Assembly (NCBI GenBank): GCA_944392545.1
Contig: CALXWW010000004.1
Span: 28,487 to 92,486 of the forward strand
Direction: 5' to 3'
Source: an uncultured Clostridia bacterium
GTDB lineage: Bacteria; Bacillota; Clostridia; TANB77; CAG-508
Length of the DNA stretch: 64,000 nt
The position numbers and the translations under genes were made by a program. How positions within the stretch are numbered: the first letter of the stretch is position 1; each line of letters opens with the position of its first letter. Below the pieces are notes generated by a model. That model ran no database searches. It had not been told where the DNA came from and saw nothing but the letters and a program-made list of their open reading frames with translations. Positions 1 to 64,000 of the stretch are shown here, piece by piece.

Positions 1-701
1 ATTTCATTTTCACAATTTATTTCAATTTGTTTTTCAGCTGGAGAATTATTTTTATATAAAATAATTTTAGAGAATTTATATTCTAATTTTCTTATTCTAG
101 GTAGTCCATCAGAAATCAAAAATAATAATTCTCTTTTTTGCCTTATGTCTTCCTGTTTTACTTTATTCCACCCACTAGAAATATATATTGAGTAATTCTC
201 ACCAGTAGAAGCATTATATATTGTTTCGTCATCAGCAATAATTTCTAAGTCAGGTATAGAAATTCTATAATCATTAGCAATTTCTTCATTTGATTGCAAA
301 TTAAATACAGTATATAAATTAATATCATCCAACATTAAGTAGTCTATTTTTACACTATACTTCTCATTTATTTTATAATAATCCATATTACAATTCTGTA
401 TATAATCTTTCTCTTCAATAGCATTCACTATACTAGTATTATCAATTCCTATATTATTTAATCCAAATAATTCCTTAAAAAAGTTTGTTATCTCTTTAGA
501 AAAAACTGTACCTGTTGTTATAATTGATATTGTTAATATAAATATAGCTACTTTAAATAAATTATATTTAATTTTTTTCCTTTTATGGGGTGCACTATTA
601 ATTATTTTAACTGTTTCTGCTGGAATCTCTTTGTTCTCTTCAAAATATTTATACAATAATTTATCTATATCGTCTGCATGGTCATTTTTATATTGTTTCA
701 C
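1..701 (-). CDS. Putative anti-sigma factor. Single-pass membrane protein co-transcribed with the ECF sigma factor; its 3' end runs off the window.
   Basis: GTG start at 701 preceded by GGGAGGTG RBS. Overlaps the upstream sigma gene by 14 nt. Translation VKQYKNDHADDIDKLLYKYFEEN... has a short cytoplasmic N-terminus, one TM helix (LFKVAIFILTISIITTGTVF) and an extracytoplasmic domain. This is the typical sigma/anti-sigma arrangement. Confidence 0.45.
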   Translation of the reverse strand, partial: MKQYKNDHADDIDKLLYKYFEENKEIPAETVKIINSAPHKRKKIKYNLFKVAIFILTISIITTGTVFSKEITNFFKELFGLNNIGIDNTSIVNAIEEKDYIQNCNMDYYKINEKYSVKIDYLMLDDINLYTVFNLQSNEEIANDYRISIPDLEIIADDETIYNASTGENYSIYISSGWNKVKQEDIRQKRELLFLISDGLPRIRKLEYKFSKIILYKNNSPAEKQIEINCENE

Positions 702-1233
702 TTTTTGCACCTCCCTTATACATTGTTTTTATTTTCTGTTTTGCTCTCGTTATCCTGCTTTTAATTGTATTTGAGCTAACACCTAATATGTTTGCAATTT
801 CTATTAATGAATAATCGCAACCATAAAATAATACAATAGCAATTTTCTCCTCATAGCTTAACTCTCTTAAAATATTTTCTAAATCCATTTTTCTTTCTGC
901 TTCTAGTATAATATCTGTACAAGCTTCCAAGTTAAATTCTTTATTTTTAGTCAATTTTTGAAATATGTTCATCTTCTTTTTCTTTTGCTGATATATTTTA
1001 TTGCACTCATTAATTAGTATTTTTATAATCCATGTTTTAAAGTATTTAATTTCTTCTAATTTCTTTAAATTTTTATAGCTCAAAATCATTGTCTCTTGTA
1101 TGGCATCATTAATATCTTCTATATTATCTAACCTCGCTCGTGCTATTCTAAATAAATCCACTTGTATAAGCTGAATTATTTTTGTAAATGCTTCATCATC
1201 ACCATCAAGGTATTGTCTAATTAATTCTTCCAC
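688..1233 (-). CDS. ECF-type sigma-70 family RNA polymerase sigma factor
   Basis: 181 aa. Sigma region 2 (DLFRIARARLDNIEDINDAIQETMI) and region 4 HTH (YSLIEIANILGVSSNTIKSRITRAKQKI). Confidence 0.85.
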   Translation of the reverse strand: MEELIRQYLDGDDEAFTKIIQLIQVDLFRIARARLDNIEDINDAIQETMILSYKNLKKLEEIKYFKTWIIKILINECNKIYQQKKKKMNIFQKLTKNKEFNLEACTDIILEAERKMDLENILRELSYEEKIAIVLFYGCDYSLIEIANILGVSSNTIKSRITRAKQKIKTMYKGGAKSETI

Positions 1234-1426
1234 GATTTTCTCTCCCTTTTATTAACTTATATATTTATTATTTTTAAATTGTAAATTTATGTATTAACTT
1301 TATACTATATTCTAGCATATTCCATATAAAATTGCATTATGTTTTGATTTTTTAATTGTGAAAATTATTAATATAAAGAACCGTAGATAAAAGGAAGTAA
1401 TCCCTTTTAGCCACGGTTTACTTTTT

Positions 1427-1861
1427 CTATTTCATTAACATTTGTCTAATCATCCATACTTTTTTCTTAAAATCTTGTAAATATTCATCCATTAAAGCTG
1501 ACGTATCGTACTTTTTATCATTGTCAGCATCTTCTTTTACTTTTGTAGCATTTTCTATTAAAATATTGTAATCTTTTAAAATTTCTTCAAATATTTTCTT
1601 TGAACAAATCTTTTCATTATTTGCTTCTTGTATTTGAGCTGTATTTAGATAATCTTTCATTGTTCCTAGAGGTTGTCCATCTATTATTAATATATGTTCT
1701 GCAATTTCATCTATTTGCTCATTTATGTTGTCATATAGTTCTTCTAATTTTGCATGTACTGTAAAAAAATCTTCTCCTTTTATATTCCAATGATAGTTTT
1801 GTAATTTTCTATAAAATACATTTAAATTAGATAAAAATAAATTTAAGTCTTCTGTAATCAT
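1427..1861 (-). CDS. dps: Dps family DNA-protection/ferritin-like protein
   Basis: Dps signature HWNIKG..FF.VH.KLEELYD. Start moved to the internal ATG at 1861, which has a GGAGAG RBS. This gives about 144 aa, the typical Dps length. Confidence 0.75.
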   Translation of the reverse strand: MITEDLNLFLSNLNVFYRKLQNYHWNIKGEDFFTVHAKLEELYDNINEQIDEIAEHILIIDGQPLGTMKDYLNTAQIQEANNEKICSKKIFEEILKDYNILIENATKVKEDADNDKKYDTSALMDEYLQDFKKKVWMIRQMLMK

Positions 1862-1925
1862 ATATTCTCTCCTTCTTTCTATTAATATATGTACATTATG
1901 ACCTAAATTTATTTTTTTATACAAT

Positions 1926-2639
1926 CTATTTAATTATCTTCATTGCTTCTTCTGCAGTTTTGTCTTTATCAAATTTATTTACTATAAATATAAATAGTCC
2001 TACTAAAATAAAAGTAACTGCATAAATTGCTATACCATGTGTCCAATTACCTGCTACTATACTTCCTCCTGCAAATGTAGATGATACTACTGATGGAAGT
2101 CTTGCAAATGTAGATATTAGTATAAATCTTAATGGCTTTAGTGGAAGAAGTCCTGCTATATATACTAATAAATCTTTTGGTGTACCTGGTATTACAAATA
2201 GCAGAAGCATTATCCATTCTAATTTCTTTGTATCTTTAAATAATTTACTATTTTGAATCTTATCTATTTTTTCTTTACTACAAAAGCTATATACAAATTT
2301 TCTTCCAAATTTTCTAACTGCAAAAAATATTAGTGAAGATATTATACATGCTGAAAAAGTTATAAATATAGTTCCTCCTACTCCTCCATAGCACATTCCT
2401 GCTAGAATTTCCATTGGTTCTCCTGGAAGTATAATTAAAAATATTTGTGCAAATTGCAAACCAAATAAGGCTAAAAATCCTAAAATTCCCATTTTCTCTA
2501 CTTGATTTTTAAATTCTAATTGTCCCTCTTTAGTACTTAAATTTTTCATTACAGGAACTAAATATACTACTAATCCTACAAGTAATATAATTACTAATAC
2601 AATTAAAATATATTTAAAAGCTTTTACCCTTTTACTCAT
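1926..2639 (-). CDS. TVP38/TMEM64 (DedA/SNARE-associated) family membrane protein
   Basis: 237 aa polytopic membrane protein with a glycine-rich MCYGGVGGTIFITF motif, typical of the DedA/TVP38 family. Confidence 0.55.
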   Translation of the reverse strand: MSKRVKAFKYILIVLVIILLVGLVVYLVPVMKNLSTKEGQLEFKNQVEKMGILGFLALFGLQFAQIFLIILPGEPMEILAGMCYGGVGGTIFITFSACIISSLIFFAVRKFGRKFVYSFCSKEKIDKIQNSKLFKDTKKLEWIMLLLFVIPGTPKDLLVYIAGLLPLKPLRFILISTFARLPSVVSSTFAGGSIVAGNWTHGIAIYAVTFILVGLFIFIVNKFDKDKTAEEAMKIIK

Positions 2640-2786
2640 GTTACATATTCTTCTTTCTTTTCTAAAACTACTATTAGTATAACACTTTATTTTTTTAATT
2701 ACTATTTATTTTTTCTTAAGTTTTGTTTAATTATATATTAATCTATCATAATTTAGTTTTTTAAGCATATAATTTCCTAGTTTTTA

Positions 2787-4187
2787 TTAGTTTTCTTTTT
2801 CTCTATCTATTTCTAAAATTTCGCTATATGTTACTTCTCTCACAAATTCCCAGCTTTCGCCTAAATCATCTGACTCAAATTCATAATATGTATATAAGCT
2901 ATCTGCTACTGATTGTACCGTGTATGCGATTATCTTTAGTTTTCCATCTTCCATTGTTGGTAAATCTCTAAAGAATATATTACTAGCAGTTATTTCTTCT
3001 GGTTTATCTATATTAAGCTCATTCCAGTTTTGTCCACCATCTAATGTGACTTTTACTGTATCAAAGCTATCCACACCACCATATGGATCATGTATAAATC
3101 CTATGTCTTTAGTTAGAAACATAAATTCAGAACCTATATATGCTTCATCTAAATTACTCTCTACTTTTTTCCAATTCTGCCCGTTATCAGAAGTTGTATA
3201 TATTTCTACTGTATATCTATCTCTCCATAAATTATCCAATTCCACTTTAAATCCGATATTTTCACTTATAAAATACGTTTTAGTATCACTTGTTTTTGGT
3301 ATATCACTTTCCACTGTGTTTTCTGGTATTTCTGTATTTTCTTCTTTTTCTTCTATATATTCCTCATATACCTTATGTTTTCTATAATCGTTAACTGCAA
3401 ATATGATTATGATAATTCCTAATATACAAATTCCTAATGTTAATATAATTTTAATAGTATACTTTTTATTTAACTCATTACTACTAAATGATTTATACTG
3501 CTCTATTGAATTTATGCATAGTAATATTATTAATACTATTGCTACGGTTCCAAAAAGTTTGTATGAAATTCTAGTAAATTCTGATATGTCTGTACTTTTC
3601 TCTCTTAAATAGCTATATTCTATATCATCAACATTACCATAATCCACTTTACCTATTCCGTTTTCTTCATAATATATATCTTCATCAAAACTCAAAAGAT
3701 ATGCTTTTAAAATTATTTTCTTTACATATATATCTTCATTTCCTAATCTACTAATTAAATTGCTTTTAATCGTGCTATCTTCAACTTCACTTATTTTAGA
3801 GTTTACTTTTATTTCATAAGTATCCGTTAAACCATTCTCAATAAATGTATAATAAGATAAAGATATTGATATTACAAGGAAAATGAAGATTAGTGTCACT
3901 GTTAAAATTTTACTTAACTTTTTTCCTTTGTATTGCAAAGCTCTTATTAAATACATAACTCCTAAAATTACGAATAAAACTCCAAGTGCTGGTAAAACAT
4001 ACACTATCCCTATTATAAGTGTTATTCCAGATAGTATTGTCAAATCTGTTTCTATTGCTATTTTTGTTGTACAAAATATTAGTAAGAATACTAATATTCC
4101 TAAAGTAATGCATGATAGTAATAAAAGTATTTTAAATATTTTTACATCTATTTTCAATTTACTTTTATTTTTTTCATTCATTACCAT
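2787..4187 (-). CDS. Membrane-anchored BNR/Asp-box repeat protein
   Basis: 466 aa. N-terminal TM helices. The C-terminal soluble part has three S-x-D-x-G-x-x-W motifs (SDNGQNW, LDGGQNW, SDDLGESW). Confidence 0.5.
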   Translation of the reverse strand: MVMNEKNKSKLKIDVKIFKILLLLSCITLGILVFLLIFCTTKIAIETDLTILSGITLIIGIVYVLPALGVLFVILGVMYLIRALQYKGKKLSKILTVTLIFIFLVISISLSYYTFIENGLTDTYEIKVNSKISEVEDSTIKSNLISRLGNEDIYVKKIILKAYLLSFDEDIYYEENGIGKVDYGNVDDIEYSYLREKSTDISEFTRISYKLFGTVAIVLIILLCINSIEQYKSFSSNELNKKYTIKIILTLGICILGIIIIIFAVNDYRKHKVYEEYIEEKEENTEIPENTVESDIPKTSDTKTYFISENIGFKVELDNLWRDRYTVEIYTTSDNGQNWKKVESNLDEAYIGSEFMFLTKDIGFIHDPYGGVDSFDTVKVTLDGGQNWNELNIDKPEEITASNIFFRDLPTMEDGKLKIIAYTVQSVADSLYTYYEFESDDLGESWEFVREVTYSEILEIDREKEN

Positions 4188-4439
4188 CCCCCCTCTTTTA
4201 TTTTAAACTCAAATTTTAAATTTCTTTGCTACTAGCTTATATTCTATAAATAGTAAACTTTCTTTTACAATTTTCTAAAAGTATATCATATATACTAATT
4301 CTAGTCAAAATTCAAAAAATAATAGAGAAATAATATTTTTGTTTATATCGTTTCTCTATTATTTAATACCTAATGTTTTATCAATAAATTATTATTTAAA
4401 ATAATTAGAAGAAAGCATAAAGTACTTTCTTCTAAACTT

Positions 4440-6062
4440 TTATATATCTCTAAATTTTCTATATTTTACATAAAAGATTATGCTAGCAACTGATATAATT
4501 AATATTATAAATAAGCTTGTTATTATTGCACCTGTTTGTGGTATTTCACCTTTTGCTGTCGTATCATCTGTTTGTGTCGTATTTTTGTCTGTATTTGACG
4601 TTCCGTCATCTTTTCCTTGTTCATCTTTTTCATCTGTATCTTCGTCTGTATCTGGTCTCTTTAAATATTCATATTTAATATTATTTGCTATTGCATATTC
4701 TGCAATTTTTGAATCTTCATAGCAATATATTTTTAAATTATCATTATGATTTTGGAACACCGTATCCTCTGTAGGATATATATTAAATCCACCAATTTTA
4801 GTACAATTGCCCAAAATAGTTATTTTTATCAAGTCTGAACAATTATTAAAAGCATAATATTCTATTTCTTTCAATGTATCTGGAAAAGTTATTTCAACAA
4901 TTCCTGTATTTTCAAACGCACGCATTCCTATCTTTTCAACTGTATTTGGTATTGTTACTGTTGTTATCCCTTTGCAATCTTTTAATATTCCTGATGCTAT
5001 TGTCGTTGTTCCTTCTTCAAAAATAACTGAGGTTAAGTTTGTAGTACCTGTGAATACTCCTTCATTAACTTCTCCCGGTCCATCTACTAATGTCTTTGGT
5101 ATTGTTATTTCTGTTAATTCTGGACAATCTTTAAACACATTAAAACCTATTTTTTTAATTTGTCCTAAATTAACATTTGCTAGGTTAGAGCAATTTTCAA
5201 ATGCACTATATCCTATCTCTTTCACAGAACTTGGTATCGTTATTTCCGTTATACCTGTATTAGCACATAAATTTTCAGGAATTATTGTCAACCCTTCTTC
5301 TAATGTTATTTTCGTTATATTTGGATTATCTAAACATGGTTCAAGTGCACCAGTTTTTAACGTTTTTGGTATTGTTATCTCTGTTAAACTTGTACACCCT
5401 TTGAAAACTTTGAATGATATCGTTGTTATATTTCCTAAATCTACTTTATTTAAGTTTGTACAATTTTCAAATGCACTATATCCTATTTCTTTCACAGAAC
5501 TTGGTATCGTTATTTCTGTTATACCTGTATTAGCACATAAATTTTCAGGAATTATTGTTAATCCTTCTTCTAATGTTATTTTGGTTATATTTGGATTATC
5601 TAAACATGGTTCAAGCGCACTATTCTTTAACGTTTTTGGTATTGTTATTTCTGTTAAACTTGTACACCCTTTGAAAACTTTGAATGATATCGTTGTTATA
5701 TTTCCTAAATCTACTTTATTTAAGTTTGTACAGTTTTCAAATGCTTTATATCCTATTTCTTTCACAGAACTTGGTATTGTTATTCCTGTTATGCCTGTAG
5801 CAGATTTAAATGCTTCGTCTCCTATCGAGATTACTGTCTTACCATCTAATGTTGATGGTATTGCAACGTTTCCAGTTATATCTTCTGGATTTGTACATTT
5901 TAAATTTTCTATTTGATTAGACTCATTCAAATCATACTGCCAGTTTACTGTCACTCCATTTATAACAGATGTTGTAGTATATGTATCTTTTGCAAATACA
6001 TTTATACTTAATCCTACTAATAATAGAATTGTAATTAAAATAATAGATATTTTTTTCAACAT
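4440..6062 (-). CDS. Cell-surface leucine-rich-repeat (BspA-type LRR) protein with IPQTG sortase-type sorting signal
   Basis: Start at the second ATG (AGAGGAGA RBS). Signal peptide MLKKISIILITILLLV. Repeated LRR units (ITIPSSVKEIGY.AFENCTNL...). C-terminal IPQTG, then a hydrophobic stretch and a KYRKFRDI tail. Confidence 0.75.
   Translation of the reverse strand: MLKKISIILITILLLVGLSINVFAKDTYTTTSVINGVTVNWQYDLNESNQIENLKCTNPEDITGNVAIPSTLDGKTVISIGDEAFKSATGITGITIPSSVKEIGYKAFENCTNLNKVDLGNITTISFKVFKGCTSLTEITIPKTLKNSALEPCLDNPNITKITLEEGLTIIPENLCANTGITEITIPSSVKEIGYSAFENCTNLNKVDLGNITTISFKVFKGCTSLTEITIPKTLKTGALEPCLDNPNITKITLEEGLTIIPENLCANTGITEITIPSSVKEIGYSAFENCSNLANVNLGQIKKIGFNVFKDCPELTEITIPKTLVDGPGEVNEGVFTGTTNLTSVIFEEGTTTIASGILKDCKGITTVTIPNTVEKIGMRAFENTGIVEITFPDTLKEIEYYAFNNCSDLIKITILGNCTKIGGFNIYPTEDTVFQNHNDNLKIYCYEDSKIAEYAIANNIKYEYLKRPDTDEDTDEKDEQGKDDGTSNTDKNTTQTDDTTAKGEIPQTGAIITSLFIILIISVASIIFYVKYRKFRDI
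5191..5730. repeat. Two near-identical 270-bp (90-aa) tandem copies inside the LRR gene; more diverged copies flank them
   Basis: The unit caattttcaaatgcactatatcctat... recurs at 5191, 5461 and 5731 with a 270-bp period. The first two copies differ by only a few bases. Confidence 0.85.
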
Positions 6063-6092
6063 ATGTGTATCTCCTCTTAAATTCATATAAAT

Positions 6093-6920
6093 TTATTTTT
6101 CTTTTCTTACGTCATATCCTGTTAAATCTGGTTTATATATTTCATTTACTGTATTAGTTTCTAGGCTTAATACTTCTGTTGAATAATTATTTTCAGATTC
6201 TATTTTTACTACAAGTCCAGTATCTTTTTCTATCCATTTTTTATATCCTGTTCCCATTGATAATACATAGCAATCTTTTCCATTATACTCTTCTGAATAA
6301 ATTAAAGTATATAGTGCTATGCCATCTATTCCATTATTTACCTCTGTGAATTCAAATGGTAAATCACTAACTGGTGAAACTATATTTTCTGCCTTATCTA
6401 CTATCGCTGTCTTTTGATTTATAAATGAAACTATTCCTTCATTTTCTTCTAAATCTTTCCATATTATAATTTCTCTATCTTTTTTATCTTCATTTTTAGT
6501 TTCATATCTTGTAACATTATCTTTTTTAGTAATAGTATATAGTGAAGAGTCATCTCCTAATATTCCTCTTACTTGATATGTATAGTTCGTTAAATCCTTA
6601 TATTTACTTGCTTTCTCATGTATATCTTTTAAAATCATATAGTTTCTCATGACAAATATAAAATATGCTATAACAAGTATTCCTATTAAAACTAGTATTG
6701 CCTTTAACAATCCGTGATTAGATTTTTCTTTTTTATTTTTAGTTTCTACTTTTTTAAAAGTAGTATCACTTTTATTTTCTGTTTCTACCTTTGTAGTTTC
6801 TTTTTTAGGTTCCGCCTTATCTGTTTCTTTTTTCGCTTCTTTTTTTACTTCTTTCTCACTCACTTTTTTTGTTTCTTTCTCATTTACATTCATCTTTTTT
6901 TCTTCATTGTTCTCTGCCAT
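6093..6920 (-). CDS. Hypothetical membrane-anchored protein with lysine/glutamate-rich N-terminus
   Basis: 275 aa. K/E-rich 80-aa N-terminus, one TM helix (LLKAILVLIGILVIAYFIFV), extracytoplasmic domain of unknown function. Confidence 0.4.
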   Translation of the reverse strand: MAENNEEKKMNVNEKETKKVSEKEVKKEAKKETDKAEPKKETTKVETENKSDTTFKKVETKNKKEKSNHGLLKAILVLIGILVIAYFIFVMRNYMILKDIHEKASKYKDLTNYTYQVRGILGDDSSLYTITKKDNVTRYETKNEDKKDREIIIWKDLEENEGIVSFINQKTAIVDKAENIVSPVSDLPFEFTEVNNGIDGIALYTLIYSEEYNGKDCYVLSMGTGYKKWIEKDTGLVVKIESENNYSTEVLSLETNTVNEIYKPDLTGYDVRKEK

Positions 6921-7051
6921 TATATTATCAATCCTTTCTTATTTTAGTAAAAGTAAAAATACTCCTACTTTTTTATTTTATAATGTATTTTCTTTTGGTA
7001 TATATCGAATTATATCATAAAATGTTTTTTTGTAAATAGTTTTAGAACATT

Positions 7052-8272
7052 TTATACTTCTTTTAATTTAACAATTTCTTCTGAATTTAGTTTGCCTGCT
7101 CTAGTTATACTACTATACCCATACTTGTCTTTTAATTCATCCACTACTTTATCTAATTTTTCTTGTCTTTTATCTTCTTCGTTTATAAAAAGCGATAATT
7201 GCATTTCATCTTTTTCTATTAGGTTGTCAACTCTTAATCCTATTAAACGTATAAATGTTCCCTTCTTATACATTTCATTTAATAATTCCTTAGCTAAAAC
7301 ATATATATTTTTTGTGTTTGATGTAGGGCTTATAAGCTTTTTTTGATGAGAAAAATCTTTAAAATCTTTGGTTCTTAGCTGTACATTTACCACGTTTGCA
7401 TACATATCATATCTGCGCAACCTATATGATACCTGTTCTGTAAGCGTTAGCAATACTTTTTCTATCTCTTCTTTTGAACAAATATCTCGTGGAAGGGTTA
7501 CAGAATTTCCTATTCCTTTTGGCTTTTCTCTTAAGTAATTGACCTGCGAATTATCTATTCCATTAGCATATTCCCACATTAGAAGTCCATGCTTTCCAAA
7601 TTTTTTAATCATCTCTGTTTTTTCTTGTTTTGCTAAATCTCCTATTGTTTTTATCCTCATATTATATAACTTTGGAAGTGTTTTTCTGCCTAACATGAAT
7701 AGTTCTGATACATTAAGAGTCCACATTTTACTAGGAATTTCTTCTTCAAATAAAGTGTGTACTCTATCTGGCTTTGTAAAATCTGATGCCATTTTAGCGA
7801 GTAATTTGTTATGTGCTACTCCTACATTTACAGTAAAACCAAGTTCTTTTTTTATTCTTCTATTTATTTCATATGCTTTATTTATTAAAGTATCATTTCC
7901 TAAATAATCCGTCATATCTAAAAAGCACTCATCAATACTAAATCTTTCTATTTTTTCTGTGTATTCTAATAGAATTTTATATAAATCATTTGAATGTTTT
8001 TTATAACTTTTATAATCTCCTTTAAATACCTGTAAATTTGGACATTTCAAGCGTGCCTGGTATAAAGTTTCTCCTGTATATACACCTTTTATTTTTGCTT
8101 TCATACTTTTAGCTAAAACTATACCAGCCCTTTTACTTTCATCCCCGCCTATTACCGCTTCAATTTCTCTTATATCAATTTTCTCTCCTTGGCTTAATCT
8201 ATCTAATGCAGTCCAACTTAAGAATGCATTATTAACATCTACATGTAAAATCTGTCTTTGTTTCGTTTCCAT
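7052..8272 (-). CDS. dinB: DNA polymerase IV (Y-family translesion polymerase)
   Basis: N-terminal ILHVDVNNAFLS motif (Y-family catalytic D). Overall DinB/UmuC palm-finger-thumb-little-finger layout. 406 aa. Confidence 0.85.
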   Translation of the reverse strand: METKQRQILHVDVNNAFLSWTALDRLSQGEKIDIREIEAVIGGDESKRAGIVLAKSMKAKIKGVYTGETLYQARLKCPNLQVFKGDYKSYKKHSNDLYKILLEYTEKIERFSIDECFLDMTDYLGNDTLINKAYEINRRIKKELGFTVNVGVAHNKLLAKMASDFTKPDRVHTLFEEEIPSKMWTLNVSELFMLGRKTLPKLYNMRIKTIGDLAKQEKTEMIKKFGKHGLLMWEYANGIDNSQVNYLREKPKGIGNSVTLPRDICSKEEIEKVLLTLTEQVSYRLRRYDMYANVVNVQLRTKDFKDFSHQKKLISPTSNTKNIYVLAKELLNEMYKKGTFIRLIGLRVDNLIEKDEMQLSLFINEEDKRQEKLDKVVDELKDKYGYSSITRAGKLNSEEIVKLKEV

Positions 8273-8408
8273 ATTAAATCACTTCCTACTTATGTATATT
8301 ATAGAACATTAGTTTGTAGTAGTCAAGTAAATAAGTTGTATATTTTTATATTACAATCTTTAATAAAAATACATACATATTTACCTCTTAATATGTATGT
8401 ATTTTAGT

Positions 8409-9005
8409 TTAAAATTTATTTGCTTCATATTTTTTCATTATATCTTGTATAATCTTTTCTATATTTACTAAATTATTATTGTTTTCTATTATATCATCGC
8501 AGTTTTTTATATAGAATTCATTTGTTTTTTGTGCAGCTAATCTCTTTTCTGCTTGTTCATAATCTATATTATCTCTTGCAACAATTCTTTCTATCTGTAA
8601 CTCTTTTCTAGAAATAACTCCTATAACTTTGTCGCAAATTTTGTTTAATTCACTTTCAAATAGTAGAGGTGCATCAATAACTGCAATTGTATCCTCGTTT
8701 ATTTTTTTTATTTCTTTTTCAATTTCCTTTTTTATATATTTAAAAGTACAACTATTTAATTCTTCTCTTTTTTTAGGATCAGAATAAATAATTTCAGCTA
8801 GTTTCTTTCTTTTTAATTCCCCTTCTTCATTAACTATATCTTTACCAAATTTCTTTATTATATCTATAATATAGCTAGTTCCTTTTTTAGATAATTTTTT
8901 TGCAATTTTATCTGCATTGATAATCTTTACTTTATAGTTTTTCTTTAGGGTTTCGCATATCGTACTTTTCCCTGCACCAGAGCTTCCCGTTATTCCTATA
9001 ATCAT
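8409..9005 (-). CDS. coaE: Dephospho-CoA kinase
   Basis: MIIGITGSSGAGKSTI P-loop at the N-terminus. 198 aa. Confidence 0.9.
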   Translation of the reverse strand: MIIGITGSSGAGKSTICETLKKNYKVKIINADKIAKKLSKKGTSYIIDIIKKFGKDIVNEEGELKRKKLAEIIYSDPKKREELNSCTFKYIKKEIEKEIKKINEDTIAVIDAPLLFESELNKICDKVIGVISRKELQIERIVARDNIDYEQAEKRLAAQKTNEFYIKNCDDIIENNNNLVNIEKIIQDIMKKYEANKF

Positions 9006-9029
9006 ATTTTCCTCACTTCATTTTGTAAA

Positions 9030-10262
9030 TTATAAAATTTCAATCTTATTTGTGTAATCTAAATTAGAATATGAATCTGAATAATATCCTAAAGTGTATA
9101 TATTAGTTGCCAAAATATCAGTTTCAAACATTTCCTTTAAATTTTTATTTGATACTGTATCAATGTATTTTTTTACAGACGTTACCACATTTAATTTTGG
9201 ATTTAATCTCATCATCTCTGATATTAATTCCTTTCCTTTGTTGTTGAATCCTAAAACTCTTACATATGGAGTTACTTTTCTTGACATCTCCATTTGTTTT
9301 TTTGTTATACCAAGCAAACTATATAAAAGAATTCTTTGTATTCTAGTTTGTGTAAATCTCTTTGTCTTAACTATGTTTATAAGTTCTTCTATAGTATTGC
9401 AAGAATCTGCAGCATTTTTAATTGAATTTTCAAGGCCTTCAGACACGTCTGGAAGTTTTGAAATATCCTCTAGGGACATTTTTCTTAAATTATATATGAT
9501 TTCTTTTTCAAATCTAGAAATATCTATAACATAATGCCCCTTCTTTAGTTCTTCTCCCAAAAGTAAATATGAATTTCTAGGCATTACTTTACTTATATCT
9601 CCTAATTGCTTTGTTATAAGCATTTTTCTTATTGCAGTTGCACTAGCAAACTCATCTACAATATATTTATCATTATAAAGAACTTTTTCCCTTTTAATTC
9701 CTATTGGATTTATCATGCTTTTAGTTCTTTTTAGAGCTTTCAAATATTCAATGGCTAAAATATTATTTGAACCGGCCATCACATTTGCATATCTTTTTAT
9801 ATCATTTAAGTACATCATTAGAGCATTTTCTCTAGCTTTTGGAAAAGAATTACCTTTTTTTAATTCATGAGAAAGAATCGTAACATACTCCTTTGGTTCA
9901 TTAAATAACACATTTGCAATGTTATTTAATGTAGCAATGTCTTTTGCTTCCATGCCAAACGATAAAGTATCTACAATTCCTAAAGAATTCAATATTTTAA
10001 TAGCACCTTCAGCAAAATTTTCCGCACTCGAGATACTATAAACAGTTGGAAGTTCAATTACCAAATCAGCACCATTTAAGAGGGCCATCCTAGCCTTAGC
10101 CCATTTATTCACTATAGAAGTATCTCCTCTTTGGACAAAGTTTCCAGATATTATAGCAACTACGTATTGAGCACCAGTTTCTTGTTTAGATTTAGCAATA
10201 TGATACAAATGTCCATTATGAAATGGATTATACTCTGCAATTATTCCAAGAACCCTGCTCAT
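9030..10262 (-). CDS. tmcAL: tRNA(Met) cytidine acetate ligase (YlbM/UPF0348 nucleotidyltransferase)
   Basis: GIIAEYNPFHNGHLYH motif, 410 aa. Collinear with B. subtilis YlbM. Confidence 0.8.
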   Translation of the reverse strand: MSRVLGIIAEYNPFHNGHLYHIAKSKQETGAQYVVAIISGNFVQRGDTSIVNKWAKARMALLNGADLVIELPTVYSISSAENFAEGAIKILNSLGIVDTLSFGMEAKDIATLNNIANVLFNEPKEYVTILSHELKKGNSFPKARENALMMYLNDIKRYANVMAGSNNILAIEYLKALKRTKSMINPIGIKREKVLYNDKYIVDEFASATAIRKMLITKQLGDISKVMPRNSYLLLGEELKKGHYVIDISRFEKEIIYNLRKMSLEDISKLPDVSEGLENSIKNAADSCNTIEELINIVKTKRFTQTRIQRILLYSLLGITKKQMEMSRKVTPYVRVLGFNNKGKELISEMMRLNPKLNVVTSVKKYIDTVSNKNLKEMFETDILATNIYTLGYYSDSYSNLDYTNKIEIL

Positions 10263-10413
10263 AAAACTTCCCTCCTAATAATTTTATACTCTATTAATTT
10301 GCTTATACATATACTATTTATCAGTATTTCTATTATTTTTATTGTATTAAAATAAATTTATTGATATAATATCATAAAATAACAAAATTTACAATGATTT
10401 TCCGGAGGTAATT

Positions 10414-10851
10414 ATGGAAGATATTACAATATACACAGATGGTGCTTGTTCTGGAAACCCTGGTCCTGGTGGATGGGGTGCGATTCTCATGTACAAAGAA
10501 AATAAAAAAGAAATATCTGGTGGAAAAAAAGACACTACAAATAATGTAATGGAACTAACAGCAGTAATAGAAGCTTTAAAACTCTTAAAATATCCATGTA
10601 AAGTAAAATTATATAGTGATAGTGCATATGTAGTTAATGCTTTTTTACAAAACTGGGTTATAAACTGGCAAAAAAACAATTGGAAAACAGCTGATAAGAA
10701 AGATGTTAAGAATAAGGAATTATGGCAAGAATTAGTAGAATTTACTAATATTCACAACATAACCTTTATAAAAGTAAAAGGTCATAGTGATAATGAATAT
10801 AATAATAGATGCGATGAATTAGCAAGAAAAGCAATTTTGTCACTTAAATAG
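10414..10851 (+). CDS. rnhA: Ribonuclease HI
   Basis: [44 protein letters not shown] catalytic motifs. 145 aa. Confidence 0.9.
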
Positions 10852-10905
10852 TATAATAATTGCTTCTTTTGAAAAAAGATATGAGAAAACTTCTCATATC
10901 TTTAA

Positions 10906-11751
10906 CTATTTTTCTTCTATCATTCCTTCAAATATTGTATTTGCAGGTCCCTGCATATATATATGATTATCCTTACCCCACTCTATTTTTAAGACTCCTC
11001 CTGGTAGCTTTACTGTGACATTCTCATCTGTATATCCATTCAATCCACTTGCTACTGCAGCTGCACATGCACCTGTTCCACAAGCACATGTTTCTCCTAC
11101 TCCCCTTTCCCATACTCTCATTTTTACATTATTTTTGTCTATAATTTGAACAAACTCTACATTTGTCCTATTAGGAAATATTGGGTTATTTTCAATTTCT
11201 GGTCCATATTTTTCTATATCTATATTTTCTAAATTCTCTACAAAAGTTACTGCATGTGGATTTCCCATTGACACAACAGTAACCCTTATTTTTTCTTCTT
11301 CCACATTTAAGTCTAAATCTTTATTAAATGCTTCATATACATTATATGGTATATTTGTGTCTTGGAATATAGGTTCTCCCATATCAACTATAGCTTCATT
11401 GCATTCGCCGTTATTCTCAATTAATTTTACTTTTTTTGTTCCTGCTAATGTTTCAATAACTAATTTATCTTTTTGTGATAAACCTTTATCATGAATGAAT
11501 TTTGCCACACACATTATACCATTCCCACACATTTCCGCTTCACTGCCATCACTATTAAATATTCTCATTTTACAATCCGAATTCAAATCACTCGGTTTAT
11601 CTATTAGTATAACTCCATCTGCGCCAATTCCTATATGCCTGTCACTTAATTTTCTGGTCATTTCTGGTATGTTTTTTAATTTTTCTCCATTCATACAATT
11701 TATATAAATATAATCATTACCAAGTCCTGTCATTTTTGTAAAATTTAGCAT
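10906..11751 (-). CDS. dapF: Diaminopimelate epimerase
   Basis: MTGLGNDYIYI, CGNG and GNPHAV motifs. 281 aa. Confidence 0.9.
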   Translation of the reverse strand: MLNFTKMTGLGNDYIYINCMNGEKLKNIPEMTRKLSDRHIGIGADGVILIDKPSDLNSDCKMRIFNSDGSEAEMCGNGIMCVAKFIHDKGLSQKDKLVIETLAGTKKVKLIENNGECNEAIVDMGEPIFQDTNIPYNVYEAFNKDLDLNVEEEKIRVTVVSMGNPHAVTFVENLENIDIEKYGPEIENNPIFPNRTNVEFVQIIDKNNVKMRVWERGVGETCACGTGACAAAVASGLNGYTDENVTVKLPGGVLKIEWGKDNHIYMQGPANTIFEGMIEEK

Positions 11752-11843
11752 ATAACCACCTCTTAAGGATAATATATGCTATTTTTGCAAAATTATACAA
11801 GTTCTTTTATACTAACATCTAAATAGTTTTTACATATAAATTA

Positions 11844-12038
11844 TTAATTGTTTATTAAATCATATCTTTTAAATATAGTAATTATCATACTATATACTAA
11901 TTTTCTTCCTAATAGTTCTTTGAATTTTGTAGTTTTGCTTTTTCCTCCATCTCTTAATTTCCCTAACTCTTTTCCTAAATTATCATATTCTGATAATATA
12001 TCTGTAAGTGCCTTTTCAAATCTTTCTAATCTGTCCAT
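11844..12038 (-). CDS. Small hypothetical protein (64 aa) with its own promoter
   Basis: ATG at 12038 preceded by GGAGG and a TGaTATAAT extended -10 element (rc of 12064-12072). The longer ORF in the supplied track runs over tRNA-Phe and is rejected upstream of this ATG. Confidence 0.4.
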   Translation of the reverse strand: MDRLERFEKALTDILSEYDNLGKELGKLRDGGKSKTTKFKELLGRKLVYSMIITIFKRYDLINN

Positions 12039-12081
12039 TTTTATTTTTCCTCCTCGATTTAATATTATATCACCTTTATCC

Positions 12082-12112
12082 ACACAAAAAAGAGTACCTA
12101 AAAAGGTACTTT
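12082..12112 (-). terminator. Intrinsic terminator after the tRNA cluster
   Basis: On the minus strand: AGUACC ... GGUACU hairpin followed by CUUUUUUG. Confidence 0.55.
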
Positions 12113-12122
12113 TTAAAAAGGT

Positions 12123-12198
12123 GGTGCCTCGAACGGGAATCGAACCAGTGACACAGGGATTTTCAGTCCCTTGCTCTACCAACTGAGCTATCGAGGCA
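12123..12198 (-). tRNA. tRNA-Phe (GAA)
   Basis: rc reads GCCTCGATAGCTCAGTTGGTAGAGCAAGGGACTGAAAATCCCTGTGTCACTGGTTCGATTCCCGTTCGAGGCACCA. Cloverleaf with anticodon GAA and encoded CCA. Confidence 0.9.
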
Positions 12199-12244
12199 AT
12201 TATTATATTATTCCTACACTCTTCTATTTTAAACAATATAAAAA

Positions 12245-12321
12245 TGGCGACCCGGAACGGGCTCGAACCGTCGACCTCTAGCGTGACAGGCTAGCGTTCT
12301 AACCAACTGAACTACCGGGCC
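12245..12321 (-). tRNA. tRNA-Asp (GTC)
   Basis: rc reads GGCCCGGTAGTTCAGTTGGTTAGAACGCTAGCCTGTCACGCTAGAGGTCGACGGTTCGAGCCCGTTCCGGGTCGCCA. Anticodon GTC. Confidence 0.9.
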
Positions 12322-12342
12322 GTATAGGAAATAATAAAAAAA

Positions 12343-12418
12343 TGGTGGGCGCAATAGGGCTCGAACCTATGACCTCCTGCTTGTAAGGCAGATGCTCTCC
12401 CAGCTGAGCTATGCGCCC
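12343..12418 (-). tRNA. tRNA-Val (TAC)
   Basis: rc reads GGGCGCATAGCTCAGCTGGGAGAGCATCTGCCTTACAAGCAGGAGGTCATAGGTTCGAGCCCTATTGCGCCCACCA. Anticodon TAC. Confidence 0.9.
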
Positions 12419-12539
12419 ATTTCCTTCGACTTGTTTAGTATACTAAATTTTTTTATCTTTGTCAACATATTTTTTAAAATTTTTTTATAATTTTTTAGCA
12501 AATTTATATTTTGCATGTAGACACTTATCTAAAGGATTG

Positions 12540-12573
12540 TGTAGACAAAAGGAAATAGTTCCTTTTGTCTACA
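12540..12573. terminator. Perfect 14-bp inverted repeat just downstream of the glmU stop. It precedes the tRNA operon promoter region. Possibly a terminator or an operator.
   Basis: tgtagacaaaagga-aatagt-tccttttgtctaca. A third GTAGACA copy lies 22 bp away. The T-run is on the plus side only. Confidence 0.4.
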
Positions 12574-12582
12574 TTTTTATTC

Positions 12583-13845
12583 TTATTTCTTGTTCCAATT
12601 TTCTTTATTTGTTTGTCTTTGTCTTGCTATAGCTAATGCATAATCTGGAACGTCATCTGTTATAGTTGAACCTGCTGCTACAAATGTTTCATCTCCTAAT
12701 GTTACAGGTGCAACTAGGTTTGTATTTGAACCTATAAATGAATGCTTGCCTATAATTGTCTTGCTTTTATGTAGTCCATCATAATTGCAAGTTATTGTTC
12801 CGCAACCGATATTACATTTTTCACCTATTTCACAGTCTCCCATATATGATAAGTGTGGCACTTTTGTTCCTTCTCCTATTATTGCTTTCTTTATCTCAAC
12901 AAAACTTCCAATTTTCACTTTATTAGCTAGTCTACAACCTTCACGAATATATGAGTTTGGTCCTATCTCGCAATCTTCTCCTATTTCTACATCTGATTTA
13001 ATTATTGTATTAGGATGAATTACAGTATCCATTCCTATTTTTACTCCATCATATATATATGTAGTATTTACATCTTCTATTGTTACACCATTCTTCATAT
13101 GTTCTGTATTTACTCTCATTTGTAATACTTTTGTAAGCATCTCTAACTGAATTCTATCATTAACTCCAAGTATCTCTGTATTATCTTCTACTACAACCGC
13201 ACCAGTTTTTAATCCTTTTTTATTCATTATGCCTATTACATCTGTTATATAGTATTCTCCTTGTGCATTATTTGGCTTAAGTTCATCCAGAGCTGCTAAT
13301 AATTCCTCTATATCAAAACAATATATTCCCGCATTTATTTCTTTTATTTCTTTTTGCCCATCTGTTGTATCTTTTTCTTCAACTATTGCTGATACACTTC
13401 CACCTTCATCTCTAATAATTCTTCCATAACCATATGGATTATCATAAATAGCTGTTAAAAGTGTTGCATATTCCTTGTTTTCTATACTTTTTTCTAGTAA
13501 TTTGTTTAATGTTTCTGGTCTTAATAAAGGTACGTCTCCATTTAATACAAGTACTCTACCTTTCTTTCCTTGTAAGTATTGTTTTGCTTGTAATACAGCA
13601 TGCCCTGTACCTAACATGTCTTCTTGAAACGCATATTTTACAGTATCTCCTAGAACTGCCATTACTTCTTCTTTTTGATATCCTACTACTGCAACAATAT
13701 CATTTACTCCCGCATTTTTAGCATTTTCAACTGCTCTTTTTACAATTTCTTTTCCATATATTTTCTGCACCAATTTAGATTTTTTTGATTTCATTCGTGT
13801 GCCTTTTCCTGCTGCCATTACAATTGCCATAATATTATCTTCCAT
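12583..13845 (-). CDS. glmU: Bifunctional UDP-N-acetylglucosamine pyrophosphorylase / glucosamine-1-phosphate N-acetyltransferase
   Basis: N-terminal AIVMAAGKGTRMKS nucleotidyltransferase motif. C-terminal hexapeptide-repeat left-handed beta-helix (NYDG...IGSNTNLVAPV). Confidence 0.85.
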   Translation of the reverse strand: MEDNIMAIVMAAGKGTRMKSKKSKLVQKIYGKEIVKRAVENAKNAGVNDIVAVVGYQKEEVMAVLGDTVKYAFQEDMLGTGHAVLQAKQYLQGKKGRVLVLNGDVPLLRPETLNKLLEKSIENKEYATLLTAIYDNPYGYGRIIRDEGGSVSAIVEEKDTTDGQKEIKEINAGIYCFDIEELLAALDELKPNNAQGEYYITDVIGIMNKKGLKTGAVVVEDNTEILGVNDRIQLEMLTKVLQMRVNTEHMKNGVTIEDVNTTYIYDGVKIGMDTVIHPNTIIKSDVEIGEDCEIGPNSYIREGCRLANKVKIGSFVEIKKAIIGEGTKVPHLSYMGDCEIGEKCNIGCGTITCNYDGLHKSKTIIGKHSFIGSNTNLVAPVTLGDETFVAAGSTITDDVPDYALAIARQRQTNKENWNKK

Positions 13846-13952
13846 AATTTTTTACTTCCTTTCCATGTATTTTATATTATCTTATGTCCTTTATTAAGTA
13901 ACGTTATCATTTTATCATAATAATTTTTTTTTTGCAAATTTTCATTATTTTG

Positions 13953-13981
13953 TCATAAGTTAGATTTCTTTTAATATACAT
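13953..13981 (+). promoter_or_regulatory. Candidate sigma-E-type forespore/mother-cell promoter upstream of spoIVA
   Basis: tcATAAgt ... 16 bp ... tATACAtT resembles the SigE -35 ATATT / -10 CATACA-T pattern. Match is by eye only. Confidence 0.3.
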
Positions 13982-14026
13982 TAAATAAAGTTTAGTACAA
14001 ACATTTTTAAGGAGGTTATATATTTA

Positions 14027-15508
14027 ATGGAGGAGAATTTAAAATTATATCAAGATATAGCTAATCGTACACAAGGAGATATATACGTAGGAGTAGTTGG
14101 TCCTGTAAGAACTGGTAAATCTACATTTATTAAACGATTTATGGATTTACTTGTTATACCAAATATCGATAATGAATATAAACGTGAAAGAGCCAGAGAT
14201 GAGCTTCCTCAAAGTGCCGGTGGCAGAACAATTATGACTACAGAGCCAAAATTTGTTCCTAATGAAGCTGTTGAAATCACTATAGGAAATAACTTAAAAC
14301 TAAAAACTCGTTTAGTTGACTGTGTTGGATATTTGGTAAATAATGCTATAGGATATTTAGAAGACGATATGCCTAGAATGGTTAAAACACCATGGTTTGA
14401 AGAAGAAATTCCTTTTGAGCAGGCAGCTGAAATTGGAACTAAAAAAGTTATCGAGGAACATTCTACTATAGGTATTTTAGTTACCACTGATGGAAGCATT
14501 ACAGATATTCCAAGAGAAGATTATGTAGAAGCTGAAGAAAGAGTCGTACGAGAACTAAAAGAATTAAATAAACCATTTGTAATCGTATTAAATTCAGATG
14601 ATCCTTTTTCAGATTATACTAAAAATTTAGCAAAGGAACTAGAGGAAAAATATCAAACTGCAGTTATTCCTACAGATTGCTCAAGGCTTGATATGGAAGA
14701 TATAAGTGATATTTTTGGAAAAATCCTGTATGAATTTCCTATTGAAAAGATGAACATTAATTTTCCTAAATGGGTTGATGGTCTTCAAGATTCTCATTGG
14801 TTAAAAGAAGAACTATATTCTGAAATAAAGGATGCTTTTACAGACATTCATATTTTAAAACAAGTTGACTCTGGTATATTAAGTTTACAAAACACTAAGA
14901 TAATTAATAATACAACAATCAATGAAATTAAGCTTGGCGAAGGTACAGTAAACATTACAATAAATCTATATGATGAATTATTTTATAAAGTACTTACTGA
15001 AATATCTGGAGTTGAAGTTAATAATGAAGGTGATTTATTTTCTATAATTACGTCACTCGCTGAGATCAAAAAAGAATATGATAAAATATCAAATGCATTG
15101 GAAGAAGTAAAGGCTACTGGATATGGAATTGTTACACCTTCTATCGATGAATTAATACTTGATGAACCAGAAATAATTAAACAAGGAAGTAGATTTGGAG
15201 TAAAACTTCGTGCACGTGCACCTTCTATTCACTTGATAAAAGCAGAAATTGAAACAGAAGTATCTCCTATAGTTGGAAGTGAAAAACAGTCTGAAGAATT
15301 AGTAAATTACCTACTTTCTAATTTTGAAGATGATCCTACAAAGATTTGGGAATCAAATATTTTTGGAAGAAGTTTGCATGAACTTGTAAATGAAGGCTTA
15401 CAAACTAAACTTGCCAAAATGCCAGTAGATGCTCAAAGCAAACTTCAGGAAACATTAGAAAGAATTGTAAATGAAGGCAGTGGAGGATTAATCTGTATAA
15501 TATTATAG
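14027..15508 (+). CDS. spoIVA: Stage IV sporulation protein A (spore coat morphogenetic ATPase)
   Basis: Near-canonical N-terminus MEENLKLYQDIANRTQGDIYVGVVGPVRTGKSTFIKRFMDL. 493 aa. Confidence 0.95.
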   Translation: MEENLKLYQDIANRTQGDIYVGVVGPVRTGKSTFIKRFMDLLVIPNIDNEYKRERARDELPQSAGGRTIMTTEPKFVPNEAVEITIGNNLKLKTRLVDCVGYLVNNAIGYLEDDMPRMVKTPWFEEEIPFEQAAEIGTKKVIEEHSTIGILVTTDGSITDIPREDYVEAEERVVRELKELNKPFVIVLNSDDPFSDYTKNLAKELEEKYQTAVIPTDCSRLDMEDISDIFGKILYEFPIEKMNINFPKWVDGLQDSHWLKEELYSEIKDAFTDIHILKQVDSGILSLQNTKIINNTTINEIKLGEGTVNITINLYDELFYKVLTEISGVEVNNEGDLFSIITSLAEIKKEYDKISNALEEVKATGYGIVTPSIDELILDEPEIIKQGSRFGVKLRARAPSIHLIKAEIETEVSPIVGSEKQSEELVNYLLSNFEDDPTKIWESNIFGRSLHELVNEGLQTKLAKMPVDAQSKLQETLERIVNEGSGGLICIIL

Positions 15509-15511
15509 TTA

Positions 15512-15558
15512 AAAAGTGCAAACGAGGAATATCCTCTAAACTTGCACTTTTTTTATTT
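15512..15558 (+). terminator. Bidirectional intrinsic terminator between spoIVA and the convergent gene
   Basis: aaaaagtgcaa...ttgcacttttttta: stem flanked by an A-run and a T-run. Confidence 0.7.
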
Positions 15559-15559
15559 T

Positions 15560-16252
15560 TTAATCTACTTTTTTATACGAGAATGTGTACACTCCTTCTA
15601 CTCCCCATAATGCCCCTTGGGCAGCTTTTGTTGTTTCTAGTCTTAATTCTACAGAATTACCATTTAAAGTTATTGTTCCATTTCCACTTGTTCCCCAGTT
15701 ATCTGTATACGTAAATGTTCCTGTGTTACCTTCTAATTTTACTGTTATATCATCTATTTTTCCTTCTCTTTGTGTTGGTGCAGGGCTTGTTAATTTAAAA
15801 TCAAAGCTTATTGTATTTTGAAAATATTTATCTATATCTAGTTCTACAATATTTGTATTTGCTTTTGATTGCATTTCTGACTCAAATTCAGAATCTGAAA
15901 TGCTATTTTCTTCTCTTCTATCCATTATGTCATCTATTCTCTCTGCATTCATATATGCTTCTTCACTAATATACCAGTCTCCAACATAATTTACATTATT
16001 TGTTGCTTGTTCATTAGCATTTTGCTGATTATCAGACTGTGGCTCTTTTTCAGTTATATCATTTTGAGTATTATTTACGTTATTCATAATATTTGTTTCT
16101 TCATTTACAGCAGGTATATTTTCTATGTTAGCATCTCCAGCCTCATTTAAATTTTTATTTGCATCCCATATTGCATAACCAAATATAGCTGATATCACCA
16201 AAATAATTAATATAAAAATAATAATATTTACTTTTTTCATAAGAACCTCCAT
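15560..16252 (-). CDS. Hypothetical N-terminally anchored Asn/Gln-rich protein
   Basis: 230 aa, single N-terminal TM helix, low-complexity N/Q region. No recognisable domain. Confidence 0.4.
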   Translation of the reverse strand: MEVLMKKVNIIIFILIILVISAIFGYAIWDANKNLNEAGDANIENIPAVNEETNIMNNVNNTQNDITEKEPQSDNQQNANEQATNNVNYVGDWYISEEAYMNAERIDDIMDRREENSISDSEFESEMQSKANTNIVELDIDKYFQNTISFDFKLTSPAPTQREGKIDDITVKLEGNTGTFTYTDNWGTSGNGTITLNGNSVELRLETTKAAQGALWGVEGVYTFSYKKVD

Positions 16253-16377
16253 ATAATTTTAATTTCAAAATTAGTATATCATAAAGTTATAAAAAATACT
16301 ATATTTTTTGTTTTAATACATATTTTATTTATTTTTGGAAAATATATACTAAATCACTTTATTATTAGGAGAAACAC

Positions 16378-18049
16378 ATGAAAATTGTTGATACATTTAA
16401 AAAAATATTTTTTCCAATAGAAGAACCTGTACATGACTTTTCTCTTCCCGCTGTAGATGCAAATATTTCTAGTATTCCAGATATTAGTGAGGTTAAAGAT
16501 ATATTTACTAGCATTGACGTGAATATTGAATATATAAAAGTAAAATACAATTTGTTAATAAATAGTGACATTATTCTGCGTGAGTTTTTACTCACAGCTA
16601 AAAATAAGCAATATAGAGCATTCCTTCTTTTTATCGATGGTATGACAGACATGAACTTAGTTAATGATTATGTTCTAAAACCATTAATGCTTAAAAATGC
16701 TGCTAATTCTTTTGAAAGTAATCAAGTAATTTCTGAAGCTGTAACAAATAATATTACTGTACGAAAAGTTAAAAAATTCAATATTAAAGAGCACATTTTT
16801 AATTCTTTGCTTCCTCAAAATAATGTAAAAATGCAGAAAGAATTTAAAGAAATTTTTTCTAGTGTAAATTCTGGAAATTGCATGCTTTTTGTTGACACTC
16901 TTGATATTGCTTTTGACATTGATGTAAAAGGCTTTAAAACTAGATCTATTAATAAGCCAGAAAATGAAGTAGTATTAAGGGGTCCACAAGAAGCTTTTGT
17001 TGAAAATCTACGTACAAATACTTCTCTTATTAGAAGAATTATTAATAACGAAAATTTAATTATGGAAAATATACGAGTAGGAAAGGTAAGCAAAACAAAC
17101 TGTACAGTTTGCTATATGAAAAATATTACAAATGATGATTTAATAGCAGAAGTAAAATATAGACTCAATAATATAGACATTGATTATTTAGTTTCTTCTG
17201 GTCAATTAGAGCAACTGCTTGAAGATAATACCAAGTACAGCCTACCACAAATAATTTCTACAGAAAGGCCTGATAAAACCGCCACATATCTTTTAGAAGG
17301 TAGAGTTGCTATTATAGTAAATGGTAGCCCTTATGCTTTAATAGTGCCTGCTGTTTTTATTGATTTTTTAGAATCCTCTGAGGACAAAAATATAAAATTT
17401 CAATTTGCTAACTTACTAAAAATAATAAGAATTGCATCTTTTTTAATAACATTGCTTTTACCAGGAATATATGTAGCTATAACAAGCTTTCATTTTGAGT
17501 TTATTCCTACTGAATTGTTATTTGCAATAGTTGCTTCACGTGCATCGGTACCTTTTTCAATTATCTTTGAAATTATTATAATGGAACTATCATTTGAACT
17601 TATAAGAGAGGCTGGCTTAAGAGTTCCCAGCCCTATAGGGCCTACTATAGGAATTATAGGTGCATTAATTATTGGTCAAGCTGCTGTAGATGCTGGAATT
17701 GTTAGTCCTATTTTAATAATTATAGTTGCAATAACAGGCATTACTTCTTTTGCTATTCCAGATTATTACCTGGCTTTTCACTGTAGAATTTGGCGTTTTG
17801 CATACATCGTTTTTGGATACCTTGCTCGGACTTCTTGGCATTGCATTTGTATCTTTTGTCCACCTTCTTATAGCAGCTAAAATTCAGTCATTTGGAGTAT
17901 CATATTTAGAACCATATATACCTTCTAAAGGTAAGCTTGTTAATGGAATATTTGACAAGCCTATATGGAAACGAGAAAAAAGAGATGATTTTCTTGATAC
18001 TAAAAAAGTAGACAAACAGGAACATATTAGCATGAAATGGAGATATTAA
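16378..18049 (+). pseudogene. GerA-family spore germination protein (A subunit), interrupted by a +1 frameshift at a T5 run (17810-17814)
   Basis: GerAA-like sequence (LRGPQEAF...GSPYALIVPAVFIDF...) runs in frame 1 to about 17809. It then continues in frame 2 (FLDTLLGLLGIAFVSFVHLLIAAKIQSFGVSYLEPY) to the stop at 18049. Removing one T restores a contiguous protein of about 557 aa. Confidence 0.75.
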
Positions 18050-18068
18050 ATTATAGAAAGGAGTTTAT

Positions 18069-19178
18069 ATGAATTATACAAAGCTTGGAAATTTTGAAGC
18101 TATTTGCTTAATTGTAATTTTATTTATTAATCACCTTGTTCTTAATTTACCACAAATAATTTTAGACAATTCTGCAAATGCCTCTATTTTAAATTGTATA
18201 TATATACTAGCACTTTCACTTATCTTTGTATTACTTATTGCAAAACTTTTAAAAAACTTTGCTGGTTTAGATATTATTGATATTTCTGAATATCTTGGTG
18301 GAAAATTCCTTAAAATACTAATTGGTATTCTTTGTATAATTTATTTAATTATAGAATCATCCTTTTTAGTAAGAATGTTCTCTAAGAACCTATTTCTAGC
18401 ATATTTTAATAATTATCCAATATCATTTATTATTTTTATGTTTCTGTTCATTGTGGTAGTAGCCAATTTAATGGGTAGAAGATCTATCATTAAAGTTAAT
18501 ACTATAATTGTTCCTATCGCTCTTTTTAGCATTCTATTCACATTTGTATTTGTCGCAGATTTGTTAAGAGTAGAACTCTCACTTCCTATTTTAGCTAATG
18601 GGGCAAAAAAAATATTTATAACAGGCGCAAGTAATGTTTTTGCATTTAATGGACTATTTTTCTTGTTCTTCATTTCGCCTTTGTTAGATAAAAAAGAAAA
18701 TATGCCTAAAGTTGCTTTTTCATCTACGCTTATTTGTGGTATGTTCTTACTTTTATCTATAATTGCATTAGTATTTGGGTTTTCTGACATATATTCTGTT
18801 GTTAGAATTTCTCCTCTTTACTTTATAATTATAAATAGTAAACTTACCAGCTTTTTAGAAAGGCCTGAAATAATATTTATATTTATTTGGGCTTTAGCAC
18901 TTATGTCGTTTATAAGCGTTGCTGTAATGTTTGTTTTAAACATATTTAAAAAATTAACTAATATGAAAAAAGTTCAAAATTTATCTATAACTGTATGTAC
19001 AATTATTTTTGTAGTTTCACTTCTGATTAATAATGTTTTTACATTAGAAAAAACCGCTAATTTCTTTTATAAATATGCAAGTTTAATCCTAATATTCGGA
19101 GTATTTTCTCTAATATTAATATGTGCAAATATAAAGAAAAAAATCTCCAAAAAGGACCTTATAACTTATAGAGAATAG
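18069..19178 (+). CDS. GerB-family spore germination protein (amino-acid-permease-like integral membrane subunit)
   Basis: 369 aa, about 10 TM helices. Sits between the A- and C-subunit genes. Confidence 0.75.
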   Translation: MNYTKLGNFEAICLIVILFINHLVLNLPQIILDNSANASILNCIYILALSLIFVLLIAKLLKNFAGLDIIDISEYLGGKFLKILIGILCIIYLIIESSFLVRMFSKNLFLAYFNNYPISFIIFMFLFIVVVANLMGRRSIIKVNTIIVPIALFSILFTFVFVADLLRVELSLPILANGAKKIFITGASNVFAFNGLFFLFFISPLLDKKENMPKVAFSSTLICGMFLLLSIIALVFGFSDIYSVVRISPLYFIIINSKLTSFLERPEIIFIFIWALALMSFISVAVMFVLNIFKKLTNMKKVQNLSITVCTIIFVVSLLINNVFTLEKTANFFYKYASLILIFGVFSLILICANIKKKISKKDLITYRE

Positions 19179-19197
19179 AACCCAAGGAGGATATTTT

Positions 19198-20443
19198 ATG
19201 AATTACAAAGTGCGAAAAATTTTTGCAATTTTTATACTAACTATATTAATTTTAGTAGCAACTACTAATTATTATGGGATACGTGGTATTGATAATTTAG
19301 CTTATGTTGTTGCTATTGGAGTAGATATAGGTGAAAATGAAAATTTACTACTTAGCCTCCAAATATCTTTACCTGGAGGATCAAGTAGTGAATCTAGCAG
19401 TTCTTCCCAATCCACTTCTGTTGTTGTTGAATCTGTAGAATGTCCTTCAATAAATACTGGTATTACTTTATTCAATAGCTATTTAGGAAAAGAAATTAAT
19501 CTGTCCCATTGTAAAGTTATAGTAATTTCAGAAGAATTTGCTGCAAATGGAGTTAGCGAAATTTTATATACTCTTACGAACGCAATACAATTTAGGACAA
19601 CATCTAATATTATAATAAGTAAATGCGATGCTAAATCGTATTTGGAATATTCATCTCCACTTTTGGATAAAATATCTGCTAGATATTATGAAATAGCACC
19701 CACTTCAAGTGAATACACAGGTTATACAGAAAGCATAACTTGTAATGAGTTTTTATCCTCTATAAATAGTAATTTTTCTAGTCCAGTAGCAATACTTCGG
19801 TTCAATAAATTTAGCTAATAGTCAAAAACAAAATACTTCTAACAATCCTTCGTATACAGCTGGTGAAACTCCCCTATCTCCCAAAAATGATGGTGTTGAA
19901 GCAATGGGACTTGCAGTATTTAATTCAGATAAATTAGTTGGAGAATTAACTGGATTTGACTCAATTTGTCATCTTATAATTTCTAATAAATTGAAAAACG
20001 CACAAATTAGAGTTCCTAGTCCTATTAAAGAACTTGATTTTATAGATTTATATATTGAACTAGATAAAGACACTAAAAATTCTGTGTATTTAGTAAATAG
20101 TTCTCCTTATATAACTTCTAAAATAAAAATAACTGCAAAAATGCAGTCTATGAACGAAGATATTAATTTAAAAGATACCGAATTAGTAAATAAAATTGAA
20201 ACTTCTGCAGCAGCATATTTAAAAGAACAGATATTAGATTATTTGTATAAAACTTCTAAAACTCTCCATGCAGATATTGATGGTTTTGGGTTATATGCAT
20301 TAAAATATTTTTCTACCAATATGGAATGGGATGAATATAACTGGCTTCATCATTACAAAGATTCTTATTTCAATGTAGATATTAGTGTTAATCTGCGTTC
20401 TAGTTATTTAATAACATCAACGAGCGAGGAGAGTGAAAAATAG
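19198..20443 (+). pseudogene. GerC-family germination lipoprotein, split by a +1 frameshift near 19806-19811 (AAATTT)
   Basis: N-terminal part (lipoprotein-like start, LAYVVAIGVDIGENEN) is in frame 1 and ends at 19818. The GerAC C-terminal domain (GLAVFNSDKLVGEL...) is in frame 2, which is open from 19790. Deleting one T in the A3T3 run joins them as ...RFNKLANSQKQ.... Confidence 0.7.
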
Positions 20444-20592
20444 ATGGTTTTTGTAATATTTTTTACCAGCATATATGCATTTTTAGAAACTGCAATTACT
20501 GGATATTTTGAATTTAAAGAAAATAAATTTGTTGGAATATTATTATTTATATTCGCTTTATTTTGTTTAATAGTGCCTAATCTTCTTGTTTA
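20444..20592 (+). CDS. Small hydrophobic protein (49 aa) immediately after gerC. Candidate germinant-receptor D-type subunit.
   Basis: ATG overlaps the gerC stop (TAGATGG). Two predicted TM helices. Below the length cutoff of the ORF track. Confidence 0.3.
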
Positions 20593-20623
20593 GGCACTAT
20601 TAACTAAAATCTATTATTTATTT

Positions 20624-22567
20624 CTACTTCTCTTCTTTTTGTTCTATAATGTTTTCATCTTCTATTTCTTCTTGAATTACTTTTTCAAAATCAATTTGTC
20701 TCAAATTTTTATCTGCTCGTATAACCCTTACTCTTATTTTATCCCCAATATGATACATAGTCTTTGTTTTTTCTCCAAGTAGCGTTTTTCTATCTTCATC
20801 ATATATAAAATATTCGTTTCCTAATTTATCAAACCTTATCATGCCCTCTACTGTATTTTCTAATTGAGCAAATACTCCAAACGAAGTTATGCTAGATATA
20901 ACTCCATCATACTCTTCTCCAATATGACTTTCCATATATTCTGCCATTTTAATATCTACGCTTTCTCTTTCAACCTTTTGTGCTATTTTCTCTCTTTCTG
21001 AAGATTCGTCTGCATATTTGCTAGCTTGCATAGAATACTTTTCTATTTCTTCATCAGATAAGTTATAACCTTGTTTTAGATATTTTGAAATTATTCTGTG
21101 TATAAAAAGATCTGGATACCTTCTAATTGGCGAAGTAAAATGACAATAATATTTACTTGCAATTCCAAAATGTCCTTTATTCTCACTTTCGTATCTTGCT
21201 ACTTTAAGAGTTCTTAAAACTAAATTTGATATTACTCTTTCTTCTGGTTTTCCTTTTATTTCATTTAATACCTCTGCAAACGCTGTTGGATGAACCTCTT
21301 CTTTTTTACACTTTATCCTATACCCTAAGTTAAATAAAAACTTATTAAGTTCACTAACTTTGTCCATGTCAGGTGCTTCATGTACTCTGTAAATAAATGG
21401 GGCTTCGAGCCAGAAAAACTTTTCTGCTACTGTTTCATTTGCTGTAAGCATAAATTGCTCAATTATTTCATTTGCAAAAGTTAGCTCATACTTTGTAATA
21501 TCTATTGCAATACCTCTTTCATTTAAAACAACCTTCGTTTCCGGAATATTTAAGTCCAAACTTCCTGCCTTTTCTCTTCTTTTTTTCAAAATACGTGCAA
21601 GTTCTTCCATTAATTTAAAATGTTTTATATATTTTGAATAATACTTAGCTACTACTCTATCAGAATTATCTAGTATTTTTTGAACATTTGTATAACTCAT
21701 TCTTTCAGTTACTCTTATTACGCTTTTGAATATATCAGAAGACACAACTTGTCCGTTTTGGTTAATCTCCATCATACATGAAATTGCAAATCTATCTTTC
21801 CCTGCATTTAAACTGCATATTCCATTAGAAAGTTCTACTGGAAGCATTGGTATAACTCTATCTAGCATATACACACTAGTACCTCTTATAATAGCTTCTC
21901 TGTCTAAAAAAGAACCTTCTTTTACATAATGGCTAACATCAGCAATATGCACACCTAAAATATAGTTTCCATTCTCTAATTTTTTTACATTTATAGCATC
22001 ATCTAAATCTTTTGCATCCTCTCCATCTATTGTAAATATTTCTTCATCTCTTAAATCTCTTCTATTTACAATATCTTTTTCGTCAATTTCTTGATTAATA
22101 CTTTTTGCTTCATCTAAAACTTGTTTTGGAAATTCATAAGGTAAGTCATATTCTTTCACTAGAGAAAGCATGTCAACACCAGCTTGGTCTATATATCCTA
22201 TAATTTCTACAATCTTTCCTTCTGCACTCTTATCAGCTTTAGGTAATTTTGTAATCTCTACAAGTACTTTTTGATTGTTTTTAGCTTTCATAGCATCTTT
22301 TTTAGAAATATATATATCTGTACCAAGCTTTTTATCATCCGGTATAACAAAACCAAAATTTCTACTTTTTTGGTAAGTTCCCACAATTCTATTTTTATCT
22401 AATTCAAATATTTTGCTATCTTCTTTTACCTTTCTTCTTTCCTTTTTATTTTCTAAACTTTTAATTACTTTTTCTTTAATTTTGTATGATTCTTTACTTC
22501 TCTTATTCAATTCCTTCTTCTTATTTTTCATCTTTTTATATACTCTCTCTACTTCTTTTTTATTCAT
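20624..22567 (-). CDS. rnr: Ribonuclease R (RNB-family 3'-5' exoribonuclease)
   Basis: Cold-shock-like N-terminal region. RNB catalytic motif IFTIDGEDAKDLDDAI. C-terminal S1 domain. 647 aa. Confidence 0.85.
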   Translation of the reverse strand: MNKKEVERVYKKMKNKKKELNKRSKESYKIKEKVIKSLENKKERRKVKEDSKIFELDKNRIVGTYQKSRNFGFVIPDDKKLGTDIYISKKDAMKAKNNQKVLVEITKLPKADKSAEGKIVEIIGYIDQAGVDMLSLVKEYDLPYEFPKQVLDEAKSINQEIDEKDIVNRRDLRDEEIFTIDGEDAKDLDDAINVKKLENGNYILGVHIADVSHYVKEGSFLDREAIIRGTSVYMLDRVIPMLPVELSNGICSLNAGKDRFAISCMMEINQNGQVVSSDIFKSVIRVTERMSYTNVQKILDNSDRVVAKYYSKYIKHFKLMEELARILKKRREKAGSLDLNIPETKVVLNERGIAIDITKYELTFANEIIEQFMLTANETVAEKFFWLEAPFIYRVHEAPDMDKVSELNKFLFNLGYRIKCKKEEVHPTAFAEVLNEIKGKPEERVISNLVLRTLKVARYESENKGHFGIASKYYCHFTSPIRRYPDLFIHRIISKYLKQGYNLSDEEIEKYSMQASKYADESSEREKIAQKVERESVDIKMAEYMESHIGEEYDGVISSITSFGVFAQLENTVEGMIRFDKLGNEYFIYDEDRKTLLGEKTKTMYHIGDKIRVRVIRADKNLRQIDFEKVIQEEIEDENIIEQKEEK

Positions 22568-22645
22568 TACCTAAACCTTCTCCTAAAAAAAGAACATATA
22601 TATTTTAATTATATATGTTCTAATATATCTACGTTTATTAAACCT

Positions 22646-22894
22646 CTACATTACAAATAATATTGATAGTGCTATTGCAAGTATAACAAATAAAACTCCT
22701 GTTACAATTGTTGCTCTTTTAATTTTTCCTTCTTTTGTTCTACCTTTGTTTTGCTCATAGAAATTATTTGCAGCTGCACCTGTAACTGTTTGTGAAGCAC
22801 CATTTGTATCTTTCGCTTGTATTGTTGCAAGAACTATTAATACTATACATACTAAAACATATATAACTAATACTATATTTCTTATTATTTCCAT
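22646..22894 (-). CDS. secG: Preprotein translocase subunit SecG
   Basis: Start moved to MEIIRNIV. Two TM helices with a G/A-rich loop, collinear with B. subtilis SecG. The conserved secG-rnr gene order is present. Confidence 0.65.
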   Translation of the reverse strand: MEIIRNIVLVIYVLVCIVLIVLATIQAKDTNGASQTVTGAAANNFYEQNKGRTKEGKIKRATIVTGVLFVILAIALSILFVM

Positions 22895-23146
22895 TAAAAT
22901 CAATTCCTTCCTAGTTTCTCTTTTAGTAACAGTAAATATTTTACCATATATTTGTATTAATTTCAAGTAGTTGTTGCAATAAATTTACGGTAGTTTTGTT
23001 TGGGGTAGTTTTAAGATTTTGTATGTTGTTATACATAAGCATATCCATATATCTCTATTATACTATTGTTTATTAGCTTAAATTTTACATTTAGCTATAG
23101 GATATATATATGTTACACCTAAGCCTTCTGATAATATCGCACGAAC

Positions 23147-23196
23147 GCTATGATTATGGTGTATGCCATTAAAGGGCATCCCCCATAATCGCATTC
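23147..23196. other. GC-rich nested stem-loop; function unknown (possible sRNA 3' end or bidirectional terminator)
   Basis: gattatgg-(atgcc-attaaag-ggcat)-cccc-ccataatc. Followed by a T-rich tract on the plus strand. Lies in the 360-bp secG upstream region. Confidence 0.4.
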
Positions 23197-23252
23197 TTTC
23201 TATTTTATCTATTTCCTCTCATTTTTCCTTCTCTCAATTTACACCGACCACT

Positions 23253-24599
23253 TCATTCAGCGTTCAGTGCTACATATAAAGCTGGACGAGACGAATTGCG
23301 GTAGCTGGAACTGTATGGATAGTTGTAGAAGCGGTCTGAAGCAGGACCACTAGACCCGGAATAGCCGTAATCGCCCCCTCGACTAACACGATTGTAGGTA
23401 TTGAACGCCTCTTGTGTCCATTCCGAACAATTTCCTGCTAAGTCATATATGTTATTTGCTTGCCATGCTTCATTTTTTCCCGCTGTTTGAGGACTTCCTG
23501 AATTTGTTGCTGCTGTTCCTGTACTATTTTTATAATTTCCCCAATCTTCTGATTTTTCATTTACTTGTGTTTCTGTTTTATCTCCTGTTGCTATTAACCA
23601 TGCCATTACTTCATCCCACTGATTTCCATATACCATTGTACTTTGAGCATATTCTGTACTTACTACATTTGTACATGCTTTCTTTAAATTATACCAGTTT
23701 TGACTATTTATTACTGTTCCACCTCTTTGCACAGTTGGGTTATCCACATTTCCTGTTATTTCATATCGTCCTATATAAAATCCATCATACTTAGCTATAC
23801 TTTGATACGTTTTATTATACTCTTCTACCATTGCATCTGCCATCGCTTGTATATTTGCATATCCTAGAATGGTATTATGATATCGTGAATCAGTATCATA
23901 GCTAGATAATACATCTGGTTCCCTTATACCTGATGGATCGTTTCCTGGTGTTGTTACTGTATAACTACTATCTCCATTTCTTTTTCTTAAATTACTATAT
24001 ATACTTGTTTTTGTTGTTACTCCAAGTAATTGCTTCTCCCCTCCTGTTGTATTGTACATATTTGCTAAACTTGTATCATTTACTGGTATCCACACAAATT
24101 GTTTTGTATCTCCATTATTTGTTATTACTATTCCATCATCTATTTCATTTGGCGAATCTGTTGCTATTCCAAATCCTCCTGGAACATACAATATATCTCC
24201 ATTTGCATCACTTACTTTTGTTGTTTCATCAAATATTTCTCCTTTTGTAACATTTCCTATAGGAGTTGGCGTTTGATCTGTTGGATCTATTGGTGGCTCA
24301 GGTGGTGTTTGATCTTCTGCCATTACATTTGCATACTCACTCATTAGGGTATTTAAACTTTGTTGTTCATCTAATACTGCCTGTTCTGTTAAATCTTTTG
24401 CTTGCTTTGCTTTATATATTAATCCTCCTTCTCCTAATACTACATTAATTGATACTGTTGCTAAAATCATTAAGATTATAATTGTTATTACTAATGTAAT
24501 TAATGTAACACCTCTTTCTTCTATCCCATTTTGTTTTTTTGAAGTTCTTTGAAGGCTTGATTTTATTTTTCTGTTTATTTCATTTTTTTCCTCTCTCAT
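23253..24599 (-). CDS. Membrane-anchored FGE-sulfatase (SUMF1/EgtB/PvdO family) domain protein
   Basis: N-terminal signal-anchor GVTLITLVITIIILMILA. C-terminal FGE-sulfatase motifs GFYIGRYEIT, NIYDLAGNCSEWTQ and RVSRGGDYGYS. The 3' 200 bp are notably GC-rich. Confidence 0.7.
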   Translation of the reverse strand: MREEKNEINRKIKSSLQRTSKKQNGIEERGVTLITLVITIIILMILATVSINVVLGEGGLIYKAKQAKDLTEQAVLDEQQSLNTLMSEYANVMAEDQTPPEPPIDPTDQTPTPIGNVTKGEIFDETTKVSDANGDILYVPGGFGIATDSPNEIDDGIVITNNGDTKQFVWIPVNDTSLANMYNTTGGEKQLLGVTTKTSIYSNLRKRNGDSSYTVTTPGNDPSGIREPDVLSSYDTDSRYHNTILGYANIQAMADAMVEEYNKTYQSIAKYDGFYIGRYEITGNVDNPTVQRGGTVINSQNWYNLKKACTNVVSTEYAQSTMVYGNQWDEVMAWLIATGDKTETQVNEKSEDWGNYKNSTGTAATNSGSPQTAGKNEAWQANNIYDLAGNCSEWTQEAFNTYNRVSRGGDYGYSGSSGPASDRFYNYPYSSSYRNSSRPALYVALNAE

Positions 24600-24956
24600 T
24601 TTATTTTTTCCTCCTTCGTATGTATTTTTTCTTTTTTAGTCTTACCCTTTTTGTTGTTTCTAATTAATATTATTATTAATTTTTATTTTTTAGTTTTTAT
24701 TTGCTTTTTGACTTTTTTGTTTTTTTATTTTCTTACTTCTTCATACTTTATTTTAAAACTAAAAAGTAGTTGTACTGTCAATACTTCTTGTTGCAAAGAA
24801 CTTCTTAACTTTTATTTAATTAGTAGTACACTTATATTTCACTTATGTTTTTTAGTTTTATGCTTTTAGTATGCTTTCATTTTAAAACAAGATGTTTTAA
24901 AAGTCAATATTCATTTTGTTATATTTTCTCTTTCTACTATTTCTTTATTTTGCACT

Positions 24957-25394
24957 TTAAAATATATTTTTTATAGAGAGTTTATTCTTTTCTTCTATAT
25001 GTTTTAGTATAAATGTACATTTTTCCGCTTCTGGTAATATCTCATCATACTTTTCTGCTTCGTAAAATCCTTTAATCGCATAAATTTGTGTTTCAACTTT
25101 TTCAAGCTCATCATGTTCTATATAATATGCAAGTTTCTCTTGAAATTCATTCCATGTACTTTCTAAATTACTTATTTCATCTTGTACCATTTTTTTATTT
25201 ATTTTACTTCCTTCTCCCTTTTCTTTTTCATTACTTGCTTGTTGTAAATTTACTTGATTATATACTATTTGGTTTATTGCATCTATTTTCTCGTTCATTT
25301 TGCTTACACAAACTTTTGTATAATTTTGAGTAATTGTATTTACTATTATTATTAAAGTAATTATGAACAAACAAATAATTATTTCTTTCCTCAT
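24957..25394 (-). CDS. DUF4363-like protein (partner of DUF421)
   Basis: 145 aa. N-terminal TM helix, coiled-coil. Sits directly downstream of a DUF421 gene, as is usual for this pair. Confidence 0.5.
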   Translation of the reverse strand: MRKEIIICLFIITLIIIVNTITQNYTKVCVSKMNEKIDAINQIVYNQVNLQQASNEKEKGEGSKINKKMVQDEISNLESTWNEFQEKLAYYIEHDELEKVETQIYAIKGFYEAEKYDEILPEAEKCTFILKHIEEKNKLSIKNIF

Positions 25395-25465
25395 ATATGT
25401 TTTTCCCCTCTTATTTTCTATAATATTATAATATAGTATAAAATTTATTTACACTAACATCTAGA

Positions 25466-26146
25466 TTATTTCTTTTTTTCGATTTTTTCTTGGCAAAAGA
25501 AATTACCTTTTCCATCAATAGTAACGATTAGAGCTTGCTCTGGTAATATTCCAAATTTACCTACTTGTTTTTTTAGCCAGTTATAGTCTTTATTTAATAC
25601 TTTTAAATTTTCATACATAACTTTTCCATCTACTACTAAGTCATAAGCTATTCCTTCATATTCTGGTTCTATGCCAAAATCTTCTGGTATTGTATTTCTT
25701 TTATTTGGCTTTTGAATTACAGTAATTTGTCCACTTGTTTCTAATATTGCATATTCTACATCTCCAATGTTTACAATATTGTTTCCTCTTAATCTCTCTT
25801 CTAATTCATTTACAGTAAATCTCTCTTTTTTCAAATTTTTCTCATCTATTTTTCCTCTATATATTAATATTGATGGTTTTCCACATAGAATTTCCCTTGC
25901 TTTTATACTTTTTATGTTAAGTATTGAAATAACTAGATGCATAACAAGAAGTGCTAAAATAGGAATAATACCATTTGTTATTGGAATACCTGTATCAGCC
26001 ATTGGAGTAGATGCTAAATCTGCTATCATTATTGATATAGCTAGTTCAAATGGTTGAAGTTGCCCAATTTCCCTTTTCCCCATTAATCTCATAACAACTA
26101 GAACTATTATGTATAGTAAAATTGACCTAATAAATATTATTAACAT
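25466..26146 (-). CDS. DUF421 (YetF/YdfS family) membrane protein
   Basis: 226 aa. N-terminal TM helices plus the YetF-like soluble domain (GKPSILIYRGKIDEKNLKKERFTVNELEERLR). Confidence 0.7.
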   Translation of the reverse strand: MLIIFIRSILLYIIVLVVMRLMGKREIGQLQPFELAISIMIADLASTPMADTGIPITNGIIPILALLVMHLVISILNIKSIKAREILCGKPSILIYRGKIDEKNLKKERFTVNELEERLRGNNIVNIGDVEYAILETSGQITVIQKPNKRNTIPEDFGIEPEYEGIAYDLVVDGKVMYENLKVLNKDYNWLKKQVGKFGILPEQALIVTIDGKGNFFCQEKIEKKK

Positions 26147-26313
26147 ATTTTTTCCTTTACATTTATTTTTTAGTTATATTTTTTGCATTTTTTTAATTAT
26201 TATTCATAATTAAATTTGATTTTATTTTTTATATTTAAATTAATATTTTGAATAAAATATTTTTTTCAGTGAATAATAAAAGTAATATCAAGGATTATTT
26301 TTGCCTTATGTAT

Positions 26314-26353
26314 TTTGAAACTTTTTGAAACTTTTTGAAATTTTTTTAAATTC
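26314..26353. repeat. Four helically phased 10-bp direct repeats (TTTTGAAACT type) upstream of the holin-like gene
   Basis: ttttgaaact ttttgaaact ttttgaaatt tttttaaatt. Period 10 bp, suggesting bent DNA or a regulator binding array. Confidence 0.6.
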
Positions 26354-26420
26354 AAATTATACATTTTAAACTTTCTTTTTTTGTTTTTTGTCTCTCTTAG
26401 CAGAAACAATCCTTGATATT

Positions 26421-26440
26421 AAATCTATTTAAATAGATTT
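26421..26440. promoter_or_regulatory. Perfect 20-bp palindrome (AAATCTATTT|AAATAGATTT) abutting the RBS of the holin-like gene. Operator-like.
   Basis: Read directly from the sequence. Zero-spacer 10-bp arms, 2 bp before AAGGAGG. Confidence 0.5.
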
Positions 26441-26455
26441 AAGGAGGTTTTTACT

Positions 26456-26821
26456 ATGGATAATGATCAGGCTCAAACTAGTAGCAATACTTCTACTGTG
26501 TGGCAAATTATTGGACGATTAATAACAGCTGCAATAGTTCTTGGTATAACTGCATTTTTTACACCTGGTTTTCAAATTAGCAACATTTGGGCTTTAGCAG
26601 CAGGTGCAGTAGTCCTTACTGTAATAGATTACTTACTTGCAAAATTTACTGGTCTTCATGCTAGTGCATTTGGTAAAGGTTTTGTAGGCTTTGTTTTAGC
26701 AGCAGTAGTATTATATGTAACTCAATACTTTGTTGCAGGATATACAATCTCTTGGATTGCAGCAATAGTAGGTGCTCTAGTTTATGGAGTAGTTGACTAC
26801 TTCTTACCAGGCGAAGACTAA
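26456..26821 (+). CDS. Phage holin family protein (superfamily IV, YvlD/DUF360-like)
   Basis: 121 aa, 4 TM helices. The TPGFQISNIWALAAGAVVL segment matches YvlD PGFEVDGFWTALLGSIII. Confidence 0.55.
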   Translation: MDNDQAQTSSNTSTVWQIIGRLITAAIVLGITAFFTPGFQISNIWALAAGAVVLTVIDYLLAKFTGLHASAFGKGFVGFVLAAVVLYVTQYFVAGYTISWIAAIVGALVYGVVDYFLPGED

Positions 26822-26832
26822 ACTATTTTATT

Positions 26833-26872
26833 AATGCAACTGGAGATAATACCCAGTTGCATTTTTTATATT
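26833..26872 (+). terminator. Intrinsic terminator
   Basis: atgcaactgg-agataataccc-agttgcat followed by TTTTTTAT. Confidence 0.7.
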
Positions 26873-26935
26873 AACTATCTTTTTTATCTTATTTTATGAT
26901 ATAATATTAAATATCTTTAATAGGAGTTATATAAT

Positions 26936-27787
26936 ATGCAAAAATTAATTGTAGATAAAAAATTTGATAATAAAAAGCTAAGTGATTTCTTATATTCTAA
27001 TTTTAGTGGGCTTACCAAAAACACTTTGTACAAAGCATTTAGAAAAAAAGACATTAGAATTAATGATATTAAAATAAATGAAGATACTATAATTCATGCA
27101 GGAGATAGTGTCACTGTATTTATTATTGATGAATTACTTTTTAAGAATATAGACTTAGAAAAAGTTTATGAGGATGAAAACATTTTAATTATTAATAAAC
27201 CAAATAACATTGAAGTAGTTGGTAAAGACTCTGTAACTAGTATATTAGAAAAAGAATATTCATATGTATCCCCATGTCATAGATTAGATAGAAATACAAC
27301 TGGTTTACTTTTATTTGCTAAAAAAGAAGAAGCTTTAAACATATTACTTGATAAATTTAAGAGTAGAGAAATTGAAAAACATTATTTAGCTAAAGTATAT
27401 GGAATTCCAAAAAAGAAATCTGAAAAGCTTACAGCATATTTATTTAAAGACAATAAAAAAGCTATAGTGTATATTTCAGATACACCTAAAACTGGTTATG
27501 TAAAAATTCAAACTTCGTATACAGTATTAGAAAAGCATGAAAAAGAAAATTATAGTATTTTGGATGTAGATCTACATACTGGTAAAACTCATCAGATTCG
27601 AGCTCATTTGGCACATATTGGTTTTCCTATAATAGGGGATGGAAAATATGGTATAAACGAAATTAATAAACGCTTTAACTGTAAAGTTCAACAACTTTGT
27701 AGCTATATTTTAAAATTTAATTTTGTAACAGATGCAGGAATTCTAAATTATCTAAGCAAACAAGAAATCAAACTTTTTAATAATTAA
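26936..27787 (+). CDS. RluA-family 23S rRNA pseudouridine synthase with S4-like N-terminal domain
   Basis: HRLDRNTTGLLLFAKK catalytic-Asp motif. 283 aa. Confidence 0.85.
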   Translation: MQKLIVDKKFDNKKLSDFLYSNFSGLTKNTLYKAFRKKDIRINDIKINEDTIIHAGDSVTVFIIDELLFKNIDLEKVYEDENILIINKPNNIEVVGKDSVTSILEKEYSYVSPCHRLDRNTTGLLLFAKKEEALNILLDKFKSREIEKHYLAKVYGIPKKKSEKLTAYLFKDNKKAIVYISDTPKTGYVKIQTSYTVLEKHEKENYSILDVDLHTGKTHQIRAHLAHIGFPIIGDGKYGINEINKRFNCKVQQLCSYILKFNFVTDAGILNYLSKQEIKLFNN

Positions 27788-27801
27788 CTAAGTTATAAAT
27801 A

Positions 27802-27842
27802 AAAAAAGAACGAAAAGTGCATCTCTTCGTTCCTTTTTTATT
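27802..27842. terminator. Bidirectional intrinsic terminator between convergent rluA-family and ftsH genes
   Basis: aaaaaaagaacgaa-aagtgcatctc-ttcgttccttttttat. Confidence 0.75.
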
Positions 27843-29644
27843 TATTTTATTAATTCTTGGAATTCCTCTGCAGAAATCACTTCTCTCTCTAATAATGCAC
27901 CTGCTACTTTATCTAACTTGTCCATATTTTCTCTAATTAATTTCTGTGCTGTAGCATATGCATTATCTAGCAATATTTTAACTTCTGCACCTATCGCATC
28001 TCCAAATTTTTGTCCTAACAATTGTAGTTCGTATGGATCTTGTTCTGTGTTTATCGAAATTGGTCCTAATGTTTCGCTCATGCCATATTTTGTTATCATG
28101 TCTTTTGCAATGTTTGTTGCCACTTCTATATCATTGCTTGCACCTGTTGATATATCATTTAATACTATTTTTTCTGCTGCTCTACCACCCATTAAAGCTA
28201 TCATTTTTTCTTGCATTTCTGTTTTTGAGATATAGTATTTGTCTTCGTCTGATTTATACATCGTATATCCTCCGGCTACACCTCTTGGTATTATTGATAC
28301 TTCTTTTACGCCTTTTTGTGTTTCTAGCCTGCTACTTACTATTGCATGCCCTGCTTCATGGTATGCAGTAAGTTTTTTATCTTTTTCTGATATTACTCTA
28401 CTTTGTTTTTCAAGTCCAACAGTTACTTTCTTTACAGCGTCTTCTATGTCTTTATTGGTAATTGCCTCATGTTCATTTATTGTTGCTATAATTGCTGCTT
28501 CGTTTAAAATATTTGCTAAATCTGCACCTGTAAATCCTGCTGTGTCTTCTGCAATACTTTTTAAGTTGACATCTCCTGCGAATTTCTTTTCTTTTGCATG
28601 AATGTTTAGTATTGCTTCTCTTCCTCTCATATCTGGTAAGCCTATTGTTATTCTTCTGTCAAATCTTCCTGGTCTTAATAATGCTTTGTCTAACATTTCT
28701 GGTCTATTTGTTGCTGCAAGTACTATTACTGTTTCTTCTGTGTCAAATCCGTCCATTTCAACAAGTAATTGATTTAGAGTTTGGTTGTTTTCTGATTCTG
28801 CACCTCCGCTTGTATTTCTTCTTGAACCGATTGCATCTATTTCATCTATAAATATTATACAAGGAGATATTTTTTTTGCTTTTTCAAATAACTTTCTTAC
28901 TCTTGACGCACCAAGTCCTGCAAACATTTCTATAAATTCTGACCCACTCATCGATATGAATGGTACTTTTGCTTCTCCTGCTATTGCTTTTGCGATTAAA
29001 GTTTTACCTGTACCTGGTTGTCCACAAAGAAGTACTCCTCTAGGAATTTTTGCACCCATTTTATTAAATCTTTCTGGATTTTTTAAGAAGTCAACTATTT
29101 CTATCATTTCATGTTTCTCTTCTTCTAATCCGGCCACGTCATCAAATGTCATTTTTGATTTTGTAGTTTCGCTATCATATACTTTACCTTTATCTCCTAA
29201 GCCCTGCATTTTGAAGAATAATACAATAAGTGCTACTAATAATATTGTTGGCAATAGTGAAAACAATGCTGTTCCTATTGATATAAGAGCATTTGTTGGT
29301 TTTTGAATAAGTTCAAATTCGTTATTTCCTTCATCAACTTTTTGTTGAATAAACTCTGTAAACGCTTGTGTACTTGGAACTATTGTCTTCTTCTCTTCTT
29401 CTATATTTTTTAGTTTTACTTTGATTGTAGTGCTTCCAACTGTCATTTCAATCTTTTCTACATTTCCATTGTTTAATTCTTGAATGAGCTCTGTATATGC
29501 AAGTTCTTTTTCGTTTTCTTTATTTCCGTCTTTTGTGATGAAATATACCATACATGCTACTATTATTACTAGAACTACTAAAGTTCCAAATAAAACATAT
29601 TGTTTCTTTTTGCTCTGCTCATTATTTTTTTGCTTTTCTTCCAT
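27842..29644 (-). CDS. ftsH: ATP-dependent zinc metalloprotease FtsH
   Basis: Walker A GQPGTGKT. AAA second region of homology. HEAGHAIV zinc site. N-terminal TM helix. 600 aa. Confidence 0.95.
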   Translation of the reverse strand: MEEKQKNNEQSKKKQYVLFGTLVVLVIIVACMVYFITKDGNKENEKELAYTELIQELNNGNVEKIEMTVGSTTIKVKLKNIEEEKKTIVPSTQAFTEFIQQKVDEGNNEFELIQKPTNALISIGTALFSLLPTILLVALIVLFFKMQGLGDKGKVYDSETTKSKMTFDDVAGLEEEKHEMIEIVDFLKNPERFNKMGAKIPRGVLLCGQPGTGKTLIAKAIAGEAKVPFISMSGSEFIEMFAGLGASRVRKLFEKAKKISPCIIFIDEIDAIGSRRNTSGGAESENNQTLNQLLVEMDGFDTEETVIVLAATNRPEMLDKALLRPGRFDRRITIGLPDMRGREAILNIHAKEKKFAGDVNLKSIAEDTAGFTGADLANILNEAAIIATINEHEAITNKDIEDAVKKVTVGLEKQSRVISEKDKKLTAYHEAGHAIVSSRLETQKGVKEVSIIPRGVAGGYTMYKSDEDKYYISKTEMQEKMIALMGGRAAEKIVLNDISTGASNDIEVATNIAKDMITKYGMSETLGPISINTEQDPYELQLLGQKFGDAIGAEVKILLDNAYATAQKLIRENMDKLDKVAGALLEREVISAEEFQELIK

Positions 29645-29675
29645 TTTGACTTTATCCTTTCTTTTAAGTTAAAAT

Positions 29676-30731
29676 TTAAGCATTATCCCCTTCAGGCTCT
29701 TTACCTATTTTTCCTTTATCCTTCTTTTCTTCTTGTTTTTTCTTTTTTTCCTTTTCTTTTTCTTTGTTTCTTCTTTCCTGTTCTTCTTTCTGTCTTTTTT
29801 CTTCTTCTTTTTTCTTTAATTCTTCTCTTACTCTTTCTTGTTCTTCGATTATTCTATTTAATTCATATTGTTTCTTTATGACATCTGCCTTTATCATTAA
29901 TATTGCCGTAATTATATATATTGAAGCTATTGCTGTATACATTACTTGGAAATATTCTATTGTAAACCCTGTTATGCTATTTACTACAAAATATATAATA
30001 TTTAATATTAAAGGTAACGTTAGTGAATATGTTGCTATATTATATATTGCACTATATTTTAGCCTTAAGCCAGAAATTCTTGATACTATATATGTTAGTA
30101 TTGAAAGTAAGAATATGTCTATTAACACACTAGACACATATAGTATAAACATATACAATACTAGTACTACAGCAAATATACATAATGCTGTAATCATTTC
30201 CTGCCCCGATAATATTTTTATTAATTCTTCTTTATCTATTTTATTTATATTATACTTTTCTGAAATTTCTTTGTATGTGTATTCTATTGTATTTTTAGAT
30301 ACTTCACTTTTTATTATTATTCTATCTTTTAAAATTAATATTCCATTTTGTTGTGATTTTATGTTGTTAATACTTTCATTTATTTCATTTTCATTCTCTG
30401 CTTCTGTATTTATAATAACTACAGGTTGTCCACCATTTTCAGTATTTATTTCAATTGTTTTTTTCTCATTATTAGGTATTATATCTAATTCATAATTTTG
30501 ATATTTAATTTCTGAAATTTCAGTATTTATATATTCTTTTGATTTATTTATCATGGTCCAAAATTTACATACATATGTAATAGATATTACTATACTAAAT
30601 ATTAGAATAATTAAGGCAATATATCCAATTGTTTTGCTTATTTTTTCAGATGCTAGATTTTGATATCCATCAAAATCTAGCACACTAGTTTTAATTTTCT
30701 TAAAAAACGAAAGCTTTTGCTTTTCCACCAT
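29676..30731 (-). CDS. Polytopic membrane protein with K/E-rich C-terminal tail (possibly DUF1189 family)
   Basis: 351 aa, several TM helices. The C-terminal 60 aa are almost entirely K/E/R. The DUF1189 assignment is recalled from memory and tentative. Confidence 0.35.
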   Translation of the reverse strand: MVEKQKLSFFKKIKTSVLDFDGYQNLASEKISKTIGYIALIILIFSIVISITYVCKFWTMINKSKEYINTEISEIKYQNYELDIIPNNEKKTIEINTENGGQPVVIINTEAENENEINESINNIKSQQNGILILKDRIIIKSEVSKNTIEYTYKEISEKYNINKIDKEELIKILSGQEMITALCIFAVVLVLYMFILYVSSVLIDIFLLSILTYIVSRISGLRLKYSAIYNIATYSLTLPLILNIIYFVVNSITGFTIEYFQVMYTAIASIYIITAILMIKADVIKKQYELNRIIEEQERVREELKKKEEEKRQKEEQERRNKEKEKEKKKKQEEKKDKGKIGKEPEGDNA

Positions 30732-30743
30732 TTTCTCCTTTCG

Positions 30744-32144
30744 CTATATCTTCTCTACTGTCATTCCATCCTTTGTATCTTTAACAACATAGCCCTTTTC
30801 CTTTAAATTGTCTCTTATCTCATCTGATAATTTCCAATTTTTTTCTTCTCTTGCTCTTTTTCTTTTTTCTAATAATTGTTTAATCTCTTCTGGTAATTCT
30901 AATTTTTTTTGACTTTCTATATATTTTTCAGAATTTATTAAATCTAGTCCTAGTACTTGATCGAAATCTATTAATAAATCCGCTATTTTATTAGATTTTA
31001 CTTCACTTCTAACAAGTTCCCATATAATTCCCATAGCTAATGGTATATTTAAATCATCATTTATCGCTTCTAAAAATTTATTCTTGTATTCTTTTATCAA
31101 GCTTTCTTCTACATTATCATTTCCTTTTTTATGTCTTATATAACCTTCTCTTAATCTATTTAATGCTTTTTGTGATGCCAAAGCACCTTCAAATGTAAAA
31201 TTTAATTTCGTTCTGTAATGTGCTGTATAGCAAAATAGTTTATATGCTAAAGGTTCTATACCTTTTCTTTCTAAATCAGATATAGTATATACATTGCCTA
31301 AACTTTTTGACATTTTTCCACCATCAACTTGTAGAAATTCTACATGCATCCAAGTTTTTGCAGGTACTTTACCAAAAGCCCCTTTGCTTTGAGCTATCTC
31401 GTTTTCATGGTGTGTTGGTATATGATCTACTCCTCCTGTATGTATGTCAAATACTTCTCCTAAGTACTTTTGGGACATAGCAGAACATTCCAAATGCCAT
31501 CCAGGATATGATAATCCCCATGGACTATCCCACTTCATTATATGACTTTCTGGTGCTTTTATCCAAATTGCAAAATCATATGGATTTCTTTTTTCTGGGT
31601 CTACATCTACTCTCGCACCAGCAATTTGATCGTCCACATTTCTATTTGATAATACTGGATACTTATCTAATTTTGATACATCAAAATATATAGCTGTACT
31701 TGTTTCATATCCATATCCATTCTCCACAATTTTTTTAGCAAATTCCAGCATTTCTGGTATATGTTCTGTTGCTTTTGCAATTATTTCTGGTTTATCTATA
31801 TTTAATTTGTCCATGTCTTTAAAAAATGCTTTTGTGTAGAATTCTGCTATTTCATAAGGACTTTTCTGTTCTTTTCTTGCTGCTTTCAACATTTTATCTT
31901 CGCCCTCATCTGCATCTGATTCTAAATGTCCAACATCAGTTATATTCATTACGTGTTTTAATGTATAACCACTATATTTTAAAACTCTTCTTAAACTATC
32001 CATGAATACATAAGTTCTGAAATTACCTATATGAGCATAACTATACACTGTTGGCCCACATGAATATATTCTAACTTCATTCCCCTCTAGGGGAACAAAG
32101 TCATTTTTTTGTTTATTTAATGTATTATATAGCTTTATTTTCAT
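30744..32144 (-). CDS. cysS: Cysteinyl-tRNA synthetase
   Basis: HIGN (IGNFRTYVF) and KMSKS (KMSKSLGN) class I motifs. 466 aa. Confidence 0.95.
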   Translation of the reverse strand: MKIKLYNTLNKQKNDFVPLEGNEVRIYSCGPTVYSYAHIGNFRTYVFMDSLRRVLKYSGYTLKHVMNITDVGHLESDADEGEDKMLKAARKEQKSPYEIAEFYTKAFFKDMDKLNIDKPEIIAKATEHIPEMLEFAKKIVENGYGYETSTAIYFDVSKLDKYPVLSNRNVDDQIAGARVDVDPEKRNPYDFAIWIKAPESHIMKWDSPWGLSYPGWHLECSAMSQKYLGEVFDIHTGGVDHIPTHHENEIAQSKGAFGKVPAKTWMHVEFLQVDGGKMSKSLGNVYTISDLERKGIEPLAYKLFCYTAHYRTKLNFTFEGALASQKALNRLREGYIRHKKGNDNVEESLIKEYKNKFLEAINDDLNIPLAMGIIWELVRSEVKSNKIADLLIDFDQVLGLDLINSEKYIESQKKLELPEEIKQLLEKRKRAREEKNWKLSDEIRDNLKEKGYVVKDTKDGMTVEKI

Positions 32145-32165
32145 AAACCTCTCCTTAAAGTAATT

Positions 32166-34787
32166 TTAATTGATTGTATTTGTGTCTACTACTTCGTTTA
32201 CTTCTTCAACCTCATTTCCATCTGGTGGAATTGGTTCTTCCGGCTCTTCTGGTTCTTCTTTTACATCATTTACAGTAAGTATTATTGTGCCACCTTTTTT
32301 TAATTTTGTTCCTTCTTCTATATTTTGCTCTAATATAATTCCATTTGGTTTTGAGTCATCAGTACTATATATAATTTGTATATTAAGTCCGCTTAAAGCT
32401 TTTCTTGCTTCTGATATTGTCATTCCAACTACATCTTCTACTGTTATTGTCATTGTTTTTTCCGTATGCTTTGTACAAGTATCTTTTATTTCCTCATACT
32501 TTTTACCAGCATTAGTTTTCCAACTTGGATTTACTTCTTTTTCTGGTGTAGATAGGTATGTTTTCTTTTCAGTTTCTGGGCAATACTCTGTTGCAAGTTT
32601 TCCTGTTTCTTTACATACATTTACTGTTTTGTGACCATCACATTTTCCTGGCACAGTTCCTGATACAAATACTTCTGTATATGTTCTTGTACATTCATCT
32701 GTAGCTGCCCTTCCTGAATCCATACATATTTTAGCTGTCACAATGTTGCTTGGTCTTTTAAAGTCTTTTCCTTCTAAATCTTCATGGATATCGGTCATTA
32801 CATTTGACCATATTGTTTTCGCTTGATTTCCATAATAACCTACTGATTCTTTGTAATCATAACCATACCATGTTGCTGCCGAATAATATGGTGTAAATCC
32901 ACAAAGCCAATAATCGTTATAATCTGTCGTAGTACCTGTTTTTGCTGCAACTTCCATTCCAGGTATTGTACAATCCCAAGCTGTACCTCCACTTGTTGTT
33001 GGTGCAGTCAATATTTCTGATAATACATAAGCATTTCCTTCTGTCATTACTCTTCTTGTTTCTTGTTTTGCTTCCAATATTACATTTCCATTTGCATCTT
33101 CTACTTTAGTATAAAATGTTGGCTCAATATATTCTCCGCCACGTGCAATCATTGCATAAGCTGCTGCCATTTGTAGTGGAGATGAACCATTTGTACTGCC
33201 TCCTAATACTAATGTTAGCATTGAGTCTTCATCTTTATTAAAGTTAGTTAAGCCTACCTCATTTAAAAATTCTACTGCTCTATCTGTCCCAACATTTGAA
33301 AGTATTTTTAAGTTTACTATATTTGAAGAATTTTTTATAGCATCTCTTACAGTTGTTAATCCTAAATATCCTGTTGAATTTCCTGGATTATAATCCCCAA
33401 AAGTAGTTGGCGAATCATCATATACGGTGGCCGCAGTAATTACATCATCTTCTAATCCTGGTGCTACAGCTGCAAGTGGTTTTATTGAAGAACCTGGTTG
33501 TCTATTTAAATTTGATGCTCTATTTGTACCATAAGTTGGTGAATCTTTTCCCAGACCTCCTACAGATCCTACTACTTGACCGTTAGTATGATCTATTATT
33601 ACCATTGCAGACTGAGTATGTTCTCCTTCTCTTTCAGATGAATCATGTATATAGTAATCATCTAAATATTCTTTTTCTAATCTTTTTTGTATGTCATTGT
33701 CCTGTGTTGTATATATTTTATATCCATTGTTATATACTCTTGTTTTAGCTGCGTCATAATTCATATCGTATTCTTCCATCATGTCTTCTATGACTTGTTC
33801 TATTGCATCTACTTCTAAGAAAGATAAATCTGATGTTTCAGAAAACTTTCCTTCTTTAAATTTTAATCCTTCATTTACTTCAGCTATTGCTTCATCATAT
33901 TGTTCTTGCGTTATGAAAGTATTACCATCTTGGTCTTTTACTTCTAGCATTTGTCCTAGAACAGTTTTTGTTCTTGTTTTTATATCTTCTTCATTGTCCT
34001 CACCTTCAAATGGATTATAATAGTTTGGTGAATGGTTTATTCCTGCCAAAAAAGCTGACTCGGCCAAACTTAATTCATCCGCTGATTTATCAAAATAGTA
34101 ATTTGCCCCACTTTCTACTCCATAGACTGTACCACCCATAAATATTTCATTTAAGTACAATTCTAGTATCTGGCTTTTTGATATCATTTTTTCAACTTTA
34201 TATGCACGTGACCATTCTCTTATTTTTCTTTCTATGCTGTCTTCATCATCATCCAATAAGTTTTTAACTAATTGCTGTGTAATGGTACTTCCACCAAATG
34301 AAGAATTACCACCATTTAGTACATATGTAACTATTGCACCTGCTGTTCTGTATAAATCTATTCCGCTATGCTCGTAAAATCTTTCGTCTTCTATCGCTAT
34401 AAACGCTTTTGGAATATATTCTCCCATTTCTGATAATGATATTATTTGTCTATTTTCTTCTCCTGCAAGTTTATGAAGTAATTTTCCTTTATTATTATAT
34501 GTACTTGAATTTTGCATTTTTATTACTAAATCTGATTCTGATATTTCCCAAGTATCTCCAAAGAATATCGCTGCAAATGCACCAACTGCTGCTAAACATA
34601 ACAAAATACATAAAATTATAAATATTTTTATGAATTTACGAAGTTTAGGGTGTTTCTTTTCTTTTTTTGCTTTTTTTCCTTTAACTTTTTTCATTTTCTT
34701 TGTGTCCTCATCGTTACTTCTTTTTCCATTTCTACTATTTGGATTTTGAATTTTATACATTTTCGTTTTATCATCTTCTCCTGGCAT
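32166..34787 (-). CDS. Class A penicillin-binding protein (bifunctional transglycosylase/transpeptidase) with C-terminal PASTA domain
   Basis: GT51 motifs EDERFYEHSGID and GGSTITQQLVKN. Transpeptidase domain. C-terminal PASTA (VVGMTISEARKALSGLNIQ). 873 aa. Confidence 0.9.
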   Translation of the reverse strand: MPGEDDKTKMYKIQNPNSRNGKRSNDEDTKKMKKVKGKKAKKEKKHPKLRKFIKIFIILCILLCLAAVGAFAAIFFGDTWEISESDLVIKMQNSSTYNNKGKLLHKLAGEENRQIISLSEMGEYIPKAFIAIEDERFYEHSGIDLYRTAGAIVTYVLNGGNSSFGGSTITQQLVKNLLDDDEDSIERKIREWSRAYKVEKMISKSQILELYLNEIFMGGTVYGVESGANYYFDKSADELSLAESAFLAGINHSPNYYNPFEGEDNEEDIKTRTKTVLGQMLEVKDQDGNTFITQEQYDEAIAEVNEGLKFKEGKFSETSDLSFLEVDAIEQVIEDMMEEYDMNYDAAKTRVYNNGYKIYTTQDNDIQKRLEKEYLDDYYIHDSSEREGEHTQSAMVIIDHTNGQVVGSVGGLGKDSPTYGTNRASNLNRQPGSSIKPLAAVAPGLEDDVITAATVYDDSPTTFGDYNPGNSTGYLGLTTVRDAIKNSSNIVNLKILSNVGTDRAVEFLNEVGLTNFNKDEDSMLTLVLGGSTNGSSPLQMAAAYAMIARGGEYIEPTFYTKVEDANGNVILEAKQETRRVMTEGNAYVLSEILTAPTTSGGTAWDCTIPGMEVAAKTGTTTDYNDYWLCGFTPYYSAATWYGYDYKESVGYYGNQAKTIWSNVMTDIHEDLEGKDFKRPSNIVTAKICMDSGRAATDECTRTYTEVFVSGTVPGKCDGHKTVNVCKETGKLATEYCPETEKKTYLSTPEKEVNPSWKTNAGKKYEEIKDTCTKHTEKTMTITVEDVVGMTISEARKALSGLNIQIIYSTDDSKPNGIILEQNIEEGTKLKKGGTIILTVNDVKEEPEEPEEPIPPDGNEVEEVNEVVDTNTIN

Positions 34788-34971
34788 GATAAACCTCCTT
34801 TGATTAAGTGTATTTTTGTCTATTATTCCTTATATAAATTTACTCATTTATTATATAATATATTAATTAAAAATGAAAGCTTTTTAATAAATTTTTAATA
34901 AATTCCGATAGTATCATAATTGATAATATAAAAAAGGCAAACTTTATTAAGTCTGCCCTTTTATTATATCT

Positions 34972-35508
34972 TTACTCCATATCCTTTATATTTCTCATAA
35001 ATATAAAGCTTTCTATTAAATCCATTATTGCATATACTAAAATTATTATTCCTATAGTAATTATTAATGCAGCTGGATAGAATGTTACATATATTCCACC
35101 AATTATCATTAATATTGATAATAATAGAACAAATGCCCATATTTTTTCGTTTACATTTTTCAATTTAAATGATAATGTAAGTCTTGTAAACCCACTATAT
35201 ATAATCCAAATTCCTATCATAATTCTAAATATATTTTCTATCGTACTACTATATACGATTACTACAAGTCCTATCAGAATTGAGATTATTCCTAAAGCAA
35301 TATCATTGTTAAATAAACTAGAATTTCCTTTCATTACAAAATAGTTTATTAATTTTATTACTCCAAGTACTATAAAGAATATTCCTAATACTGTAGAAAT
35401 AAATTGCATAGTAGTTTGTGGGTTATATATCATAACCAAGCCAATAAATGCTAATACCAATGAAGTTATTATTGAAGTCCATCCCGCTTTTTTCAAAAAT
35501 TTCTCCAT
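34972..35508 (-). CDS. HdeD/DUF308 family membrane protein
   Basis: 178 aa, 6 predicted TM helices with the DUF308 periodicity. Confidence 0.45.
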   Translation of the reverse strand: MEKFLKKAGWTSIITSLVLAFIGLVMIYNPQTTMQFISTVLGIFFIVLGVIKLINYFVMKGNSSLFNNDIALGIISILIGLVVIVYSSTIENIFRIMIGIWIIYSGFTRLTLSFKLKNVNEKIWAFVLLLSILMIIGGIYVTFYPAALIITIGIIILVYAIMDLIESFIFMRNIKDME

Positions 35509-35538
35509 ATATTATTACCTCCTATTGCAATATTTATG

Positions 35539-36849
35539 TTATGCAGTCGTTACATTGTTTTTAGTAGATACTCTTTTACTTATATTATTTTTTCTTGACA
35601 CTTCTCTTGTATTGTTAATAACAAGTTTTGGTGATGCACCATTTAAAACAGTTTCTTTTGTAACAATACATTTTTCTATTTTAGGATTTGATGGTATTTC
35701 AAACATGATATCTCTCATTATTTCTTCTATAATAGAACGTAAACCTCTTGCACCAGTTTTCCTCTCTATTGCTTTATCAACAATTGATTCTAATGCTTCT
35801 GATTCGAATTCTAATTCTACATTATCCATTTTTAAAAGTTTTTTATATTGTTTTACTAAAGCATTTTTTGGTTTTGTTACAATATCTATTAACGCTTTTC
35901 TATTTAATTCTTCAAGTGTTGCGATTATTGGCAAACGTCCTACAAATTCTGGAATTAATCCAAATTTCAATAAATCTTGTGGTAATAATTGTTCAAACAC
36001 CTTGTATTTATCTATATCCTTGTTACTTTCTATTGTAGCACCAAACCCAATAGATTTTTTGCCTATTCTTTCTTTTACAATATTTTCTAATCCTTCAAAT
36101 GCACCTCCACATATAAATAATATATTTGAAGTATTAACTTGTAAAAATTCTTGATGTGGATGCTTTCTTCCACCTTGTGGTGGTACAGACGCTGTTGTTC
36201 CTTCTATTATTTTAAGTAACGCTTGTTGTACTCCTTCCCCACTTACGTCTCTTGTTATAGATGGATTTTCTGATTTTCTCGAAATTTTATCTATTTCATC
36301 TATATATATAATTCCTTTCTCTGCTTTCTCTATGTCATAATCTGCTGCTTGAACTAGTTTTAATAATATGTTTTCTACATCTTCTCCAACATATCCTGCC
36401 TCTGTAAGTGTTGTAGCATCAGCTATTGCAAATGGTACTTTCAATATTTTAGCAAGTGTTTGAGCAAGTAGTGTTTTTCCACATCCTGTTGGTCCAAGTA
36501 ATAGAACATTACTTTTTTGAAGTTCTACATCATCTTTTTCTTCATTGCTATTTATACGTTTATAATGGTTATATACTGCAACTGCCAAAGTCTTCTTTGC
36601 TTCTTCCTGTCCTATTACATATGTGTCTAATATGGATTTAATTTCCGCCGGGCTTGGTAATTCTTCTTTTTCTGTTGTTGTGTATGTTATTTCGTCTTCT
36701 TCATATAAATCGTCTTCTACTATACTTGAACAAACTTTTATACAATCACTACAAATATATACTCCTGGTCCAGCTATTATTCTATCTACCTCATCTTGTG
36801 ATTTTCCACAAAAAGAACATCTTACATTTTTTTGCTTATTGTTTGACAT
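35539..36849 (-). CDS. clpX: ATP-dependent Clp protease ATP-binding subunit ClpX
   Basis: N-terminal zinc finger CSFCGKSQ...CSDC. Walker A GPTGCGKT. Start placed at MSNNKQ with an AAAGGAA RBS. Confidence 0.95.
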
Positions 36850-36908
36850 TTTCATTTCCTTTCTCATTTTATTTTTTTATCTTTTAGTTCTTTTAATTAT
36901 TCTAAATA

Positions 36909-37511
36909 TTATTTTCTTTTATCCATGATACCATCTATAAGTCCATATTTTAAAGCCTCTTCTGCTGTCATATAATTATCTCTTTCAGTGTCTCTCATAA
37001 TTGTCTCTAAACTTTGGCCTGTTCTTTCACTTAATAATTTATTTAATTTTTCTCTGGTTTTTACCATATGGTCTGCATGTATTTTAATTTCTGTTGTTTG
37101 TCCTGATAGTCCTCCACCTGCTATTAATGGTTGGTGAATTAATATTTCTGCATTAGGTGTTGCAAATCTCTTTCCTTTTTCTCCTGATGCTAAAAGTACT
37201 GCACCCATACTAGCTGCCATACCTATACAAATAGTTGTTACTGGGCATTTTATGTAGTTCATTGTATCTACAATTCCCATTCCGTCTGTAATTGATCCAC
37301 CAGGGCTATTTATGTATAAACTAATTTCTCTATCAGGATCTTCTGACTCTAAAAATAACAATTGTGCTATAACTAAGCTTGCTGATGTTGGATTTACATC
37401 TTCCCCTAAAAATATTATTCTGTCTTTTAATAATCTTGAGAAAATATCATATGATCTTTCTCCTTTTGCTGTTTGTTCTATAACATATGGAACTAAACTG
37501 TTTCTCTCCAT
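36909..37511 (-). CDS. clpP: ATP-dependent Clp protease proteolytic subunit ClpP
   Basis: [30 protein letters not shown] and the catalytic Ser region GMAASMG. 200 aa. Confidence 0.95.
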
Positions 37512-37705
37512 TCTTAAATTCCTCCAATCTAAATTTTTAAAGATTATCTTTTGATATCTTTATTTTTATTATTTAATTATGTATTTAAAAATTAATCTTA
37601 AACATCTTTTATGTTTAAAAAACTAAAAAAGGTCAGTGGCAAAATTTCTTTATTTTATATTCAGCATATATAATAAATATATTTCCCCCTAACCTTCTAT
37701 ATTAA

Positions 37706-38989
37706 TTATTTCTTCTTTGCATTTTTAACTATAAATTCTATTGCTTTTTGTGTTTTTATATTATTTTCTATGTATTCTTTTAGTTCTTTATTTTCTAGAA
37801 GCTCTTCTTCTTTTCTTCCATATTGTTTTGCCATTTCTTTTACTTTTTCGCTAACTTCTTCTGGTGTAACTTCAAAGTTTTCAGCTTTTACTATAGCTTC
37901 TAATACTAATCTAGATTTTATAGATTTTTCAGCTTGTTCTTTAAAGTTTTCTCTCATGTCAGCTTCAGTTTTACCCATTATTTGAAGATATTGATTTAGA
38001 TTTAAACCTTGATATGATAATCTTGTTTCCATATCTTTTATCATATTATCAATTTCTAATTCTATCATACCATTTGGAATATCTAATTTTGTATTATCAC
38101 ATACAACTTTTATTGCTTCTTCTTCTGTCTCATATTTAGATTTTTCTGCATTTTCTGTATCTAATTTTTCTTTTATACTATTTTTTAATTCAGAAACAGT
38201 ATCAAATTCACTAACATCTTTAGCAAATTCATCATCTATTTTTGGTAATTCTTTTTTCTTTATTTCATGTAGTTTTACTTTAAATACAGCATCTTTTCCT
38301 GCTAAGTCTTTTGAAAAATAATCTTCTGGGAACTTAACTTTTATATCTTTTTCTTCCTCTAATTTCATACCAATTATTTGGTCTTCAAACCCTGGTATAA
38401 ATGTATTACTTCCTATTTCTAATTCATGATTTTCAGCTTTTCCACCTTCGAATTGAACACCATCTATAGAACCTTCGAAATCTATAGTTGTAATATCTCC
38501 TTTTTCTACTGGTCTATCTTCAACAGTTACTAGTCTCGCATTTCTTTCAGCCATATGACCTAATTCATGTTCTATATCTTTGTCTGTTGTAGTATACTCT
38601 ATTTTTTTAATTTCTATACCTTTATATTTTCCAAGTTCTACTTCTGGCTTTGTTTCAACTGTTGCTGTAAAGATTAGTTCCTTACCTTTTTCCATTTGAA
38701 CTATATCTATATTTGGTCTGCTAACAGCTTCAATTTTATTTTCTTTTATAGCTTCATCGTATATCTCTGGCACTAATTCATTAAAAGCATCTTCATAAAA
38801 TATAGCTGAACCATATTGTCTTTCAACTAATTGCATTGGTGCTTTTCCCTTTCTAAATCCAGGTATATTAAAATATTTTGATGTTTTTGTATATACCTTT
38901 TTCATTGCTTCCTCAAATTTTTCTGCTTCGATATTAAATGTTAATTTAACTTCATTTTTGTTTTCTGTATTTTCTACTTTTACGCTCAT
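37706..38989 (-). CDS. tig: Trigger factor
   Basis: Ribosome-binding GFRKGKAP motif. Start placed at MSVKVEN (AAAGGAATG RBS). Confidence 0.95.
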   Translation of the reverse strand: MSVKVENTENKNEVKLTFNIEAEKFEEAMKKVYTKTSKYFNIPGFRKGKAPMQLVERQYGSAIFYEDAFNELVPEIYDEAIKENKIEAVSRPNIDIVQMEKGKELIFTATVETKPEVELGKYKGIEIKKIEYTTTDKDIEHELGHMAERNARLVTVEDRPVEKGDITTIDFEGSIDGVQFEGGKAENHELEIGSNTFIPGFEDQIIGMKLEEEKDIKVKFPEDYFSKDLAGKDAVFKVKLHEIKKKELPKIDDEFAKDVSEFDTVSELKNSIKEKLDTENAEKSKYETEEEAIKVVCDNTKLDIPNGMIELEIDNMIKDMETRLSYQGLNLNQYLQIMGKTEADMRENFKEQAEKSIKSRLVLEAIVKAENFEVTPEEVSEKVKEMAKQYGRKEEELLENKELKEYIENNIKTQKAIEFIVKNAKKK

Positions 38990-39139
38990 TTTTTTCATTC
39001 CTTTCATGTTATATTTATAATAAGCTTAATTATTATATCACATTTTTTTCATTTTGCAATAGTTTACATATCTTTTTCAATATTTTACTACAATATTATA
39101 TGACATATTGTGAATATGGGTTATTGCGTATTTACTATA

Positions 39140-39397
39140 TTAATAAATAATATTACTACTTTCAAATAAGTTTGCATTATACGAATTTGTATTATCATTA
39201 TTTATTTGCTCATTATTTAGTGTGTTACGATTAAACCAACTTTCTATTGTATTTGAACTTTCGTGATAGTCGTAACCAGTTTCATACATTAAATCTTTAA
39301 CTTTATTTGTTCCCAATACTAATATAGAAGTTACAATAGCAATTAATAATATTATACCTATAAACATCGGAATATTAATTTCAATATTTCTTCCCAT
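39140..39397 (-). CDS. Small hypothetical membrane-anchored protein
   Basis: 85 aa, N-terminal TM helix, Asn-rich tail. Confidence 0.3.
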   Translation of the reverse strand: MGRNIEINIPMFIGIILLIAIVTSILVLGTNKVKDLMYETGYDYHESSNTIESWFNRNTLNNEQINNDNTNSYNANLFESSNIIY

Positions 39398-39408
39398 ATC
39401 TATTCTCC

Positions 39409-40113
39409 TTATATCTCTATTAAATCAAATTTCAAATAATCTGCACTTATTAACTTATATTCAATTCCTTGTACATTTCCTTCTATTGCATCTTTATGTG
39501 AAGTTCCATGTAAATGTCCATAATAGCACCTATGTATATTATACTTTTCTAATGTCTTAACAAAGTCTGTTTTTTCAGTAATTCCATTAACATTTCTATT
39601 AATTGGTGGATAGTGCATAAACACTATAATTTCTTTATCTTTTCCAAATCTATTTATTCCATCTTGTATTGATAATTCCAATCTTGCATTTTCTCTTTTT
39701 ACCATTTTACTATCACTGTCTGTATCTTGTATATTCCATCCTCTTGTTCCAGCAATTATTCTATTATCTATTAAATAGCTATTATTGTACAAAAATTCTA
39801 TGCTTGCATAACTATTTTCTTTTAAAAATTTATTCATTTTTGATACAGTTGTCCACCAATAATCATGATTTCCTTTTAATAATATTTTTTTACCCGGCAA
39901 ATTACTTAAATATTCAAAGTCCAATTTAGTATCTTCTAAATTCATCTCCCATGAAAAATCACCTGGAAGAATTATATAGTCTTCTTGTCTTACTTTTTTT
40001 ATCCAATTATCCTTTATCTTTTCAGCATGATTTTCCCAATTATCTCCAAATATATCCATCGGTTTATTATGTAAGAATGATAAATGTAAATCTGCTATTG
40101 CATATATCGACAT
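39409..40113 (-). CDS. Calcineurin-like metallophosphoesterase family protein
   Basis: MSIYAIADLHLSF, GDFSWE and GNHDYWW motifs. 234 aa. Confidence 0.7.
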   Translation of the reverse strand: MSIYAIADLHLSFLHNKPMDIFGDNWENHAEKIKDNWIKKVRQEDYIILPGDFSWEMNLEDTKLDFEYLSNLPGKKILLKGNHDYWWTTVSKMNKFLKENSYASIEFLYNNSYLIDNRIIAGTRGWNIQDTDSDSKMVKRENARLELSIQDGINRFGKDKEIIVFMHYPPINRNVNGITEKTDFVKTLEKYNIHRCYYGHLHGTSHKDAIEGNVQGIEYKLISADYLKFDLIEI

Positions 40114-40133
40114 TTTAAACTCCTATCTATATA

Positions 40134-41139
40134 TTAACTATTCTGATCTTGTATTTTTAAGTTTGGTACTGCATTTAATTCTAAATCAGATACTACTCCA
40201 GATATATATCTATAATACCCAGCTGAAGCTATCATAGCGGCATTATCGGTACACAATATTGGATCAGGATAATATATTTTATACCCGTCATTTTCTAGTT
40301 TTACAAATTGTTTTCTAATATATGAATTTGCTGATACTCCTCCTGCTAGAGCAATAGTTTTTGTTCCAAGTTCTTTTGCTGCCTTCAAACTATTTGTTAC
40401 TAATATATCTGTTACATATTTTTCAAAACTTGCACATAAGTCAGCTTTATTTATATCTGGATTTTTATGATGTAAATTTATTATAGCTGTTTTTACTCCA
40501 CTAAAGCTAAAATCTAATCCATCAATATGTGTTTTAGGTAATTCTATGTTAGGTTCCCCTTCTTTCGCTAAATTATCTACTTTTGGTCCTCCAGGATATC
40601 CAAGACCGGATAACTCTAGCCACTTTGTCGAAAGCTTCTCCTATTGCATCATCCCTAGTTTTCCCTATTATTTCAAATTTATCATAATCTTTAATATGTA
40701 CTAAATGAGTATGACCACCAGAGATTATTAAACATAAAAATGGTGGTTTTAATTCCTTATGTGTTATGTAATTAGCTGCAATATGTCCTTCTATATGATT
40801 TGTCCCCGTTAGAGGCTTATTTAAAGCATAGCTTAATCCTTTCGCATATGATACCCCTACGAGTAGCGCGCCTACTAATCCAGGTCCATATGTGCATGCT
40901 ATATTATCTATATCTTTATAAGTAATTCCTGCTTCTTTTATTGCTTGCTCTGCTACACCAGAAATGGCTTCTATATGATTTCTAGAAGCTATTTCTGGTA
41001 CAACACCTCCAAATTTTTCGTGTATCCTTATTTGTGAGTTTATAACATTCGATAAAACCTCTCTACCGTTTTTCACTACTGCTACAGAGGTTTCATCGCA
41101 ACTTGATTCAATTCCTAATGTAATTATATCTTTCATCAT
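40134..41139 (-). pseudogene. tsaD: tRNA N6-adenosine threonylcarbamoyltransferase TsaD (Kae1/Gcp), disrupted by a 1-bp insertion at about 40611
   Basis: N-terminal 178 aa ([10 protein letters not shown]...[10 protein letters not shown]) read in one frame. The remaining C-terminal portion ([18 protein letters not shown]...DNAAMIASAGYY) continues without stops in the +1 frame. The span is 1006 nt, which is 3n+1. Confidence 0.75.
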
Positions 41140-41155
41140 TTCTCCTATTTTTAAG

Positions 41156-41923
41156 CTATATTATTCCAAATATTTGCATAAATAAATATGTTAAACCTTC
41201 ATTAACGCCTAAAATTATTGGTCTTACTATTAAACTTAATATTCCTACAATCCACAATGCTATAAATATTATTTCAAATATTTGACTATGTGATTCAATC
41301 CAATTTCTCGCATTGTATGGTAAAAATCCACATAATATTTTTGAACCATCTAGCGGTGGTAATGGAATTAGGTTAAATACTCCTAAACCTATATTGATTG
41401 CTACTATACTTTGTACTATACTAATTGCAATTCTTACTGCTTGACTTGAAGCTAAAATAGTAATTCCGTTTATCCCATTAACTACACTTACCCCTGGTAC
41501 TAATAATACTAGTAAGCAAAAAATAATTTCAAATACAATTGCTAGTATAAAATTCATTAATGGCCCAGCAGCTGATACAATAGCTTCTGCTTTAGAAAGA
41601 GACATATTTCTATTAAAATTTCTTGGATTTATCTCAACAGGTTTTCCCCATCCAAATCCTGCAAATACTAACATTATTGTACCAAATAAATCTAAATGTT
41701 TGAATGGATTTAAATTCAATCTTCCCTGTCTTCTTGGAGTATCATCTCCTAATTTGTCTGCTACGAAAGCATGAGCAAATTCATGAAATGTTATTGCGAT
41801 TATTATTCCTGGTATAGAAATAACAAACGCAAGTAACGCATCTTCACTTGAAAGTAGGCTCATTAAAGAGCTAAATAGCATTAATGCTATGATTAAAAAT
41901 ATAAATCTTCTATCTATATACAT
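41156..41923 (-). CDS. Site-2 protease family (peptidase M50) membrane metalloprotease
   Basis: HEFAHA zinc motif in a TM helix. Downstream LDGSK motif. 255 aa. Confidence 0.8.
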
Positions 41924-41979
41924 AATCGATTTTCCTTTTCTAATATATTTAAGTAAATTTTCCCCATAATCTGCTTATC

Positions 41980-42771
41980 TTAAATTTCCCTATCCTCGTC
42001 AGTCTGTTTTAAATTCTCTATATTTCTTTGCAAAGTAATTCCTAATTCTTCTAGTTTTTCTTTTAGTCCTAGTATTCCTCCATTTTGTAAAGCAATCGTC
42101 CTCATTTTACTTTGTATCCTTTTTCTTAAGTTGATTGGAACTCCTCCTACCATTTCTCTTATAGCATTTAAGTCACTTTCTCTTTCTTGTAATATTCTCC
42201 TATATTCATTTAAATATTTACCAATTCCTTTTATATAGTCACTTTCGCTAAAAATGGTACTATAATTAGTTGCTTGTAAACTATTTTGTATTCTATTCAC
42301 AAAATTTATATTATATCCATAATTTGCTTTTTCAAAAGGAACAGCACTTCCGTATTTTTCACTAAATTTTCTTGCTTCTCTTTCCACTAATCCCTCTGTA
42401 TAAAAGCTTGCCATTTCTTTTTCTAGATTATCTTCCAGTCTAATTGCATCTGGTTGTATAAAATAATGAAAACATTCATGTGGTAATAATCTTTTACAAG
42501 TTCCTACTATTTCTTTATCCGACTCAAAATTTCTTACATCTGGATAAAAATGCACCTTTCCATCTCCTAAAGCTCTTCCTCCATGAGCAAGTGTATTATC
42601 TTTAAATTTACTTGTTCCTCTACTAACTATAACTACTTGCCCATTTAATAAATTATCTAGTATTTTTTTCTTTTCTTCACTCATAACATTATAATAGTCT
42701 TTTTTTATTAGTACTAAAATTCTCTTTGCTTCTTCATTTAGCTGTTCTTCTATTGAAACATAATTGGTCAT
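41980..42771 (-). CDS. Hypothetical protein with HExxH (PHECFHY) motif; putative metallopeptidase-like
   Basis: 263 aa, soluble. Single HECFH motif. No confident family assignment. Confidence 0.35.
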   Translation of the reverse strand: MTNYVSIEEQLNEEAKRILVLIKKDYYNVMSEEKKKILDNLLNGQVVIVSRGTSKFKDNTLAHGGRALGDGKVHFYPDVRNFESDKEIVGTCKRLLPHECFHYFIQPDAIRLEDNLEKEMASFYTEGLVEREARKFSEKYGSAVPFEKANYGYNINFVNRIQNSLQATNYSTIFSESDYIKGIGKYLNEYRRILQERESDLNAIREMVGGVPINLRKRIQSKMRTIALQNGGILGLKEKLEELGITLQRNIENLKQTDEDREI

Positions 42772-42869
42772 AATTAATCTCCAATTTTCTAAAATAACTG
42801 TACCTTTTGTTTTAATTGTACTGCTATTTATTCAACCTAAAAAATATATTAGTAAATTTTCTATAATAT

Positions 42870-43178
42870 TTATTCCTTAAACTTTATACGGTCACTATAA
42901 TATTTTTGAAATTTCTCTTTAAACATTTCATAAACTTGTGATGCTATATAATTATCAGGTTCTGGCTTATATAATGTTGCTGACTTATCTTTTGAATGCT
43001 TCAAACAAAAAATTTCAACCTCACTATCCAAAGAATATTCCTGAAGCATAACCGCATATTCTTTATCATCATAATTAACAATATCTAATAATTCATATTT
43101 ATGAACTTGTCTTTCATTGTCATATAATTCTATTATAACTTTATCATTTGAATTATTCATAAGTTTAGTCCCTTTCAA
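42870..43178 (-). CDS. DUF1292 (UPF0473) family small protein
   Basis: About 100 aa with the ELYDNE...YELLDIVNYDDKEYAVM pattern typical of DUF1292. Overlaps the upstream large gene by 14 nt. Confidence 0.55.
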   Translation of the reverse strand: MKGTKLMNNSNDKVIIELYDNERQVHKYELLDIVNYDDKEYAVMLQEYSLDSEVEIFCLKHSKDKSATLYKPEPDNYIASQVYEMFKEKFQKYYSDRIKFKE

Positions 43179-45993
43179 TATCTATATTTTTTTCTCTGTC
43201 ATTTACGCCTATCAAATTTTCATCGTAACCGCTTGCCAAGTCACCTTTTCTAGTACCTATAAATCCTTCAAAAACAGTAACATCTCTTCTTTTCTCAGAT
43301 TCCATCTCCGAAGCTCTTTTCATACTATCACTTATATGAGCATAATATCTAGTTTTAGGTTTATTACTTCTTTGGAACGATTTAATGTCTCTTTTTTTCT
43401 TAACTTGCATAGTATCTCTTTCACTTGTACCTTTTATATTAGAATCTTTAGACGTTTTTCCATTTTTTTCCTTTTCTTCTCTTTTTCTAGCATTTTCCTT
43501 TGCCATAAGTTTTAAAAGTTTAGGTTGTCTTCTTTGAATTGATTCTTGACTTCTTGTAAACCTTAAAAACTCGTTTAAATCTGATATTTCTGATGCTGTA
43601 AGTGCTAATTGTGATGCCAATACTAGTGGATTCACCTCTTTTGTAATATATTCATATTCAATTCCTGGCTTTAAAACATATTCCCCTGGAGTTGATATGA
43701 TTTCTCTTATCGTTTTGGTAACTTTTCTTGCAACTTCATGTGTTCCATTATTTATCATTTCCGGTACTATTTCCGAAGCATCAAGCCATCCCATTGGAAT
43801 ACCATCTTGAGAAGTAGATCTCCAAATATCAATTCCTGAAATTTTACCACTTATTATCATATCACTTATCTCATCTGTCGAGAATTGTTTTCCATATTTA
43901 TCTTGTATTATTTCTTGAATCAAAGATACTATAGGTGTATCATTATCTAAAGTTTGATCTAATTTAACATCTGTTAAAACCGTAGGATCAAAACCTCTTC
44001 CGTCTGAACCAGAACATAATTTCCCATCAAGTTCAAAAGCCAAGCCTCTAAAGAAAGATGTTTTGTCTTCTATTTGATTTCCTCCATAAGCATCATATGT
44101 CAAAAGCCCACTACCTTTAGAGTATATGTCATCTAACGTTATATTTCCAACAGCTTCTTTGTCCATACCTGGTACGGTGTCTTTAATTGTCTCTTCAATC
44201 TCTCTTTCAACTTCATTTGTTTTTCTAGGTATATATTCTATTTTGTCTGGTGTTTTTGTTTGATGTGCTATTTCTCCATAAATGTATTTGCTAATATAAG
44301 CACTTATAGCACCTTTAGCTGCGATTTTAAACCCTCTTATGAATGTAGACATGTTTGCTTTATTTGCTTTATCATGTTGTGCCATTGAAACAGCATCTGT
44401 TGAAATGCTATCCACTTCCATTCTTTCTGTTTCTGCTAATCTTCCTTCTAATTTTAGTTTGCATAATTCTCTTTGTTGTATTATTTGTGTTATCTTTGCC
44501 TTTTCCTCAGAATCTTTTGTTACTTTCTCTAACGATTTTAAATCTTCTATTTCCTTTTCGTATGATTTAATCCTGTTTATAGAATCTACTATTCTATTTC
44601 TTTTTTGCATCATTTGCATACGTCTTTCATTAGTAGCTTCTTCGATGTCATGTAGGCCTGCATTTAAAATTGCTTTATTTCCTTCCTTATAATCAGTAAT
44701 TGCTTTTACTCTTGGTATAATTGCTAATTTTATAAGTTGTCCCATAGTTACTCTTGGCACCTTTTTATCTGTTTGTTGCTCTTTATTCTCACTAGCTTGT
44801 CTTTGCATTTCTTCTCTTGCTCTAGTTATAAAATAATCTTTTCTAGCATGATATCTGTGAGATGGTTTGTTTTTAAACATACCTCTAGAATGTTTTTGAG
44901 ATGTTGCAAGCATATCTTCCATAGGTGTAATTAAATATCCTTCAACGCTCACCGGACCTTTAGATTTAGATTGTGTAACTTTCATGAGGGCTCTATAAAT
45001 AGGTGATGCAACATATGTTCCTATCGCTTTATTTATTGGCGCTCTTGTATGGTTTCTAACTTCAATAAAGAAATTCATAGTTTTAAGTCCAAATTTTTGT
45101 AAATTTGATTGTTCATCAGATATTTGAGCTTTTACAGCTTTTTCTCCATCTTTCCCCATTGTTTTTAAATTCTCTGATGTATTTTGGCGAGAATTATATG
45201 TATAGTTGTTTGTTTCTATAAATTCTGTGTCCTGGTCGATTAGTGCCTGAATTGCTTTTTTTTCAAATTTTGGATCTCTAAATGTAGAAATACATTCCAT
45301 AGTTTCTTTTTTAAATTTTTCTGCTTCTTCTGGATTAATAGAATGCATCTCTTCATATCGTTGCATAATTTCTTTTATTGCAGTTTTTTTTAATCTTTGA
45401 AATTCTCTTTGATATGGTGAGAAATCTCTTTGATGCGCTCTAGATAATCTTTCAAGTCTTGTTTGATATCCATCTAATAATAGTTCATCAGAATCTTGTG
45501 ACTTTTCTTTGTAATCTTCTATTGTATATACTTGTATCTTCCTTTTTGTTCCATCCTCATTATACACATCTATCTCTTCTTGAACCACATGTGACTTAAA
45601 TCTGTCGAATGCTCTTACCCTTGTAGCCTCTGCTTCTTTATTACCATAGTATTGTTGAAGCATCGTTTGTCTTGGTTTTCTAGAATTTTCTTTATCCTGT
45701 TCTGGAATTGATTCTAATTGTGGAATATCTATTAGTGGCGGTTCATTATATATAGTTTTTACCAACTTAACTGGAGTATATGGACCATCATCAAACATTC
45801 CATCTGCACCATTATCAAATTCAACTTCTATGCTATCAATAACGCTATCAATTTCTTCTGATTTCATTCCAAGACGAGAAAGCATACCTCTTTTTACTTT
45901 TTCGTCATCATTTTCTTTGCTAGTAGGAAATGGAACATATGCTTCCATATAATCTCCATCTGCAATTACAATTTTTACTACATCCCTTTTCAT
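43165..45993 (-). CDS. Large (942 aa) cytoplasmic hypothetical protein; no recognisable domain
   Basis: Long uninterrupted ORF, no signal peptide or TM helix. Charged coiled-coil-rich sequence. Translationally coupled to the DUF1292 gene. Confidence 0.5.
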   Translation of the reverse strand: MKRDVVKIVIADGDYMEAYVPFPTSKENDDEKVKRGMLSRLGMKSEEIDSVIDSIEVEFDNGADGMFDDGPYTPVKLVKTIYNEPPLIDIPQLESIPEQDKENSRKPRQTMLQQYYGNKEAEATRVRAFDRFKSHVVQEEIDVYNEDGTKRKIQVYTIEDYKEKSQDSDELLLDGYQTRLERLSRAHQRDFSPYQREFQRLKKTAIKEIMQRYEEMHSINPEEAEKFKKETMECISTFRDPKFEKKAIQALIDQDTEFIETNNYTYNSRQNTSENLKTMGKDGEKAVKAQISDEQSNLQKFGLKTMNFFIEVRNHTRAPINKAIGTYVASPIYRALMKVTQSKSKGPVSVEGYLITPMEDMLATSQKHSRGMFKNKPSHRYHARKDYFITRAREEMQRQASENKEQQTDKKVPRVTMGQLIKLAIIPRVKAITDYKEGNKAILNAGLHDIEEATNERRMQMMQKRNRIVDSINRIKSYEKEIEDLKSLEKVTKDSEEKAKITQIIQQRELCKLKLEGRLAETERMEVDSISTDAVSMAQHDKANKANMSTFIRGFKIAAKGAISAYISKYIYGEIAHQTKTPDKIEYIPRKTNEVEREIEETIKDTVPGMDKEAVGNITLDDIYSKGSGLLTYDAYGGNQIEDKTSFFRGLAFELDGKLCSGSDGRGFDPTVLTDVKLDQTLDNDTPIVSLIQEIIQDKYGKQFSTDEISDMIISGKISGIDIWRSTSQDGIPMGWLDASEIVPEMINNGTHEVARKVTKTIREIISTPGEYVLKPGIEYEYITKEVNPLVLASQLALTASEISDLNEFLRFTRSQESIQRRQPKLLKLMAKENARKREEKEKNGKTSKDSNIKGTSERDTMQVKKKRDIKSFQRSNKPKTRYYAHISDSMKRASEMESEKRRDVTVFEGFIGTRKGDLASGYDENLIGVNDREKNIDIERD

Positions 45994-46124
45994 TTCTTTT
46001 GTTCCTTTCTCGGAATTCTATATATTAATATATGAAACTCTCAAATTTATTTTTATAATTCAATCATTCTTTCGCATTCATTTATTTTTCATAGTTTCAA
46101 GTATTAAACTTTCATTAGAACTTA

Positions 46125-47639
<1,515 letters not shown>

Positions 47640-47867
47640 TTAAGCATTTATGCACTTTTCATACGATAAATATTATATACTATTTTACTATTTTTGTAAA
47701 CCAATTATTTAAAGAATTATTAGAAAGTAAACCTAATATATGTTTTACAAATTTATTATATTTGTGATTATAAAATCCATACAAAAAATATATACAATAT
47801 TTACATATTAATTTCATGTAAATTGTATATATTTTTCAATATTTATAAATAAATCTTTTATAAAGTT

Positions 47868-49490
47868 TTAACAAACTTTTCTCAATTCTTTTGCATGCGC
47901 TAGAGATATATCTGTAATATCTCCTGAAGAAATTCTAGCAATTTCTTCAACTGTTTCTTCCTCATTTAATTTTCTTATTTCTGTATATGTTTTATCATTT
48001 AACGTTTTTTTACTAATATAGTAGTTGAATTCTCCTTTTGCCGCTATTGAAGCAGAGTGTGTTACAACCATTACTTGATGATTATTTGATATTGTTCTTA
48101 ACTTTTCACCAACTGCTTTTGCAGCTTTTCCACTTATTCCTGTATCTATTTCGTCAAATACTAAAGTAGATACTTTATCTACTTCTGCAAGTACTGTTTT
48201 TATAGCTAGCATAACTCTTGACATTTCTCCTCCTGATGCAATTTTACAAAGTTCTTTTTCTTCTTCTCCTTTATTTGTACATATCATAAATTCTACTTTA
48301 TCTAAACCATTAAAATTGAAATTTTCAAGTTTTTCCAATGCTACTCTTAAAGTAGCATTTCCCATCTCTAAATCCTTTAATTCTAAATTAATCTTATTGG
48401 AAATAATATTGGCATACTTTATTCTTATTAGATTCATATTTGTACATAGTTCTAACATTTGCTTTTTTACTATCTCTTTTTCTTGTTTCAACTTATTATT
48501 TATCTCATCTACATTTTGTATTTCATTAATTTCCATTTCTAATTTTTCTTTATATCTTAATATTTCTTCTATACTGTTTCCATATTTTCTTTTTAATGAA
48601 AATATTTCATCTATTCTTTTTTCTACATTATCTCTTTCTTCTTCATCAAAAAATACATCTTCTTTCATGCTTGATATATCTCTTGTAAGTTCTTGTATTT
48701 CATAATATATGCTCTTTAATTCTAAAAGTTTTTCCTCATACATCTTTCCACATGATGAAATTTTTTCTAGACATCTTATTGAATTGGATACGCTTTCTAT
48801 GGCTTGATTACTTAAATTCTCATCTATTGCTTCTAAGTTTTCTTGTAGTTTTTGACAGTTTTTCATCAAATTATGTTCTTCATTAAGTTTTATATCCTCT
48901 CCTATTTTTAATTTTGCATTTTCTATTTCTCTTAATTGATAATTAAGTAAGTCTAATCTTCTTTCTTTTTCTTTGTCATCCCCATAATTCTTATCTAATT
49001 TGCTATTTATTTCGCTATATCTTTTATATAACTCTATATATTTAGATTTCAACTCCAATATTTCATTTCCTATAAAATCATCTAAGTATGTTATATGCTT
49101 ACTAGAATTTAATAAATTTTGATTGTCTTGTTGTCCATGTATATCTATAATATCTGACATTAACTCTTTCAATTCATTTACGGTTACTAGACGTCCATTA
49201 AATTTACATGAATTTCTCCCATTTGAATACACTTCTCTTGATACAATAATATTTCCATCTATTGAGTTTGGATTTTCTGGACAAAATATACTTGCTTCCA
49301 CAAAAGAATATTTCTCTCCATTTCTTATCATATCTTTTGAGAATCTTCCTCCTGCGATTATCCCTAAAGCACCAATTATCAAGGTTTTCCCTGCGCCCGT
49401 TTCTCCTGTAAGTATATTAAGTCCTTCATTAAAATCTATAGATAAATCCTCTATAATCCCTATATTTTTGATGTGTAATGTAGATATCAT
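47868..49490 (-). CDS. recN: DNA repair protein RecN
   Basis: MISTLHIKNIGIIEDL...GETGAGKTLII Walker A. Long coiled-coil. C-terminal signature region. Start at MISTL (GGAGG RBS). Confidence 0.9.
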   Translation of the reverse strand: MISTLHIKNIGIIEDLSIDFNEGLNILTGETGAGKTLIIGALGIIAGGRFSKDMIRNGEKYSFVEASIFCPENPNSIDGNIIVSREVYSNGRNSCKFNGRLVTVNELKELMSDIIDIHGQQDNQNLLNSSKHITYLDDFIGNEILELKSKYIELYKRYSEINSKLDKNYGDDKEKERRLDLLNYQLREIENAKLKIGEDIKLNEEHNLMKNCQKLQENLEAIDENLSNQAIESVSNSIRCLEKISSCGKMYEEKLLELKSIYYEIQELTRDISSMKEDVFFDEEERDNVEKRIDEIFSLKRKYGNSIEEILRYKEKLEMEINEIQNVDEINNKLKQEKEIVKKQMLELCTNMNLIRIKYANIISNKINLELKDLEMGNATLRVALEKLENFNFNGLDKVEFMICTNKGEEEKELCKIASGGEMSRVMLAIKTVLAEVDKVSTLVFDEIDTGISGKAAKAVGEKLRTISNNHQVMVVTHSASIAAKGEFNYYISKKTLNDKTYTEIRKLNEEETVEEIARISSGDITDISLAHAKELRKVC

Positions 49491-49591
49491 TCGTATTCCT
49501 CCTTGTTCTATGTGCAAATTTTTGTTTGTAAATTTACTGCATTTATATTACAACCATTTGTTCGTTTTGTCAAGAGGATTTTTATATTTTT

Positions 49592-49617
49592 TAAGTCACA
49601 ATTATAAAATTGTGACT
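49592..49617. promoter_or_regulatory. Perfect 11-bp inverted repeat (AAGTCACAATT-ATAA-AATTGTGACTT) in the recN upstream region
   Basis: Read directly. A degenerate Cheo-box-like CGAACAAATGGTTG lies at 49551-49564. Confidence 0.35.
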
Positions 49618-49899
49618 TTTAATATTTAATCTTAATATAGTTCATTTGCTTCTTGATTATTTATCCAATTTTTCTCTATACTGTATTCTATTTGATTTTT
49701 TCTTTCAGCTTCATTATCTATATTTTTTATATGATTGATTATTTTATTGTTCTTGCCCATATCTTTATTTACTTTTAAAATAATTTTTATTTAATTATCT
49801 TTTTTATACATTATCATTTTTTTCAGATAACCGGTTTTATAAAGTGATAACTGGTATAAAATAAACTATATAGCAGCAAGCTATATAGTTTATCTTCTT

Positions 49900-52233
49900 T
49901 TATGTTTCTACATTATACTCATATACAACTATTTCCTTTGTATCAAAGTCAAATTCATTCATTTTATAATTCACATAGAAATTATCTTCTTTTACAAATT
50001 TCAAATTTAACTTATTTGTATCTAATAATACTTCTGTTGATAAGTCCATACCAACTGGTAATGTTTTATTAAAATTATCATAAAACATTATATTGGTATA
50101 AAATACTGCTGGCGTGTTTTCCTTTATGTTTATTTTACAAAGTATTAATTTATTTTTTCTACTTCTTATTTCCTGTTCTATAGCATTTTTAGGATTTATA
50201 TCAAATATATGTATTCCTTCAATACCTTTCTTAGCATTTAGGCAATATACAGACATATCATATGGTGACTGTATCTTGTTTAGTGCTTCTTTTATTAATT
50301 GTAAATAACTGTGTATATTTAAAGTATATGCTTCTATATCTGTATCCATATTTACATTAAGTACTTTATACTTATCTTTTTCTATTTCTCTATGCTTAAC
50401 ATTATTTATAGCTTTAATTTTTGTTTTATCCTCTACTAGTCCTCCAAAAATATCATAGTCTTTAGCATTAATTATCTCTATATCGTTTTCATATTCTTTC
50501 TGCAATTCTTGTAAATCTTTTTCTATTGCTGACATTATCTTTTTCTTTCTAGTTTTTGTTTTTTGGTTCTCTTCCTCTTTAAGTTCTTTATTTCCCACAA
50601 CCTCTTGTTCTTCTAGTTCTCTAAAAGAATTTGGCACAATTTTTACAGCAAACATTGCATCAGTCTCATTTTTAGAAAGTTTCCTTCTTTGCAGCTCATC
50701 CATTTTTTTCCCTAAATCTTCTAAATCCTCATCGTAATCAAAATACTTTTTCATTTTTGTTTTTTCATTTTCTTCTTCCTCTTCCGCTTGAGCTAAAGTT
50801 TGCATTTCATCTTTACTTGTAAACTTCCAAAACTCAAAAATACTCTTTTTATGTTTATCTATTTCCTTTATATACAAATCTGCATTATCTATTTTTTTAG
50901 ATAATATTTCTTTTTTAGTTTCTATTGCTTTCAAATCAAGTATTAGGTTTGAATTTTCCTTTTTTACTTCTTCTAATTTTGTACATATATTTATTAAATC
51001 TTCTATTGTATATTGTTCTTTTAACTCGTATAAGGCTTCTAATGTTTCATCTTTCTTTTCTTCATTTTGTTCTCTTTTTTCTGGCTTTTTAATAATTTTT
51101 TCATCTTTCTTTTTTCTAAAGAAATATTTTACTCTACCAAAAAATGTTTTCTTACACTCTAAAAATGTTGCTATTTGTTTTTGTCTTAACAAATATTCTT
51201 GAGTCAAGTCTTCTATTACTATTTTAAATTTTGCTAATTTTCTTTTTAATTCTTTCTGTTCTTTTTCTTCATATTTTAGTCTATCTATTTTGTCTAAATA
51301 TTCTAATTTTATATATTCAGATAATTTGTCATATTCTATTTTTGTATTATTATTCCAAAACTCAATTTCTCCGTCACTATTAAGCTTTGTAACAAATTTA
51401 TATTCTTCTCTTGCACCTGTTGCTAATATAAACATAGCTTTTAGTATTTTATATAACTCTACTGCTTTTTCTTTAGTATCTAGAGTTATGCTGTAAGTAG
51501 TCCTCATTTTCTCATAAATATTAGTTTCCCCTACTATTTTTATAAACATGTTATTATCCTTATCAAATATTTCATAAATATTTGGCCACTCTTTCGTAAA
51601 ATACCATAAGTAATTTTCCATATCATCTATTTCAGATTTACTTAAAAATTCTCCTGTATATTCCATATGACTTACTGGAACGAAAATATATCTTGGTTTT
51701 CTGGCTCTTATGTTTTTTATTTGCTCTTTTAATAAATAAAATAAAGCATTATTATCTTGTTCTTCTGTTGCCACCAACATAAAATATTTTTTTGCATAGT
51801 CTGAATAATATATTTGCCAAATAAAGTTATTTGGATATTTTACTTCAAATGGTATTTTATCATTTAATTCTTCTTGTTCTTTCGATATTTCTTCTATTCT
51901 TTCTTTATTAATAGTTGATACTAATTTTATAAATTTAGCAAATTTTTCTATATTTTCTTCTTTCTCTGAATCTAAATATTCACAAATTGGACTAGACAAT
52001 TTATATCTTTGCTTTATATCTGTTAATCTATTTTCTGGAGTTATTAATATTTCTATTTCTTTTATATTCACATATCTATATACCTTATAGATTGTATCAT
52101 CATATGATTTAGAAGGTCTAAAATTAAGTCCTTCATATTTTTTTAGGAAGGATGGTATTTTGTTTAAATTTAGACCAATATATTTTAGATTTTCTTCAAA
52201 TGTTTTTTCTGTTTCTTTTGTAATTTTAGCCAT
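49900..52233 (-). CDS. Large (777 aa) coiled-coil hypothetical protein
   Basis: Uninterrupted ORF with GGAGGG RBS and a TGaTATAAT -10 element upstream. No P-loop, TM helix or known domain. Confidence 0.5.
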   Translation of the reverse strand: MAKITKETEKTFEENLKYIGLNLNKIPSFLKKYEGLNFRPSKSYDDTIYKVYRYVNIKEIEILITPENRLTDIKQRYKLSSPICEYLDSEKEENIEKFAKFIKLVSTINKERIEEISKEQEELNDKIPFEVKYPNNFIWQIYYSDYAKKYFMLVATEEQDNNALFYLLKEQIKNIRARKPRYIFVPVSHMEYTGEFLSKSEIDDMENYLWYFTKEWPNIYEIFDKDNNMFIKIVGETNIYEKMRTTYSITLDTKEKAVELYKILKAMFILATGAREEYKFVTKLNSDGEIEFWNNNTKIEYDKLSEYIKLEYLDKIDRLKYEEKEQKELKRKLAKFKIVIEDLTQEYLLRQKQIATFLECKKTFFGRVKYFFRKKKDEKIIKKPEKREQNEEKKDETLEALYELKEQYTIEDLINICTKLEEVKKENSNLILDLKAIETKKEILSKKIDNADLYIKEIDKHKKSIFEFWKFTSKDEMQTLAQAEEEEENEKTKMKKYFDYDEDLEDLGKKMDELQRRKLSKNETDAMFAVKIVPNSFRELEEQEVVGNKELKEEENQKTKTRKKKIMSAIEKDLQELQKEYENDIEIINAKDYDIFGGLVEDKTKIKAINNVKHREIEKDKYKVLNVNMDTDIEAYTLNIHSYLQLIKEALNKIQSPYDMSVYCLNAKKGIEGIHIFDINPKNAIEQEIRSRKNKLILCKINIKENTPAVFYTNIMFYDNFNKTLPVGMDLSTEVLLDTNKLNLKFVKEDNFYVNYKMNEFDFDTKEIVVYEYNVET

Positions 52234-52327
52234 ATTTACCCTCCATTCTTTTTTCGTTCCATATTATATCATAACTTATATCATTATTCTAGGATAATAT
52301 TTATTTTTTAATATTTTTTATTTGCTT

Positions 52328-52369
52328 AGAAAAGACTGCCTAGAAAATTATCTCTAGGCAGTCTTTTCT
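52328..52369 (-). terminator. Intrinsic terminator abutting the RelA/SpoT-domain gene stop codon
   Basis: Perfect 17-bp inverted repeat agaaaagactgcctaga-N8-tctaggcagtcttttct. The GC core stem is followed by UUUUCU on the minus strand. Confidence 0.65.
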
Positions 52370-52370
52370 G

Positions 52371-53228
52371 TTACAACAATCCGAACGGATCTCCGGATTT
52401 TGCTAAGCAAACCATGTCGCAGACATCTCCATTTTTTGAAGCATAAAAGCCTCTAATAGACAGTTTGGTAAAATCCAATTCAATATCTGCACCTTTATAC
52501 TTGCTTGTTTTGTATGGCAGGTGATTTGCAGAGCCATATTCCGCTCTGATATCCATTGCCAGCGTTCGCACTTGAATTTCGAATACTAGACCATCGCTCT
52601 TCCTAACAATTGTATGAAGGCTCTGGTAACCGTTTGCCTTTGGATTACGAATGTAATCCTTAACATTGGTTTCAAATCCAGGAAGTATCATATTAGTGTC
52701 TGGAATAACGATCTTTGCCTCTTCATTCGTCACATACGCATCTTTCAGAAGAGGCTCTGCTTCTGTCAGGATGCACCCCCGTTCCATCACAAAGTATTCA
52801 ATCAGTTTGTTTAGCACTTTATAGCAAAGGTTAACCGTTTCCAGTGTATCTTTACTTTCAGTGCACAAAATGATACGAAAACCAAGGAAGTCGTTGATTT
52901 TGTCAAGCGGTGAATTCTTGAGTAAGAATAAACGAATCTTCTCGTTTAATCCTACAAAATCCTTTTGTCTTCTTATGAGCCTAATCCTTATGCCATACAG
53001 TTCAGCAAGATCCCGCAGGTGTTCTTTTACTTCATGGAACTCTTCCTCGAGTTCGCGAAGCTTTGGTATTGCCAGCATATTCCGGAATTCCTCAAGCTTG
53101 TTGGCATAGAGGAAATTAGTAATAGATGGGTTTGATCGTAGAGTCTTTATATACTCTTCCCAAACCTCATCCATTGTAGTCGCTGTTTCCAGCACTTGTT
53201 GTAAGTCTGGGAAATAAATGTCTTCCAT
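52371..53228 (-). CDS. RelA/SpoT-domain (synthetase-only small-alarmone-synthetase-like) protein; compositionally foreign
   Basis: SYNTH motifs RRQKDFVGLNEKI, DFLGFRIIL, VKDYIRNPKANGYQSLHTIV and EIQVRTLAMDIRAEYGSANHLPYK. Gene is about 40% GC against a 25-28% background. No hydrolase domain. Confidence 0.8.
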   Translation of the reverse strand: MEDIYFPDLQQVLETATTMDEVWEEYIKTLRSNPSITNFLYANKLEEFRNMLAIPKLRELEEEFHEVKEHLRDLAELYGIRIRLIRRQKDFVGLNEKIRLFLLKNSPLDKINDFLGFRIILCTESKDTLETVNLCYKVLNKLIEYFVMERGCILTEAEPLLKDAYVTNEEAKIVIPDTNMILPGFETNVKDYIRNPKANGYQSLHTIVRKSDGLVFEIQVRTLAMDIRAEYGSANHLPYKTSKYKGADIELDFTKLSIRGFYASKNGDVCDMVCLAKSGDPFGLL

Positions 53229-53262
53229 CTGTACTCCTCCATTTCATTAATTTTATATGCAT

Positions 53263-53304
53263 GTGCATATACTAATATTATACCACATTTTCTTTGTATT
53301 AACA
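53263..53304 (-). promoter_or_regulatory. Sigma-A-type promoter of the RelA/SpoT-domain gene
   Basis: On the minus strand: TTGTTA-N17-TGGTATAAT (extended -10). GGAGG RBS 7 nt before the ATG. Confidence 0.55.
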
Positions 53305-53311
53305 AATTTTT

Positions 53312-53350
53312 CAAAAAAGAGTCTACATAATTTATATGCAAACTCTTTTT
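53312..53350 (-). terminator. Probable thrS terminator (A/U-rich stem, U tract)
   Basis: aaaaaagagt-N19-actctttttt. Confidence 0.4.
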
Positions 53351-53380
53351 TCTATATACTTTCTATTAGCTTTTCATTTT

Positions 53381-55312
53381 CTATTTAGAAAAGTTCTCAA
53401 CTTCTTCTACAATTTTAGATACAAACTCATCTACATTCATAGCACCAATATCTCCATCTTTTCTTGAACGTACTCCTACTGCATTTGATTCTATTTCTTT
53501 ATCTCCTAATACTAACATATATGGGACTTTTTGAAGTTGTGCTTCTCTTATTTTGTATCCTATTTTTTCATTTCTGTCATCTAATTCTACTCTTATATTC
53601 TTTTCTTCCAATTTATCTTTCACTTTTTTAGCATATTCTACATGAGCGTCTGCAATCGGTAATAGTTTTACTTGTACAGGTGCAAGCCATGTTGGGAAAG
53701 CACCTTTTGTTTCTTCTATTAAGAAAGAAATAAATCTATCAAATGTTCCAAGTATTGCTCTATGTATAACTATTGGTCTATGTGCTTTACCATCTTCACC
53801 AATGTATTCTAGTTCAAATCTTTGAGGTAATAGGAAGTCTAATTGGCATGTAGATATTGTTACATCATGTCCTATTGCTGTTTTTATTTGAACATCTAGT
53901 TTTGGTCCATAGAATGCCGCTTCACCCTTTGCTTCATAAAAGTCTATATTAAGTTCTGTTAAGATTTGTCTTAATTGACTTTCTGCATTTTCCCACATTT
54001 CATCATCATCAAAATATTTTTCTTTATTTTCTTTATCTCTTAACGATAATCTAAATGTATAATCTTTAAATCCAAAGTCTTTATATACAGCAAGTATTAG
54101 GTTTACCACTTCGCCAAATACTGGTTTTATTTGTTCTGGAGTTACAAATATATGTGCATCGTTTTGACACATTTCTCTTACTCTTTCTAAACCACAAACA
54201 CTTCCGCTTGCTTCATATCTAAAATCATGTGCAAGTTCACCGATTCTTATTGGTAAATCTCTATATGAATGCATTGCATTTTTGTATATTAGCATATGGT
54301 GTGGACAGTTCATTGGTCTTAACACCATTTCTTCATTATCCATTTTCATTACTGGAAACATATCATCTTTATAGTGATCCCAGTGTCCACTTGTTTTGTA
54401 TAACGCAACATTTGCAAGTGATGGAGTATATACATGTTTATATCCTAATTTTACTTCTTTATTTAAAATGTATTGTTCTAATAATCTTCTTATTGTTGCA
54501 CCATTTGGTAAATACATTGGAAGTCCTGAGCCTACAAGTTCATGTGTCATAAATAAATCTAATTGTTTTCCTATTTTTCTATGATCTCTTTGTTTTGCAT
54601 CTTCTAATTTTTGCATATGTTCTTCAAGCTGGCTCGCTTTTGGGAAAGATACTCCATAAAATCTTTGAAGCATTTTATTATGCTCATTTCCTCTCCAATA
54701 TGCACCTGAAGAAGTTAAAATTTTTATAGATTTAACTTTACCTGTACTCATTAAATGTGGTCCTGCACATAAATCAGTAAATTCCCCTTGTTTATAAAAA
54801 GAGATTTCTTCTCCTTCTGGAAGTTCTTCAATTAATTCTACTTTATAGTCTTCACCTTGTTCTTTTTCAAATTTAATAGCTTCTTCTCTTGAAAGAGTAT
54901 ATCTTTCAATTGGTAAGTCTTCTTTAATAATCTTCTTCATTTCAGCTTCTATTTTTTCAAAATCTTCTGAAGAAATATTTTCTTTCACATCAAAATCATA
55001 ATAAAATCCTTCATCTATTGATGGACCTATCGCAAGTTTAATATCATTTCCATATATTCTTTTTATAGCTTGTGCCATAATATGAGAAGTTGTATGCCAG
55101 TATGCTTTTTTACCATCTTCACTATTATCAAAAGTTAATATTTCTACCTCTGCATCTTCTATTATATTATATCTTAAATCTTTAACTTCTCCATTTACTC
55201 TTCCACAAGTTGCATTTCTTGCCAAACCTTCACTTATTTTTTTTGCTAAATCTAAAATTGAAATTCCTTTTTCAACTTCCATAGCTGTTCCATCTTTTAA
55301 AATAACCTTCAT
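53381..55312 (-). CDS. thrS: Threonyl-tRNA synthetase
   Basis: TGS domain, class II core and anticodon-binding domain. Start placed at MKVILKDG (AAGGAAG RBS). The 5' extension in the supplied ORF overlaps the T-box leader. Confidence 0.95.
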   Translation of the reverse strand: MKVILKDGTAMEVEKGISILDLAKKISEGLARNATCGRVNGEVKDLRYNIIEDAEVEILTFDNSEDGKKAYWHTTSHIMAQAIKRIYGNDIKLAIGPSIDEGFYYDFDVKENISSEDFEKIEAEMKKIIKEDLPIERYTLSREEAIKFEKEQGEDYKVELIEELPEGEEISFYKQGEFTDLCAGPHLMSTGKVKSIKILTSSGAYWRGNEHNKMLQRFYGVSFPKASQLEEHMQKLEDAKQRDHRKIGKQLDLFMTHELVGSGLPMYLPNGATIRRLLEQYILNKEVKLGYKHVYTPSLANVALYKTSGHWDHYKDDMFPVMKMDNEEMVLRPMNCPHHMLIYKNAMHSYRDLPIRIGELAHDFRYEASGSVCGLERVREMCQNDAHIFVTPEQIKPVFGEVVNLILAVYKDFGFKDYTFRLSLRDKENKEKYFDDDEMWENAESQLRQILTELNIDFYEAKGEAAFYGPKLDVQIKTAIGHDVTISTCQLDFLLPQRFELEYIGEDGKAHRPIVIHRAILGTFDRFISFLIEETKGAFPTWLAPVQVKLLPIADAHVEYAKKVKDKLEEKNIRVELDDRNEKIGYKIREAQLQKVPYMLVLGDKEIESNAVGVRSRKDGDIGAMNVDEFVSKIVEEVENFSK

Positions 55313-55329
55313 ATAAATTCTTCCTTTCT

Positions 55330-55560
55330 TTAAAAACAAAGTTATATCAAAAAAACACTCCTCTGCAATCAAATGACTACAGAGGGGTGCTCTATATAAC
55401 ACGGTTCCACCCTTTGTTTTACTCTAAATTTACTTTTAACGCAAGTTATACGTCTAGTTTTGCTAGAAACAATGAGGTAGTTTTTCAAATATGTTTATTT
55501 AAAATAGCTTTCAGCCTATGACTATTTCTCTCTTAAAATAACCTTTATTTTACTTTTTCT
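55330..55560 (-). promoter_or_regulatory. T-box riboswitch leader of thrS (Thr ACC specifier)
   Basis: On the minus strand: AGAGAG in the stem I region. ACUACCUCA candidate specifier loop. T-box sequence AAAGGGTGGAACCGTG. Terminator cccctctgtag...ttgcagagg followed by a U7 tract. Confidence 0.8.
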
Positions 55561-55620
55561 CATTTATGTTTTTATCAATATGTTTTTTATTATATATCTT
55601 TTTTTATGTTATGTCAACAC

Positions 55621-55670
55621 CTGTTATGTAGTTTTATTATATTATCTGTTATGTAGTTTTATTATATTAT
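55621..55670. repeat. Perfect 25-bp tandem duplication (CTGTTATGTAGTTTTATTATATTAT x2) spanning the 3' end of the DUF4190-like gene
   Basis: Read directly from the sequence. Confidence 0.85.
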
Positions 55671-56032
55671 AACATAAATACATACATTGACATAAATACA
55701 AATTCTACTGCACCTACACATAATCCTGTAACGCCCATCCACTTTGCTGTTTGTTTTTCTTGCTTAAATGTTGTAATTCCTATTATTCCTAGTATTGTTG
55801 CTACTATTCCACATGGTAATCCAAACATTAAGATACCTACCATTGAAAAGATAAAACTTAATAAACAACATACGTTTATTTTCTTTTCTACTGTTTGATT
55901 TGTTTGTGTTGTATTTACTGTATCATTTACATTTTCCATATTTTGCATTACAGTTTCATTCGTTTGCACATTCTCTTGTTTTTCATTTGATTCTAAATTT
56001 TGATTTAAATTATTCTCTTCCATAAAAAACAC
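55667..56032 (-). CDS. Small membrane protein (DUF4190-like)
   Basis: 121 aa. N/Q-rich N-terminus and two C-terminal TM helices with the CGIVATILGIIG pattern. Confidence 0.4.
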   Translation of the reverse strand: MFFMEENNLNQNLESNEKQENVQTNETVMQNMENVNDTVNTTQTNQTVEKKINVCCLLSFIFSMVGILMFGLPCGIVATILGIIGITTFKQEKQTAKWMGVTGLCVGAVEFVFMSMYVFML

Positions 56033-56060
56033 CTTCCTTTTTTACTTTAATTTTTTATCT

Positions 56061-58949
56061 TTATTTATCAATATTTTTATGTTTAATATAAAAATATATA
56101 CTAAATATGGCAATAATAATCACTACTATTCCAATAGATATTATTCCTGTTTGTGGTATTGGATTTGGTGCTACTGTATTATCTATTGAATTTTCACCTG
56201 ATTCATCGTTATCTGGTGGGACTATTGGATTATTATCATCAATAATATCTTCTACATATACATTATCTTTATAAAATGATAATTTTACATTATCTGCATT
56301 TATAAGATTTGACTTGATTTGCTCTACACTTTCATCATTTACTTTAGCAATTTCTTTTAAATATATATACAACTCATCTGGATTTTTTTCACTTAATTCT
56401 TCATAGTTTATCATATCTTTAGTGCTTATCTTAAATGTCATTGTATATGTCCCATCTTCATTTTCAGTTATGCTTATATTTTTCAATTTTGTCCAATTTT
56501 CTATGTTTTCTTCAGAATCACTTTCTGATAAATAATAATAATATGTATAATCTGTATCTGCGTCTCTATCTTTTATATTATCTATCTTAAAACTCATATC
56601 TACATAATTTTCCTCATCTATATCATAATATAGATATATGCTAGCATCTGTTAAACTAGTTTTCATTTCTTCTAAATTTGATAATATTGGTCTTGCACCC
56701 TCTAATATTTCTATTTCAAATGTAGTGGTAAATCCTTCATATTCAATAGTTATATTTTGCTTTCCTATTACTTTGCTATTAAAGCCTGTTATTATAAATG
56801 ATTTTGAATTCATTTTTAAGTCTTGGATACTATCATCTGTATATGTTATTCTTACTACTCCACCTTCCAAATTTAATTCTTCTTCATTCTCCATATATGT
56901 AGTTTTAGTAGGTAATGTTAATACTTCTATGCTTCTTATCTCTTTTTCTACTACTATTGGATTTACTGTTATATTCTGCACTACTTTTTTCGTTATTCCA
57001 TCTTCTGTATATGAAATAGTTATACTTTCTTGACCATAGTATAGGTTATCTCCATTTTCTATGTTGTAATTCGTTATTTCTTTTGTACTCAAGTCACTAT
57101 ATGTAGCTAGAACTACCATTCCTGCATCATCAAAATCTTCACCTTCTGTATATATTAATTTGTTTGGAGGAGTAGTTATTTCGATTTTTGTTAATTCTGG
57201 TTCTTCTTTTTCTTCCTCTGTAAATGCTTTTATTGAAACATTTCCATGAAGAAATTCATATGTGGTTAAATCTATCCATTCTCCTTTGCTAAAGCCCTCT
57301 GTCGTCGTATAAAAGCTCTCGTTTGTGTTTACTTCTACATTTTCGTCTGTATCTTTTGTTTCTGTCATAAAGTTTTGTTCACCAGTACCTGATTGAATGC
57401 TCATTGCTACTGCAAATGTATCTCCAGTTAATTTTATAGGTTCTTTTAACATTATTGTATGATATCCAGGCTCTATTGTTATTGTATCTCCTGCCTCTAA
57501 TTCCACTTCTTGTAGATTTAATAAATCATTACTGCTAGGATTGACGTACACTTTACAGTTCACTTCTTGTATTGTAAATATGCTAACCATTGTTAATAAT
57601 TCATTTTCTTTATTACTATCTCTTGTAAATTTATTTGCTATGTATACATCCTCACTTTCTATAACCCCCACAGGAATAGAAGGATTCAATTTATTGTTTT
57701 GATATATATTATCATAATCTTTAGTTGCTGTTGCTTTTTCTATTGCATATAGTTCATTATATATATGTACGTCTTCATATGAAACATACATATATCCACT
57801 ATCTCCAATGTCTACAACTAATTTGTCTTGTTCAACTCTTACTTTTCCTTCTCCATATGAGCTCTCAAAAGCATCTATTATAAAATTATTTTCAATATCT
57901 TCTGGCGCATTCCATCCACGCTCATTGCATTGTTCTGTATATTCTGAATATATTTGTTCTTTGATTTTTATTAAATCTTCTGTTAGTTTGTCTCCCCAAG
58001 AATTTTTTACTATCCATGCACCATCATACAAAGGCTTATTCTTTTCATTAAAATTATCTTTACTATATGTGTCATCCCAACCAATTATAACTACTGCATG
58101 GTTCATTGGATACAGCCCAGCATCTGAACAATATATTGCACCCGTTTTGTTATTATATACGTCTGAAAGTAATTGTGCACCATGAATTCCAGCATATATT
58201 CCACCATAGTTACTAATTACTTGTTTCATTTTTGACATAAGTTCTGTTATCCCTATATCATCTTTGTCTTCAAACATAATGGTATCATACAATGTAGTAG
58301 TTGTGTTTTTATTTTGTATTTCTGATATATCTACATTATTCTCATTATTTTCAAATGGCATTTCTTCTTCGTCTATTGCACCCATACCATTAGTTAAATA
58401 TGATTGTGCCATATAGAATGTGCCTCCTTGATCAAAGCCTACATTATATCCATATTCATTTATTTCACCATTATTAAATACATTATTTCTTGTAGCATAG
58501 TCCATATGTCTTTCTGAAAAATCATACACATTTTCTGTTGTTCCTGCTTTATAATCTAAAAAAGCTATATTACTCTCTAAACTTCCTATGCTTGCAAAAG
58601 CCCAACATGAATTAGTTTGCATCTGGTTCTTTATAGTAACATTATTTGAAATTATATCTCTTAAATCATACTCTGAATTCAAAGCATTTTGTAACAAAAC
58701 TGGACTATTTAATATGTTATTTATGTTTCTAAAATATTGACTACTTGTTTTTGGTGAAATTACGTCATATCTACTTGGTTCTAATCTATTTTTCTTTTCC
58801 TCATCTGAAAGCGTCATATATTCTTTATATTCGTCTGTATAATCTATAGTTTTAAAATTTGTTTCTACTGCTGCATATACATTTCTACAACAAATTATTC
58901 CTATAAATATTATAAATAATATAGCTATTTTTATTATTTTACTTTTCAT
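56061..58949 (-). CDS. Cell-wall-anchored papain-like (C1A) cysteine protease with Ig-like repeat region and IPQTG sorting signal
   Basis: Signal peptide. QTNSCWAFAS catalytic Cys. HAVVIIGWD His. NSWG. Repeated Big-like domains. C-terminal NPIPQTG, then TM helix and KHKNIDK tail. 962 aa. Confidence 0.85.
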   Translation of the reverse strand: MKSKIIKIAILFIIFIGIICCRNVYAAVETNFKTIDYTDEYKEYMTLSDEEKKNRLEPSRYDVISPKTSSQYFRNINNILNSPVLLQNALNSEYDLRDIISNNVTIKNQMQTNSCWAFASIGSLESNIAFLDYKAGTTENVYDFSERHMDYATRNNVFNNGEINEYGYNVGFDQGGTFYMAQSYLTNGMGAIDEEEMPFENNENNVDISEIQNKNTTTTLYDTIMFEDKDDIGITELMSKMKQVISNYGGIYAGIHGAQLLSDVYNNKTGAIYCSDAGLYPMNHAVVIIGWDDTYSKDNFNEKNKPLYDGAWIVKNSWGDKLTEDLIKIKEQIYSEYTEQCNERGWNAPEDIENNFIIDAFESSYGEGKVRVEQDKLVVDIGDSGYMYVSYEDVHIYNELYAIEKATATKDYDNIYQNNKLNPSIPVGVIESEDVYIANKFTRDSNKENELLTMVSIFTIQEVNCKVYVNPSSNDLLNLQEVELEAGDTITIEPGYHTIMLKEPIKLTGDTFAVAMSIQSGTGEQNFMTETKDTDENVEVNTNESFYTTTEGFSKGEWIDLTTYEFLHGNVSIKAFTEEEKEEPELTKIEITTPPNKLIYTEGEDFDDAGMVVLATYSDLSTKEITNYNIENGDNLYYGQESITISYTEDGITKKVVQNITVNPIVVEKEIRSIEVLTLPTKTTYMENEEELNLEGGVVRITYTDDSIQDLKMNSKSFIITGFNSKVIGKQNITIEYEGFTTTFEIEILEGARPILSNLEEMKTSLTDASIYLYYDIDEENYVDMSFKIDNIKDRDADTDYTYYYYLSESDSEENIENWTKLKNISITENEDGTYTMTFKISTKDMINYEELSEKNPDELYIYLKEIAKVNDESVEQIKSNLINADNVKLSFYKDNVYVEDIIDDNNPIVPPDNDESGENSIDNTVAPNPIPQTGIISIGIVVIIIAIFSIYFYIKHKNIDK

Positions 58950-58952
58950 ATG

Positions 58953-60263
58953 TTATCCCTCTTTTATTTTTCCTAATAATTTAAACATATTTGTTTTGTA
59001 TTTTTCAACACCTGGTTGGTTAAACGGATTTACTCCTAATATTTCCCCAGACATAGCACATGCAAGTTCAAAGAAATATATAAGTTGTCCAACATTGTTT
59101 GCATCTAATTTTTCAATATTTACTACAATATTTGGAACATCTCCATCCACATGAGCTTGTATTGTTCCTTCCATTGCTTTTTTATTAACATAACTTAATG
59201 TTTTGCCCTCTAAATAATTTAAGTTATCCAAGTCATCTTCTTCCATTTTTAAAGTTATATCTCTTTCTGGTTTTTCTATACTGATTACTGTTTCAAATAG
59301 ATTTCTTCTACCTTCTTGTATATATTGTCCAAGTGAATGTAAATCTGTTGTAAACTCAGCGCCTGAAGGATATATTCCTTTTTGTTCTTTTCCTTCGCTT
59401 TCTCCAAATAATTGTTTCCACCATTCTATAAAGTAATGCATTTTTGGTTCATATGTAATTAGAAGCTCTATATTTTTTTCTTTCTCATATAGCATATTTC
59501 TTAGAACTGCATATTTATAACATTCATTGTACTTCAAATTTTCATCTGAATATCTATCTTGTGCAAATCTCGCACCTGCCATTAATTCATCAATATTTAT
59601 ACCAGCTGTAGCTATTGGTAATAGTCCCACCGCTGTCAAAACAGAGTATCTTCCTCCAACATTATCTGGGATTACAAAGGTAGTGTATTTTTCTTTTTTA
59701 GCAAGTTCTTTTAACGCACCAATTTTCTTATCTGTCGTAACATAAATTCTTTCTCTTGCTTCTTTTAAGCTATATTTGTTTTCTAAAATTTCTCTAAAAA
59801 TCCTAAATGCAATCGCCGGTTCTGTTGTAGTTCCTGATTTTGAAATAACATTTATTGAAATATCTTTATCTGCGATATAGTCTATTAAATCACTAACATA
59901 TGTTGAGCTCAAATTGTTTCCTACATAAAGTATTTGAGGCATCCTTCTTGTGTTTTTAGATTGCATATTATAGAATGTATTTGTTAATGACTCTATAACA
60001 GCTCTCGCACCTAAATACGAACCTCCTATACCTATTACTAATAACACATCCGAATCTTTCTGGATTTTTTCGGCTGCTTTTTTTATTTTATCAAATTCTT
60101 TTTTATCATAATTTGTTGGTAATTCTAGCCAACCACAGTATTCTTTTTTATCTTCTGCTTTTTCATGCAATTTTTTATGTATTTCTTTTACTTGTTCCGC
60201 ATATTTCATTATATTTTTTTCAAAAACTTTTGCATTTGAAAAATCTACTTTTATGTTTTTCAA
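58953..60263 (-). CDS. pgi: Glucose-6-phosphate isomerase
   Basis: Short bacterial PGI (436 aa) with the SIS-domain signature [16 protein letters not shown]. Confidence 0.9.
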
Positions 60264-60302
60264 CCTACACTCCTCCTTTGTATATTACATATATATAAAT
60301 AT

Positions 60303-60345
60303 ATAAAAAACTAACTATATAATATTATATAGTTAGTTTTTATGC
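60303..60345 (-). terminator. Intrinsic terminator after the three-gene orphan cluster
   Basis: aaaaaactaactatata-at-tatatagttagttttt palindrome with flanking T-run on the minus strand. Confidence 0.6.
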
Positions 60346-60410
60346 AATAGTTTTTCAAAAAAATGTTATCAAATATATACTAATATTTCATTATATTTTC
60401 TGTAAAATAT

Positions 60411-60809
60411 TTATACTTTATTTTTTAATAAACTCTTTATTTTTTCTATAAATTTTGTAAATATATTTTTTTTAGTTTGAACAATTGATATGTTCATATT
60501 TCCTTCTTTTTTAATTTTAGAAACATTATTTTTTTTATTAAAAACATTTTCTAAATTATATTTTTCCAATCTTTGTTTTTCTTTAAGTTTTTCTGCTACC
60601 TGAAGTTCTTTTATTTGTGAATTTATTTTTACTATATCATCGTGATTTTTTTGAAATAACTCTTTCAGTACTAAAAATCTTTCATCATTAGGATCTATTT
60701 TATTTTCTTTTAAGTCATCTAATTTATTACATAATTTTTTATATTCCCTTGCTTTTAGGTCAAGTTCCATAGTTAGACCAACCAATTTGGTTTGGCTTAA
60801 ATTCATCAT
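60411..60809 (-). CDS. Hypothetical coiled-coil protein (132 aa)
   Basis: ORF overlaps the upstream gene by 4 nt (ATGA coupling). No known domain. Confidence 0.4.
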   Translation of the reverse strand: MMNLSQTKLVGLTMELDLKAREYKKLCNKLDDLKENKIDPNDERFLVLKELFQKNHDDIVKINSQIKELQVAEKLKEKQRLEKYNLENVFNKKNNVSKIKKEGNMNISIVQTKKNIFTKFIEKIKSLLKNKV

Positions 60810-61882
60810 CTATCATATCCTCCATTCTCTATTTGTCTTTGTTCTCTTTGATAAAGAATGTATTGCTCATTTTCCATTGCATCTTGGAAACTATATTCAG
60901 ATGGCACAGTTAAATTTGATGTTGCTTTCTTAAATCTTTCTACTTGTTTTTTTAGTCTATTATACCCCATACCAATATTTATTTGAGTTAAAGGATTTTT
61001 AGGATTTTGTCTATCATATTCCTCTATAAACGCTTTTAGTCCTCTTTGAAATGCTCTAAATATCATTTCTCTATCTTGTTCCTCAGGGCTTGTCTCTTCC
61101 ACATTATACCTTCCTTTTGAAGTACTACTTTCGTGATGTCTGTATTTTTGATTAAGTTCGAAATCATTAATTACTGCATAACCTTTACTTTTATTTACAT
61201 ACATAGTTCCCTTTGATATTATATTGCCTCTTGAATCTCTAACAACAAGATTTTGCACATCTGGTGCTATAATACTTGAAATAGCAATATTTTCCCCGTA
61301 GAGTTGGCTTGTAATTGTTGCACAACAATTACAAAATAATCCCATTATAGCATTGTGTGGATCGTTTTTACTAAGCCACTCATAAGTAAACTGCTTATCA
61401 TATAACTCTTCTATTATTTCTCTTCCGCTTGCCAATTCTTCTTCAGTTTGCTTTTTTATTCTTTCTATACTTTCTAATATTGTTTCTTCCCTTATTGGCT
61501 GTCCTAATATATGTTCTTGAATTCTTGCATTTTTTGCTTTTTGTCTTAGTATACTTGCTTTATCAAATATATCTTGTGATAGACCTTTTCCTTCAAACAA
61601 TTCTGCAATATCTGCACTTTCCTTTGTGACTCCCACATATTTGTTACTTAAATAAAATTTCTTTAAAGCTTCTTCCCAAGAAACTTTTATTGGTTTTCCG
61701 TTTGCATCTAAACTTTCTCTATATGATTTTACGGAATCAAAGTTTGACATTACTTTCATAAATATACCAGGATATTCTTCCTCCAAACTTAAAATCAACT
61801 CTAAATTCGGAAAGATTCTTTTATCCTCTTGTATAGATATAAATTTTAGAAATTCTTGATTAGGCGTAACCCCCGGTGGCAT
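60806..61882 (-). CDS. Hypothetical cytoplasmic protein (358 aa)
   Basis: Open reading frame with a CNCC-containing core. No recognisable family. Confidence 0.4.
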   Translation of the reverse strand: MPPGVTPNQEFLKFISIQEDKRIFPNLELILSLEEEYPGIFMKVMSNFDSVKSYRESLDANGKPIKVSWEEALKKFYLSNKYVGVTKESADIAELFEGKGLSQDIFDKASILRQKAKNARIQEHILGQPIREETILESIERIKKQTEEELASGREIIEELYDKQFTYEWLSKNDPHNAIMGLFCNCCATITSQLYGENIAISSIIAPDVQNLVVRDSRGNIISKGTMYVNKSKGYAVINDFELNQKYRHHESSTSKGRYNVEETSPEEQDREMIFRAFQRGLKAFIEEYDRQNPKNPLTQINIGMGYNRLKKQVERFKKATSNLTVPSEYSFQDAMENEQYILYQREQRQIENGGYDR

Positions 61883-61904
61883 TGAATCAAATAGTTCGTG
61901 ATAT

Positions 61905-63620
61905 TTACCGTAATTTCATTTCATCTGTTTTTAATAATCTAGCAAGTAATGAAGATGCCTTTTGAGCTAATGTAACCTGTGTTTCTTTTCCTTTCTTATC
62001 CAATATTTTTTCTTCTGAAAAACATCCTAAGGCACCAGCGAATTTAAAAAAGTCTAATTTTTCTTCTTCTGGAAAATCTGATAGCATATCATTAATTTTT
62101 GGAATTTCATTTTTAAAAAATCTAAAATCACTATTCTCACAAAATGATTTCACTTTCCCACTTTTAACTAACTCTAATGCATATATATAAGGTATTGTAA
62201 AGTTATTTTTTCTTAAAGTCTCTGAAAAATCAATTACTTCTTCTAATTTACCACTTTGTACTAATATATTATATTCAAACCCATCAAAACATTTTGCTAT
62301 TTTATCAATTTCCACTGTTTCCTCATGTTCAAGCATTTCCTGTGAGAATACTAATTCTCCAGTTTTAGTTCTATATACATGTTTAAAGTTTAATCCATCA
62401 AAAGCTTTTTTTCCGATAGATTTTACTCTAGAATGCACTACTAATTTTTTTAGCGTTATACATCCATTAAATGCATCATCCGGAATCTCTGTTTCACTGT
62501 CTGGTATTGTATATTCTATAATCGGTTCTCTTGACAGATTAAATTCTTCATTTAAAAAATTACATTCTCCCGCAAAATTTCCGCCACGACTTGCACCATA
62601 TTCTCTATTACCATTTGATTGTATGTTCCTAACATCTATCCCATTAAAAAAACCACGAATTGAACTATTCTGCCACATTGTACTATTTTGGTCATCTTCA
62701 TCTGGGTAGAATGGAATATTAGAAATAATTGCTTCTTCTGATCTTAAATCAAAATATCTTGCTCTTCCGTTTCCTATTGGGTTTATACTTTTAGGCATTT
62801 CATCCCAATTTTTTATTACAAAAGAGATTGGCTCAACTTTTACCCATCTTATTGTTCCATTTTTACCAGATGGAACTCCATCAGAGTATCTGTTTTCTTT
62901 TGAATTTGGATATGATACTACACGCACATATCTTTCCCCTTTATATTCAAATTCTGGACTATGCTTTCCTGCGTAATCTTTATAGCCTTCTTTTTGACCA
63001 TTGCCAGAATACCATCTACCTGTACATAAAATTCCTTCTTGAATTTTTCCTCCATTATATAATGACTCTAATGTTTTGCTTAAGTCTTCGTCTACTTTTG
63101 TTTTTGCATATTCACCAATTTGCAGTGTATAATATATAATTTTTCCATCTGTGTCTTTTACTTCTCTTATGTCAAATTGTTCTGGCTCTTGACTTCCATT
63201 TTCTTGATTTTTTAAAAGTCTCGACTTACCTTGTAAAGAAATATCAGATGGCAAATGGTAATGTAGAGATGGACACAGTCCAGCACTTTTGCTATTAGCA
63301 CATAAATTATTCCACTCGCCATTGCAATAAACATAGTAAACATTGTACTTATCATATGCAGATCGGCTCCACGCCCAAGTTGTTTGTCTTCCATTACGAG
63401 TTGTATAATTATTATATATATAAGCATTATTCATTTGAGCATAGTCAGTAGCAGATATTCTTCTCTCCATATCTGTCTTTTTACCATCATATTGCTCTTC
63501 ATAGCTTTCTAAATATATCAAATCAGTTGTATTAAAATCTTTATTTCCTTTATTTTGATGTTCATCTGTATTTTCAATAGTAGTTGGAATAATTTTACTT
63601 CTTAAATCCTCTCTTTTCAT
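61905..63620 (-). CDS. Hypothetical protein (571 aa) with N-terminal W-x-RS-type domain and one BspA-type LRR unit; no signal peptide
   Basis: TDYAQMNN...TWAWSRSAYD...GLCPSL region and TIPDSETEIPDDAFNGCITLKKLVV LRR-like unit. Separated from the next ORF by only 22 bp in a different frame. Confidence 0.45.
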   Translation of the reverse strand: MKREDLRSKIIPTTIENTDEHQNKGNKDFNTTDLIYLESYEEQYDGKKTDMERRISATDYAQMNNAYIYNNYTTRNGRQTTWAWSRSAYDKYNVYYVYCNGEWNNLCANSKSAGLCPSLHYHLPSDISLQGKSRLLKNQENGSQEPEQFDIREVKDTDGKIIYYTLQIGEYAKTKVDEDLSKTLESLYNGGKIQEGILCTGRWYSGNGQKEGYKDYAGKHSPEFEYKGERYVRVVSYPNSKENRYSDGVPSGKNGTIRWVKVEPISFVIKNWDEMPKSINPIGNGRARYFDLRSEEAIISNIPFYPDEDDQNSTMWQNSSIRGFFNGIDVRNIQSNGNREYGASRGGNFAGECNFLNEEFNLSREPIIEYTIPDSETEIPDDAFNGCITLKKLVVHSRVKSIGKKAFDGLNFKHVYRTKTGELVFSQEMLEHEETVEIDKIAKCFDGFEYNILVQSGKLEEVIDFSETLRKNNFTIPYIYALELVKSGKVKSFCENSDFRFFKNEIPKINDMLSDFPEEEKLDFFKFAGALGCFSEEKILDKKGKETQVTLAQKASSLLARLLKTDEMKLR

Positions 63621-64000
63621 GTGTACCTCTTTTTTATATACTTATATATTGTTTTTATACTATAAAATAATAAAAATTATATCATCTATATGTAATATAT
63701 TATTTTAATTTTGGCGCTCTACGTCTACCACGCTAATTATATACTGCTTTAGATATTTTGTAAATAATTTTGTAAAACTTCATCTTTATTTATTAAAAGT
63801 TTGCTTATCTATAAATAACAGTAAAAAAACAAGTGCATATGAATTTTTCTCATTCATATGCACTTTCGTAAACATTATATATAACATATTTATAATATTA
63901 AACTCAGACTAATACCTCACTTAACACTTTAGATAAGTATTTCATACTATTTAGACATTGTTCCATTGTATTGCCTGTTGCACCAACTTCTATTATGCTT

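Follow-up and report, generated by a model that had tools for sequence, protein, structure and literature searches.

Introduction

The DUF1292 (UPF0473) proteins, typified by Bacillus subtilis YrzB, are small, about 75 to 100 residues in length. Typically, although not as a defining feature, the gene is found in the order reoM/yrzL, ruvX, DUF1292, mltG. RuvX (YrrK) has been implicated in the maturation of 16S rRNA, and in B. subtilis the operon of ruvX and DUF1292 follows alaS. A search of the literature on DUF1292, UPF0473 and YrzB found no functional data; the family itself is without known function and membership of it therefore says nothing of mechanism. Amongst the cytoskeletal and coat proteins of Firmicutes and Mollicutes, large, highly charged, helix-rich proteins that lack signal peptides and belong to a single lineage are represented by the Mycoplasma HMW proteins and the clostridial coat morphogenetic proteins.

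Here we consider a locus in which these two themes meet. In a 64,000-nucleotide stretch of DNA from an uncultured Clostridia bacterium, hereafter the window, a DUF1292 gene directly follows an ORF of 942 codons. The original prediction, made from the sequence alone, described a very long, highly charged orphan downstream of lysS, translationally coupled to the DUF1292 gene, and regarded the pairing as unusual. The features discussed are listed in Table 1.

Table 1. Features of the locus and the window, with positions numbered along the window.
Feature	Position	Strand	Basis or comment
SpoIVA	14027..15508		sporulation gene
GerA/GerB/GerC operon	16378..20443
DUF1292/YrzB-family gene, divergent, 96 aa, acidic (pI 4.9)	42870..43160	minus	directly downstream of large gene
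ORF of 942 aa	43165..45993	minus	ATG start, stop codon included; founding member of group 1
Residues 788-942, two helices and basic C-terminal tail	43168..43632	minus	alignment, AlphaFold2 prediction
Shine-Dalgarno AAAGGGA of DUF1292 gene	43169..43175	minus	within last codons of large ORF
Residues 568-787, acidic beta-rich domain inserted between helices	43633..44292	minus	alignments, AlphaFold2 prediction
Residues 261-567, conserved basic helical core and stalk	44293..45213	minus	alignments, AlphaFold2 prediction (pLDDT mostly 86-96)
Residues 106-260, conserved domain A	45214..45678	minus	alignment, AlphaFold2 prediction
Residues 1-81, small acidic alpha/beta N-terminal domain, pI 4.4	45751..45993	minus	AlphaFold2 secondary structure, alignment
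Shine-Dalgarno GAAAGGAA of large gene	46009..46002	minus	ahead of ATG 45993
Sigma-70-like TTGAGA-18-TAGAAT	46044..46015	minus	ahead of ATG 45993; sequence motif within 46002..46044
lysS	46125..47639	minus	directly upstream of large gene; Pfam tRNA-synt_2, E=4e-94

The large gene and its junction with DUF1292

The length of the ORF and its position after lysS are as first described, to which we add that both genes lie on the minus strand. At a GC content of 28% the stop-codon frequency is 0.083, and a run of 942 stop-free codons has a probability of approximately 6e-36, which argues that the ORF is not there by chance. Comparison with orthologues gives dN/dS values of 0.2-0.3. The base composition is that of the adjoining genes, and neither tandem repeats nor a composition anomaly was found, nor an Rfam element near the gene. 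This is a genuine chromosomal gene, vertically inherited and under purifying selection. The reading frame is broken in two orthologues, L006 having an in-frame TAA and L011 a frameshift, and these interrupted copies argue against strict essentiality.

Upstream, a sigma-70-like match precedes the start codon, but a match of this quality is expected by chance and orthologues do not share it; alignment of the orthologue upstream regions revealed no conserved promoter, only the ribosome-binding site.

The coupling to DUF1292 stands, but in a different geometry from that proposed. The predicted 14-nt overlap requires a TTG start at 43178, which has no preceding Shine-Dalgarno sequence. The ATG at 43160 is placed 8 nt past AAAGGGA and 4 nt past the TAA stop of the large gene (43167..43165), is the start chosen by gene callers on independent assemblies, and is where the orthologue alignment begins. 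The overlap is therefore probably wrong, with the gene starting at 43160. In orthologues the spacing of the two genes ranges from about -11 to +21 nt and is mostly 1-6 nt, so what holds is the tight coupling rather than the overlap.

The partner is a stand-alone protein without a hydrophobic segment and of a size appropriate to DUF1292. For the window copy the PF06949 score is 23.3 bits (E=1.2e-4), marginally below the gathering score of 24 bits, whilst all 12 orthologous partners tested match at E<=0.01, the best with 37 bits (6.3e-9). Precomputed annotation assigns PF06949 to many homologues in the databases, and some are labelled 'YrzB (UPF0473 family)'. On the basis of these profile matches the partners are assigned to a divergent, clade-specific DUF1292 subfamily. 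The predicted fold is a five-stranded sheet with a C-terminal helix, and a search of the PDB with the AlphaFold2 model of the partner gave a best E of 0.48, with only weak chromo/Tudor/SH3-like barrel matches. Unlike canonical members, the partner is not beside ruvX or mltG and in every case directly follows an orphan of 830-1060 residues.

A conserved two-gene module

In every group-1 locus for which downstream sequence exists the DUF1292 partner directly follows the large gene. The pair occurs in at least nine different neighbourhoods, down to 28% identity, which marks it as a genuine two-gene module, and the identities of the two proteins to their window copies are strongly correlated (r=0.96). 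The contexts are lysS and M50 (the window, L004-L012), cysS and SpoIIID (L024), pheT-like and murI-like genes (L031), a glyA-like gene (L033/L034), acyltransferase-like and tyrS-like genes (L013), PIG-L and ATP-grasp (L026) and a pfk-like gene (L042), together with those in L030 and L032. The large gene and DUF1292 are thus a conserved module that has moved together through these neighbourhoods. Conserved adjacency proves co-inheritance and probably reflects co-expression; it does not prove binding.

In the window the DUF1292 gene is followed by a 263-aa orphan and an M50 peptidase. The 263-aa ORF, which carries an HExxH motif, was considered as a third member of the module and rejected, since the slot just downstream varies between genomes and holds recombinases in L005 and L011.

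The neighbours invite a link to translation. In this interpretation the large protein, basic and with a tail rich in lysine and arginine, would bind RNA or ribosomes with the help of DUF1292. Aminoacyl-tRNA synthetase genes recur beside the module (lysS in the window, cysS in L024, the C-terminus of a PheT-like protein in L031 and a tyrS-like gene in L013), a paralogous group lies between trmFO and rpsL-rpsG-fusA-tuf, a release factor is encoded near P0096, both core and tail are basic, and canonical DUF1292 adjoins ruvX. However, Pfam detected no RNA-binding domain in the large protein or in 31 members of the family, and the glyA-like, pfk-like and PIG-L contexts are unrelated to translation. 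The genomes in question are reduced, with a high share of housekeeping genes amongst which other lineage-specific orphans are scattered, so the adjacency may be incidental. We consider a translation-linked role quite unlikely.

Sequence and predicted structure of the large protein

The large protein is soluble and multidomain. No transmembrane or signal-like segment was found in the 942 residues, where the maximum Kyte-Doolittle mean over 19 residues is 1.07, and given this absence of a hydrophobic segment the product is likely to be cytoplasmic. Charged residues make up 34% of the sequence (K+R 16.7%, D+E 17.0%). The AlphaFold2 model (mean pLDDT 81.4, pTM 0.64) displays long helices in residues 296-567, one of 57 residues. 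The lack of a signal peptide or transmembrane helix, the high charge and the long helices, all features of the original prediction, are borne out.

The acidic N-terminal domain is confined to the closer orthologues; distant ones have a coiled coil or proline-rich inserts instead. Domain A is characterized by the motifs MLxQYYG, FKSH and LERLSRAxxGDxSxY and occurs alone in more distant proteins of 1100-1700 residues that contain a hydrophobic segment. The core and stalk carry ETNNYxYN, NLxTLGKxGEK, HRYxARKDYF, EGNxAxLNAG and TDAxSxxxHDKANK, and the segment 296-432 has a pI of 10.4. Asp254, Asn262, Gly279, Gly282, Asn306, Gly324, His378, Arg379, Asp532 and His539 are invariant in the alignments, the polar residues remaining so across 45 diverse members. 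Trp735 of the acidic beta-rich domain is also invariant. The C-terminal tail (pI 9.6) bears the motif DLNEFLRFTRS ... F(E)GFxGxKxxD ... YDEN, which is kept across subfamilies. It has little secondary structure yet is modelled with pLDDT values of 81-94, and so the tail probably docks on the body of the protein.

The original prediction could assign no motif, and our searches agree. The 942-residue protein has no match in Pfam, NCBIfam or PADLOC, Pfam at E<=5 on 31 aligned homologues gave no recurring weak family, and a profile search of the PDB returned coiled-coil noise only. PADLOC, which covers anti-phage defence, was also without a match for the DUF1292 partner and two long relatives. A DUF1292-like domain within the large protein was considered and dismissed (hhalign probability 1%). 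Modelling with AlphaFold had been suggested as a check; the model is confident, but Foldseek searches found nothing significant in the PDB (best E 1.4) or BFVD (best E 0.2). A confident model that lacks a structural neighbour suggests that the fold may be new.

The top Foldseek matches include flagellar filaments, with E values of 1.4-1.7 and TM scores of 0.08-0.12 that are not significant. The order of elements, helices 416-567, beta-rich domain 571-786 and helices 788-842, is that of flagellin, but the sequences are not similar and the context has nothing to do with flagella or export. We regard the resemblance of the model as topological only. The likeness to the Mycoplasma HMW and clostridial coat proteins is one of size, charge, helix content, absence of a signal and restriction to a lineage. 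No sequence or fold relationship to them was found, and the prediction for the large protein is of several domains in a compact fold, with conserved polar motifs, rather than of low complexity or coiled coil throughout.

The original prediction was to be overturned if the protein could be matched with confidence to a known family, for instance one of phage structural proteins, and no such match was found. The size, charge and long helices are superficially those of a tape measure, and PHROGs gave a single weak match (E=0.19). Against derivation from a phage or mobile element, as a domesticated tape-measure or portal-associated protein for example, are the lack of any significant match in PHROGs or BFVD, of relatives in 2.9 million viral contigs, of a tblastn match in phage and plasmid records, and of phage genes nearby, together with the native composition. 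This explanation is effectively refuted.

Family, lineage and related subfamilies

There are 78 intact homologues, sharing 25-100% identity, and an exhaustive search of 1.84 billion representatives places the family at 124 clusters (50% identity). Genome matches of the true family, at 26-33% GC, are to metagenome-assembled genomes (MAGs) of uncultured Clostridia or Candidatus Scatovivens and to one 'Bacillales' MAG. Scatovivens is placed in the GTDB order TANB77, family CAG-508 (PMC13106387). When homologues were sought a third time, with a profile of 45 sequences, no further or named relatives came to light. The large protein founds a previously undescribed family confined to AT-rich uncultured gut Clostridia (TANB77/CAG-508). 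That it might be specific to a lineage was one suggestion of the original prediction, which advised a survey of homologues and their context; this reveals a restricted lineage in which the DUF1292 pairing is kept, and the suggestion of a lineage-specific orphan holds.

Three candidate relatives were discarded. A Flavobacterium protein (L022) identified in a pattern scan is an RHS-repeat protein with no match to the family HMM, sharing just the pattern ETNNxTYN over 61 residues. Two other orphans in the window, of 777 and 263 residues, belong neither to the family nor to the group-2 cluster.

Group 2 is the paralogue cluster beside rpsL noted above. Adjoining these paralogues the tail motif is also present as a stand-alone ORF of 69-87 residues. 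This small ORF might be taken for a split-off tail, but the alignment indicates an extra copy, since the group-2 proteins keep their own tails. Longer relatives are fused to transglutaminase-like and LRR domains. In these proteins of 1500-1670 residues the C-terminal 600 or so are homologous to residues 100-200 and 250-850 of the window protein. Transglut_core (PF01841) is detected in 9 of 34 long relatives; in P0110 the Cys-His-Asp triad is intact and accompanied by an LRR-like stretch. The fused proteins have no signal peptide. The window protein, unlike these relatives, has no transglutaminase-like or LRR region, and PF01841 is also absent from all 31 aligned members. In contrast to group 1, the transglutaminase-fused and group-2 loci have no clearly detectable DUF1292 neighbour, and hence the core is not strictly dependent on DUF1292.

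The fused relatives bear on two alternative explanations. The first is that the large protein is a morphogenetic or structural component of the spore coat or exosporium, made in the mother-cell cytoplasm, which would explain the missing signal peptide, and assembled on the forespore, with the transglutaminase-like relatives cross-linking or processing coat material. The organism is an endospore former, with SpoIVA and germination genes in the window, SpoIIID lies near the orthologue in L024, and the family is large, highly charged and lineage-specific, as coat morphogenetic proteins typically are. On the other hand, the large protein resembles none of the known coat protein families and its gene sits among vegetative housekeeping genes. 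No conserved sporulation-type promoter is seen, the upstream regions being unalignable and the sole match sigma-70-like. Nor is the partner specific to spores, since DUF1292 also occurs in Firmicutes that do not sporulate, Enterococcus for example. A spore role appears unlikely.

The second alternative is an effector or toxin, secreted non-classically, with DUF1292 as chaperone or immunity protein in the manner of polymorphic-toxin or T7SS-like pairs. A large protein immediately followed by a small acidic one, the relatives fused to a papain-fold domain and LRR-like stretch, and the variable downstream slot with its recombinases are reminiscent of such systems. However, Pfam (E<=5) detected no LXG, WXG or Rhs features or toxin domain in the large protein or the 31 members. 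The C-terminus is conserved rather than polymorphic, synteny is vertical with the low dN/dS given above, no secretion-system genes were seen within 10 kb on either side, PADLOC is silent, and the partner is from a broadly conserved housekeeping family. We judge this very improbable.

A candidate heteromeric complex

The explanation we favour, with moderate confidence, is that the conserved module encodes a cytoplasmic heteromeric complex of the large lineage-specific protein with DUF1292. The two products would be made together and in stoichiometric amounts. The large subunit is modelled as a folded body comprising the acidic N-terminal domain, domain A, the basic helical core and stalk, and the acidic beta domain. 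Conserved loops may gather the invariant polar residues Asp254, Asn262, His378-Arg379, Asp532, His539 and Arg810 into a putative ligand-binding or catalytic site, which, judged by sequence conservation, we prefer to a passive coiled coil. The basic tail would dock back on the body through its short conserved motif. The charges are complementary, with core and tail strongly basic and the partner acidic (pI 10.4 and 9.6 as against 4.9), and the DUF1292 subunit would most likely bind the basic surface or tail of the large subunit in an accessory or assembly role.

A broader proposal, which we hold to be rather doubtful, is that the whole family forms the core of a previously unknown, TANB77-specific cytoplasmic assembly. 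It would encompass group 1 with DUF1292, the rpsL-adjacent group 2 with its tail-mimic mini-protein, and the transglutaminase/LRR-fused forms. Assembly would be driven by the tail motif, docking on the body of its own subunit or of an adjacent one, and would be capped or regulated by the DUF1292 subunit and the tail peptides that stand alone.

Significance

The order TANB77, whose genomes are reduced, is prevalent in the gut but uncultured, and a link with the response to immunotherapy has been drawn (PMC11680825). That the large protein is kept, and even duplicated, in small genomes suggests that it matters for the biology of TANB77. Metagenomes contain many such orphan families and the organisms here are not in culture, so for the present the finding should be seen less as a discovery than as a lead. 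The strict pairing provides a concrete candidate partner for DUF1292/YrzB, which is widespread in Firmicutes. If the broader assembly does exist it would offer the first functional handle on DUF1292/YrzB, as a small adaptor for large basic partners.

A conserved gene of an undescribed family

The predicted 942-codon reading frame is present and lies on the minus strand (see table). At the 28% GC of this window about 8.3% of random triplets are stops, and the probability of an open frame this long is therefore about 6e-36. The ATG lies 8 nt beyond a Shine-Dalgarno sequence (GAAAGGAA) and, as predicted, lysS is the next gene upstream in the same orientation, 131 nt away. A search of 5.8 billion proteins gave 78 homologues of 25-100% identity, nearly all full length, with no named protein or Pfam domain among them; 124 clusters emerged when a profile was searched exhaustively against 1.84 billion cluster representatives. 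Comparison with five orthologues gives dN/dS of 0.2-0.3, GC content and skew are those of the neighbouring genes, no repeats were found in the gene, and a human-gut metagenome contig (L001) is essentially identical to the window. This is a real gene. Some orthologues are interrupted, with both halves still open and conserved. In locus L006 an in-frame TAA replaces the TTA codon of invariant Leu275, the downstream piece being on record from four contigs as a 636-aa product, whilst locus L011 has a frameshift.

The protein belongs to no known family among those tested. There was no match in Pfam, NCBIfam, PHROGs or PADLOC, no recurring weak family across 31 aligned homologues scanned at E<=5, and PDB sequences searched by profile showed coiled-coil noise only. 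Relatives were absent from 2.9 million viral contigs and from GenBank phages and plasmids. The finding is genuine and, as these searches yielded no confident match, to a phage structural protein for example, the original prediction of a lineage-specific orphan holds. There are also no phage or secretion genes within 10 kb either side, and we regard a phage or mobile-element protein as extremely improbable.

Genome matches are uncultured Clostridia MAGs of 26-33% GC from guts of rabbit, human, chicken, mouse, sheep and deer. Several bear the name Candidatus Scatovivens, placed in GTDB order TANB77, family CAG-508 (PMC13106387); the genomes of this uncultured order are reduced (PMC11680825). The TANB77-like organism of the window is an endospore former, since SpoIVA and an operon for a GerA-type germinant receptor are present.

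Other features of the window were noted. Between recN and a small gene with a RelA/SpoT domain lies another large orphan of 777 aa, 37% of them charged, which lacks transmembrane segments and matches nothing in Pfam, NCBIfam or PHROGs; it is related neither to the 942-aa family nor to the orphans clustered near rpsL described below. The tsaD gene is split by a frameshift, the lost part being readable in another frame; the split is identical in independent assemblies L001 and L002, different in L010, and tsaD is intact in L006-L008. Judged by its translation, a 962-aa protein resembles a large cysteine peptidase of the cell surface: it has a signal-like segment at the N-terminus, a hydrophobic anchor at the C-terminus and the papain-type active-site motif CWAF. 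Three consecutive tRNA genes are the sole Rfam matches.

The DUF1292 partner

The small reading frame directly downstream scores 23.3 bits with Pfam DUF1292, for which the cut-off is 24, and 12 of 12 partners tested match PF06949. It is probably a divergent member of that known family, in a clade-specific subfamily of which some database copies are labelled YrzB/UPF0473. The 14-nt overlap originally proposed requires translation to start from a TTG at 43178, which lacks a ribosome-binding site. The ATG at 43160 lies 8 nt past AAAGGGA and 4 nt past the TAA stop of the large gene, is called by gene callers on independent assemblies and begins the orthologue alignment; the genes are thus closely spaced rather than overlapping. 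Among orthologues the spacing ranges from about -11 to +21 nt, with 1-6 nt in most.

The pairing itself recurs. A DUF1292-type gene lies immediately 3' in every locus of the protein's own subfamily (group 1) having downstream sequence, in varied surroundings, and the divergences of the two proteins correlate (r=0.96). The gene that follows varies, so the module consists of two genes: the window has a 263-aa orphan, other loci serine recombinases (L005, L011), an amidase (L010), a secreted HEMGH protein (L006) or recJ (L012). The 263-aa orphan may be a small metallopeptidase-like protein, judging from its HExxH motif (HECFH) and TEGLVE downstream. An effector with its immunity or chaperone protein would also be a pair of this kind; we consider that very unlikely.

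In four neighbourhoods that otherwise differ, the module has an aminoacyl-tRNA synthetase gene beside it or close by. Such recurrence, with ribosomal and tRNA-modification genes also among the neighbours and basic regions in the large protein, would fit a translation- or RNA-linked factor. However, the proximity could be chance in small, housekeeping-dense genomes, and we hold this function to be improbable.

Table. Positions of features in the window, related loci and the large protein. Gene names ending in "-like" are putative, from N-terminal sequences.
Feature	Locus or protein	Position	Strand	Remarks
Large gene	window	43165..45993	minus	ATG start, 942 codons
DUF1292 partner	window	42870..43160	minus	96 aa
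263-aa orphan	window	41980..42771	minus	
tsaD	window	40134..41139	minus	188 aa + 84 aa; frameshift near 40573..40600
777-aa orphan	window	49900..52233	minus	
962-aa protein	window	56061..58949	minus	
tRNA genes	window	12125..12418	minus	
SpoIVA; GerA-type operon	window	14027..15508 and 16378..20443	plus	GerA, spore permease, GerAC
lysS	window	46125..47639	minus	
cysS	L024	4306..5841		
PheT-like C-terminus	L031	42..392		
tyrS-like	L013	10880..12094		
In-frame TAA	L006	8814..8816		
Frameshift	L011	about 5369..5432		
Module context	window, L004-L012			lysS ... M50-tsaD-tig-clpP-clpX
Module context	L024			cysS ... SpoIIID; 33% identity
Module context	L031			PheT-like C-terminus, murI-like
Module context	L033, L034			divergent glyA-like
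Module context	L013			acyltransferase-like, tyrS-like; 28% identity
Module context	L026			PIG-L/ATP-grasp
Module context	L042			pfk-like
Module context	L030, L032			two further differing neighbourhoods
Orphan cluster around trmFO	L014	205..11939		also L016, L020, L025, L028
Tail-motif ORFs after group-2 paralogues	L014, L016, L017, L019, L020, L037-L040	e.g. L017 3792..4004		
Transglutaminase-like long relatives	P0096, P0098, P0104, P0110 and others			loci L023, L044
N-domain	large protein	4-81		small, alpha/beta
Linker	large protein	between N-domain and domain A		acidic, disordered
Domain A	large protein	106-260		alpha/beta, conserved
Helical core and stalk	large protein	261-567		loop-rich, conserved; one 57-residue helix
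Beta-rich domain	large protein	571-786		
Two helices	large protein	788-842		
Tail	large protein	843-942		sparse secondary structure; pLDDT 81-94

Predicted structure and conserved residues

The protein is highly charged (34% of residues, net charge near neutral) and lacks hydrophobic segments, its Kyte-Doolittle mean over 19 residues peaking at 1.07, in line with the prediction of neither signal peptide nor transmembrane helix. An AlphaFold2 model built on a 31-sequence alignment (mean pLDDT 81.4, pTM 0.64) gives the domains tabulated and contains the long helices expected. The confidence over the tail despite its sparse secondary structure implies that, in the model, it packs onto the body. 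Charge is segregated, with pI 10.4 for residues 296-432 and 9.6 for the tail, against 4.4 for the N-domain and 4.5 for the beta domain. Fourteen residues are invariant in 45 diverse members (M110, G116, D254, N262, G279, G282, N306, G324, H378, R379, D532, H539, W735 and R810), within the motifs ETNNYxYN, NLxTLGKxGEK, HRYxARKDYF, EGNxAxLNAG and TDAxSxxxHDKANK. The polar invariants in loops suggest, from conservation, a ligand-binding or catalytic site. The acidic partner (pI 4.9) is modelled (pLDDT 86.8) as a five-stranded sheet and C-terminal helix with no significant PDB neighbour; the literature holds no function for DUF1292.

Relatives and function

A paralogous subfamily, group 2 (25-28% identity, 1000-1250 aa), has an additional N-terminal coiled coil and lies between trmFO and rpsL alongside other clade-specific orphans; one MAG has both groups (L007 and L019). 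Group-2 proteins retain their own tail, and each is followed by an ORF of 69-87 aa, a free-standing duplicate of the tail motif (LLDxYENxRKTKT ... Y.FDAGxTGDxKxD). Two genes beyond is a 76-88 aa protein, weakly DUF1292-like (hhalign 46%). This protein and the group-2 paralogue belong to the conserved orphan cluster around trmFO, upstream of rpsL, whose other members are three proteins, of 750-1690 aa, 380-660 aa (highly charged) and 446-475 aa (with a single hydrophobic segment). More distant relatives, 1100-1700 aa long, have domain A alone in common with the family and contain a hydrophobic segment; one sits at the same rpsL-adjacent position.

Transglutaminase-like domains, one or two per protein, precede the family core in nine of 34 long relatives (1500-1670 aa), with no signal peptide. 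P0110 has two, of which one is degenerate and the other keeps its Cys-His-Asp triad intact, plus an LRR-like stretch, and in L044 the next gene encodes another Transglut_core protein of 852 aa. These fusions, in a host that forms spores, would suit a spore coat or exosporium protein. We find this doubtful, though slightly less so than a role in translation, as there is no homology to coat proteins and no sporulation promoter, and the DUF1292 partner is not spore-specific.

The two genes constitute a conserved, lineage-restricted chromosomal module: one encodes a large, soluble protein of several domains, the other its dedicated DUF1292 subunit. On balance we lean towards the two products assembling as a cytoplasmic complex, in which the small acidic subunit would bind the basic surface or tail of the large one, which would itself bear the conserved functional site and a tail docking on its own body.

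What the first reader, a model, noticed from the sequence alone, without database searches (positions are those of the whole stretch)
52328..53304. Foreign-composition RelA/SpoT synthetase-only gene with its own promoter and terminator (toxSAS-like candidate)
The 285-aa product has every hallmark of the (p)ppGpp synthetase fold: the RxKxxxS helix, DxxGxRII, YIxxPKxNGYQSLHT and EIQVRT. It has no hydrolase domain. It carries an N-terminal extension of about 85 aa and a roughly 35-aa insertion between the G-loop and the KDYI motif, so it is not a canonical RelQ/RelP. Its GC content is about 40%, against about 26% for every neighbouring gene, and it sits between core genes recN and thrS. It has a private TTGTTA-N17-TGGTATAAT promoter and a perfect 17-bp hairpin terminator directly after its stop. 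This points to a recently acquired self-contained cassette. Toxic small alarmone synthetases of anti-phage toxin-antitoxin and fused-sensor systems look like this. Members of that family make ppApp or pyrophosphorylate tRNA 3' ends. No small antitoxin ORF is evident nearby, so any antitoxin would have to be fused or supplied by the adjacent orphan.
Basis: partly seen in the sequence, partly recalled or inferred. Interest (0 to 1): 0.8.

Follow-up and report, generated by a model that had tools for sequence, protein, structure and literature searches.

The report
Hypervariable alarmone synthetase, heavily folded mRNA
The gene is a real stress-alarmone synthetase, but it is a long-resident gene of these AT-rich gut Clostridia rather than a recent import, and its odd GC-rich codons go with an unusually base-paired messenger RNA and very fast-diverging protein alleles.

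Summary
Observation confirmed. Window 52371-53228 (-) encodes a 285-aa synthetase-only RelA/SpoT protein with its own promoter, 5' hairpin, Shine-Dalgarno site and 19-bp terminator. Its GC3 is 0.41, against 0.157±0.024 for 49 other window ORFs.

Interpretation only partly supported. The cassette sits at the same thrS|SAS|orf777|recN site in every sampled relative. A sister clade carries it at a second fixed site (U32 peptidase|SAS|methyltransferase|BipA). No antitoxin-like partner is conserved. By sequence and fold it is closest to long Rel synthetase domains, then RelP/RelQ, and not to solved toxSAS.

The GC3 excess is family-wide: 27/27 loci, about 2.15x the host value, and it tracks host GC3 (r=0.69). 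It persists at synonymous divergence of about 1, so it is an equilibrium, not unameliorated foreign DNA.

New finding: the coding RNA folds far more stably than synonymous-codon shuffles. Mean z is -4.8 in 21 alleles against -0.86 in 34 controls (p=4e-9). The particular helices are shared only among close alleles.

Protein alleles are hyperdivergent (mean 39% identity where flanking BipA is 91%), and the divergent block has sharp borders.

Best reading: a new SAS subfamily, probably making (p)ppGpp, controlled post-transcriptionally through a compact transcript. A defence or toxin role is not excluded.

The parts
53312..53344 (-). thrS intrinsic terminator (hairpin plus T-run). It marks the upstream border of the SAS unit.
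   Evidence: Sequence. Hairpin folds at -9.6 kcal/mol, z -3.6.
53277..53305 (-). SAS promoter: TTGTTA, 17-nt spacer, TGgTATAAT (extended -10).
   Evidence: Consensus scan. The TATAAT is invariant and the TG mostly kept in 12 upstream regions from both clades.
53254..53271 (-). 5'-proximal stem-loop of the SAS transcript (UAUAUGCA/UGCAUAUA).
   Evidence: -6.5 kcal/mol. A hairpin at the same place with a different sequence occurs in L114 (GNRA loop) and L013. None is seen in L007.
53234..53240 (-). Shine-Dalgarno GGAGGAG.
   Evidence: Sequence. A GGAGG-type SD is present in most alleles, and its accessibility does not differ from control genes.
52371..53228 (-). SAS coding sequence: 285 aa, GC3 0.406, highly base-paired RNA.
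   Evidence: Pfam. AF2 pLDDT 89. GC3. MFE -257.6 kcal/mol against -210±6 for synonymous shuffles, z -8.1.
52328..52369 (-). SAS terminator: perfect 19-bp stem, with the T-run partly inside the stem.
   Evidence: -30.5 kcal/mol, z -9.1. Conserved with compensatory changes in L114, L007 and L013.

Best explanation
What it is: a monocistronic, chromosomally fixed gene for an unnamed subfamily of small alarmone synthetase. It consists of a Rel-like synthetase core plus a four-helix N-terminal region, a conserved insertion of about 37 aa, and a conserved C-terminal tail.

What it does (inferred): it most probably transfers pyrophosphate from ATP to GTP/GDP to make (p)ppGpp.

Origin (shown): it is not a recent import. 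The family is resident at one of two conserved core-genome sites across a radiation of AT-rich, spore-forming gut Clostridia.

Composition (shown): its foreign-looking composition is a gene-specific equilibrium. Synonymous sites are pushed toward G/C, about 2x the host GC3. Codons are arranged so that the coding RNA is much more base-paired than any synonymous rearrangement.

How it is controlled (inferred): together with a 5' stem-loop and a very strong 3' hairpin, this points to a compact transcript that is long-lived, slowly translated, or both. That would be post-transcriptional control of a potentially growth-arresting enzyme that has no hydrolase or antitoxin partner next to it.

Allele divergence: protein alleles diverge far faster than the flanks, in a block with sharp borders (shown). 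This implies exchange of old allele classes, or diversifying selection (inferred).
For: Enzyme identity:
- PF04607 scores 81.6 bits.
- The catalytic residues are invariant in 32 family members.
- PDB profile hits are Rel 66-76 bits, RelA 64-70, RelP 49-52 and RelQ about 33.

Residency:
- The same synteny holds with SAS alleles of 51-100% identity.
- A second conserved site is seen in at least 10 loci.
- No family member is found in IMG/VR viral contigs.
- For window vs L114, SAS dN is 0.093, dS 1.0 and dN/dS 0.09. This is like recN (0.091, 0.92), yet GC3 stays at 0.41 and 0.38 against 0.13-0.16 in the neighbours.

Family-wide GC3 offset:
- 27/27 loci; ratio 2.15±0.47; r=0.69 with host GC3.
- It is diffuse. 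Both C/(C+T) and G/(G+A) rise, it is uniform along the gene, it is not conserved by position, and it is equal at conserved and variable residues.
- Long RSH genes in AT-rich hosts show no offset.

RNA structure:
- z ranges from -1.5 to -8.6 in 21 alleles (mean -4.8), against -0.86±1.05 in 34 controls. Mann-Whitney p=4e-9, and 14/21 alleles lie below the control minimum.
- The signal is already present with a base-pair span of <=60 nt.
- Excess folding energy is larger on the sense strand than the antisense strand in 11/12 alleles.
- Within clade 1 there are 49 pairs with compensatory change, against 32.5±3.7 in shuffles.

Hyperdivergence:
- SAS averages 39% identity where BipA is 91, U32 82 and the methyltransferase 81.
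- The divergent block has sharp borders.
Against: - No biochemical evidence exists for the product. A (pp)pApp or tRNA-directed activity is not excluded by sequence.
- The antisense strand also folds better than its null (mean z -4.5), and the native folds have fewer G-U pairs than the shuffles. A DNA-level or mutational origin of the inverted repeats is therefore possible.
- The particular helices are not conserved between distant alleles (0-7% shared pairs), so no specific RNA fold can be named.
- The RBS/start region is no less accessible than in control genes.
- The strength of structure correlates only weakly with the GC3 excess (rho -0.34, p 0.17). One lineage, L119, has strong structure without any GC3 excess.
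- Whether the host genomes also carry Rel, RelQ/RelP or a hydrolase is unknown.
Confidence: 0.55

Rival explanations
1. A conflict gene. The SAS is a toxic or defence-type synthetase (ppApp- or tRNA-directed, or a (p)ppGpp over-producer). Its activity would be held in check by its own N- or C-terminal elements, or by its folded mRNA in the manner of type I toxin transcripts. Its alleles would diversify under phage or competitor pressure.
For: - Alleles are hyperdivergent at a fixed locus, in a block with sharp borders.
- There are 143 distinct 50%-identity clusters at E<=1e-30.
- The most variable parts are the N-terminal helices and the insertion.
- The transcript is compact and stable-looking.
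- One member lies next to JetA/JetD and ParE.
- There is a weak PADLOC candidate hit, PDC-S33 at 1.2e-9.
- Jimmy et al. 2020 argue that SAS toxicity is a continuum (PMC7229694).
Against: - There is no conserved bicistronic partner.
- The neighbours are housekeeping genes and differ between clades.
- The gene is present in every sampled relative rather than patchily.
- No solved toxSAS matches by sequence, and the fold is closer to Rel/RelP/RelQ.
- The G-loop PKxNGYQSLHT is identical in type to that of (p)ppGpp synthetases.
- dN/dS is 0.09 in the closest pair.
- There is no conserved antisense ORF, and no antisense promoter was found facing the 3' end of the gene.
- The Phd/YefM ORF in L014 belongs to its own degraded RelE/ParE-type module.
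Confidence: 0.2
2. Repeated recent import. Each lineage's cassette was replaced recently by a copy from a GC-richer donor pool, and the GC3 excess is unameliorated foreign DNA.
For: - The divergent block has sharp borders that coincide with the cassette.
- SAS identity is uncorrelated with BipA identity (r 0.12).
- GC3 varies among alleles in equally distant hosts, from 0.22 to 0.46.
- The region is a recombination mosaic.
Against: - No donor was found. All of roughly 30 sampled contexts are AT-rich (locus GC 0.25-0.35), except L128, where the SAS relative is AT-richer than its neighbours. No viral copies were found.
- SAS GC3 scales with host GC3, which a fixed-composition donor would not produce.
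- For window vs L114, SAS divergence matches the flanks while GC3 stays at 0.38-0.41. My two-state estimate: 0.5 substitutions per site per lineage should remove about 70% of the excess if the sites were neutral.
- Homologous replacement needs donors that share the flanks, and such donors would be AT-rich relatives.
Confidence: 0.1
3. A non-adaptive by-product. A local mutational or repair process creates both the perfect inverted repeats or G/C enrichment and the fast divergence. Candidates are quasi-palindrome template switching in a strongly transcribed unit, or GC-biased gene conversion at a recombination hot spot. On this view the RNA structure has no function.
For: - The antisense strand also shows excess folding.
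- The native folds have more Watson-Crick and fewer G-U pairs than the null.
- The helices differ between allele classes.
- The region recombines.
- The divergence is bounded roughly by the transcription unit.
Against: - Other mosaic or hypervariable genes in the same region (asnS, pepC1, DUF4190) have normal GC3 of 0.10-0.23.
- Whole-cassette swaps through the flanks give no heteroduplex inside the cassette for biased repair to act on (my inference).
- The effect recurs in two unrelated genomic contexts and in a tandem paralog.
- Excess folding energy is greater on the sense strand in 11/12 alleles.
- Compensatory pair changes exceed the controls within clade 1.
Confidence: 0.15

Closest known systems
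Synthetase (SYNTH) domain of long bifunctional Rel enzymes (B. subtilis Rel 8ACU/6YXA, M. tuberculosis Rel 5XNX, RelSeq 1VJ7)
   Same: - Best sequence and profile matches: 66-76 bits.
- All catalytic motifs are shared.
- The KDYI motif is of the RxKD (bifunctional) type rather than the EXDD type of RelA (my knowledge of Sajish et al. 2007).
- Part of the N-terminal helices aligns to the helical region that precedes the SYNTH domain in Rel.
   Different: - No HD hydrolase domain and no TGS/ACT regulatory domains.
- Only 285 aa long.
- An extra insertion of about 37 aa with conserved EAEP and IIP motifs, and a conserved C-terminal tail GL.KS.DPFN.L.
RelP / RelQ housekeeping small alarmone synthetases of Firmicutes
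   Same: - Single-domain synthetase.
- Monocistronic chromosomal gene.
   Different: - Fails the NCBIfam RelQ equivalog: 25.8 bits against a cut-off of 320.
- About 70 aa longer, with extra helices and an insertion.
- Hyperdivergent alleles, GC3 offset and folded CDS. I did not test RelP/RelQ genes for these traits.
Fused toxSAS CapRel (7ZTB) and the toxSAS toxin-antitoxin families (FaRel, FaRel2, PhRel, PhRel2; Jimmy et al. 2020, PMC7229694)
   Same: - Synthetase-only RSH with extra non-catalytic segments in one polypeptide.
- Fast-evolving.
   Different: - Only 17% identity to CapRel in the aligned core.
- No sequence-level match to any solved toxSAS at E<=10.
- No adjacent antitoxin.
- Fixed core-genome position, not on prophages or defence islands in most lineages.
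Long-RSH-derived single-domain groups (RickRel/RickSpo) noted by Jimmy et al. 2020
   Same: A possible origin by secondary loss of domains from a long RSH. This is suggested by the Rel-like core (PMC7229694).
   Different: - Different taxa.
- Not tested phylogenetically here.

Membership tests
RelA/SpoT homologue superfamily, small alarmone synthetase class | RelA_SpoT synthetase domain above the curated threshold | tested here: met
   PF04607 scores 81.6 bits against a cut-off of 27.
RelA/SpoT homologue superfamily, small alarmone synthetase class | Catalytic residues intact: RxK ATP site, Mg-binding Asp, G-loop Tyr, Glu of EIQ(V/I)RT | tested here: met
   R87, K89, D113, G116, R118, K190, Y201, Q202, H205, E217, Q219 and R221 are invariant in 32 members.
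RelA/SpoT homologue superfamily, small alarmone synthetase class | No hydrolase (HD) domain and no C-terminal regulatory domains | tested here: met
   The only Pfam domain found is RelA_SpoT in a 285-aa protein. The AF2 model shows a single domain plus helices.
RelA/SpoT homologue superfamily, small alarmone synthetase class | Makes (p)ppGpp from ATP and GTP/GDP | not testable with these tools
   Needs an enzyme assay.
RelQ/RelP | Match to the curated equivalog model; compact protein of about 210-230 aa | tested here: not met
   NF053588 scores 25.8 bits against a cut-off of 320. The protein is 285 aa, with an N-terminal region of about 86 aa and a 37-aa insertion.
toxSAS toxin-antitoxin modules (FaRel, FaRel2, PhRel, PhRel2, CapRel) | Conserved, often overlapping, two- or three-gene operon with a cognate antitoxin (Jimmy et al. 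2020) | tested here: not met
   The gene has its own promoter and terminator. The neighbours differ between clades and are housekeeping genes. orf777 has its own conserved promoter.
toxSAS toxin-antitoxin modules (FaRel, FaRel2, PhRel, PhRel2, CapRel) | Sequence or fold affinity to validated toxSAS | tested here: not met
toxSAS toxin-antitoxin modules (FaRel, FaRel2, PhRel, PhRel2, CapRel) | Growth arrest on expression, relieved by an antitoxin or a small alarmone hydrolase | not testable with these tools
   Needs an expression experiment.
Known anti-phage defence systems (PADLOC-DB 2.0) | Full-length match to a defence-protein model | tested here: not met
   The only hit is PDC-S33 at 1.2e-9, covering residues 187-223, which is the catalytic motif.
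Recently transferred genomic island or cassette | Absent from the locus in close relatives; composition decaying toward the host | tested here: not met
   Present at the same locus in all sampled relatives. The GC3 offset is stable at dS of about 1 and tracks the host. Empty sites could not be searched for directly.
Type I toxin-like, RNA-controlled gene | Highly folded stable mRNA plus a cis-encoded antisense RNA or sequestered RBS | tested here: inconclusive
   The folded CDS, 5' hairpin and strong terminator are present. The RBS is not sequestered. 5'-3' pairing is not general across the family. No antisense promoter or ORF is evident. No transcript data are available.

The most novel reading that the evidence does not exclude
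The synthetase is governed by its own messenger RNA. On this reading, selection across a whole bacterial radiation keeps the coding RNA GC-enriched and densely base-paired, on a 5'- and 3'-capped, long-lived transcript. Production of a partner-less, potentially toxic alarmone synthetase would then be gated by translation or RNA-decay conditions such as GTP level, helicase or ribosome capacity, dormancy, or phage shut-off. The protein would meanwhile diversify as old allele classes under conflict. This would be an RNA-level substitute for an antitoxin or hydrolase.
Probability: 0.25. Interest if true: 0.85.

Novelty: new variant of a known kind. Interest (0 to 1): 0.65.

Why it matters
Single-domain alarmone synthetases are currently split into benign housekeeping enzymes (RelP/RelQ) and toxins kept in check by neighbouring antitoxins. 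This family fits neither group:

- It has a Rel-like core and no partner gene.
- It sits at a fixed place in the core genome of many uncultured gut Clostridia.
- Its protein evolves faster than any neighbouring gene.
- Its coding RNA carries a strong, family-wide signature of selection at synonymous sites (G/C enrichment and excess base pairing).

If the RNA signature is functional, it is a clear natural case of gene-wide selection on mRNA structure controlling a growth-arresting enzyme. It also gives a direct experiment: synonymous recoding.

There is a practical warning too. A GC/codon anomaly with neat promoter and terminator borders can look exactly like a fresh horizontal acquisition and yet be an old, resident, selected state.

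Tried and rejected
- Overlapping or antisense gene as the cause of the high GC: there is no conserved long alternative-frame ORF.
- Known structured RNA inside the gene: Rfam finds only noise at the terminator.
- Position-specific rare codons or pause sites: the G/C-ending state is not conserved between saturated alleles (odds ratios about 1).
- Translational-accuracy selection: GC3 is the same at conserved and variable residues.
- Optimal-codon explanation: the highly expressed trigger factor gene has GC3 0.11, and the enriched codons include CTG, CGG and AAG.
- General property of RSH genes: long RSH genes in AT-rich hosts have host-like GC3 and z of +0.1 to +0.9.
- RBS sequestration: opening energy is 6.4 against 6.3 kcal/mol in controls.
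- Family-wide 5'-3' cyclisation helix: mean z is -0.2, although one such helix with compensatory changes exists in clade 1.
- Conserved specific fold across the family: 0-7% shared pairs between distant alleles.
- Phage origin: no family member in IMG/VR.
- Pseudogenisation: the 234-aa 'truncated' forms and the L018 frameshift are unproven. The one contig examined (L209) also has orf777 split in three, so indel errors are likely.
- orf777 as antitoxin: it has its own promoter, normal composition, stays linked to recN, and is absent from the clade-2 sites.
- Phd/YefM ORF upstream of the SAS in L014: it belongs to its own truncated RelE/ParE-like pair.
- Whether the host also has Rel or a hydrolase: this could not be determined, because only ±10 kb around each hit is readable.
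Full report
**1. The observation**

Window 52371..53228 on the minus strand is a 285-aa ORF.

- Pfam finds only the RelA_SpoT synthetase domain: 81.6 bits against a cut-off of 27.
- The named motifs are present: R87-Q-K89 (the motif reads RQKDFVG, so its last position is G, not S), D113FLGFR118II, K190DYIRNPKANGYQSLHT and E217IQVRT.
- The gene has GC 0.401 and GC3 0.406. The 49 other ORFs of the window have GC3 0.157±0.024, with a maximum of 0.231.
- GC1 and GC2 (0.50, 0.30) resemble those of thrS (0.48, 0.30). The anomaly therefore sits at synonymous sites.

The unit is bracketed as follows:

- the thrS terminator;
- a TTGTTA-17-TGgTATAAT promoter at 53305..53277;
- a 5' stem-loop;
- a GGAGGAG Shine-Dalgarno site;
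- a perfect 19-bp terminator stem at 52328..52369 (-30.5 kcal/mol, z -9).

The downstream neighbour is a 777-aa orphan ORF, and recN follows it. thrS has its own T-box leader.

**2. What the protein is**

A search of 5.8 billion proteins gives a coherent family of 280-310-aa proteins, aligned end to end.

- The N-terminal helices, the 37-aa insertion (conserved EAEP, IIP and GFE motifs) and the C-terminal tail (GL.KS.DPFN.L) are family features.
- A profile search of 1.84 billion representatives finds 143 distinct 50%-identity clusters at E<=1e-30.
- The one member that carries a source name is annotated 'hypothetical protein [Clostridia bacterium]'.
- AlphaFold2 gives a confident model, pLDDT 89.

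Similarity ranking is consistent across methods:

- Sequence profile against PDB: long Rel 66-76 bits and RelA 64-70, then RelP 49-52, then RelQ about 33. No toxSAS chain (CapRel, FaRel2, Tas1) matches even at E<=10.
- Foldseek agrees.

The RelQ equivalog model fails: 25.8 bits against a cut-off of 320. PADLOC gives only a motif-level hit to a candidate model. PHROGs gives nothing useful.

The G-loop is of the guanosine-synthetase type. From this I infer, but cannot show, that the product is (p)ppGpp.

**3. It is resident, not newly arrived**

The same order, PGI-peptidase C1-DUF4190-thrS-SAS-orf777-recN-asnS, is found around SAS alleles that are 100, 88, 84, 72, 64, 62, 58 and 51% identical to the window's protein.

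The promoter, 5' region, terminator and the separate orf777 promoter are conserved among these loci.

A sister set of species carries the family at a different but equally conserved site: sigma factor, then U32 peptidase (divergent), SAS, then Methyltransf_3 (convergent), and BipA.

All hosts are AT-rich (locus GC 0.25-0.33), uncultured gut or rumen Clostridia with sporulation genes. No family member occurs in IMG/VR viral contigs.

No antitoxin-like neighbour is conserved:

- orf777 is absent from the second site.
- The Phd/YefM ORF next to one allele belongs to its own truncated RelE/ParE-type pair.

**4. The composition anomaly is a family trait**

- In 27 of 27 loci with AT-rich flanks, SAS GC3 exceeds the mean of its neighbours. 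The ratio is 2.15±0.47 and the logit shift is +0.95±0.33. SAS GC3 correlates with host GC3 (r=0.69, p=6e-5).
- The excess ranges from near nil (L119: 0.144 against 0.127) to 0.29.
- It affects C-versus-T and G-versus-A choices alike (0.38 and 0.40, against 0.15 and 0.11).
- It is uniform along the gene, with heavy use of otherwise near-absent codons: CTG is 31% of Leu against 1%, and CGN is 56% of Arg against 9%.
- It is not conserved by position, and it is equal at conserved and variable residues.
- Long RSH genes in comparably AT-rich hosts have host-like GC3.

Between the window and L114, the SAS has diverged like its flanks. SAS values are dN 0.093 and dS about 1.0; recN values are 0.091 and 0.92. 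Yet both SAS copies keep GC3 of 0.38-0.41 next to neighbours at 0.13-0.16.

By my two-state estimate, half a substitution per synonymous site per lineage should erase about 70% of a neutral excess. The excess is therefore maintained, not inherited from a recent donor.

**5. A strongly folded coding RNA**

The window's CDS folds at -257.6 kcal/mol.

- Dinucleotide shuffles give -203.5±6.3, z -8.5.
- Shuffles that permute synonymous codons, keeping the protein and the codon usage, give -210.3±5.8, z -8.1.

All 21 alleles tested, from both clades, are negative: z from -1.5 to -8.6, mean -4.8.

The 34 controls give -0.86±1.05 with a minimum of -2.86. They comprise:

- 20 window genes;
- flanking genes of clade 2;
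- genes from 40-47% GC genomes;
- long-RSH synthetase regions.

Mann-Whitney p is 4e-9, and 14 of 21 alleles lie below every control.

Further properties of the signal:

- It is largely local: z is -3 to -6.5 with base pairs limited to a 60-nt span.
- The excess folding energy is larger on the sense strand than on the antisense strand in 11 of 12 alleles. However, the antisense strand is also well below its own null.
- Native folds have more Watson-Crick and fewer G-U pairs than the shuffles.
- The helices themselves are shared only among close alleles: 51%, 29% and 23% of pairs. Between distant alleles 0-7% are shared.
- Within clade 1, the window's fold shows 49 pairs with changes on both sides, against 32.5±3.7 in shuffles and 27-37 in slid controls.
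- The ribosome-binding region is as accessible as in control genes.
- A 5'-3' closing helix is not a family-wide feature.
- L119, which has no GC3 excess, still has z of about -7.

What is conserved, therefore, is how much the RNA folds, not one particular fold.

**6. Hyperdivergent alleles**

At the second site the flanking proteins are 91% (BipA), 82% (U32), 81% (methyltransferase) and 58-79% (others) identical on average. The SAS averages 39%, with a minimum of 27%, and its identity does not track BipA identity (r=0.12).

DNA identity drops from about 90% to 25-65% exactly over the promoter-to-terminator unit, and then recovers. This holds for window vs L007 and for L023 vs L024.

Sister lineages whose flanks are all about 88-92% identical to the window carry SAS alleles of 88, 84, 72, 64 and 62% identity.

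The region is a recombination mosaic:

- There is an identical SAS cassette joined to a 55-65%-identical part of thrS.
- asnS allele classes are discordant with the other genes.
- Transposase genes and a toxin-antitoxin remnant are inserted beside the cassette in some lineages.

In the closest pair dN/dS is 0.09, so the protein is under purifying selection within an allele class. The pattern suggests old allele classes exchanged through the conserved flanks, or episodic diversifying selection. I cannot separate the two.

**7. Interpretation**

Shown:
- a new, unannotated, Rel-like SAS subfamily;
- residency at fixed core-genome sites;
- a maintained GC3 offset;
- excess coding-RNA base pairing;
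- block-wise hyperdivergence.

Inferred:
- (p)ppGpp as the product;
- selection for a compact, stable and/or slowly translated transcript, based on the 5' hairpin, the folded body, the -30 kcal/mol 3' hairpin and the non-optimal codons behind a strong promoter and SD;
- that this serves to control an enzyme that lacks a hydrolase or antitoxin partner.

Rivals:
- a conflict or defence toxSAS whose control is built in or RNA-based (0.2);
- a mutational or biased-repair by-product (0.15);
- repeated recent import (0.1).

The 'recent acquisition' and 'toxSAS-like' readings are not supported by the tests available, but toxicity remains untested.

Noticed in passing
window 49900-52233 (-): A 777-aa Lys/Glu-rich orphan ORF with no Pfam, NCBIfam, PHROG or PDB match. 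It is 74-87% conserved in relatives, always lies next to recN, and has its own conserved TGATATAAT promoter and normal composition.
   Followed up: partly
window 55380-55575 (-): A T-box leader (75.5 bits, E 1e-15, below Rfam's gathering score of 93) with a 12/12 consensus promoter at 55617, upstream of thrS.
   Followed up: no
window 53600 and 55100; loci L005, L002: Metagenomic contigs carry an identical SAS cassette, but a thrS 5' part (L005) or a thrS-leader/DUF4190 region (L002) that is only 55-80% identical. asnS alleles are also discordant: window and L114 group together against L007 and L115. The region is a recombination mosaic, or some low-coverage contigs are chimeric.
   Followed up: partly
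L209 1197-2468; L013 11281-12174; L014 7855-8354: Insertions lie right beside the SAS cassette in relatives: a DDE-transposase-like ORF, a PDDEXK_2 transposase, and a Phd/YefM antitoxin with an overlapping truncated RelE/ParE-like ORF.
   Followed up: partly
L016 1100-1963 and 2068-3000: Tandem duplication of the SAS gene in one MAG. Both copies show excess RNA folding (z -2.2 and -3.65).
   Followed up: partly
L026 9221-10606: A rumen Clostridia MAG has a 461-aa SAS-like ORF, a distant relative with a longer N-terminus. Its GC3 is 0.47 against about 0.19 in the neighbours, and its z is -2.4. The composition effect may extend beyond this family.
   Followed up: partly
L119/L120 9525-10088: A NUDIX hydrolase gene lies between Methyltransf_3 and BipA, in the one lineage where SAS GC3 is host-like (0.144). 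It could be a (p)ppGpp-degrading partner.
   Followed up: no
window 56061-58949 and 55667-56023 (-): The peptidase C1/Big_3 surface protein and the DUF4190 membrane protein are only about 60-70% identical between lineages whose thrS is 93% identical. Unlike the SAS, they have normal GC3.
   Followed up: no
L128 2411-2983: This is the only family relative found in a GC-richer context (locus GC 0.395). There the SAS-like gene is AT-richer than its neighbours (GC3 0.21 against 0.41). It may be a transfer out of the AT-rich clade or a chimeric low-coverage contig.
   Followed up: no
L004 1371-2189: A contig with the identical SAS departs from the window just after position 52200 and continues into recX. 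This is either a rearrangement or a misassembly (coverage about 2x).
   Followed up: no
clade-2 loci (e.g. L117 6590-9496): At the second site the SAS lies between a U32 peptidase and a Methyltransf_3 gene. From my own knowledge these resemble the tRNA U34 hydroxylation and methylation genes trhP and trmR, which widen decoding of G- and C-ending codons. That link to the G/C-ending codon usage of the SAS was not tested.
   Followed up: no
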